IMG/VR virus record: IMGVR_UViG_3300006896_000005 | Location: 1-28,194 of that record | DNA: 28,194 bases | Source of the DNA: a virus | Taxonomy: Duplodnaviria; Caudoviricetes | Strand: one strand, 5' to 3' | Part shown: one piece after another, positions 1 through 28,194 of the stretch | How positions within the stretch are numbered: the first letter of the stretch is position 1 | How the letters are laid out: each line of letters opens with the position of its first letter | The notes under the pieces: model-generated | What the model was told of the DNA's origin: nothing | Databases searched by the model: none | What the model saw: the letters and a program-made list of their open reading frames with translations, nothing else | Program-made: the position numbers and the translations under genes

Positions 1-74
1 AGGTAACACCAAATGTAACACCACGGGGACAAGGAAAGCAACAAAGGCAGTCACAGTCGGAACTCACAGAGTTA

Positions 75-99
75 GGTTCGATGTCCGTTGGGACCGCCA
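75..99 (+). other. att core: 3' fragment of a tRNA gene (Asp/Glu-type end)
   Basis: GGTTCGA(tgt)CCGTTGGGACCGCCA resembles a T-loop, 3' acceptor strand, G discriminator and CCA; no 5' half of a tRNA upstream; adjacent to a tyrosine integrase. Confidence 0.7.
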
Positions 100-126
100 A
101 CACACAAAAACGTAGCACAGCCAAAT

Positions 127-168
127 AGCGGGAAGCGTAGTTTTAGACTATGTTTCCCGCTCTTTTTT
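127..168 (+). terminator. Rho-independent terminator downstream of the att core
   Basis: 15-bp stem AGCGGGAAGCGTAGT (127-141) / ACTATGTTTCCCGCT (147-161) with 2 GU pairs, followed by CTTTTTT. Confidence 0.8.
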
Positions 169-191
169 GTTGTCTAGTGCAGGCTATGATA

Positions 192-200
192 TGGTATAAT
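192..200 (+). promoter_or_regulatory. Extended -10 promoter upstream of integrase
   Basis: TGgTATAAT at 192-200, about 95 bp upstream of the integrase GTG; SD AGGGAGG at 281-287. Confidence 0.5.
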
Positions 201-295
201 CTGACCACACAGGGTAACACCACCGGGTAACACCACGCTGTATTAACGAAAACGGGCAACACCGCCGGTGTGTTCCTTGAAGGGAGGAAACCGCT

Positions 296-1465
296 GTGGC
301 ACTGACAAAAATGGGCATTGATGCACTAAAACCAAAAGAGAAGAGATATACGGTGTCAGACGGGAACTGTCTCTATCTTGAGGTGCACTCCAACGGTAAC
401 AAGTTTTGGAGGTTGCGCTTTAAAGATAAGGGTCGGCTTTACAATGTCTCCCTTGGCAGATACCCTGACATGGGCGTTAAGGATGCCAGAATTAATGCCG
501 TAACAAAAAAGAATGAAATGTGCAATGTTATGCCTAAGAGTCAAAAGACCTTTAGGTATTATGCAGAACGCTGGCTTTCCATGCGTGTAGCCCCTACAAG
601 GGCCCTAACTACTAAAGAGACCATAGTTAGCCGACTTAACATACATATATACCCCCACGTGGGAGATAAGCCCATATCCGAAGTAACCCCTCAGGATATT
701 TTATCTTTAGCCAAAAAACTAGAGACCGCAGAGAAAACCGCAACGGCGAGAAGATGCGCCGGAATAATCGGGCAGGTGATACGGTTTGCTATTTCAGACG
801 GAGAGCAATTAGTCGATCCCTCGCCGTCTTTGTGGGGTAATCTTGTTCCTTATTCCCCGGTGCATTTTTCTTCTATTACAACAAAGAGGGAAGCCGGAGA
901 ACTTATGCGTAAGGTAGCGGAATATCCGAGTATGCTTACGCGCAACGCCCTTTTGTTTACAGCCTATACGTTTTGCCGCCAAGGCGAAATAAGATTCGCC
1001 ACATGGGATGAATTTGACTTGGAGGATAAAATATGGAGGCTTCCGCCCGAACGTATGAAAGCTAGGAAGACCCACCTCGTCCCCCTGTCTGACCAAGTGA
1101 TGGCTATTCTTAAAAAAATGAGCGTCATCACAGACGCTGATTCATATGTATTCCCCTCTCAAAGAGACTTCAGGAAACCTATGAGTGAGAACTGCTCTCT
1201 GCAAGCCGTAAGGAGAATGGGCTATACTAAGGAGCAAATGACCCCGCACGGCTTTAGAAGCCTAGCCTCTACCTTGTTAAACGAGTCGAGGCTTTGGTCG
1301 GTAGATGCAATCGAATTGCAATTGGCTCATACTGAAAATGATTCGGTAAGGAAGGCGTACAACTACGCACAACTCATGGACGAACGCATAGCTATGGTGC
1401 AGTGGTACGCCAACTTCTTGGACTCTCTCCGGGACGCATCGCGCGCGCGCGCGCGTTCTTTTTAA
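296..1465 (+). CDS. int: Tyrosine recombinase/integrase, P4-like with N-terminal arm-binding domain
   Basis: N-terminal DGNCLYLEV..G.KFWRLRF...SLGRYP arm domain; catalytic residues in FCRQGE, RMKARKTH, HGFR, QLAH and AYNY. Confidence 0.95.
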   Translation: MALTKMGIDALKPKEKRYTVSDGNCLYLEVHSNGNKFWRLRFKDKGRLYNVSLGRYPDMGVKDARINAVTKKNEMCNVMPKSQKTFRYYAERWLSMRVAPTRALTTKETIVSRLNIHIYPHVGDKPISEVTPQDILSLAKKLETAEKTATARRCAGIIGQVIRFAISDGEQLVDPSPSLWGNLVPYSPVHFSSITTKREAGELMRKVAEYPSMLTRNALLFTAYTFCRQGEIRFATWDEFDLEDKIWRLPPERMKARKTHLVPLSDQVMAILKKMSVITDADSYVFPSQRDFRKPMSENCSLQAVRRMGYTKEQMTPHGFRSLASTLLNESRLWSVDAIELQLAHTENDSVRKAYNYAQLMDERIAMVQWYANFLDSLRDASRARARSF

Positions 1466-2163
1466 TAAAACCCAGTGTCCCGCTTTGGGGTCGGCAATAA
1501 TGCCTTAATGACCCCCTGTACCGTTATCTCGGCAACATTGACTTCTATTGGGGCATACGCCTTATTCATTGCCTTCAACAGCACGGTTCCCCTGTCGGGC
1601 TGGGGAAAATACCCCTTTATGTGTGGTTTGTTATTATAAATAACAACAGCATTATCCCCATTTTCAGCACACATAGTCTGGGCATAAAGGAGGGCCTCCC
1701 CTTCTCTGTATCGGGGCTCCATTGAGTCTCCTCCCATCCTGATTATCCTCAGGATCTTTTCATCAATCCCTGTTATAAAATCTTTAATGTAATGCTTAGG
1801 CACTGACAAATAAGATTCTATTGCCAAAACCTTATAGGGCTTAATGCCGCCTTCTCCCGTGACGTCTATGACGCCCCTTCCCACAATCGGAAGGTTAATA
1901 GTATCTCCATCTGATTTCCTGCCTATTAACATAAATTCATCGCTGTACTCATTTAATAATCCAGAGTATTCTATTTCTCCGATCAAATAACTTGAAGAAG
2001 TATTTAATAGCATAGCCAACTTCAGCAGGTTATCCTCCGTTACTCCTCTCTCTGATTTTTCCCAGCGATAAATTGCGTTAATAGATACCCCAATTTTGTT
2101 AGCAAGGTCTTGCCTTGACCAACCCTTCTTTTTTCTTAATGCTTCGAGCCTGTCTCCTCTCAT
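1462..2163 (-). CDS. CI-like phage repressor (XRE HTH + S24 peptidase)
   Basis: N-terminal HTH (RLEALRKKKGWSRQDLANKIGVSINAIYRWE) and C-terminal GDSMEP S24 motif; ATG 2163 follows an SD-like AAGGGGTGA (track start 2172 also possible). Confidence 0.9.
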   Translation of the reverse strand: MRGDRLEALRKKKGWSRQDLANKIGVSINAIYRWEKSERGVTEDNLLKLAMLLNTSSSYLIGEIEYSGLLNEYSDEFMLIGRKSDGDTINLPIVGRGVIDVTGEGGIKPYKVLAIESYLSVPKHYIKDFITGIDEKILRIIRMGGDSMEPRYREGEALLYAQTMCAENGDNAVVIYNNKPHIKGYFPQPDRGTVLLKAMNKAYAPIEVNVAEITVQGVIKALLPTPKRDTGFY

Positions 2164-2440
2164 CTGTCTCACCCCTTTGTGTTATTAATACCCCCGAAAA
2201 TTCTCAAAGAGAACCACCGATCATAGCCTTATAACATATTACAGTAAATATTTCAAATAATAGGTCTGTAGACCCATTGTTGTATTGACTAGTCGGTGGT
2301 AGTATATCAACCGTAAGGTACATTTAAACACCTTACAGACAACAACAGCCACTAATATACGAACCTTGACAACCTAATAGAGGACTTCCATTTAAGGCAA
2401 CGGGTATACCATGGATATTATTTAAAAAGGAAGTGAGTCT

Positions 2441-2677
2441 ATGAGGAATAAGAAGAATTCCGATAAGCTGGAAAGCTGTATCGGAGTCTATCTTACCAAA
2501 GAACAGCGGGATTTTGTTGATAAGGTTTCGTCTTCCAGCGAACAGAGCAGGGCCAGTTATATAAGAGACCTTATTGAATATGAAAGAGAATCTGGGTCAA
2601 CTCCGATATTTTCCGGAGAGACCTTTGAGACACCTTGGGGGAGAGCTAAAAGATGGCTGACAGCACTGTTCTTTTAG
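2441..2677 (+). CDS. Ribbon-helix-helix (CopG/Arc-like) DNA-binding protein in the cro position
   Basis: IGVYLTKEQRDFVDKVS....SRASYIRDLIE fits the RHH pattern; first gene divergent from the repressor. Confidence 0.6.
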   Translation: MRNKKNSDKLESCIGVYLTKEQRDFVDKVSSSSEQSRASYIRDLIEYERESGSTPIFSGETFETPWGRAKRWLTALFF

Positions 2678-2952
2678 CAGTACCCAAAGAATATCTCGAC
2701 AGACTTGCCGGGCTTGCGGATGCCATCGAAGAAATGATAAGGGGGCAAGAAGGCAAAAAGCATTTAACTAATGCTGACCTTCGTAAAACGCTCACAATGT
2801 CGGACATTAAATCCATTTATGGCATCGGAAAAGATAAGTGGCGCAGTGGTGTTAAGGATGGAACATTCCCGGCGCCTATTGCCGGATTCGACAGGCCGAA
2901 GCGGTGGAATTCTATGGAGGTGGAGGACTCTCTGGGGAAGGAGGTGGCCTGA
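2653..2952 (+). CDS. AlpA/excisionase-like HTH protein
   Basis: LTMSDIKSIYGIG...VKDGTFPAPI....KRWNSMEVE matches the AlpA/Xis pattern. Confidence 0.7.
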   Translation: MADSTVLLAVPKEYLDRLAGLADAIEEMIRGQEGKKHLTNADLRKTLTMSDIKSIYGIGKDKWRSGVKDGTFPAPIAGFDRPKRWNSMEVEDSLGKEVA

Positions 2953-3509
2953 TGGACGAGATATTTAAACCGCATAGATATCGCCCCCATATGGCCCTAG
3001 ACCGAGTTAATGGCGTAGCACTTAAAAAAATGGCAGAGCGCAGGGGGCTCAGTATCGCAAAACTATCAGAACTTGCCTCTGTTCCACAAAGCACCATTGG
3101 TAACTATCTGTATGGACAACAGTTGCTGGCAGAAAGCAGAACAGTGAATAAACTGGCAGAGGCGCTGAAGTGTGACCCTATAGACATAATCCTTTGTCCG
3201 GGCGAAAGATCGCCCGTATACACGCTTAAGTCAAAGCCAGAAGCTACGGTTGACGATTTAATGCTCATGCCCAAGCCTGAGTTTGTAGTGGGAGATAAAT
3301 ACCACTTAAAGAGCAAGGGCGGCCAGTGCAAGGAGTTCGCTAACGGATATTTTAAGTTTATTGGAACGGCCCCTGCCGCCAACGGCAGGACACATTATAT
3401 GTTTCTTCACACTGCCGGGAAGTACCCCTTAACGCTGACAGAGATTGATTTTCTTTGTAAGGCGGTTGTGGCAGTAAACACAAAGGAACTGGCAGGTAAG
3501 GCCTCATGA
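2952..3509 (+). CDS. XRE-family HTH protein
   Basis: LKKMAERRGLSIAKLSELASVPQSTIGNYL...VNKLAEALKC; ATG 2952 overlaps the upstream TGA and follows SD AGGAGGTGG. Confidence 0.75.
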   Translation: MDEIFKPHRYRPHMALDRVNGVALKKMAERRGLSIAKLSELASVPQSTIGNYLYGQQLLAESRTVNKLAEALKCDPIDIILCPGERSPVYTLKSKPEATVDDLMLMPKPEFVVGDKYHLKSKGGQCKEFANGYFKFIGTAPAANGRTHYMFLHTAGKYPLTLTEIDFLCKAVVAVNTKELAGKAS

Positions 3510-4141
3510 TGGAGAAAAAAGTCAGTATGGCTGTAGTTATCGCTCTCTGTATAAACTCGTTCTCGGTAGGCTTTTGCCTCCGGGGGGTCATGTATCCACC
3601 AAGGATTACTACGCAAGAGATATGGCGAGAAGCGATTCCCATAGAGCGTATTGTTAAGGAACGCCCTATTCCAGAGATCAGGCACATACTGGAGGCCAAT
3701 CCAGCTATGAACCGTAACGAGGCCAGAGAACTTTATGAAACCATCGAGCGGGTAGTAGGGAGCTTTAAATCCGACCCCAACTATCAGGGCGGAGTGGCAC
3801 GCAAAGTAGATGCAAGGCTGATCCTCAGCCTGATTATCACAGAGAGTAATTGCAGAAAAAAGACGAGGGGAACGTCTGGCGAAATAGGGCTGACGCAGGT
3901 CATGCCATTTCACGCTAAAAATCTTCACAGGGCAGGGATACTTGACAAGCCCCAAAGCAAAGAGCTCTGGGATACAGAGAAAAACATTAGGGCAGGAGTT
4001 TTTATCCTGATGGCAAACGCGCTCAAAAGCAGTTCTATCAAAGAGGCACTGGCTAAATACAATGCCGGGCCCAAAAGGGTTAGGGTTGGAATGCCTTATG
4101 CCAAGAGAGTAATGGATCAATACGGCCAAATCAATGGCTAA
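3506..4141 (+). CDS. Lytic transglycosylase (SLT domain) with N-terminal hydrophobic anchor
   Basis: SLT motifs IITES (catalytic Glu), IGLTQVMP, NIRAG..L, ALAKYNAGP and YAKRV; hydrophobic residues ~6-25. Confidence 0.88.
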   Translation: MMEKKVSMAVVIALCINSFSVGFCLRGVMYPPRITTQEIWREAIPIERIVKERPIPEIRHILEANPAMNRNEARELYETIERVVGSFKSDPNYQGGVARKVDARLILSLIITESNCRKKTRGTSGEIGLTQVMPFHAKNLHRAGILDKPQSKELWDTEKNIRAGVFILMANALKSSSIKEALAKYNAGPKRVRVGMPYAKRVMDQYGQING

Positions 4142-4481
4142 AAACAAAGAAGGAGTGTTGCAGATGAAGAAGGTTGTAAGCGTGCAGTTTAACTACGAGG
4201 ACGGAGATTCCGTGAAGGTACTGGCCAAGACAGAAACAGAGGAGCAGGTATTCAGCGCTCTCAGACAGGCAGTTACGGGCAACAGGGAAAAGTGGGGCAA
4301 TATAAAAGCGGTTTCAATCGGAATCGAAAGGGAAAAACGCGACACAATCGCAATGGCGGGGCTCGGTATTGACATTATGAACGTGGTCGCGAAACAGTGC
4401 GAATCGGCCATAGAGAGCATGTCCCCAACTCTTAACGACAGAATTAAGAGGATTCAGTCGCTCATAGGAATATTAAATTAA
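4134..4481 (+). CDS. Hypothetical phage protein
   Basis: ORF continuing the operon; no recognised motif; start may be the internal ATG after an AAGGAG. Confidence 0.6.
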   Translation: MAKNKEGVLQMKKVVSVQFNYEDGDSVKVLAKTETEEQVFSALRQAVTGNREKWGNIKAVSIGIEREKRDTIAMAGLGIDIMNVVAKQCESAIESMSPTLNDRIKRIQSLIGILN

Positions 4482-4520
4482 CCCTTCCGCAATTAGCAGA
4501 AGGGCGCTGGGTTGGAAAAA

Positions 4521-4551
4521 GCGGGGAGCCGATTACTCCCCGCCTCATTTT
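4521..4551 (+). terminator. Intergenic hairpin, possible terminator
   Basis: GCGGGGAG (4521-4528) / CTCCCCGC (4536-4543), preceded by AAAAA and followed by CTCATTTT. Confidence 0.45.
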
Positions 4552-4569
4552 AGCAGAGGTGGTTGAAGA

Positions 4570-5490
4570 ATGATAGTAATTACAAGCACCGACAATATGC
4601 CAGATTCTGAATGGCTTGAACTGAGACGCAGGGGCATTGGGGGTTCTGATGCTTCAACCGCTATGGGGCTTAACCCTTGGAAGAGCCCCGTACAGCTCTA
4701 TCTAGAAAAAATAGGAGAGATAGAGCCAGAACAGCTCAACAGCGAGGCTGTTTACTGGGGCATAACCCTAGAGGCCGCCGTTGCAAACAGGTTTGCCGAG
4801 CTTAACCCTGATCTTGAGATACAGGAACCCAAACAGATGATTGCTCACGATGATTACCCTTGGATGGTAGCGAACTTAGACAGGGTAATCATAACACCAC
4901 GGGGCAACGGAGTTCTTGAAGTCAAGACGGCGAGCATGAGACAGGCTGACAAGTGGGAGGATGACAACATTCCTATTCACTATGTCATACAGGTACAGCA
5001 TTATTTGGCAGTTACTGGGTATGAGTTCGCCTACATTACATGTCTCATCGGAGGGCAGACCTTCGTTCAGAGATACATCGAGCGTGACGACGAGCTTATA
5101 GCTCAACTTATCCAGAAGGAATCAGAGTTCTGGCAGTGTACATTAAACAAGACCCCTCCCGCATGGGATGGCAGTGATGCAAGCTGGAAGATACTTCGCT
5201 CACTTTATCCAAAGGCAGAGCCCGGAAAGATAATAGAGCTTCCGACTGAGCTCATGGAGACAGTTAAAGAATACAAAGACCTGGAGCGGAGAAGTAAAGA
5301 GTATGAGTCTATAGCCAATGAAATAACACAGGCTAAGGATGCAAGAAAACAAAAAATCATAGAGGCTATGGCTGATGCGGAGGTAGGGGTAGTGGGGAAC
5401 TTTAAGATAAAGTACCCTCTGGTTGAAAGAAAGGAATATATGTCGCCAGCCACTACTTATAGACGCTTCTCACTCAAGGAAGTTGCATAA
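4570..5490 (+). CDS. YqaJ-like viral recombination exonuclease
   Basis: WLELRRRGIGGSDA, ANLDR, LEVKT and YVIQVQHYLAV motifs; directly upstream of recT. Confidence 0.93.
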   Translation: MIVITSTDNMPDSEWLELRRRGIGGSDASTAMGLNPWKSPVQLYLEKIGEIEPEQLNSEAVYWGITLEAAVANRFAELNPDLEIQEPKQMIAHDDYPWMVANLDRVIITPRGNGVLEVKTASMRQADKWEDDNIPIHYVIQVQHYLAVTGYEFAYITCLIGGQTFVQRYIERDDELIAQLIQKESEFWQCTLNKTPPAWDGSDASWKILRSLYPKAEPGKIIELPTELMETVKEYKDLERRSKEYESIANEITQAKDARKQKIIEAMADAEVGVVGNFKIKYPLVERKEYMSPATTYRRFSLKEVA

Positions 5491-5502
5491 GGGGGACTTG
5501 AC

Positions 5503-5842
5503 ATGACGGTTAATGATAAAGTTAAACAAGCTATGGCAACGACAACAGTAGGCGCCGCAAGAACTGCCAGTCCCATGGATTCCATGCTGGCACTATTGGC
5601 AAAGGATACCATGAAACAACAGTTCGCCATGGCACTTCCGGCGCACCTTAATAAAAACGCAGACAGATATATAAGATCATTCATGACACAGCTAAGACAA
5701 GTACCAAAACTCCTTGACTGTTCGCAATCCTCACTCCTAGGGGCAATGCTCACGGGTACAGCGCTAGGGCTAGATCCCACGCCATCACTTGGAGAGTTTT
5801 ATATCCTTCCTTATGGCAGAGAGGCGACGTTCCAGCTTGGGT
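5503..5842 (+). CDS. recT: RecT family recombinase, exon 1
   Basis: PKLLDCSQSSLLGA...LGLDP...GEFYILPYG..ATFQLG is the RecT N-terminal half; ends at the U of the group I 5' splice site. Confidence 0.92.
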
Positions 5843-6654
5843 AAACTTTTGCTCAAGTAAAACCGTGTGAACCCTATTACTCAGGGGTGTCTACAAAAGT
5901 AGGCTAACGGTGAAACCCTCCGATATTTATAGGGCAATACCGTGCTATTTACCGAACCTCCATTGACGGAGGTGGTGCCAATGATGGGAGTATATAGAAT
6001 CACAAATCGCATAACTGGAGATTTCTACATCGGGTCTAGTGTGGATATTAGGCACCGGATGGGACAGCATTTTAGCAAATATAAGGTGCGGCTCCACACG
6101 GAAAGATTCGATCAGGACTTGCAGAGATACGGCAAGGACGGATTCGACGTAGAGGTTATCGAGGAATGCGAGTTCGATGAACTCCGAGAGCGAGAAGAGT
6201 TTTATCTTTGCAAGTATCATCCACCATACAATCTAAGGTGGAAGGGGTACAAGCGCTCAGAAGAGACGAGGCGCAAGCTCAGCGAAAAACTGATAGGGCG
6301 CACCGTTCCAAGAGGGGTTGTCGAAAAGGCGCGGCTTGCAATACTTAAACGTCACGAAACAATTCCGCAGACCAATGCTGGGCATAAAAAGCGGGTCAGC
6401 GTGGACGGAGCGGAATTTGAAAGTGTAAAGGCTTGCGCAGAATACTTCGGTGTGAATCCTTCTACAGCTACACAAGCACTAAAGAAGGGACACAAATTAC
6501 TTGGGCATGAGGTTCGGTACGTAGTGTAGAGACTAGCCGTGATGAATGTAGCGGCGTAGAGCGGGGGACGAGTTGCCGCTCGAAGTGCATGGCAACCCTA
6601 CTGGGTTGAAGAGATAGTCCACCCCTCCGTGATGGTAAAACGGAGGATTAGGTG
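5843..6654 (+). ncRNA. Group I self-splicing intron (IA2-like), 812 nt, inside recT
   Basis: P1 CUUGGGU/GCUCAAG with U5842.G5851 wobble; P3 CCGUGU 5863-5868 / GCAUGG 6587-6592; P4 CGGUG/UACCG; P6a 5950-5960 / 6509-6519; P7 GACUA 6531-6535 / UAGUC 6615-6619 within GAAGAGAUAGUCC; P7.1 and P7.2; P8 CAACCC/GGGUUG; P9 CCUCCGU/ACGGAGG; terminal G6654; removal restores the reading frame. Confidence 0.93.
5981..6529 (+). CDS. Intron-encoded GIY-YIG homing endonuclease (NUMOD3-like repeat + C-terminal HTH)
   Basis: GVYRITNRITGDFYIGSS..I..R..QH GIY-YIG domain; SEETRRKLSE NUMOD3-like motif; FESVKACAEYFGV NUMOD1/IENR-like HTH; SD GGAGGT at 5968-5973; lies in the P6 loop. Confidence 0.92.
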   Translation: MMGVYRITNRITGDFYIGSSVDIRHRMGQHFSKYKVRLHTERFDQDLQRYGKDGFDVEVIEECEFDELREREEFYLCKYHPPYNLRWKGYKRSEETRRKLSEKLIGRTVPRGVVEKARLAILKRHETIPQTNAGHKKRVSVDGAEFESVKACAEYFGVNPSTATQALKKGHKLLGHEVRYVV

Positions 6655-7145
6655 ACAAAGGAATGTTGGCATTGGCTTACCGGGGCGGGGTAAAAAAGAT
6701 CTGGGCGCACGAGGTTTGCGAGAACGATGAGTTCGACCTTGCTTGGGGAGGGGAAGAGTTTCTTAAGCATAAACCCTGCCTTGATAACGAAAAGGGACGC
6801 GGGGAGGTTACTGGATACTACACTGCGGCCATCCTGCCTAATGGACAAACCACTTTCTTTTACATGACAAAAGCCGACGTAATAATACACGCCAAGAAGT
6901 TTAGTCCTTCTTGGAACAGGGGGCCTTGGCAGACAGACTTTAATGAAATGGCAAAGAAAACCTGCGCCAAACAGCTCTTTAAGTGGTTGCCAAAAAGCAC
7001 CGAGATGGCACATGCTATTGAAAGGGATGAATCTATCATCAAAGCAGAGCCTGCGCATGTTATCCAAGATCTCGAAGATGTCTTGGAGATGGAAGTAAGC
7101 TCTGTGGAAGAGATAGAATTGGCTGAAGCAGAACAGACGGCATAG
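6655..7145 (+). CDS. recT: RecT family recombinase, exon 2 (spliced product 276 aa)
   Basis: T5842+AC AAA GGA ATG gives Y-K-G-M, then LALAYRGG..V.ENDEF...GPWQTDFNEMAKKT..KQLFKWLPKS, the RecT C-terminal half. Confidence 0.92.
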
Positions 7146-7150
7146 TTGCT

Positions 7151-7990
7151 ATGGCTAAGTATAGGACTATTAAGGTAGATTACTGGGACGACCCTTATAC
7201 AGAGGAATTGCCCCCATGTGGGAAGTTGCTTTACATCTATCTAATAACTTCCTGTCCCAGTAATCTAGGAATACTTGAAATATCGTGCCGTAAAATTTGT
7301 TTTGAGACTGGGTTAAGCAAAGAAGAAACAACCGAGTTACTTTCTCTTCTAGAAAAGGATGGCAAAATAGTGAAGGACGGGGATTTTATACTCCTTACAA
7401 ATTTTGTCAAACACCAAACAAGCACGTCACCTCTGCTTATTAAGGGGCTGAAAAGCTCCTTGGCGGAGGTGGCGTCAACTAAAATAGCACTTGAACTTAA
7501 GACCAGATACCCCTTCTTAAGAAAAGAGGGGGAAGAGATACCCTATATATACCCTATACATACCCTATCTATACCATGTCTGGAATTGGAAGTTGAAAAG
7601 AAAGAAGAAGAGGAAGAAGGGGAAGGGGAAACCGAAGAAGATGCCCCCGTCTCAGCAAGTACGTTGATTGATCTGTGGAATAAATCAATGCCGCAGTATG
7701 GCTTTGCAAGGGCCATAAAAAGCACCCCAGACCGAAGGACTAAACTTAAAGCAAGGCAGAAATTTATGCCGGAGGCTAGGGATATCGACTTTTGGAAGAG
7801 GATTTACTATGTGATGGCTAATAGCCCCTTCTGTAGAGGAGAGCAAAGTCGTGGCGATCACAAAGACTGGAAGGCTGACTTTGATTTTCCCTTACTGTCT
7901 GACGACAGGCTGGCCAAAATAGTTGAAGGTAAGTATGACGGAGGTCGCGGAACAGAACAGTGGGTGCCAACAGATGGCAACGTTGCTTAA
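7151..7990 (+). CDS. Phage replication initiator/replisome organiser
   Basis: N-terminal YRTIKVDYWDDP...KLLYIYLIT wHTH-type region, acidic linker and C-terminal WKADFDF motif; upstream of the helicase; contains iterons. Confidence 0.75.
   Translation: MAKYRTIKVDYWDDPYTEELPPCGKLLYIYLITSCPSNLGILEISCRKICFETGLSKEETTELLSLLEKDGKIVKDGDFILLTNFVKHQTSTSPLLIKGLKSSLAEVASTKIALELKTRYPFLRKEGEEIPYIYPIHTLSIPCLELEVEKKEEEEEGEGETEEDAPVSASTLIDLWNKSMPQYGFARAIKSTPDRRTKLKARQKFMPEARDIDFWKRIYYVMANSPFCRGEQSRGDHKDWKADFDFPLLSDDRLAKIVEGKYDGGRGTEQWVPTDGNVA
7538..7575. repeat. Iteron-like tandem repeats (probable replication origin)
   Basis: ATACCCTAT at 7538, 7549 and 7560 plus ATACC at 7571 (11-bp period), followed by a purine-rich tract, inside the initiator gene. 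Confidence 0.65.
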
Positions 7991-9191
7991 TTCCAATGAG
8001 GTGCCAACGACCCCGTCCGAGGTTCGAGCCTCATACCTCAAATACGAAGATACAGGCGTTTCTGAAGAAGATATAAAACTGGTAATGCTGGATGCGCTAG
8101 ATAATCTCTGTTACTGGTGGGCAAGAAAGGGCGGCACTCCCTCTACAATAGCTGATGCAGTAATGGGGCAAGTTAAAGAGTGTGGCAGTCCTCCTTTCGC
8201 CTCCCCAGTACAGGTACGGCGTATTGCGGCTAAGGCATTCCGGCGATATATCGAGGACATGAAGCCCACCCTCGACCAAATAAGAGCAACGCAGTACAAC
8301 CAGCCCACAGACATAAGCGAAGAACTAAGTGCTATGGAATCATGGCTGACATACCGCACGGAACAGTTTCATTTTGGAATCTATGAGCTGGATCGGGCGA
8401 TTGGCGGGGGGATTATGAAGGGACAAACAATGTCCATCATAGGTAACCCCGGTTCGATGAAGACATCCTTGCTTTTGAGCGGGATAGAACAGTGGGTGAC
8501 GGAGAGCGATGAGCCTGTAGCCTTCTTCTCTGTGGATATGGACAAGGCCAGTATTTTTGAGAGGCTTATGTTAAGAGAGATGCGCTGTGGCCCGGACATA
8601 CTCAGGGAACATTATTACCGTAAATCCATAGAATATCTTGCGGCCAAAGAGACCCTGAGGAAAAGATACGCCGGGAAATTAAGTGTCTTTGAAAACAGGG
8701 TGGGGGATAAGTGGACCATCGACAAGATATGTGCTTACGCAGAAGTGAACACGCCGGGACTTATTTGCATTGACTTTCTTACTCAACTTAAAAAACCAAA
8801 ACAATCAGACTTTGATGTGGTTAATGAGGCGGTTCCAATACTCAAAGACCTAGCTCATTCTTATGGGTGCGCAGTTGTGGCTCTTAGTCAAATGAGCATG
8901 GCATCAAGGCAGGTGCAGGCATCAGGGGGCATAGGCGGAGCCGCCAAGGGTGGCCCAACGGTCGAAGAAAATGTCGATATTGAAATAGAGTTGTTCAGAG
9001 ATATTTCGGACAATCCGACAGACCCCGCGCCAAAGATAATAGCAACGATAAAGAAAACACGCAGAGGCATTGCTGGAGGTAGTTACCAGCTTGACTATTC
9101 GGGCCCCCTTATGCAGTTTAAGGGAACAGCGACAAGGGTTCATAGAGCGAAACCTATGAAGCCGCTATTTGAAACAGGCTCAATAATCTGA
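7923..9191 (+). CDS. DnaB-like replicative helicase
   Basis: Walker A GNPGSMKT, FFSVDM, ICIDFL (Walker B) and VVALSQ motifs; start may be ATG 7974. Confidence 0.85.
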   Translation: MKVSMTEVAEQNSGCQQMATLLNSNEVPTTPSEVRASYLKYEDTGVSEEDIKLVMLDALDNLCYWWARKGGTPSTIADAVMGQVKECGSPPFASPVQVRRIAAKAFRRYIEDMKPTLDQIRATQYNQPTDISEELSAMESWLTYRTEQFHFGIYELDRAIGGGIMKGQTMSIIGNPGSMKTSLLLSGIEQWVTESDEPVAFFSVDMDKASIFERLMLREMRCGPDILREHYYRKSIEYLAAKETLRKRYAGKLSVFENRVGDKWTIDKICAYAEVNTPGLICIDFLTQLKKPKQSDFDVVNEAVPILKDLAHSYGCAVVALSQMSMASRQVQASGGIGGAAKGGPTVEENVDIEIELFRDISDNPTDPAPKIIATIKKTRRGIAGGSYQLDYSGPLMQFKGTATRVHRAKPMKPLFETGSII

Positions 9192-9203
9192 GGAGGAATA
9201 CAC

Positions 9204-9617
9204 ATGATGGATTGCAATAACGTATTGCTGGTTGGCAATTTAGTAAGGGACCCTAAAATTTTTACAATGAGCAGTGGGAGCAAAGTGGCCTCGTTCTCAC
9301 TGGCAATTACAAAGAAGTGGACCGCTAAGAACGGCGAGGCAAAAGAAAAGACTAACTATCCAAACTGCAAGGTTTGGGGTAAGGATGCTGAGTTTGTTGA
9401 GCAGTTTGCTAAGGGGGATAAATTAGCTGTCTTAGGTGAAATAGAGACGGGGAGCTATGAAAAGAATGGACAGAAGGTTTACACAACAGACGTTATCGTT
9501 AATAAGGTTATTCCCTTTTCTATCCCCAAAGCAAATACAGTATCTTCCGTAGAAAGCTACGCAGAGTTATCCTGCCCCGATGATTCCGGCGGGATGGATG
9601 TGGAGGTTCCATTCTAA
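9204..9617 (+). CDS. ssb: Single-stranded DNA-binding protein
   Basis: NNVLLVGNLVRDP, ASFSLAI, CKVWGK.AE, KGDKLAVLGEI and acidic C-terminal tip DVEVPF. Confidence 0.95.
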   Translation: MMDCNNVLLVGNLVRDPKIFTMSSGSKVASFSLAITKKWTAKNGEAKEKTNYPNCKVWGKDAEFVEQFAKGDKLAVLGEIETGSYEKNGQKVYTTDVIVNKVIPFSIPKANTVSSVESYAELSCPDDSGGMDVEVPF

Positions 9618-9841
9618 TGCCGGAAGCGACCAGTTATTGCGACTTTAGGTGCGGCAATTTACGTTTAGGGAGTATGGGCGGGTATGTTTGCCATAAACAT
9701 AAGCGGAAAGTTGAGATAGGTAAAAACGGTCTGCCTATAAAATTACTTAGATGCCAAACGGAGGGACAAACAGGATGCCACAGTGTGCAAGATGCGGACT
9801 CAGCCTTAGCACCTGATGCGATGCCGTCTATGAGGTCATAG
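9617..9841 (+). CDS. Small Cys-containing hypothetical protein
   Basis: TAATG overlap with ssb; upstream SD GGAGGT. Confidence 0.5.
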   Translation: MPEATSYCDFRCGNLRLGSMGGYVCHKHKRKVEIGKNGLPIKLLRCQTEGQTGCHSVQDADSALAPDAMPSMRS

Positions 9842-9945
9842 ACTCAGAAACAGGCGAAGGCGCGGGGGTAGTTTGTGAAGAGTGCTATAAGGCTATGGTG
9901 ACAGAGGGGGCTATCGAGGAAGATGTCTATAATGCAGACAGCTAA
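9775..9945 (+). pseudogene. Small zinc-ribbon ORF interrupted by an in-frame TGA
   Basis: Hand translation MPQCARCGLSLST*CDAVYEVIDSETGEGAGVVCEECYKAMVTEGAIEEDVYNADS; SD GGAGGG upstream; TGA at 9814-9816. Confidence 0.5.
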
Positions 9946-10213
9946 AGAAGACGGGACTGCACGTGGAGCTACTCATTATCAAAGGCTTCAGCAACAGCCT
10001 ATAGAGGTAATGCAGTCAATTATGTCAAAGGAAAGAATGTTAGGGTTTTGTGAGGGGAATGTCCTTAAGTACGCCCTTCGTCTAGGAGCAAAAGACGAGG
10101 ACATTAAGGAAATGCGAAAGATTGCGCAGTATTCCAAGTGGTTTGTGGTCGTAGCTGAAGATAAAACCATAGATCCAAGAGAAGAAGGAAGTGAGAAGGA
10201 CTGTGAACAGTGA
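9923..10213 (+). CDS. DUF3310 family protein (SaV / T7 gp1.7-like)
   Basis: HYQ....PIEVM........GFCEGNVLKYALR.G.K....EMRKIAQY. Confidence 0.82.
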   Translation: MSIMQTAKEDGTARGATHYQRLQQQPIEVMQSIMSKERMLGFCEGNVLKYALRLGAKDEDIKEMRKIAQYSKWFVVVAEDKTIDPREEGSEKDCEQ

Positions 10214-10424
10214 GCAGGGACAGTATATATACCCGCTGGGGGCAAAGCACGAGCTATGTGTGCAGATTGTGTCAGAAGCGCCAAGAGCCTATGGAGTCGT
10301 CAGGTTCGAGAAGGGTAAATCGGCTTTCTGTGGCAGGTGGGGAAGGAAAAGATATCCTACCGCAGAAGAAGCGCAAAGGTTCCTCGACAGAGAAGCCGAA
10401 AAAATGTTGCTCAAAGCAAGCTGA
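10191..10424 (+). CDS. Hypothetical phage protein
   Basis: Fills the space between DUF3310 and RusA; stops immediately before the RusA GTG. Confidence 0.5.
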   Translation: MRRTVNSEQGQYIYPLGAKHELCVQIVSEAPRAYGVVRFEKGKSAFCGRWGRKRYPTAEEAQRFLDREAEKMLLKAS

Positions 10425-10425
10425 C

Positions 10426-10824
10426 GTGCTGGTAGAGGCAGAGATACCCGAACTGCCTCCTTCTGTAAATGCAATATGGAGGTCTACTTATGGTAAGGGC
10501 GGACGTACTTATAAGCCTAAGGCTGTGAAGGACTGGCAAAAAGAAGCCGCTCTTATTATGAGGGAAGACTTTTTAAAGCGGGGGATAGGGCAGTATGAGG
10601 GGATTGTTGTTTTGGAAATAGCAATAAGAACCTCAAGTAAAAGAAAGATGGATGTAGATAACCGCATTAAGGCATTGCAGGACTGTCTGGAGCCGGCTGG
10701 GATTCTTAATGACGACAGTCAGGTGTGGGATTTAAGAATATACAGGCAGATGGGTAACAGTAATAATGTACACATAAGGCTAAGGAAGGCAACAGAAGAA
10801 GACCTGTGTATGCAAGCGGCATAG
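10426..10824 (+). CDS. rusA: RusA-like Holliday junction resolvase
   Basis: LPPSVN..W and DVDNRIKALQDCL..GILNDDSQV catalytic motif; GTG 10426 preferred over the 10210 track start. Confidence 0.9.
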   Translation: MLVEAEIPELPPSVNAIWRSTYGKGGRTYKPKAVKDWQKEAALIMREDFLKRGIGQYEGIVVLEIAIRTSSKRKMDVDNRIKALQDCLEPAGILNDDSQVWDLRIYRQMGNSNNVHIRLRKATEEDLCMQAA

Positions 10825-10868
10825 CTGGCGTATAATAAGAATAATAAACACCAGAGGAGGGTGATGTA

Positions 10869-11132
10869 ATGAGGCGTAAGCAATATGCAGAGGTTGACGT
10901 TAAAGCAGAGGGCCTTTCTAACTTCAACAAGCTCAACGATGGACATAAGAAGATTATGGTTGAGGTTGCGACAGCATATATGAGGCAGTTAGAGAGGGTT
11001 AAGTGCCCAACTTGCCCCGCAGGCAAGAGATATATGCCAATCAACAAACTATGCGTCAGTTGTTGGTATAAAGTTCTTGATGATACCTGCGAGGAGACTA
11101 TTAGAACGGAGGGCTGGAATGATGCCGAGTAA
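10869..11132 (+). CDS. Hypothetical zinc-binding protein
   Basis: CPTC...CVSC; SD GAGGAGGGTGA. Confidence 0.6.
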   Translation: MRRKQYAEVDVKAEGLSNFNKLNDGHKKIMVEVATAYMRQLERVKCPTCPAGKRYMPINKLCVSCWYKVLDDTCEETIRTEGWNDAE

Positions 11133-11535
11133 TTGGGTAGATATGGTGGCGGAGTTTCAGAAACAGTTTGAGGAGCCGTTTATTCCCGTGGGACAGTCTG
11201 ACTGGGAGAGGCTTATAAACCTAAGGGCCTCCCTGATCCACGAAGAAATAACCGAACTGTGGATGGGGATGAATGGAATGCTACAGACCCCCTGCGAAGC
11301 AGACAGCCTTATGCGAGCAAAGGTGGATACCCTAGATGCTATCTGTGACAGTATTTATGTGTTAATAGGTACTGCAAACGCCCTTGGTTTCGACATCAAA
11401 GAGGCGTTTGACAGGGTACATAAAAGCAACATGACCAAGTTGGGGAAAGACGGCAAGCCAATATATAATCTAGCGGGGAAGGTTATGAAGCCGGAATCAT
11501 TTAAACCCCCTATATTAGAGGACTTGGTAGCTTAG
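11119..11535 (+). CDS. MazG-like all-alpha nucleoside triphosphate pyrophosphohydrolase (PRA-PH family)
   Basis: MVAEF, LIHEEITEL, DAICDSIYV, VHKSNMTKL..DGKPIY...GKVMKP..FKPP. Confidence 0.88.
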   Translation: MMPSNWVDMVAEFQKQFEEPFIPVGQSDWERLINLRASLIHEEITELWMGMNGMLQTPCEADSLMRAKVDTLDAICDSIYVLIGTANALGFDIKEAFDRVHKSNMTKLGKDGKPIYNLAGKVMKPESFKPPILEDLVA

Positions 11536-11538
11536 GCA

Positions 11539-12075
11539 ATGGCAAGAAGGGACTATAGATTCGTAGGCTTTGAGGACGAGAAGACTATTACCGAAATAAT
11601 GCTCCGTGCCTTACCTAAGGTCTGTAGGGCCCGTGTGGACAGAGAGGCGTGGCTTGACAGTCTCGCCCTCTCTGGGCCATCTGGATCTTCTATAGGCAGG
11701 GTCCAAGGCGGCACAGACGTAGACAAGGCCCAAAGGCTTATTGAAAAGAAGGAATCAGATAAGGTTTTGGGGTGGCTTAGGCTTATTGAGGTTAGGCTTT
11801 GTGATAAGATACAACACCTCTCACAACCTGAAAGGGCTGTTATAAGGGAGTATTATTTAACTGACGGATATCCGCCGGACCGTGAGGTAGCTAGGAAGCT
11901 TAAGATAAAAAAAGGCACTGTCCAGTCTATCAGGTTAAGGGCCAGAAATAAAATGGTAAGAGCCTGTACGAGCGTGTATCATGTGTTCTGTTTGTGGCGG
12001 GAACAGGATGAACTTGATTTGGATCAGCGCGGAGGCAGTGAGCTTGATAAAATAATAAAGGAGGAGGCGGCTTAA
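11539..12075 (+). CDS. Sigma-70 region 4-like transcriptional regulator (putative late-gene activator)
   Basis: LSQPERAVIREYY......REVARKLKIKKGTVQSIRLRARNKM; last gene of the replication operon. Confidence 0.7.
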   Translation: MARRDYRFVGFEDEKTITEIMLRALPKVCRARVDREAWLDSLALSGPSGSSIGRVQGGTDVDKAQRLIEKKESDKVLGWLRLIEVRLCDKIQHLSQPERAVIREYYLTDGYPPDREVARKLKIKKGTVQSIRLRARNKMVRACTSVYHVFCLWREQDELDLDQRGGSELDKIIKEEAA

Positions 12076-12095
12076 TGCCGCCCCTTTTTATTTTT
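12064..12095 (+). terminator. Rho-independent terminator ending the rightward operon
   Basis: GGCGGC-TTAAT-GCCGCC followed by CCTTTTTATTTTT. Confidence 0.8.
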
Positions 12096-12177
12096 GCCGC
12101 TAGTTAATCCTCACGAGTTCATCCTGACGAAATAAAGAAAACAGAGGACAATAACTGTTAATAGGATGTCCCAGATA

Positions 12178-12780
12178 TTAAACAAGTTGTCCTCTTTCTT
12201 TGTATGCCTTTTCTCTACGCGGATTCATCTCCTCCTGTACCGGCTTCAATGATGATGCTGGAATTCTCCATATTCCATCATAAGGAGACTTGAAGGCTCC
12301 GGGAACCCTGCCTTGTTTGCAGAGCAGGGCTATCCTTTCTTTTGACCGGGGAGGGTTTATTGCGTCAGCAAATTCCTTGACGGTCAAATACTCGCGCGTA
12401 AACACTTTATCCTCTTGCATCTCATCGCTGAATTGTTCCAGTGTGAGGTACAAAATTTCTTGAGAGGATAAAGATGAAACCTGCCCACTTAAAAGCTTAT
12501 CTCTTCTTATTGTGTATGCCAAGGCTTCTGCCGTAGGTGGGTGCGCTGGCGTGTATCCGTCTTCTTTAATGATGTCTTTTAGTAAATTTATTTCATCAGG
12601 AAGAAACTTCTGCTCAATTAATTGCCGCGCACCTTTCATTTGGCGAACAGTCCAAGTCAGGAGCCATGTGGCGAACACCTCCTGATCGTTTTCCCCGCTC
12701 ATTTCTTTAATAAATGCCTTTCCGGTGACAGGGAGATTGCTTATTATCCTATTTTCTGGTTCTCGTCTCTCATAAACCAT
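12178..12780 (-). CDS. Protein with C-terminal excisionase-like (HTH_17/MerR-type) domain
   Basis: YLTVKEFADAI....ERIALLCKQGRVPGAFK....WRIP. Confidence 0.7.
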   Translation of the reverse strand: MVYERREPENRIISNLPVTGKAFIKEMSGENDQEVFATWLLTWTVRQMKGARQLIEQKFLPDEINLLKDIIKEDGYTPAHPPTAEALAYTIRRDKLLSGQVSSLSSQEILYLTLEQFSDEMQEDKVFTREYLTVKEFADAINPPRSKERIALLCKQGRVPGAFKSPYDGIWRIPASSLKPVQEEMNPRREKAYKERGQLV

Positions 12781-12804
12781 AACACCTACCCCCTTCTAGG
12801 TAAT

Positions 12805-12833
12805 AGTATATAACCACTATCGGAGCATGTCTA
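12805..12833 (-). promoter_or_regulatory. Sigma70-type promoter for the 12178-12780 gene
   Basis: Minus strand TAGACA-17 nt-TATACT; a second candidate TTGACT-16-TAGCAT at 12869-12896. Confidence 0.6.
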
Positions 12834-12906
12834 CCTCACCCCGTTGAGTGCCCATATACATAGGCAGTATGCTATGCTTATGGTAACAAGAGTCAAAAAC
12901 CTGCCC

Positions 12907-13227
12907 TTAGTCAATATCATACCCATGCCAACATATGATCTTTTTGTCTGTCTCTAGCGCATATTTAACTTCAGCCCTACAGCCAGCACTCTCCTCCCAG
13001 TCACCGAACACCCACAGCTCATCGCAGTTAGATAGCAACTCAATACAGTGGTCGATAACATCTTCTTCCGGCGGAAGATATGCAAAATTATGAAGAGGGC
13101 TAACCGGGAGAATGTCCGGATGCCCTCTTATAATGTCTGTGCATATCATTCCAACCTTTTTCATGTTACCTTGCGGATCGTTTCTAAAAGGATGTGCTAT
13201 ATATACTTTCTTCTTTTTCTTCTGCAC
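12907..13227 (-). CDS. DUF4406-like / nucleoside 2-deoxyribosyltransferase-fold protein
   Basis: VYIAHPF, PVSP, CIELLSNCDELWVFGDWEESAGCRAEVKYA. Confidence 0.8.
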   Translation of the reverse strand: MQKKKKKVYIAHPFRNDPQGNMKKVGMICTDIIRGHPDILPVSPLHNFAYLPPEEDVIDHCIELLSNCDELWVFGDWEESAGCRAEVKYALETDKKIICWHGYDID

Positions 13228-13241
13228 ATTAACTCCTCCTT

Positions 13242-13505
13242 CTAATCCATCATACGCAAGGTCTCTTTTAGCGCAGTGGCGATTCTGCCTAGTGCGCCCT
13301 CCACGTCCTCCTCCTCCAAAAACACTACCTTGTGTATACCTTTAACGCGGGCTATAGTCTTCGTGATATATATCTCCTTATATCGCCAGTTCTCCGACAC
13401 CATCCGTTCCGCATATGCCTTTGCTTCTTCGTATGCGTCAAAGCCATAGCTGACACTGCCGTCTTGCTCCATGTCTCGTACTACTGCATATGTTTGTTTG
13501 CTCAT
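13242..13505 (-). CDS. Hypothetical phage protein
   Basis: ORF within the tightly packed leftward block. Confidence 0.6.
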   Translation of the reverse strand: MSKQTYAVVRDMEQDGSVSYGFDAYEEAKAYAERMVSENWRYKEIYITKTIARVKGIHKVVFLEEEDVEGALGRIATALKETLRMMD

Positions 13506-13513
13506 ACTGTTTT

Positions 13514-13741
13514 CTATCTCCCCTTCGTAGATAGGCTATATCTTCTCTTATTCCCAAAGTATCGCTCAATAAGCGGGACTAAGTACGTGCCAGATAAGAT
13601 TCCTACCGCCATTCCTTCAATAAACGCAATGCCAATCAAATTAGCAAGAGAGGCATAACCCAACAGCCACGGGGTTATTCCTGCTATCATTATTGCGTTA
13701 ACAATTCCTGTAGTAGTTATTACCGCCCAATACAATTTCAT
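13514..13741 (-). CDS. Small membrane protein (two hydrophobic segments)
   Basis: MKLYWAVITTTGIVNAIMIAGITPWLLG...LIGIAFIEGMAVGILSGTYLV; SD GGAGGTGG and ATGA overlap. Confidence 0.6.
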   Translation of the reverse strand: MKLYWAVITTTGIVNAIMIAGITPWLLGYASLANLIGIAFIEGMAVGILSGTYLVPLIERYFGNKRRYSLSTKGR

Positions 13742-13923
13742 TCCTCCACCTCCTCGTTCCAACCATCCTTACAATCACCGTTACTTATGTCGCATTCATA
13801 TCCAACACATCTGTTTAAATTAAACCCGTCTACGTCTGGGCAAAGGTTTTTAACAATAAATTCAGACAACTCCTCATCGCTCCACCCTCTGACTATTTCG
13901 ACCGCCTTGTCAATCTTCTTCAT
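13738..13923 (-). CDS. Small Cys-containing hypothetical protein (MKKIDKA...)
   Basis: SD GAGGTGA; four Cys. Confidence 0.6.
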   Translation of the reverse strand: MKKIDKAVEIVRGWSDEELSEFIVKNLCPDVDGFNLNRCVGYECDISNGDCKDGWNEEVEE

Positions 13924-13927
13924 GACA

Positions 13928-14269
13928 TCACCTCAACATATTCAGCATATAGTCCAACGCCCACGCTTCTGGGTCGTGTCTCCAAAAAAGATAATCAGGG
14001 AGGAAAAGAACGGACAATATCAAGCAGATAATCATTATCCCAAATCCCCAAATAACAAAACCGCACCAACTATCATTTTCAAAACCACTCACTAAATACA
14101 CCCCTACGACAACTAAACATATCCCCATACAGAAACCTATAGCCAACATAACGCATGGCGTAAAAGTCTTATACCCCAACCTCGGCAACACTTCCATGAG
14201 CTTACCCGCTGGCACCGCTAGTTTACTTGCAAGATTATCTATTACTGAGTTGATTGCTTCTGGATTCAT
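13928..14269 (-). CDS. Membrane protein (two TM helices)
   Basis: Two long hydrophobic stretches; SD GGAGGTG. Confidence 0.7.
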   Translation of the reverse strand: MNPEAINSVIDNLASKLAVPAGKLMEVLPRLGYKTFTPCVMLAIGFCMGICLVVVGVYLVSGFENDSWCGFVIWGFGIMIICLILSVLFLPDYLFWRHDPEAWALDYMLNMLR

Positions 14270-14289
14270 TTACACGCACCTCCGTTAAT

Positions 14290-14382
14290 TTATTTGTCTG
14301 AGCGATGTGCCCACCCAGAGAGATATAATCCGACAACAATGCCATACACGAATAAAATAATATCCCTAGAAATAGGCGTCAT
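14290..14382 (-). CDS. 30-aa single-TM peptide (not in ORF track)
   Basis: Hand translation MTPISRDIILFVYGIVVGLYLSGWAHRSDK; SD-like GGGGGAG. Confidence 0.4.
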   Translation of the reverse strand: MTPISRDIILFVYGIVVGLYLSGWAHRSDK

Positions 14383-14413
14383 TCTGTCTCCCCCTGTGCC
14401 TTGTCAATCTTCT

Positions 14414-14722
14414 TCATGAGGAACATCTTTCTCCCCAATAACAACACGTATCTTCCTCGTCAACTATAAATTCCTTCGCTTTTTTAAGTCGACAAATTAA
14501 TACGTCTCCAACAACCGGGTCGTTAAGGTGTCTAGAATGACAACAACTACGGCATAATTGGTTAAAGGTGCGTTTGATCCATTCCTCAAACGAAATATCA
14601 CCCTCAGGCCATTCACCCTTCGCTATTTGTCCGGCCTTTAAAACTTCGTATATCGCCTTGGCGTAAGGCTCATCCGTATTGATGATAAAATATTTGTTAC
14701 CCGGCTTCATTATCTTTTTCAT
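14414..14722 (-). CDS. Hypothetical protein with C-terminal Cys cluster
   Basis: KYFIINTDEPYA..IYEVLK N-terminus; CRSCCH...C...CCYW C-terminus. Confidence 0.6.
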   Translation of the reverse strand: MKKIMKPGNKYFIINTDEPYAKAIYEVLKAGQIAKGEWPEGDISFEEWIKRTFNQLCRSCCHSRHLNDPVVGDVLICRLKKAKEFIVDEEDTCCYWGERCSS

Positions 14723-14724
14723 TC

Positions 14725-15090
14725 CTATTCCTCCCCTCGTGCCTTACGGAGGGCCTTGTTAATGTCTTTTGGTGTGCCAAACTCATCCCATTCGGTAATA
14801 AAATCAAACTGAGGATGCCCTGCTACACCAATAGAATCATTTATCAAAGATTGTATTTCCTCCAGCACCTCAATTATCTCCTTGTTGATTGCCTTGAGTT
14901 CGGCGTTCTCCTTTCGCAGGTCGGGTAACTGCCATGCGTCGGCGATCAGCTCAATATTCTTATTGTTAAAATATCCGTTCCCAAAAAGATCAATTATCTC
15001 GCCGTTCGGACCTAGAATTTTAATAAATCCACTTCCATCGCGGGACCGCACTACCTTCCACGGTCCCGGCGTGTTCTTAGGCTCGGCCAT
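14725..15090 (-). CDS. Hypothetical phage protein (TPGPW N-terminal motif)
   Basis: KNTPGPWKV...LIADA...ALRKARGE pattern common in phage early genes; SD GAGGAGGT. Confidence 0.7.
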   Translation of the reverse strand: MAEPKNTPGPWKVVRSRDGSGFIKILGPNGEIIDLFGNGYFNNKNIELIADAWQLPDLRKENAELKAINKEIIEVLEEIQSLINDSIGVAGHPQFDFITEWDEFGTPKDINKALRKARGEE

Positions 15091-15114
15091 ACTAATACCT
15101 CCTCTTATTCTTTC

Positions 15115-15276
15115 TCAAGTAGCTGTCCATCCATAGCCAGGGTTATATCTACGCTTGTTCCCCGTTTTGTCTAATTCCGCTCGCAACCTAGCCACTTCAC
15201 GTTCTAACCTCTCAACCTCTTGCTCCAACTGCTGTTCTTTTAGTGCCGGAGGAGGTCCCCAATTACCGTTTAACAT
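15115..15276 (-). CDS. Small coiled-coil protein
   Basis: LEQEVERLEREVARLRAEL; ATG 15276 just after the YopX stop. Confidence 0.5.
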   Translation of the reverse strand: MLNGNWGPPPALKEQQLEQEVERLEREVARLRAELDKTGNKRRYNPGYGWTAT

Positions 15277-15280
15277 CTCC

Positions 15281-15703
15281 TCATTCCTCCTCCTTCTCAG
15301 AACATTCCTTTTTCCCATTGTTCTGCGTGTCGTGGATGTTGCCGATGACCTGTAATTGTGACTTTGATTCAAAGTGCAACGGATATCCCATGGTGTAATC
15401 TGATTCCAGTACGCTTGTAAAACAAGCCATGTTGTCGCTGTAAATAATCACATGCCTTTTGCCTAGGAAGTCAAGATAAATATCTCCTTCAAATATTTTC
15501 TTTTTTTCTCCTGCTAACTCATTTAAGCCTGTAAACCGACCTACCGTGGCGGGGTCGACGATATACTCATCCTCAAGATCAAATATCTGTGCCACGGGAT
15601 AATCTACATGTGAGCCATAGACCCAGTCACCAATCTTCATCCTATCTTTAAGATATTTAGGAACTTCCGTAACTTTCCCCCTAAACAGTATCTCCCTGCT
15701 CAT
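15281..15703 (-). CDS. YopX family protein
   Basis: MSREILFRGK, WVYG, VDPATVGRFTGL, IFEGDI, LQVIGNIHD. Confidence 0.9.
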   Translation of the reverse strand: MSREILFRGKVTEVPKYLKDRMKIGDWVYGSHVDYPVAQIFDLEDEYIVDPATVGRFTGLNELAGEKKKIFEGDIYLDFLGKRHVIIYSDNMACFTSVLESDYTMGYPLHFESKSQLQVIGNIHDTQNNGKKECSEKEEE

Positions 15704-15984
15704 TCCGCTCCCCCCTTCGCTTCCTCCCACTTACTTACGGCTTCCTCTAACGCCGATTCATCAATAATCCCGTCAAGTACGTCTGTTATGCGCTTGGATA
15801 AGGTGTTACCTGCTTGCTTTAGGACTAGTTTCTTTTTACTTGTCTTAAAATGAGCTTCAATACTCTCGCAACGATCATCATATATGGATTGATAACGTGT
15901 CTTAAGCTCGGCGTTCTCTATCTCCATCTCCTTCACCCTTTGTGTTAGTTCGCACTCTCGGCAGAGGTCAGCGGGGTTGGTCAT
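15700..15984 (-). CDS. Hypothetical coiled-coil protein
   Basis: MTNPADLCRECEL...; SD GGAGGG; ATG 15984 preferred over the track start. Confidence 0.55.
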   Translation of the reverse strand: MTNPADLCRECELTQRVKEMEIENAELKTRYQSIYDDRCESIEAHFKTSKKKLVLKQAGNTLSKRITDVLDGIIDESALEEAVSKWEEAKGGAE

Positions 15985-16345
15985 TAGAGACCCTCCTGTT
16001 CCATGCGGTGATGGCTTCAGCTGTTGTATAGAATACTTCTCCCTGCGCTGAACAGTTATAACAAAACACAAATGTCTCAGTCGTGAAAAAACCACTATCA
16101 TTTACTCCAGCCTTATCCCCACAAAATGGACACCGATCTATTAAACTCTCTATTTCTTCTTCGCTCAAATCATAAATAGAAAACAGCTTTACAATTAAAT
16201 CTGTCGGGACAGGTACTTCGCCTGTTTCAATCTTTGACAGATACGGGCACGTGTAACCCAGTGCATCAGCCATATCTTTCAGCAAGATGCCCCTGTTGAT
16301 GCGTATCTGCCTTAGAGCTTTACCAAAATATGTTTGCTCCATCAC
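15968..16345 (-). CDS. XRE HTH fused to Lar-like restriction-alleviation zinc ribbon
   Basis: FGKALRQIRINRGILLKDMADALGYTCPYLSKIETG (HTH) followed by CPFCG...CYNC......EAITAWNRR (Lar family signature). Confidence 0.8.
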   Translation of the reverse strand: MMEQTYFGKALRQIRINRGILLKDMADALGYTCPYLSKIETGEVPVPTDLIVKLFSIYDLSEEEIESLIDRCPFCGDKAGVNDSGFFTTETFVFCYNCSAQGEVFYTTAEAITAWNRRVSNDQPR

Positions 16346-16569
16346 TCAACCTCCTCCGGGAACTTAATCGGCATCCATGCGATGATGTTCTCTTGTGATA
16401 TTTCCTCATCACGATGGTCGGCTGTGATAAATTTGCCATGTTCCAGATATACATGCCCCAATGTTGCGGTCTCATAATCATACTCAGGGGTTATAGCTAA
16501 ATACACCACCACGCAATCACATTCCTCAGTCGGCAGCTCCGTGCCCTTATGCCACTTGTAAAGTTCCAT
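16342..16569 (-). CDS. DUF551-like phage protein
   Basis: KWH...ELP...CVV and IIAWMPI.FPE termini. Confidence 0.6.
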   Translation of the reverse strand: MELYKWHKGTELPTEECDCVVVYLAITPEYDYETATLGHVYLEHGKFITADHRDEEISQENIIAWMPIKFPEEVE

Positions 16570-16862
16570 TAGGCTGAGGCCTCCTTTGTCTTCTCTTTCA
16601 TGTCATCAATGTTCCTTGTCCAATTCCGGTTGAAATCTTCTATCGCCTTTTCTGGGCTGTTCCCGAATCCACACACGCCATCTTGAATATTATCTCCGTA
16701 TAACGCGCACCACTTGTCACCGTCAAGATAGATCTTGGGTTTGTAATTTATGCTTGGCATATAAGCAAGGTACCGCAAATCTTCATAATGAAAAGTGGCA
16801 AGCCTAATGTCAACATTCAAACGCTCGTTCCAATAATCCGCTTCTGTTGTGATTCCGCTCAT
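16569..16862 (-). CDS. Hypothetical phage protein
   Basis: DGDKWCALYGDNIQDGVCGFGNSPEKAIEDF; ATG 16862 after SD GGAGGGTG. Confidence 0.7.
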   Translation of the reverse strand: MSGITTEADYWNERLNVDIRLATFHYEDLRYLAYMPSINYKPKIYLDGDKWCALYGDNIQDGVCGFGNSPEKAIEDFNRNWTRNIDDMKEKTKEASA

Positions 16863-17055
16863 TCCGCACCCTCCCTTAATATCTTCGGTCAAATCCAACA
16901 CTAGACGGCAACCATAACCATCTTCTCTGAAGTTCTTCGTCGCACTCTCGGCACAAGTTTGTTCCATCTGTGTATGCGTGATACTCGTCACACTCCATGT
17001 CAATGGTTTTGCCACACTTACTGCATATTAAAAAATCGCTCATTCCGCACCCTCC
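16856..17055. repeat. 19-bp exact direct repeat at gene junctions (SD + start codon)
   Basis: CGCTCATTCCGCACCCTCC at 16856-16874 and 17037-17055; related GCTCATTCCGCTCCCCC at 15698-15714. Confidence 0.85.
16876..17043 (-). CDS. 55-aa single zinc-ribbon protein (not in ORF track)
   Basis: Hand translation MSDFLICSKCGKTIDMECDEYHAYTDGTNLCRECDEELQRRWLWLPSSVGFDRRY; SD GGAGGGTG and ATGA overlap. Confidence 0.7.
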   Translation of the reverse strand: MSDFLICSKCGKTIDMECDEYHAYTDGTNLCRECDEELQRRWLWLPSSVGFDRRY

Positions 17056-17285
17056 TTTTGTCTCTTATTGGGGCTTTTTAAATAAAACTCACCTGCACAA
17101 CGGGCATGAAAAAAACACACTGCACGTAAATCAACTGGCCCTATGTGAATTAGCTCAACACATATGCCTTCTTCGTCATTAAATGGCTTGCCACACACCC
17201 CACAAAGCACCGGGATAAAAGTTTTTTCTTTTGTTTTATATACGTCCACTATCCATCGCCGCCCCTTCCCTGCCCATCTGTTCAT
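17040..17285 (-). CDS. Small zinc-finger-like hypothetical protein
   Basis: CGVCGKPF...FFHARC. Confidence 0.55.
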   Translation of the reverse strand: MNRWAGKGRRWIVDVYKTKEKTFIPVLCGVCGKPFNDEEGICVELIHIGPVDLRAVCFFHARCAGEFYLKSPNKRQKEGAE

Positions 17286-17775
17286 CTAAATCCCTTCCCT
17301 GATAAACAGTCTCTCCCAGCAAGTACGCCTGACTTACTCCAAGCGCTTCTGCCAACCTCCTCAGCCTATTGCCTACAGGGTTGTATTCTCCGGCCTCCCA
17401 GTAAGAAATTGTGCCCTGTTTTACATTGACCTTTTTTGCGAGTTCTGTCTGAGACATACCTATGTCTATTCTTTTTGTTTGTATTCTTACTCCAATAGAA
17501 CTGCAAGAACGGGAGCAGTCTAAAACTGGAGCAGAGCCTTGTTGCTGGCTCCGCCCCTCCAACTTCTCTATGTGAATTGATTCGGCTTGCGGCAGTTTTT
17601 CCATAAAATCAACCACCTCGTCAACTGTGCCTCCGGGCACAATATAGTCAACCGTGACCCTCCACACGCTAGACTCCCGCTTTTCCAGTACGCTGTTTAT
17701 TATTTCATCCATCAAGCTGGTCTTTAAGAGCTTGGCTGGTTTATTTTTACTGGACAAAGCACACCCTCCTGTCAT
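17236..17775 (-). CDS. Protein with C-terminal XRE HTH domain
   Basis: IGVRIQTKRIDIGMSQTELAKKVNVKQGTISYWEAG..NP....LRRLAEALGVSQAYLL. Confidence 0.8.
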   Translation of the reverse strand: MTGGCALSSKNKPAKLLKTSLMDEIINSVLEKRESSVWRVTVDYIVPGGTVDEVVDFMEKLPQAESIHIEKLEGRSQQQGSAPVLDCSRSCSSIGVRIQTKRIDIGMSQTELAKKVNVKQGTISYWEAGEYNPVGNRLRRLAEALGVSQAYLLGETVYQGRDLDEQMGREGAAMDSGRI

Positions 17776-17799
17776 AAAACATCACCTAATGGTAATAGT

Positions 17800-19332
17800 T
17801 TAGCACGAACAGGTCTCTTCGTTAATCCCCCTTTCTTCCATATATGCCTTTAATTCCGGGCTGTAGCATTCCATTTTTTCAAGGAATTCAGAGGGGGCCA
17901 TGCTCCATATTTGATATCTTGTGTGCGCTTCAGCACACGTGATAAGGAAGTCGAAGTAATGGAGGCACGCTATGATAGATGAGACCTTCATCGTTCCCCT
18001 ACATGCCCTGAACTCGACTGTTCCAACCTTTGTCAGGTTAATGGCAACATACCTGTCGTTCCATCTGGACGTTTTCTTTGCAATAGAGACGGTTCTGGCA
18101 AAATCCCCTTCGGATTCTATGGCCATAGGTCTCTTCCCCCACTGCGAGAGCCTATTCTCCTTACGCCTCGATACTCTAAACGTGGTGTTCCAGAATTTAT
18201 TGACCAGCATAAGCAGTTTGGCAATGGTTTCACAGGACATGGAGTTCTTGGATACATGGAAGTGCAGGCCACAGGTACTCGTATCGTGGCTTCTGTATTT
18301 GTTTTTAATAAGGAATTTCATGGCCTCCTCTAGTTTACCGAAGAAACCTGCCTGTTTCATATAAGCCAGTGTCATTGGCTGGCTGATAAGCTCAAATCCG
18401 CAACGCAGAGACCCGTCACTCTTTGCCATCCAATAGTTCCACGCCTCATTTTCGCCATGATTAAGTATTCTGCCAAGTACGTCTTCTACAATATTATCGC
18501 GCCTTTCTCTTCCCCATGGGTCACAGTCATCCGGTATATCTACCTCTATCTCCATTCCGTAGTAACGGGCAACAACAGGCTCGCTTTCTTCTACACGATA
18601 GAAGCACCGTGGGGTATTGTCGTAAGCGCCGTGCATTAAGGTCGGAGGTTCGCGGTGCTTCAGCGCGGCTGTTGAAAGTATGTATTCCTCTGACATTTCA
18701 TGCTCATCGTCTTCACCAGATCCGCTCCTAGCATCACAGTGATCGCCGTTTTCCTCCCAGCAGGATTCGCACATATACTCTTCGGATTCTTCATTCCAGA
18801 ACATTTCGTTTCTCCGAAATGCTCGCCCACATTCAGAACATGTCTCGAAGCTATGGTCATAGCAAGATTCACAGACACACCCTTCTTCTGTTTGATAAGC
18901 ACAGTCATCGTGTTCTATGCGCCCGCATTCTTCACACCTAAAATAGTTTTGGTTAAAACAATCTTCGCACATATCGCCCCCTCCGTAATCTCCGGCATAC
19001 GAAGAGCCGGAATAAAAGTTGCGGCAGTCAGAACACTGGAAATAATCACCGTCAGAATAACAGTCGCCGCATATGTGTATATCGAGATCTTCTATGTATA
19101 TCGAATCATCTGTCAGGTGATATTCATGGCATTTATCGCAAAGACTATAGTTAGTTAGACAGGAAGAGCACACAAAATCTCCGTCGGCAATTTCGGTTGC
19201 TTCTGACGGTTTTATTTCTTCACAGCAATTTGCGCATATAACCATCTCTTCTTCCTCTGTGGCATCTTCTATTGTTTCTATCTCAGGTATTTCAATCACG
19301 GGCGCTGATACTTCAATAACGATAGATTCCAT
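17800..19332 (-). CDS. Amidoligase (COOH-NH2 ligase, Amidoligase_2-like) with N-terminal zinc-ribbon repeats
   Basis: YGMEIEV, KSDGSL..GFELISQP, TCGLHFHVS, RYVAINL and TVEFR motifs; 10 CxxC motifs in an acidic N-terminal region. Confidence 0.85.
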   Translation of the reverse strand: MESIVIEVSAPVIEIPEIETIEDATEEEEMVICANCCEEIKPSEATEIADGDFVCSSCLTNYSLCDKCHEYHLTDDSIYIEDLDIHICGDCYSDGDYFQCSDCRNFYSGSSYAGDYGGGDMCEDCFNQNYFRCEECGRIEHDDCAYQTEEGCVCESCYDHSFETCSECGRAFRRNEMFWNEESEEYMCESCWEENGDHCDARSGSGEDDEHEMSEEYILSTAALKHREPPTLMHGAYDNTPRCFYRVEESEPVVARYYGMEIEVDIPDDCDPWGRERRDNIVEDVLGRILNHGENEAWNYWMAKSDGSLRCGFELISQPMTLAYMKQAGFFGKLEEAMKFLIKNKYRSHDTSTCGLHFHVSKNSMSCETIAKLLMLVNKFWNTTFRVSRRKENRLSQWGKRPMAIESEGDFARTVSIAKKTSRWNDRYVAINLTKVGTVEFRACRGTMKVSSIIACLHYFDFLITCAEAHTRYQIWSMAPSEFLEKMECYSPELKAYMEERGINEETCSC

Positions 19333-19344
19333 AATATCTCCTCC

Positions 19345-19689
19345 TTATTCTCTGCTGATTCTGCCTAGTTTATTTGCACCCAATACCCTATGGGTCTGTT
19401 CGTCTCTTATTATCCCAAGCGGAAAGAACAGATCATCTCTGCCCCTTGCCGCCTGAGCTACCATTTGTGATACAATTAATGCAGTACCCTCCTCTGGGTC
19501 TGGCAGGTCAACTACCTCTCCGTGGTTGACCCAAGCAACGGGGATGCCCATTACAGGCTCCCCATCTTCTTCGTTAATAACGATTCTTGCACATAGATCT
19601 GAGGGGTCTATCGTAAAGGCACCTCCTCCAACAAGTATCCGCACTTGATGTGGCGTAAGGTTTTTAATTCGCTTTGTTTTTTCATCCAT
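19345..19689 (-). CDS. Small NLTPH-motif protein
   Basis: IKNLTPHQV...PS...ARI...LPDPEEGTALIVSQMVA...R.DL..P..IRD; I recognise this as a recurrent phage family but the function is uncertain. Confidence 0.7.
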   Translation of the reverse strand: MDEKTKRIKNLTPHQVRILVGGGAFTIDPSDLCARIVINEEDGEPVMGIPVAWVNHGEVVDLPDPEEGTALIVSQMVAQAARGRDDLFFPLGIIRDEQTHRVLGANKLGRISRE

Positions 19690-19692
19690 GCA

Positions 19693-20859
19693 CTAATCCT
19701 CCATGCTCGTGTCGTAGCAACCACCCTTGAATTCCCTTGTATACACCCCTGCAAGGGCGTGATCGGACATGGCTGATTCGTATCCTTCCTCTTGACCTAC
19801 AGCCCTGCCGTCACAGAAACCTATGTTGTACTCTGAAGATGGGTCGGCTTTTGCTGTAACCTTATCAAAGTCGTTATTTTCTGTGAACTCGACACTATTA
19901 CGACCATCGTCATACCCTTCCTCATATCCTTCCTCAAATCCTTCGCCATATCCCCTTAAATATTCACCGGCTTCCTTCATTGGAATAACCTTGCCCTGTT
20001 TGGGAGACTCCTTTTTCTTCTCAGACCCACTGGCCTTTGTATCTATTACGGGCAGGGCGCTTGATTCAGGCTTCTCCTCCTTTTTTAATTCAGTCAGCTT
20101 CACTGCTTTTGTTTCAGTTGCCTTACTTACACATGGCTCTCGGTATATTCCATTAAAGTAATAATCTGGGTCATAATCATTCCCGGCGTAAGAGGTAAAT
20201 CGTGTATAATCAGACCCCCTCCAGTAGCCCTTAGATGCCTTGACCAATTGCCTGTCTTCTTTTCCATTCTTCCACTGGTATCCATCAGGGAGCTTCTCAC
20301 CAAAAGGCATGGCCTCAGGGAGCAGGGTAGAGGCATGGAGAGTGCAGTTGCCCTTATTCCATTTGTGTAGTGTGCCCCCTGCCTGCACTGCAAAAGGAAG
20401 TCCTCCGACACAGCCGATAAATACGCTGGATAGTTCTCCTAATGCTTTTGTCGCATCGTTCAGGCCGGCTCCGACGATATTCTTAAATATAATCTCAGTG
20501 TCTGTCCGGTTAAATGCTCCGGCGATGGTCCTGAGGGTATATTCCGTACCGTTCATAGCAAGGCAGTCGTTGTCAACCACAAACGGATGACAATTAGCAT
20601 CGTTGGTCCCTCCTACACTGTTTATCCTTGTGTGATAGATAAGATAGTCCCACCTTACCTTTCTAATCCTGCCGTATATCTCCCCGTTGGACAGCTTGAC
20701 CCCCTTGCGTGATTCGATTATCGTTCTGTCCTTTATGAGCGCGTATCCGTTGCCGTGTCCGCCGCATTCCTTCTCCAAGTGGTTCATCAACGCAAGAATG
20801 CCATGCTTCCTGTCAAATAGGTTAAAATCGTTCTTGCTTACAAGTAATACTCTGCACAT
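19693..20859 (-). CDS. Class II (Ntn) glutamine amidotransferase-like protein with acidic C-terminal tail
   Basis: M-C-R N-terminus (catalytic Cys after Met removal), HGNGYA, YHTRINSVG, NCHPF, MNG and TDTE motifs. Confidence 0.85.
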   Translation of the reverse strand: MCRVLLVSKNDFNLFDRKHGILALMNHLEKECGGHGNGYALIKDRTIIESRKGVKLSNGEIYGRIRKVRWDYLIYHTRINSVGGTNDANCHPFVVDNDCLAMNGTEYTLRTIAGAFNRTDTEIIFKNIVGAGLNDATKALGELSSVFIGCVGGLPFAVQAGGTLHKWNKGNCTLHASTLLPEAMPFGEKLPDGYQWKNGKEDRQLVKASKGYWRGSDYTRFTSYAGNDYDPDYYFNGIYREPCVSKATETKAVKLTELKKEEKPESSALPVIDTKASGSEKKKESPKQGKVIPMKEAGEYLRGYGEGFEEGYEEGYDDGRNSVEFTENNDFDKVTAKADPSSEYNIGFCDGRAVGQEEGYESAMSDHALAGVYTREFKGGCYDTSMED

Positions 20860-20907
20860 ATACACATCATCCTTTCAATTTTTATTAAACTGGACTGATA
20901 CAAGCTG

Positions 20908-22779
20908 TTATTCGCCATCTGGAGATTCATCTGGGAATAGCGGAATGCATTCATATGGGGCGTAAACATACCTTGTGTGATATTCTGTGCTGGTAGTGGC
21001 ATACGTTGACTCAGTGTCTATTTCGCTTGTCGGTATCACGGTTGGACTCATATCGTCATTTAGCCACGTACGCGCCCTTTCGCCAGAGATTCTTATTAAT
21101 TCGTCAATAGCACCAAGGTCCTGTAAACTCGGCGGCTGAATTGGCTCGTCGATGCTCCGTGGGGCAGGAGACAATGGGGCTTGTCTCAGTAGTCCTCTGT
21201 ATGGATTTGGACGATCGAAATCTTGCCGAGGTGGAGTCAATGGGTAGCTTCTGCCATATATGCGCTCGGTCATAGTGCTGGCAGTCAACTCACCGGGACC
21301 TGGAGCCGAGCACAAACCACCACAACCACCACTTTGGGCTTGATTAGGTGCGCTTCCAGCAAACTCACCAAATATCGGGTTATACCTAATTCGCGGTGAT
21401 TGCTCTGTGATATATTCCTCTATATTTGGCAGTCTTTTTTCTATCAGCATATCAAGTTCCGGGCTGAAGCCCTTGGCATTATTCACAAACTGTTTCCATT
21501 TCATCCTATATAGCCTGTAAGCAGTAATGTTCTCCGCGATATCTATCATGTACCGGAACAGGTCGAGGCAACCGCAGAATGTATTTAGATCCAGAGTCCC
21601 CTTAAATATCCGAAACTCTACCGTAGACTCATTTGATACATTGAGCGCTGTATGCCTTTCTCTTAGTTCCCTGTTTCTAACAAGAACACTGACCGCATTT
21701 ACCTTTTCCTCTGAGTTATTGGCTTCCCTAAAAATACGCCTCAACGTAAGCATGTGTGATCTGGCGTATTCGTCGTATGTACAAATATCAGTCCTCCCGC
21801 TCAAATTAAATAACTCAGATCTAAATCTCTCAGAAAGCAACAGCAGTTTTACTATTGCATCCAAACTCAGGCTGTCGCGTGATACATGAAAGTGCAGACC
21901 GCACATTCTGGTTTTTTCACTCTCCCAACCGCAAGCCCTCAGCAATTTCAGCGTCTGCCTTAACAATGGCTTTATTTCACACTGAAAATATCCGAAGGTG
22001 AACGGCTGGCTGATAAGCTCAAAAGAGTTGGGGCACTCTCTTCGTATACTTCCATCCTCCTCGAAATAGAAACGCCCATAGTTGTCTGTCTGGGCAATCA
22101 TCTCTGTCATTTCGCCCGAACGGACATTTCCAAGACCACCTATCACCTCCAACTCAAAACCAAAGTGCCTATTTGTTTTTTCCCATGGCTGTCTATAAAA
22201 CAATGGCTCTTCTTCCTTGTGATAGTGCCACTGTTTTACATGCACTTCTCTGTGTTCCCGATCCTTACAGGAGTAACACTCATTGCATATCCTTCCCCAC
22301 ATGGATTCGACCATGTTTTCACTAACACAATACCCTCCGCATTGCTCGCACTTTTCCATTCCCTTAATGCACTCTGCGCATAGATTATTCTGGGGATCGC
22401 CCCTGTTAGATACGCTAAAATAATCTCCACAAGAATTGCATTGGAAATAGTTTTTACTCCTGCACTCACGGCACGCGATCACCTTTGTGCCGTCGTGAAG
22501 CCGTAATTTACATATACCAGATTTTGGAATTGCCTTCCCGCATTCTGGACAATATGTATAAGCTTCGTTAAAACACTCTTTACACACAAAGAATGTTCCA
22601 CTATGAGGATTATTAACACTAATTAAATCCTCTTCTTTGTGCCATGTATTACAATGTTGGCATGAGAAGATCCCAAGTTTGTGCAAACAATCTAACCCGC
22701 ACACAATGTGCCCCTCCACCTCGAACATGCGACTTTCTTCGTCCGTTTTGCCGCAATATTCGCAAGTCAACATTTTCAA
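20908..22779 (-). CDS. Second amidoligase with N-terminal zinc-ribbon repeats and Pro/Ser/Thr-rich tail
   Basis: HFGFELEV, EEDGSI, FELISQP, MCGLHFHVS, RHTALNV and TVEFRIFKGT; 9 CxxC + 1 CxxxC; TTG 22779 after SD GGAGGTGA (track start 22794). Confidence 0.85.
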   Translation of the reverse strand: MKMLTCEYCGKTDEESRMFEVEGHIVCGLDCLHKLGIFSCQHCNTWHKEEDLISVNNPHSGTFFVCKECFNEAYTYCPECGKAIPKSGICKLRLHDGTKVIACRECRSKNYFQCNSCGDYFSVSNRGDPQNNLCAECIKGMEKCEQCGGYCVSENMVESMWGRICNECYSCKDREHREVHVKQWHYHKEEEPLFYRQPWEKTNRHFGFELEVIGGLGNVRSGEMTEMIAQTDNYGRFYFEEDGSIRRECPNSFELISQPFTFGYFQCEIKPLLRQTLKLLRACGWESEKTRMCGLHFHVSRDSLSLDAIVKLLLLSERFRSELFNLSGRTDICTYDEYARSHMLTLRRIFREANNSEEKVNAVSVLVRNRELRERHTALNVSNESTVEFRIFKGTLDLNTFCGCLDLFRYMIDIAENITAYRLYRMKWKQFVNNAKGFSPELDMLIEKRLPNIEEYITEQSPRIRYNPIFGEFAGSAPNQAQSGGCGGLCSAPGPGELTASTMTERIYGRSYPLTPPRQDFDRPNPYRGLLRQAPLSPAPRSIDEPIQPPSLQDLGAIDELIRISGERARTWLNDDMSPTVIPTSEIDTESTYATTSTEYHTRYVYAPYECIPLFPDESPDGE

Positions 22780-22800
22780 ATTACTCACCTCCATATGGGT

Positions 22801-23073
22801 TTAACCGCAATAATTACACTTACCGAAAGATATCTGTGTTTTAATGGCATCGCAGATGAGCAAATACTCATCCTTCGTAATGTTATATTTTCTCAACACC
22901 TCCTGTCTTGGCAGAGCTTCTATGAACTGCATATTTCCACATCCTCCACCCTGAGCAAGTTCGGGAGCCATGTCTTGCATTTCTCCAAATCCTGAGTAAC
23001 GAGCTACGCGACCATTAATCTCAAATTCCTGTAGATCACATCTATGCGTACAACGCCAGCACGCTAGTCTCAC
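22801..23073 (-). CDS. Small Cys-containing hypothetical protein
   Basis: CWRC, GCGNMQF, VLRKYNIT..EY..IC and terminal CNYC; SD AAGGAGGT. Confidence 0.7.
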   Translation of the reverse strand: MRLACWRCTHRCDLQEFEINGRVARYSGFGEMQDMAPELAQGGGCGNMQFIEALPRQEVLRKYNITKDEYLLICDAIKTQISFGKCNYCG

Positions 23074-23098
23074 ATTAATACCTCCTTAATTCACAATA

Positions 23099-23133
23099 AA
23101 TAAGCAGACCCTAAAAAATCAGGTCTGCTTATT
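23099..23133 (-). terminator. Terminator-like hairpin upstream of the amidoligase module
   Basis: 12-bp perfect inverted repeat AATAAGCAGACC (23099-23110) / GGTCTGCTTATT (23122-23133); U-rich run at its base on the minus strand. Confidence 0.6.
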
Positions 23134-23230
23134 GCGTCAATATAAAATAACTAAAAACACTTTTATCTGTCACTGCAACCATTCACAATACCTCCTTACA
23201 ATAGTGTGATTTTTTGCACATAATTACTTG

Positions 23231-23413
23231 TTATTGTGTGATCCCCTCCTCCAGTCCCTTGATAAGCAGATACGCTTTCTGTTCATTGGCTTCCTCATTA
23301 AGTCTTATGGGAAGCAGGAACTTTTTCTTGAGCCGCTCTATCTCTTCTCTGTTTATTTCTCCGCATCTTTTTGCGTAATCAATTTCTTTACAAAGCATCT
23401 TGTACATATACAT
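23231..23413 (-). CDS. Hypothetical protein
   Basis: Short ORF in the leftward block. Confidence 0.45.
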   Translation of the reverse strand: MYMYKMLCKEIDYAKRCGEINREEIERLKKKFLLPIRLNEEANEQKAYLLIKGLEEGITQ

Positions 23414-23419
23414 TTTGGC

Positions 23420-23617
23420 TTACATCCATTTCTGTGGGACGAACTCACTGTCAATAAGCTCGTCAAATTCATTCCCATATCCTGCAAATCTAATCTGGTG
23501 TTCAAGTTGTAATGCCTTGTCAAACAGCATTTCAAGGACATCCTCATCCTCGATATGTATCTTCATCCTCCTTATTAATTTCTTAATGCGATTGAACATT
23601 CCTTTCTTTGTTGCCAT
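23420..23617 (-). CDS. Hypothetical protein
   Basis: SD AAGGAGGGG before ATG. Confidence 0.6.
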   Translation of the reverse strand: MATKKGMFNRIKKLIRRMKIHIEDEDVLEMLFDKALQLEHQIRFAGYGNEFDELIDSEFVPQKWM

Positions 23618-23745
23618 AACTGTCCCCTCCTTTAGCCTCTCTTATAAACTCCTTACACTCATGTGATATGAGTACCAGTAATACAGCGCATACTGCTATA
23701 CGTATAAGCGGCTCTTCCAACTAAAACCCCATCCTTGATAAATAC

Positions 23746-23937
23746 TCATTGTTTCTCATTTTGTGTTTTATGGAGGGCCTTACATGCCACCTCAAATTCC
23801 ATGGCTAGTTCTTTGTTGGCCCTCTTGAGTTCTGCGTACTCTTCAACCAAACGGTTATATCTATTTTTCAATATTGCGTACTGTTTAGGTAATCCCTTGC
23901 TCATTCTGGCTTCTCTTCTCTTGCTGTGCCAAGACAT
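23746..23937 (-). CDS. Small basic coiled-coil protein
   Basis: MSWHSKRREARMSK...LKNRYNRLVEEYAELKRAN. Confidence 0.55.
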   Translation of the reverse strand: MSWHSKRREARMSKGLPKQYAILKNRYNRLVEEYAELKRANKELAMEFEVACKALHKTQNEKQ

Positions 23938-23939
23938 CT

Positions 23940-24185
23940 TTACGCTTCCCCCTTTATCTTCCTGAACATGATTTTATTCTCTTTTGCCTCTTTTTGTTTA
24001 TACACCCTGTGGGCATATATTGCAACCAAATTGGCAATTTCTCCTTTAATAGCCTGCCTCAATGTGTCTATACTCACACTTAAGGTGTATACATCCTCCT
24101 GCTCGGCATAGCATGTTTTTGAATCGCTGACTATCCTGATTTCCCCTGCCACCATGGCGGGTTCGCGAAAGACCTGTACATACAT
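23940..24185 (-). CDS. Hypothetical protein
   Basis: SD AGGAGGTG before ATG 24185. Confidence 0.55.
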   Translation of the reverse strand: MYVQVFREPAMVAGEIRIVSDSKTCYAEQEDVYTLSVSIDTLRQAIKGEIANLVAIYAHRVYKQKEAKENKIMFRKIKGEA

Positions 24186-24288
24186 ATTGTTTACACCTCC
24201 TGTTCTGCCTTGCTCTTGACCCAAACCACAAACACTAAGAAGCTGAACGCCATCCCAGTTGTTATTACTACTGCAAGATCAGAGCGGG

Positions 24289-24759
24289 TCATTTGGATGA
24301 TTCCCTTTTTGAATGATATATACATCTGCCATCACCGTTTGTATCGCGGCAAAACGGAAATTCCCAGTCTGATTTTCCTGTGTCCCAGTTTTTAATTTCC
24401 TTGGGTGGGTTTTTCTTGCATATTTGATTCCACCATACGGTATAAACGTAATCTGGATATTTAACCGCATGAAAGGCACAATCTGTGCATGACATCCGGC
24501 TAATTTCTTCTTCTTGACTTTTCTCTGGAAGAGGACTTTGCTCACATATAGATTTCTCCTTCTCCTCTGATGTGCCCTCCAGTTCCCTTACCCTTTCTTG
24601 CAATAGACTAAGATCTTTTCTTAACAGATCACGCTCCTCTTCCAGTTCTTCCAGCTCCCTGATTGATTGGTTAAGGCGATCTATATCTGATTCAAGACGC
24701 ATTCTTTTCACCATCACGTCTTCTAATTCTGACTTAAGCATATCAATTAACATGGTCAT
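24289..24759 (-). CDS. Coiled-coil protein with C-terminal Cys-rich domain
   Basis: Heptad-rich N-terminus; CTDC...C...C..N.DG.C..H; SD GGGGAGG. Confidence 0.7.
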   Translation of the reverse strand: MTMLIDMLKSELEDVMVKRMRLESDIDRLNQSIRELEELEEERDLLRKDLSLLQERVRELEGTSEEKEKSICEQSPLPEKSQEEEISRMSCTDCAFHAVKYPDYVYTVWWNQICKKNPPKEIKNWDTGKSDWEFPFCRDTNGDGRCIYHSKRESSK

Positions 24760-24880
24760 TCCTCCCCTTACAGCATCAGGCAGAGCAACAGGTAACTTAT
24801 CTCTAATATTACAAGCGAGATTGCAACCACAACAAACGTTGTCATGGCCAAGATGTTTAGTGGGTCTTTCATGTTATTCC

Positions 24881-25171
24881 TCACGCGCTCCTCTCATGCT
24901 CCATTACTGCCTCTCCAAGAAGCTCTTTATATTGACTCCTTGTCTCGACATCTAACCTGTGGCTATATTTATATAACCATCCCCTAAAAATTTCCCTTAA
25001 CAATTCCACCTCCTGCTCTGTATCTTGTATCCTATTAAGTGCAAATGTCAACCCATCAAGCACGCCTCTGTTGTACATCCAGCCCGCCTTGTCAATGTCG
25101 CCCATATTATTTCTTGTCTGGGCAATCTTAGCCAGAAGAGCCAAGGTTATGTCGTCGGCTGTTGCAACCAT
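24881..25171 (-). CDS. Hypothetical protein
   Basis: SD GGAGGCG; continuous with the operon. Confidence 0.6.
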   Translation of the reverse strand: MVATADDITLALLAKIAQTRNNMGDIDKAGWMYNRGVLDGLTFALNRIQDTEQEVELLREIFRGWLYKYSHRLDVETRSQYKELLGEAVMEHERSA

Positions 25172-25177
25172 GCCTGT

Positions 25178-25351
25178 TCACGCCTCCTTCCAAAAGCAGT
25201 CCTGCACATATTCACTCTCAACTCCAGCTTCCAAGAAGAGCCATAACGCCTCAACCCTTTCGCTGAATATCTCTCCGCTTCTTACAAGCTTGCGAATAAC
25301 TACCCGTACTGTCCTTCTTGCCTGTGCTGATGTTGCCTCCGTGAATGTCAT
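25178..25351 (-). CDS. 57-aa hypothetical protein (not in ORF track)
   Basis: Hand translation MTFTEATSAQARRTVRVVIRKLVRSGEIFSERVEALWLFLEAGVESEYVQDCFWKEA; SD AAGGAGGAG; fills the gap between neighbours. Confidence 0.6.
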   Translation of the reverse strand: MTFTEATSAQARRTVRVVIRKLVRSGEIFSERVEALWLFLEAGVESEYVQDCFWKEA

Positions 25352-25353
25352 GT

Positions 25354-25911
25354 CTACTCCTCCTTCGCCTTTTTCTTGTGTGATTTTTTTATATACGCCT
25401 TTATTATTTCATCGGCGTTTCGATCCAGCTCCTTTTGTTTACTCCAGCACCAGCTCCTAATAATGCTCCTCTCTGCTTCTTCCGCTAGCTCTAAGAGGAA
25501 AGCTTTGGTTTTTTCTTGAGCGCTCTGTACCGCCGTAAAATGTTGCAAGACATTGAATTCGCACGGCTCCTTAAAATCATCAAACAGGCTGTTGTAGAAA
25601 TCTTCTTTCCTTCTGCCCCATGCCTTATTTCTCATTGTTTCCGCCATTACCTTCTCTCGCGGAACCGAGGTCCTCGCCAACACCTCGTAGAACATTGCTT
25701 TAGCGGTAGGCGGATTCTTGAATTTGTATATTATCGTGTCTCCTTTATCTCGCGGGGTTCCTTTGCGGCGCAGAAACAAGCCGCCATACCGGTTCTGTAC
25801 CATCGTCACCTCCCGCATATCGCCTCTCTTTATCCCATCCATTGCACTTTCGCACAGCATTATGAATGAGTACCTATATTCACTGACCTTCTTTTCGTCT
25901 ATTTTCTTCAC
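25354..25911 (-). CDS. Hypothetical protein
   Basis: 185-aa ORF; SD AGGAGGAG before GTG. Confidence 0.7.
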   Translation of the reverse strand: MKKIDEKKVSEYRYSFIMLCESAMDGIKRGDMREVTMVQNRYGGLFLRRKGTPRDKGDTIIYKFKNPPTAKAMFYEVLARTSVPREKVMAETMRNKAWGRRKEDFYNSLFDDFKEPCEFNVLQHFTAVQSAQEKTKAFLLELAEEAERSIIRSWCWSKQKELDRNADEIIKAYIKKSHKKKAKEE

Positions 25912-25946
25912 ACTAACTCCTCCTACGCCTGTCTGGACATAAATTA

Positions 25947-25970
25947 AGGGAGCCGATTTCTCAGCTCCCT
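25947..25970 (-). terminator. Hairpin, possible terminator within the leftward block
   Basis: AGGGAGC / GCTCCCT 7-bp stem; minus-strand tail TAATTTAT. Confidence 0.4.
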
Positions 25971-26033
25971 GTGATAGTTTTTGGTGTGTCTATCTGTGCC
26001 ATCTTTGGCTATCTGCCAAGGGTATGGCGCCCC

Positions 26034-26129
26034 TTATCTGCGTATGCCGCCCTGTTTCAGTGCTCTTTTTGCCGCCCCGTCGATTAATCTTGTTATGTAA
26101 CGTCTCCAAGCTCTTTCCCTTGTGGTCAT
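26034..26129 (-). CDS. 31-aa Arg-rich peptide (not in ORF track)
   Basis: Hand translation MTTRERAWRRYITRLIDGAAKRALKQGGIRR; ATGA overlap with the DUF2958 stop. Confidence 0.4.
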   Translation of the reverse strand: MTTRERAWRRYITRLIDGAAKRALKQGGIRR

Positions 26130-26437
26130 TTCATCACGTCTCCCAGCGTCAGGTCTTTGGGCAGATGCAGATCTCTTTCGACACCAAGTCCAAACATCCC
26201 CCTGACTTCCTGAAGCTCACTCAGGCTGAAGTATCCGAACTCCCCTTCCTGTCCTTCTACGTAACCGAAGAACAGAAAATCGCCGTTCCCGCGCCTTTTA
26301 CCTTCAACCACATACCAGCTCCATGGAGTAATTGGAGCAAAAAACTTGCAGATCACCTTCTTCTGCTCTGCCGGGATATTCTCTGTGCTTCCTATTGCCG
26401 GGAGCTTTTTCTCTATTGCCTTGGTCATTAGCTTCAT
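26126..26437 (-). CDS. DUF2958 family protein
   Basis: KFFAP...WSWYVVE, FFGYVEG.E.EFGYFSLSEL, GLGVERDLH. Confidence 0.85.
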   Translation of the reverse strand: MKLMTKAIEKKLPAIGSTENIPAEQKKVICKFFAPITPWSWYVVEGKRRGNGDFLFFGYVEGQEGEFGYFSLSELQEVRGMFGLGVERDLHLPKDLTLGDVMK

Positions 26438-26471
26438 ACGACTTCCTCCTTTTATTGCTTACAATTTGTAA

Positions 26472-27071
26472 CTAGCAGGTGGCTTCCTTCATAAAAGCGC
26501 CGGGCGTCATGAATCTTGCCCAACTCATCTTCTTGAAGTCTCCAGCTGTCTTAATTCCAGCCTTTGAAAGCCTTGCTTTTATTTCCAGGCTTTCAGCATA
26601 TTCGCTGAACAGCTTGGAGATAAACAACCAGTCACCGTAGCTTGTCCGCTTGGATTCGAACCAGAAGAGCTTTTTGGTCACGTTATAGTGCCCAATTTTC
26701 ACGTAGCTGCCCTTATCAGACAGCTTGTAGAAAGTGTGGAAGCCGTCACTCTGATCGATTACGTAGTCTTTCTTTCCAAACTTAACTACCAACTCTTCCT
26801 GCTTCTTTGTAATTGCCAGCTGAACAGGGTTCAATTTAACTTCTTTGACCTCTTTCTTTGTTGACTTTTTGTTAGCTTTTTTCGGTGTTTCCATCTTCGT
26901 TACTTTCATCTGATTAACATTAACCATATTTGCCATAACTGCCGCCGTGATATTCTTTACAAGTTCTTCCATGCTGATATTTGCCATCTTTACCATTCCC
27001 TTCTCTGTCGTGGTCTTGTTGCTTGCCATTGTTTCACTCTTTGCGCCTGTTGCCTGCTTGTTGCCTGTCAT
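26472..27071 (-). CDS. Lys-rich hypothetical protein, first gene of the leftward block
   Basis: ATG 27071 after AAGGGGG (downstream ATG of MANISMEE also possible); the track extension to 27176 runs through an inverted repeat. Confidence 0.65.
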   Translation of the reverse strand: MTGNKQATGAKSETMASNKTTTEKGMVKMANISMEELVKNITAAVMANMVNVNQMKVTKMETPKKANKKSTKKEVKEVKLNPVQLAITKKQEELVVKFGKKDYVIDQSDGFHTFYKLSDKGSYVKIGHYNVTKKLFWFESKRTSYGDWLFISKLFSEYAESLEIKARLSKAGIKTAGDFKKMSWARFMTPGAFMKEATC

Positions 27072-27107
27072 GGTAATTCCCCCTTGAATTGTATTCAGAA
27101 AGATCCT

Positions 27108-27325
27108 TGTCTTTCTGTCTTTACTCAGTCGCTGTATGTCTTTTTGTCTCTCTACTGAGTAAAGATAGAAAGACATTCTGTCTCTCTATCGTCTATTTGT
27201 TATCTTATTTCCTGTCTTTCTGTTGATACAATAGAGCCCGTAACAGTCTTATTGCTGACTATCACGGGCTCTATGACACTTCTGTATTCTTTTTGTAAGT
27301 GTTCCTGTCAATGGCTTGCATTGAC
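27108..27325 (-). other. Structured 5' leader (three hairpins)
   Basis: 22-bp IR 27108-27129 / 27154-27175 (1 mismatch); 18-bp stem spanning 27231-27274; 7-bp stem 27307-27325. Confidence 0.6.
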
Positions 27326-27389
27326 GTCCTATTGGGTTGTCATGGTTCTGTGTCTGGTATTAGTTGTGCGCTGTTACCTGACATTTATA

Positions 27390-27417
27390 AGTATAAGGCT
27401 TAGAGGTCATATGTCAA
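27390..27417 (-). promoter_or_regulatory. Near-consensus sigma70-type promoter for the leftward block
   Basis: Minus strand TTGACA (27417-27412)-16 nt-TATACT (27395-27390). Confidence 0.75.
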
Positions 27418-28194
27418 GCCTAGCAGGTCATAATTACACCCAACAGGGTCAAAAAACATAGAAGAGGTTAAAGAATTGTGGGTATGGAATAGGTTGTTGA
27501 TATTAGTGACTTTATGAGCCTTCAGCCTTGCGGGTCCAAAAAAGAGGTGTTAGAATGATAAAGTCAAGGAATGTGAGAGTAAAAAACATAGTGGTAGTAA
27601 GGATTAGCAAAGATGGTTAGGAGATGGGGGGATATCTCACCTGTCATTGTCTATTTTGCACAAAAGATAGACGTTCATCTATATGACCAATTCCGCTAAT
27701 ACCAACAACAATTACCATCTGCCCCTTGAGCCCTTTTGTTCCGTTGACCAAAAACCTTGTGCAATATGCACAAACAATCACCCCATTCACACCGTACCAT
27801 CTATCGTTTCCTGTCGCAGTCTATTGTGGTTTTGCCTCTTCCTTGTACTTCAGTGCGCCCGCGTGCGCCCGTAGGCAATCGGGTATTTTTGCGTGGGAAA
27901 TCTTTGACCTGAGGGTGATAAAGTCCTATGGATTGATGGGCATGGCGACCCCCACCCCCTTAGTTTGGCACGGAGGAGGTAAGGGAACCCTTATGGGGAT
28001 GTTGATAGGCCCCTTATATATATACATACTTACAAAGAGTTCCTTAAGATCTTTAAGTATTTAAGCTTTTAGTCTTTTGATCTTTATCTTTTATCTTCTA
28101 GTACCTTAATACTAGCAATAGACTTATTGTATACTACTAGTATTACTACTTGGTACTTATATTATTATATATATATATAAATACTATATATGTA

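Follow-up and report, generated by a model that had tools for sequence, protein, structure and literature searches.

The recT gene of the virus record IMGVR_UViG_3300006896_000005 is very probably interrupted by a group I intron of 812 nt, which likely removes itself from the transcript by splicing to give a RecT protein of 276 aa, and the GIY-YIG gene within the intron likely encodes a homing endonuclease. Mobile introns with GIY-YIG genes are a well-known type of element. For the one described here, the boundaries, the fold, the active-site residues of the nuclease, the existence of near-identical recT genes with and without the insert and the scattered distribution are all established by sequence comparison.

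The stretch of DNA analysed, hereafter the window, is the whole 28,194-nt virus record. According to profile searches, its first 12 kb on the + strand form a temperate-phage early module, with genes for an integrase, a repressor, a YqaJ/RecE-like exonuclease, RecT, a replication initiator, DnaB, SSB and RusA. The exonuclease gene (4570-5490, + strand; PF09588, E 3e-36; phrog_434), which codes for the partner of RecT, lies upstream of recT and adjacent to it. No packaging or structural genes were found in the 28,194-nt record. The early module also contains an SLT lytic transglycosylase gene with an N-terminal hydrophobic stretch (3506-4141), flanked by regulators on one side and the exonuclease on the other. 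Facing the module, the - strand harbours an extended run of small genes, most of them without annotation (12178-27176), including two genes of the amidoligase-2 family (17800-19332 and 20908-22794), a Lar-like gene and a YopX-family gene. Two long, nearly perfect hairpins (27099-27180 and 27236-27272) are found at the non-coding right end of the record.

An earlier, sequence-only reading had taken the apparent recT stop codon, TAA at 5842-5844, for an exon/intron junction, and our analysis reproduced all of its coordinates. Exon 1 (5503-5842, + strand) comprises 113 codons plus the U of a Tyr codon, matches positions 2-61 of the PF03837 model and scores above the TIGR00616 cut-off; exon 2 (6655-7145, + strand) continues at model positions 63-188. 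Joining U5842 to A6655 gives 831 nt encoding 276 aa, with no internal stop and with the sequence FQLG-Y-KGMLALAY across the joint. The LGYKG motif is kept only by this joint and by the equivalent 5843|6656, and only 5842|6655 combines a U.G pair in P1 with a terminal G (G6654). The comparison with homologues proposed by that reading also bore it out, as the spliced RecT is 84-85% identical to 10 intact proteins and aligns with them through the junction without a gap. Membership of the RecT/Red-beta family is indicated by the PF03837 and TIGR00616 matches over the joined exons, the contiguous G-Y-K-G and the upstream exonuclease partner. Relative to an empty-site allele (L105) whose protein is 85% identical, exon 1 has 26 silent and 1 replacement codons, and exon 2 has 57 silent and 18 replacement codons.

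A search with the pattern of the 3' junction returned 47 viral and 40 genome loci. The recT gene is split at the same site in 20 of the viral loci, one of which is the window's own record, and in 13 of the genome loci, where two of the introns are cut by contig ends; the remaining 27 viral and 27 genome hits do not lie in recT and were dropped as chance matches or other elements. The 31 complete introns represent 23 distinct types with a common boundary, of which 17 keep a GIY-YIG ORF and 6 have no nuclease, one of the latter with a remnant. By their titles, the genome records belong to Bacillota, Treponema, Bacteroidota and Fusobacterium, host labels that are possibly wrong since most of these records are metagenome bins; one locus (L052) is classed as a provirus. 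Two further recT introns (L230 and L251) were found in an independent sample described below. Three loci (L010, L081 and L083, two of them titled Treponema) form a divergent subtype at the same recT site, with P2 present and a much longer P3.2. In another locus (L021), two RAGATH-18 RNAs (191-251 and 571-630) exceed the Rfam cut-off and precede the recT intron by about 2 kb.

Insertion site, boundaries and fold

The intron splits the Tyr codon of the RecT G-Y-K-G motif. This Tyr aligns with Y110 in the identical motif of the Listeria RecT (LiRecT, PDB 7UB2), in which Y110 and K111 contact the inner DNA strand, according to the sections of PMC9772228 covered here. Introns of this kind usually sit in the most conserved stretch of their host gene (PMC2504315, sections covered), and the choice of site is likely explained by the fact that the codon of a DNA-contacting Tyr belongs to the most conserved RecT motif. 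The bases coding for F-x-x-G-Y are nearly invariant in 80 empty alleles, the best-scoring 80 of 379, these alleles having been found by patterns over the same motif. At exon position -2, the third base of the Gly codon, all 23 intron types have G or C, whereas 23 of those 80 empty alleles have A. This bias fits a constraint exerted by P1 on the exon.

The intron occupies positions 5843-6654 of the + strand, with an in-frame TAA across its 5' junction and G6654 at its end. In P1 (5836-5857), exon bases 5836-5842 pair with the guide 5851-5857 over 7 bp, and the final U of the 5' exon faces G5851 at the splice site, as had been proposed. Helices like P1 of such length occur by chance at 87 of the 7,880 T positions in the window, so that P1 alone proves little and the weight is carried by the comparison with relatives. 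Among these, the exon strand and the intron strand of P1 both show compensatory changes, which tie the guide to the recT exon. By established group I chemistry, guanosine would attack at U5842.G5851, and exon ligation at G6654 would restore RecT.

All of the helices listed in the sequence-only reading, P3, P4, P5, P6/P6a, P7, P8 and P9, can be paired, and so can P3.1, P3.2, P7.1, P7.2 and P9.0. The 5' strand of P3 (5863-5868) pairs with 6587-6592 and shows two-sided change in 4 of its 6 pairs. P3.1 (5872-5886) and P3.2 (5890-5903) are the two extra hairpins that the same reading had noticed after P3. They are followed by P4 and P5 (5907-5943) and by the 5' strands of P6 and of the 11-bp P6a (5944-5960), which pair with 6509-6525. 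The catalytic core (6529-6620) consists of P7 (6529-6535 with 6615-6620), in which guanosine is presumably bound by the pair G6531-C6619, P7.1 (6536-6555), a GUA linker (6556-6558), P7.2 (6559-6581), the 3' strand of P3 (6587-6592) and P8 (6593-6608). The last part of the intron (6621-6654) contains P9.0, a single P9 stem (6624-6646) and then 8 nt up to and including the terminal G; there is no P2, and P10 can form only as a short pairing with a bulge. All these elements are on the + strand. The terminal G is invariant in 23 aligned 3' halves, although it was demanded by the search pattern. A predicted pairing between the loops of P3.1 and P7.2 would brace the fold.

In an alignment of 16 whole introns, 97.5% of the cells are paired in the group I fold, a value matched by none of 500 shuffles. 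Controls with slid partners gave 36-43%, the structure having an advantage over them in that it was drawn on the window. Two-sided change affects 35 of the 65 pairs, and P7 is invariant in all 16 introns. RNAalifold, unaided, recovered P1, P3.1, P3.2, P4, P5 and P7-P9.

As for the covariance-model check suggested beforehand, it failed with Rfam RF00028, which gave no hit in the window (13.4 bits on 6531-6646, against a cut-off of 50) and no match on five relatives (L010, L021, L007, L052 and L027). When run on six loci, the model assigned 85 bits to an Aeromonas phage terminase intron, 27.4 bits to the nrdD intron of JSE and 31.8 bits (E 1.2e-4) to a nuclease-free recT intron (L085), and it missed a T4-type nrdD intron (L095) together with two recT introns. 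We ascribe the miss on the window to the low sensitivity of a model that overlooks a T4-type nrdD intron as well. Our own covariance model, restricted to the 3' half and built on 20 relatives with the window left out, gave the window 138.6 bits (6522-6655), four held-out recT introns 97-136 bits and other phage introns 20-75 bits. The same model picked up another group I intron 3' half behind a helix-turn-helix ORF (L006, 3864-3978; 49 bits). In three Paenibacillus genomes (L057, L066 and L093), a conserved stretch at about 2430-2553 with a group I-like S element scored 11-14 bits, and no open RecT frame follows it.

Endonuclease gene and distribution of the intron

The loop of P6a houses the GIY-YIG ORF (5981-6529, + strand; 182 aa). 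The 3' strand of P6a and P6 comes from the 3' end of this ORF, whose stop codon finishes on the first base of P7. The sequence-only reading called it a homing endonuclease, which agrees with family profiles above their cut-offs (PF01541, E 1e-10; TIGR01453, 91 bits against a cut-off of 56) and with the presence of the catalytic Arg, Glu and Asn; cleavage is predicted on that basis. The motif residues are GVY (3-5), YIG (16-18), R26, E72 and N84, and Y5, Y16, G18, R26, H30, E72 and N84 are invariant in 7 aligned relatives. The catalytic domain aligns with structures of I-TevI, R26 and E72 falling at the two positions where chains 1ln0 and 1mk0 differ, which we take to be the R27A and E75A mutants of I-TevI. 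NUMOD3 is below its cut-off in the window's ORF (E 0.02), and relatives reach the cut-off for NUMOD3 or for an I-HmuI-like NUMOD. In three relatives (L054, L040 and L027), the nuclease ORF extends 33-87 nt past the start of P7, compared with 1 nt in the window, and in L081 (1715-2548) it reaches the 3' end of the intron.

A hairpin at 5956-5973 (+ strand), rival to the distal 5 bp of P6a, is predicted to hide the ribosome-binding site of the nuclease gene (5968-5973), whose unpaired probability in the nascent 5' part comes to 0.0-0.1 in fold predictions. We considered a clean switch in which formation of P6a frees this site and rejected it, as no more than 1.5 kcal/mol separates the two folds in the window and P6a itself hides the site in several relatives. 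We therefore limit the claim to a predicted damping of endonuclease translation by the RNA structure that covers the ribosome-binding site. A promoter scan of positions 2000-8000 gave 7 sites, with 7.9 expected, and none just upstream of the nuclease gene.

In public metagenome contigs, we found a copy of 5861-6550 with 12 differences, which fall at 12 ORF positions, 8 of them silent. The same metagenome runs contain another intron-bearing allele, which is more abundant and whose exons have diverged. Of nine runs, none recorded as RNA, eight were compared with the window; they consist of assembled contigs, probably of DNA, so that the lack of a listed joint between 5842 and 6655 has no bearing on splicing, and exon stretches left uncovered by them carry no weight here. 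Among 15 viewed members of one 90%-identity protein cluster of 82, 10 are intact RecT proteins of 280 aa, 2 end at FQLG and 2 start inside the P9 of the intron. Annotation pipelines give such recT genes as fragments.

The mobility claimed by the sequence-only reading is borne out insofar as near-identical recT alleles exist with and without the intron and its presence on the RecT tree is patchy. When 23 intron-bearing RecT sequences are placed on one tree with 64 empty ones (115 rows before near-duplicate empty ones were removed), at least 15 gains or losses are required. The 80 empty alleles compared at the insertion site are the best-scoring 80 of 379, so that the count of 80 empty out of 80 cannot give the frequency of the intron. 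The core of the window's intron is 81-82% identical to cores residing in RecT genes whose products are only 32-38% identical. Overall, the identities of intron cores and RecT proteins correlate with a Spearman coefficient of 0.51, which means that an ancient insertion lost several times over would account for much of the pattern as well; the resolution of the intron-core tree is poor. In the one comparison made of the sequences flanking the site, with L105, identity is 18/20 and 17/20 next to it and 10-20/20 further out, with no clear co-conversion tract. On these comparisons, the distribution fits homing with loss, no single transfer being proven. In such homing, the endonuclease would cut both strands near an empty recT site, and repair from an intron-bearing copy would carry the intron into it.

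Alternatively, splicing may be intact while the endonuclease of this particular copy is inactive, the intron being only inherited with the phage. The nuclease has been lost in 6 of the 23 types, the ribosome-binding site is predicted to be hidden, and intron and host identities correlate, all of which would suit such a course. We nevertheless consider it unlikely in view of the intact ORF with all checked active-site residues, of the metagenome near-copy in which 8 of the 12 ORF differences are silent, and of the close relatives that offer empty sites to cut.

It is tempting to speculate that the intron resides in recT because YqaJ and RecT repair the break that its nuclease makes, with splicing and homing coupled. 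The yqaJ and recT genes are adjacent, exonuclease-annealing pairs of the Red/RecET type resect and anneal broken ends, and introns are present at this site in RecT clades that lie very far apart. However, the upstream exons of this intron family mostly belong to nrdD, DNA polymerase and tape-measure genes, recT accounting for 3 of 40 sampled; furthermore, a conserved target sequence suffices to explain the site, and host recombination could repair the break. Such a coupling thus seems rather improbable, slightly more so than an inactive nuclease: help from RecT in the homing of its own intron, as put forward in the sequence-only reading, is possible but unneeded. As the nuclease is aimed at the most conserved RecT motif, a dependence of homing on the interrupted recombinase becomes testable.

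That the locus is simply a broken recT followed by a free-standing nuclease, without splicing, could be argued from the in-frame TAA at 5842-5844, from a potential ATG at 6663 and from the Rfam score below threshold, but it is hardly credible given that every core helix covaries, including P1 across the junction, that a single boundary is shared by 23 types, nuclease-free ones included, and that change is mostly silent in both exons. A self-splicing intron with a homing endonuclease gene remains our reading of the locus. With it, recT joins the phage genes that host introns, and the family is large enough for studies of intron gain, nuclease loss and guide adaptation. Its nuclease-free copies of 249-315 nt (L021, L061, L085, L010 and L083) are compact substrates for structural work.

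Subgroup and closest relatives

The description of the intron as 'IA2-like' holds in part. The G-U-A linker between P7.1 and P7.2, an IA2 feature in the covered part of PMC3428280, is present, but the extended domain 9 with P9.0, P9.1 and P9.2, given as another IA2 feature in the corresponding part of PMC4227781, is absent. IA2 itself is described as heterogeneous (PMC11878797, in part). A single P9 and a short 3' end serve as a criterion for calling an intron IA3 in the relevant section of PMC2504315, and the recT intron has both. By these published criteria, the subgroup is IA, and not cleanly IA2.

The architecture resembles that of the td intron of phage T4 with I-TevI. In the sections of PMC3073962 covered, the td ORF sits in the P6 loop with its 3' end in core helices, and a hairpin encloses the ribosome-binding site. 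The recT intron likewise has a GIY-YIG ORF in the P6 loop whose 3' end supplies bases of P6a, P6 and P7, a ribosome-binding-site hairpin and an in-frame stop at the 5' junction. It differs from td, to which we compared it by description, in its recT host, its shorter nuclease (182 aa), the presence of P3.1 and P3.2 and the absence of P2. T4-type nrdD (sunY) introns (L094 and L095) share 29-30 nt around P7/P7.1 at 93-100% identity and score 64-67 bits with our model; in contrast to the recT intron, they have no P3.1/P3.2 between P3 and P4, their P9 region is longer and the ORF of the T4-type nrdD copy comes after P9. In sunY, the P7.2 loop pairs with the P9.2 loop.

Among the records tested, the closest relative outside recT is an intron-like insert that Geobacillus virus E3 (NC_029073) carries in its tape-measure gene (75 bits with our model). 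It has nearly the same P3.1, P3.2 and P7.2, with a compensated pair between the loops of P3.1 and P7.2, and differs by its host gene, the presence of P2 and the lack of a nuclease. This insert (L101, 1470-1770) is an unannotated nuclease-free group I intron, the tape-measure gene being annotated as N- and C-terminal halves; our literature search returned no publication on it. The DNA-polymerase intron of phiAGATE (Bastillevirinae) has the P3.1/P3.2 insertion and P4/P5 in common with ours (74% identity over 108 nt), but it encodes an HNH nuclease, carries another P7 extension and has a P3.1 of the 5-bp-plus-tetraloop type. Bastillevirinae DNA-polymerase introns were surveyed in PMC11878797, as far as its covered text goes. 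A match to the same region also comes from the terminase intron of Staphylococcus phage PH15, where the annotation gives a joined gene enclosing a nuclease. P3.1 and P3.2 are not peculiar to recT and are found in introns of the phiAGATE DNA polymerase, an Enterococcus phage nrdE, a Carnobacterium phage terminase and the E3 tape-measure gene.

Another recombinase gene with group I introns is recA, whose product, an ATPase that exchanges strands, has no relationship to annealing proteins of the RecT/Red-beta type. The recA introns occur in the Bacillus cereus group and in phages 0305phi8-36 and 812, and, as in the recT family, the nuclease is kept in some copies and lost in others (PMC2504315; compared by description). 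Group I introns in phage recA genes and prophages had already been published (Table 3 and text of that paper). With the two halves of the window's intron and with the L021 intron as blastn queries, no recT-annotated intron was found in GenBank phages among the matches listed. The literature listings and the text passages searched, those of PMC3984707, PMC11878797, PMC7886860, PMC12350094 and PMC11835236 among them, contain no description of recT as a group I intron host. Within the literature searched, recT therefore appears to be undescribed as an intron host gene.

The P3.1 and P7.2 loops

In the window, loop bases 5879-5882 of P3.1 are complementary to loop bases 6570-6573 of P7.2, and the two strands are predicted to pair. 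This pairing is limited to 4 bp, and an A.C mismatch occupies a position at which most relatives form a pair. In a fixed register, at least four contiguous Watson-Crick pairs can form in 22 of the 23 recT types, across five loop sequences, the exception being L027. A permutation test on seven loop sequences, one representative each and Geobacillus virus E3 included, reached the observed score in 4 of 5,040 arrangements. As the register had been chosen by eye on recT sequences, we turned to an independent sample.

This sample consists of 121 loci retrieved with a P3.1/P3.2 pattern from 4 of the 64 parts of IMG/VR, an estimated total of about 2,100 such stretches being expected. The 3' core was within reach in 49 of 123 matches, 48 of which were distinct and 47 could be parsed. 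Two exclusive classes of P3.1/P7.2 loops emerged in these introns (L186-L306). In the first, 15 of the 47 have a P7.2 loop of the GUGAAA type, and 13 of these 15 have a P3.1 made of five pairs and a tetraloop, a form present in none of the 32 others (Fisher p 7e-10, uncorrected for kinship); one GUGAAA call without the tetraloop (L194) is possibly spurious. In the other class, 28 distinct loops from outside recT include 18 with at least four complementary bases (6.4 in permutations) and 12 with at least five (1.5 in permutations), and the observed sum of complementarity was not attained in any of 5,000 permutations. Ten of the 28 loops have only 2-3 complementary bases, which indicates that the pairing is not universal.

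The simplest reading of these covariations is a predicted physical contact between the P3.1 and P7.2 loops, through base pairing or through a fixed non-canonical module. The literature listings and the passages searched in PMC2504315, PMC4227781, PMC3428280, PMC2248736 and PMC1995217 contain no description of the loop pairing. Within the literature searched, the predicted contact appears to be undescribed. In two mutually exclusive forms, it represents a testable ribozyme architecture.

More tentatively, and at somewhat less than even chances, we propose that phage group I introns include a structural subgroup, widespread but so far unrecognised and for the most part overlooked by the Rfam model, of which the recT intron would be a member. 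In it, P3.1/P3.2 would dock onto the P7.2 loop in two interchangeable ways, via a Watson-Crick kissing helix, as in recT, or via a fixed tetraloop facing a GUGAAA-type loop, and recT would be an undescribed host gene with introns across four bacterial phyla. If so, the contact would be an undescribed long-range brace of the ribozyme core and its two forms a natural module swap. The hosts in the sample comprise genes for nrdD, DNA polymerase, tape-measure, major and minor head proteins, RNA polymerase beta and an 'endonuclease' family (phrog_4645). One locus of the sample (L187) harbours two introns of the P3.1/P3.2 type, separated by about 500 nt and belonging to different classes; an nrdD exon precedes the first.

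Follow-up and report, generated by a model that had tools for sequence, protein, structure and literature searches.

A phage gene block with two Amidoligase_2 ligases, a class-II glutamine amidotransferase-like protein and a Crn4-type ring nuclease homologue

Results and Discussion

The window, by which we mean the whole stretch of DNA that was analysed, is a partial phage genome of 28,194 bases. It contains a module of Amidoligase_2 and class-II glutamine amidotransferase (GATase) genes, in which the ligase is duplicated and a gene for a Crn4 homologue is inserted. Pairs of a ligase and a class-II GATase are already known from many phages, and this kind of module is not new. Added here are the identity of the Crn4 homologue within the module, the LIM-like character of the arrays with the strong acidity of that in ligase A, and the altered active-site loop and near-neutral array of ligase B. 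We tentatively favour, with slightly less than even confidence, the view that a single GATase serves two ligases with separate targets, which amidate carboxylates on proteins, and that the Crn4 homologue is counter-defence cargo.

Organization of the gene block

The following features, given in transcription order, are considered:

23099..23133, minus strand, terminator-like hairpin just 5' of the 90-aa gene's ribosome-binding site
22801-23073, minus strand, gene of a 90-aa Cys-containing protein (ORF; no family match)
20908-22794, minus strand, amidoligase B gene (PF12224; ORF, 628 aa)
19693-20865 as ORF (390 aa), 19693..20859 with the preferred start, minus strand, class-II (Ntn) GATase-like gene (motifs and alignment A2)
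19345-19689, minus strand, gene of a Crn4b-type ring nuclease homologue, formerly the 'NLTPH protein' (114 aa; phmmer, profile and PADLOC matches)
17800-19332, minus strand, amidoligase A gene (PF12224-like; 510 aa; PF12224 and PHROG amidoligase matches, AF2 model, Foldseek)
17236..17775, minus strand, XRE-type HTH regulator gene, 24 nt 3' of the ligase A gene

The five co-oriented, closely spaced genes described in an earlier, sequence-only reading were borne out as minus-strand ORFs, with intergenic gaps of 6, 42, 3 and 12 nt in transcription order. The same reading regarded the unit as bounded by a hairpin. The upstream hairpin is real (arms 23099-23110 and 23122-23133, 13-bp stem, 9-nt loop, approximately -21 kcal/mol, U-rich tail) and looks terminator-like, this function being predicted; it was not listed in our terminator scan because the scan permits loops of up to 8 nt. 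Nothing bounds the downstream side, where the HTH gene follows after 24 nt and overlapping genes run on to approximately position 15281. The HTH regulator is likely cotranscribed with ligase A; it is not kept at the same place in L077 or L163, two loci of relatives. An Rfam search gave no match. Two further candidates were rejected: the hairpin arm as a repeated operator (six matches at two mismatches versus three expected), and, as cassette ends, a 28-nt inverted pair (17214-17241 / 23140-23167) which seemingly brackets the module, since one copy lies inside a coding sequence, the pair is AT-rich and the pattern was seen post hoc. The phage carrying the module is temperate. Its integrase gave only 35% matches.

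The membership of the 90-aa gene in the module, assumed previously, is unsupported because a search of 173 fetched loci did not find the gene in any of them, and there was no linked homologue. The protein had no match in Pfam, PHROG, NCBIfam or PADLOC, and its Atlas scores were all below 0.9. A homologue (35%) is present in MT836092.1, a 13-kb record without ligase or GATase.

The two ligases and their Cys arrays

Based on sequence, both ligases are assigned to Amidoligase_2 (PF12224). Ligase B scores 27.5 bits, over the gathering cut-off of 22; ligase A lies just below it (20.6 bits, E 4.4e-4), and its closest homologues have PF12224 and it matches PHROG amidoligases. The two proteins are 27% identical (E 1e-42), and the motifs GxExE, DGS, FELISQP, CGLHFH, R..A.N and TVEFR, listed in the earlier reading, are all present in both. 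The AF2 model of ligase A (pLDDT 87) has a catalytic domain at residues ~234-509 with a predicted glutamine-synthetase (GS/GCS) fold: it matches YbdK in Foldseek (E 3.6e-6), reaches a VIA Z of 11.4 with an rmsd of 4.3 over 230 residues, and 17 GS/GCS/PafA/Dop entries match it at Z >= 9. Thus, the proposed placement among the COOH-NH2 ligases agrees with the PF12224 score of ligase B and the model of ligase A, and the amidation or peptide-ligation chemistry suggested with it is probably right, as judged by analogy from fold and residues. PafA/Dop, YbdK, GmaS and glutamine synthetase are alike in fold and active-site layout (Z 9-11.4) at 10-16% identity, but have neither Zn-finger arrays nor a GATase partner; genes for a Pup-like tag protein or a proteasome were not seen.

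The metal/ATP residues (ExE, E, HxH, R, ExR) are invariant in alignment A1 and retained in ligase B. In ligase B the His of the SH loop and the first Arg of the RR motif are replaced; the B clade has lost the SH loop, which is intact in 167 of the 172 ligase ORFs. Ligase B further has a C-terminal tail of ~170 aa, which is missing from orthologues; the one in L077 shows 41%. Neither ligase A on its own nor the alignment of ligase B gave a confirmed relative in viral scans.

Ahead of the catalytic domain, each ligase contains ten CxxC matches (five fingers). The ten Cys pairs had been noted before, but were taken for five zinc ribbons. In the DSSP assignment of the ligase A model, the array (residues 33-191) shows a hairpin-knuckle, a hairpin and a Cys pair at a helix start, five times. 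LIM proteins are its best PDB profile matches (E 1.8e-4 to 4e-3), although matches between Cys-rich sequences can be compositional. Both observations tentatively favour LIM-like (treble-clef) fingers over zinc ribbons. Cys arrays are present in 153 of the 163 ligases of relatives, most relatives having 6-8 CxxC. The ligase A array is strongly acidic (43 D/E vs 8 K/R) and is therefore unlikely to bind DNA or RNA; the ligase B array is near-neutral (25 D/E vs 19 K/R). Overall, the arrays carry a net negative charge in 161/162 cases, and in 155/158 the array is more acidic than the catalytic domain of the same ligase, with near-identical loci counted in both numbers; this acidity disfavours the nucleic-acid target that had been considered for the arrays. 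As an argument on the array target, acidity is indirect. In ligase B, the altered active-site loop together with the near-neutral array suggests a target different from that of ligase A.

The GATase and the chemistry of the pair

Translation of the GATase most likely begins at the ATG ending at 20859, the preferred start, which gives Met-Cys (Cys2) as in 27 of 27 aligned sequences (A2). With this corrected start the N-terminal Cys of the class II GATase, recognized in the earlier reading along with HxR, NxHPF, NG and TDTE, becomes Cys2. The other motifs were found as HTR78, NCHPF91, NG105 and TDTE121. At the sequence level the protein has the class-II (Ntn) motif set of N-terminal Cys, HxR, HP, NG oxyanion hole and amino-group Asp; its C-terminal tail is acidic with GYxxG repeats. 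The GATase of the window had no Pfam match of its own (GATase_4/6/7 included), while its homologues have PF13522, the L001 homologue (43% identical) with E 7e-8. A profile comparison matched the glutaminase domain of GlmS (1xff) weakly (E 0.066), with HTR/HP/NG/TD in register, and tblastn against phage records gave no relative. The residues checked bind the gamma-glutamyl moiety and fit glutaminase and gamma-glutamyl hydrolase alike.

EgtC is also a class II enzyme, and EgtA/EgtC is a model for the pairing of a writer with an eraser. By analogy, the ligases could use free Glu to gamma-glutamylate an amine (protein Lys, a polyamine or a metabolite); the class-II enzyme would then be a gamma-glutamyl hydrolase that removes or recycles the group. 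We consider this fairly unlikely. In its favour, the GATase motifs suit either role, the top structural neighbours, including YbdK, GCS and GmaS, join free Glu to amines, and GGCT adjoins a related ligase in L065 and, in the accessible part of the literature, in published cassettes, which fits glutamyl transfer and speaks against amidotransfer. However, GGCT was seen only this once among 264 neighbour representatives and further proteins, and no third tailoring enzyme is kept near the ligase and GATase pair, which leaves a protect/deprotect pathway without a step that would need the protection.

In the amidation reading, which we prefer, each ligase would bind Mg-ATP via E261/E263, E314, H357 and E440/R442 (ligase A numbering) and, following the chemistry of the family, activate the carboxylate of a Glu or Asp as an acyl phosphate. 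The amine would be ammonia freed from glutamine by the GATase: the pair is not accompanied by a third tailoring enzyme, and if the ligases made free glutamine, the GATase would split it again in a futile cycle. The LIM-like arrays would choose the target, which for ligase A is likely a basic protein surface because its array is strongly acidic, and for ligase B likely a different one because of the near-neutral array and the rebuilt active-site loop. Crn4 would destroy cyclic-oligoadenylate signals independently, as co-inherited cargo that is chemically unconnected with the ligases. The position of ligase A below the Pfam cut-off and the lack of a Pfam match for the GATase itself count against this reading. 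Two ligases which differ in array and active-site loop and share one GATase are suited for a comparative substrate hunt.

Conservation of the module in relatives

An adjacent GATase (within 1.5 kb) was found for 113 of the 118 ligases with room on both sides. As noted earlier for ATP-grasp and GGCT, Pfam revealed no PF14395, ATP-grasp or GGCT match in the 48 ORFs of the window; since ligase and GATase without ATP-grasp/GGCT is the usual state in this subfamily (113/118), the earlier view that the configuration looks distinct is not supported.

In most relatives a GATase is accompanied by a single ligase. Additional ligases have appeared repeatedly, in separate clades (L033/L052, L059, L065), and in L202 five ligase-domain genes follow one GATase, which supports a shared GATase. 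Ligases A and B fall into one clade (SH-aLRT 96 in a quick tree) and are inherited together in the window as well as in L077, as would suit the obligate A:B heterodimer fed by the GATase that the sequence-only reading had suggested. We regard such a heterodimer as highly improbable: the full catalytic set is present in both copies, extra copies arise repeatedly, up to five, and the single ligase of most relatives makes a fixed A:B pair unnecessary. The L077 locus lies on a contig of 5.4 kb from a MAG whose label, Bacteroidaceae, may reflect a binning error.

Comparison with known systems

Iyer et al. reportedly predicted phage amidoligase-GATase modules in 2009, and such modules are very common. 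Pairs of PF12224 and class-II GATase genes in phages and mobile elements include those of Mycobacterium phage Marvin and BFVD A0A6J7X5D3, and BFVD A0A6J7X2B6, belonging to the same kind of pair, is titled 'LIM domain containing protein'. The pair MEP401/402 is in print (PMC10580990, accessible part), and already for this reason the module can no longer be called undescribed. GS/GCS ligase motifs, an adjacent class-II GATase, N-terminal Cys fingers and a phage or mobile location are features that these pairs have in common with the window; the window differs by two ligases around one GATase, five fingers in each, a divergent second ligase, the GYxxG-repeat tail of the GATase and the inserted Crn4 gene.

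Cassettes with two amidoligases are also in print for RIO-1/phiEco32-like phages (PMC5498523). As far as the accessible text of PMC5498523 and PMC3890496 goes, the 'peptidoglycan modification' cassette of phiEco32/LUZ24/RIO-1 resembles the window in having two amidoligases and one GATase, but its second ligase is of the PF14395 type and it includes ATP-grasp and GGCT genes. In the window both ligases are PF12224-type paralogues, the phage is temperate, and the 48 ORFs gave no match to any of these three. For phiEco32/RIO-1-type cassettes, modification of the cell envelope is the hypothesis given in the available parts of PMC5498523 and PMC10580990, and a temperate phage would benefit from superinfection exclusion through amidated carboxylates of peptidoglycan precursors. 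For the block described here this is very unlikely, since it is without ATP-grasp or membrane partner and the large LIM-like arrays are hard to square with a small lipid-linked substrate; further, no experimental test was found in the accessible portion of the literature searched. In line with the earlier statement on substrates, that literature, with subscription journals mostly outside it, contained no tested function or substrate for phage amidoligase-GATase modules.

The Crn4 homologue and a possible role in counter-defence

The most informative gene in the block is that of the 'NLTPH protein', which the earlier reading recognized as a gene without seeing its relation to ring nucleases. 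We assign it, from its matches and residues, as a Crn4b-type ring nuclease homologue with intact catalytic His and Arg. It matches Crn4b (9r7b; phmmer E 1.1e-10, residues 8-111), Crn4a (9sma; profile E 8.6e-16) and PADLOC Unk_01 (E 6.9e-20, profile positions 2-101 of 103), and keeps T12, H14, S74 and R95. According to the accessible part of PMC12830947, the Crn4 active site comprises T13, H15 and R112, with H15 and R112 essential; T12, H14 and R95 are their counterparts. Like Crn4b (PDB 9r7b; Chi et al. 2025, PMC12830947), the protein is a short form without the Crn4a insertion, in which T, H, S and R are kept; it differs by Q75 for the ligand contact R92 of Crn4a and by Q15 for E16. We do not treat this loss as defining because both positions vary among aligned phage Crn4 homologues and, in the same source, mostly make main-chain or stacking contacts. 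The single-sequence AlphaFold model reached a pLDDT of only 34.5. Such an enzyme likely destroys bacterial immune alarm molecules, and a role against type III CRISPR and cA3 signalling is predicted.

In the window, L077 and L163, the gene between those of the GATase and ligase A is Crn4. This placement is kept in a diverged relative (72% identity) although silent sites have come close to saturation over that distance, a degree of conservation beyond what loose cargo would call for. The position in the middle of the operon hints that the whole set helps the phage to counter host defence, and offers a positional clue to this rather than to the usual cell-wall hypothesis. In an integrated operon of this kind, ligases and GATase would disable host immune proteins alongside Crn4, with the acidic arrays either mimicking DNA or docking on basic defence proteins before these are modified. 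The same Crn4 placement probably exists in a third lineage, for which the evidence, clusters sharing a longest contig of 17,972 bp, is indirect. Further, in L001 the unrelated ring nuclease AcrIII-1 (PF08960, E 1.9e-28) lies 435 nt beyond a GATase that shares its subfamily with that of the window, and Lar-like genes are found near the module in the window, L033 and L074. However, ring nucleases flank only three of the 169 loci, two of them near-identical, and none of 15 further loci; small accessory genes cluster in such regions regardless, and the commonest neighbours of the module are resolvase and DUF960. Crn4 is moreover away from ligases in all 12 other viral loci, none of which has a ligase or GATase, which supports Crn4 as cargo. 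We thus consider the integrated operon improbable.

It is tempting to extend the idea to Zn-finger amidoligase-GATase modules as a widespread, unrecognised class of counter-defence, in which acidic LIM-like arrays would dock on basic immune or DNA-binding proteins, the ligase would inactivate these by amidation or glutamylation, duplicated ligases would hit different targets, and the two unrelated ring nucleases would mark anti-immunity islands. This extension is distinctly unlikely. Phage-encoded Crn4 homologues have already been reported as likely anti-CRISPRs (PMC12830947); the accessible part of that work does not describe a context within an amidoligase operon, and there the anti-type III CRISPR role is unconfirmed. 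The homologue described here provides a test case for such a phage enzyme.

Organization of the locus

The minus-strand module proposed by the sequence-only reading consists of five ORFs, all of which are present and separated by gaps of 6, 42, 3 and 12 nt:

22801..23073, minus strand, 90-aa Cys protein
20908..22794, minus strand, ligase B
19693..20865, minus strand, class II glutamine amidotransferase (GATase)
19345..19689, minus strand, NLTPH protein, a Crn4 homologue
17800..19332, minus strand, ligase A

The motifs claimed for the ligases and the GATase, the ten CxxC matches in each ligase and the upstream hairpin (13-bp stem, 9-nt loop at 23099-23133) were all found, and the locus is real and intact. 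Its downstream end is open, with an HTH gene 24 nt further on and then overlapping genes. The window spans an entire viral contig of 28,194 bases. Its left arm carries genes for an integrase, a CI-like repressor, RecET, DnaB, SSB and RusA, and the accessory-gene arm on the minus strand runs convergent to it.

Both ligases belong to the amidoligases, as had been supposed. Ligase B scores 27.5 bits against PF12224, above the cut-off of 22, and ligase A 20.6 bits (E 4.4e-4), slightly below it; the Pfam scan gave no match to PF14395 for either. The AlphaFold model of ligase A (52-sequence alignment, pLDDT 87) resembles YbdK, glutamine synthetases, GmaS, Dop and PafA (Foldseek best E 3.6e-6; VIA Z 11.4), and also matches viral amidoligases, Cys-array forms among them. 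At the active site, the acidic, His and Arg positions either do not vary across the alignment or are retained by both ligases; thus ligase B is, judged by its residues, not an obvious pseudo-enzyme.

The ligase-GATase core in related loci

With the alignment, relatives were found on 520 viral and 209 genome stretches, and the best 80 of each were retained, yielding 76 and 80 loci, respectively; the genome loci from these best 80 are almost all from Clostridia. Using GATase profiles made from the neighbours themselves, with representatives confirmed by Pfam, a GATase was found within 1.5 kb of 113 of the 118 ligase ORFs flanked by 1.5 kb or more on both sides, and near 37/46 ligase ORFs at contig edges. 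At least four CxxC motifs are present in 153/163 ligase ORFs and at least ten in 12. The ligase-GATase core is ordinary, and PMC10580990 already describes the pair for MEP401/402 and more than 30 related genomes, so that the system cannot be called undescribed. Nor is the configuration distinct for its lack of ATP-grasp and gamma-glutamyl cyclotransferase (GGCT) partners: 264 proteins, mostly representatives of the 401 neighbour clusters (singletons from genome loci excluded), contained one GGCT and no ATP-grasp protein, indicating that such absence is usual in this subfamily.

The cassettes of RIO-1/phiEco32/LUZ24-like phages comprise two amidoligases, a GATase, an ATP-grasp protein and a GGCT, and cell-wall modification was put forward for them as a hypothesis (PMC5498523 and PMC3890496). 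Amidation of the cell wall by the present module, which would follow that proposal, appears very unlikely to us. Amidoligases also occur near thymidine-modification genes (PMC8989533), none of which was seen in the window, and are counted among accessory genes (PMC11318856 and PMC10945688).

For the GATase, the most likely start codon is the ATG (at 20859) yielding Met-Cys, as in 27/27 aligned sequences. Its tail (19693-19990, minus strand) consists of acidic, weakly FliH-like GYxxG/GxxxG repeats, which are retained in 27/27 aligned homologues. In the relative locus L163 (3-485) a second, more diverged GATase-like ORF lies directly upstream of the GATase, in the slot held by ligase B in the window and in the relative locus L077. 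In another group of loci (L160:1524-4443; also L161 and L165-L168) a GATase of the same subfamily is preceded by a 436-aa ORF, which matched neither the ligase profile nor Pfam and is possibly a different ligase family, and is followed by a 164-aa ORF, GGCT-like by eye and without Pfam match.

The second ligase and the Cys arrays

Ligases A and B fall into one clade (SH-aLRT 96; quick tree, 82/84 rows retained), in which B sits on a long branch with its L077 orthologue and P0035. Other multi-ligase loci (L033/L052, L059 and L065) belong to other clades, and a 440-kb viral contig (L202, 3600-9512), the ligases of which are absent from the tree, carries one GATase and then five tandem ligase-domain ORFs. 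Thus, ligase duplication is recurrent. That A and B form an obligate heterodimer, a reading which their common clade would allow, is hardly credible to us.

Ligase B stands apart from the rest of the family in two respects. The SH pair ahead of CGxHxH, retained in 167/172 ligase ORFs, is missing in the B clade (B itself and its L077 orthologue, the latter counted twice, make up three of the five exceptions), and R389 is replaced by Gly. Its array is near neutral (25 D/E vs 19 K/R), while that of ligase A is strongly acidic (43 vs 8). In a set including near-identical loci, the array has a net negative charge in 161/162 ligase ORFs, and in 155/158 it exceeds the catalytic domain of its own ORF in acidity (medians -0.18 vs -0.04 per residue). 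The Cys repeats look like LIM/treble-clef fingers. We infer that the arrays bind proteins and that the array of ligase A probably does not bind nucleic acid; ligase B probably has a different target.

A Crn4 homologue within the module

The Atlas model of the NLTPH protein matched a domain known from fusions with SAVED and TIR-SAVED proteins, from which its identification as Crn4 followed (Crn4b 9r7b, E 1.1e-10; Crn4a by profile, E 8.6e-16; PADLOC Unk_01, E 6.9e-20). T12, H14, S74 and R95 are retained; the R92 equivalent is Gln, at a position variable among phage homologues. According to Chi et al. 2025 (PMC12830947), Crn4 cleaves cA3 and cA4, and Crn4a also cA6; H15 and R112 are required. Crn4 was found in 11/28,137 phage genomes, and whether it serves there as an anti-CRISPR is still to be confirmed. 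Since Crn4 expression can set off a cA3 guard system (PMC13577387), carrying it may be costly to the phage. The gene contains two hairpins (19414-19458 and 19531-19575, minus strand; -26.5 and -21.1 kcal/mol) that rank among the seven strongest of the minus strand.

L077 has the same gene order as the window, with ligase B, GATase, Crn4 and ligase A in succession, and L163 preserves the GATase-Crn4-ligase A part; the two loci are near-identical to each other. Between the window and L077, Crn4 is 72% identical, equal to the GATase core, and fourfold-degenerate sites are 16-44% identical over the four genes, with Crn4 the highest (18/41); this suggests long co-inheritance under selection. Protein clusters with a longest contig of the same length give an indirect indication that all four genes share one contig of 63,889 bp and that, in a third lineage, GATase, Crn4 and ligase A lie on one of 17,972 bp. 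A different ring nuclease, AcrIII-1/Crn2 (PF08960, E 1.9e-28), lies 435 nt after the ligase-GATase pair of another relative locus (L001:11675-11995), whose GATase is of the same subfamily (43% identical). The wider counts speak against a general link of ring nucleases with the module: of 169 loci, two have Crn4 and one has AcrIII-1 (single-sequence search), 15 further loci have neither, and at 12/12 other viral Crn4 loci there is no ligase or GATase within 3-8 kb. Once the lineage of the window is set aside, the AcrIII-1 locus is the one independent case left, no more than a hint of such a link. The conserved order would fit an integrated counter-defence role of the module, which we regard as unlikely.

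Proposed mechanism

Building on the fold, residues, gene linkage and charge observed, the reading we tentatively favour, at somewhat less than an even chance, is that two ligases, each directed to its own target and sharing one GATase, would amidate carboxylates on proteins with glutamine as nitrogen donor. The GATase would supply ammonia to both ligases, which would act on protein, and Crn4 would act independently of them. The main rival, for which EgtA/EgtC provide a precedent, is that the ligases gamma-glutamylate and the GATase serves as eraser; we consider it possible, though rather doubtful. The locus is a variant of a known ligase-GATase kind, with an embedded Crn4 and a diverged ligase, and together with the second ring-nuclease case these offer an above-average way into an open question.

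Other features of the window

In the stretch 27229-27417 (minus strand) a near-consensus (11/12) sigma-70 promoter lies at 27417-27390, and the strongest minus-strand hairpin (-30 kcal/mol, from 27273) between it and the first gene of the minus arm. This arm starts (26126-27176, minus strand) with a DUF2958 gene and an ORF weakly matching the N-terminus of an AccI-type restriction enzyme. Downstream of the module, on the same strand, an HTH domain is fused to a Lar restriction-alleviation domain (15968-16345).

On the plus strand, a GIY-YIG endonuclease gene (5942-6529) interrupts recT, with a RecT-matching ORF on either side (5503-5844 and 6663-7145). An Rfam search gave no match. The reading frame would be preserved by junctions after 5842 (T) and at 6654 (G), and the interruption is therefore likely an 812-nt group I intron. 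Finally, an SLT lytic transglycosylase gene (3506-4141, plus strand) lies in the regulation/replication arm, apart from any lysis genes, and an SLT gene is also found near the ligase in the relative locus L061.
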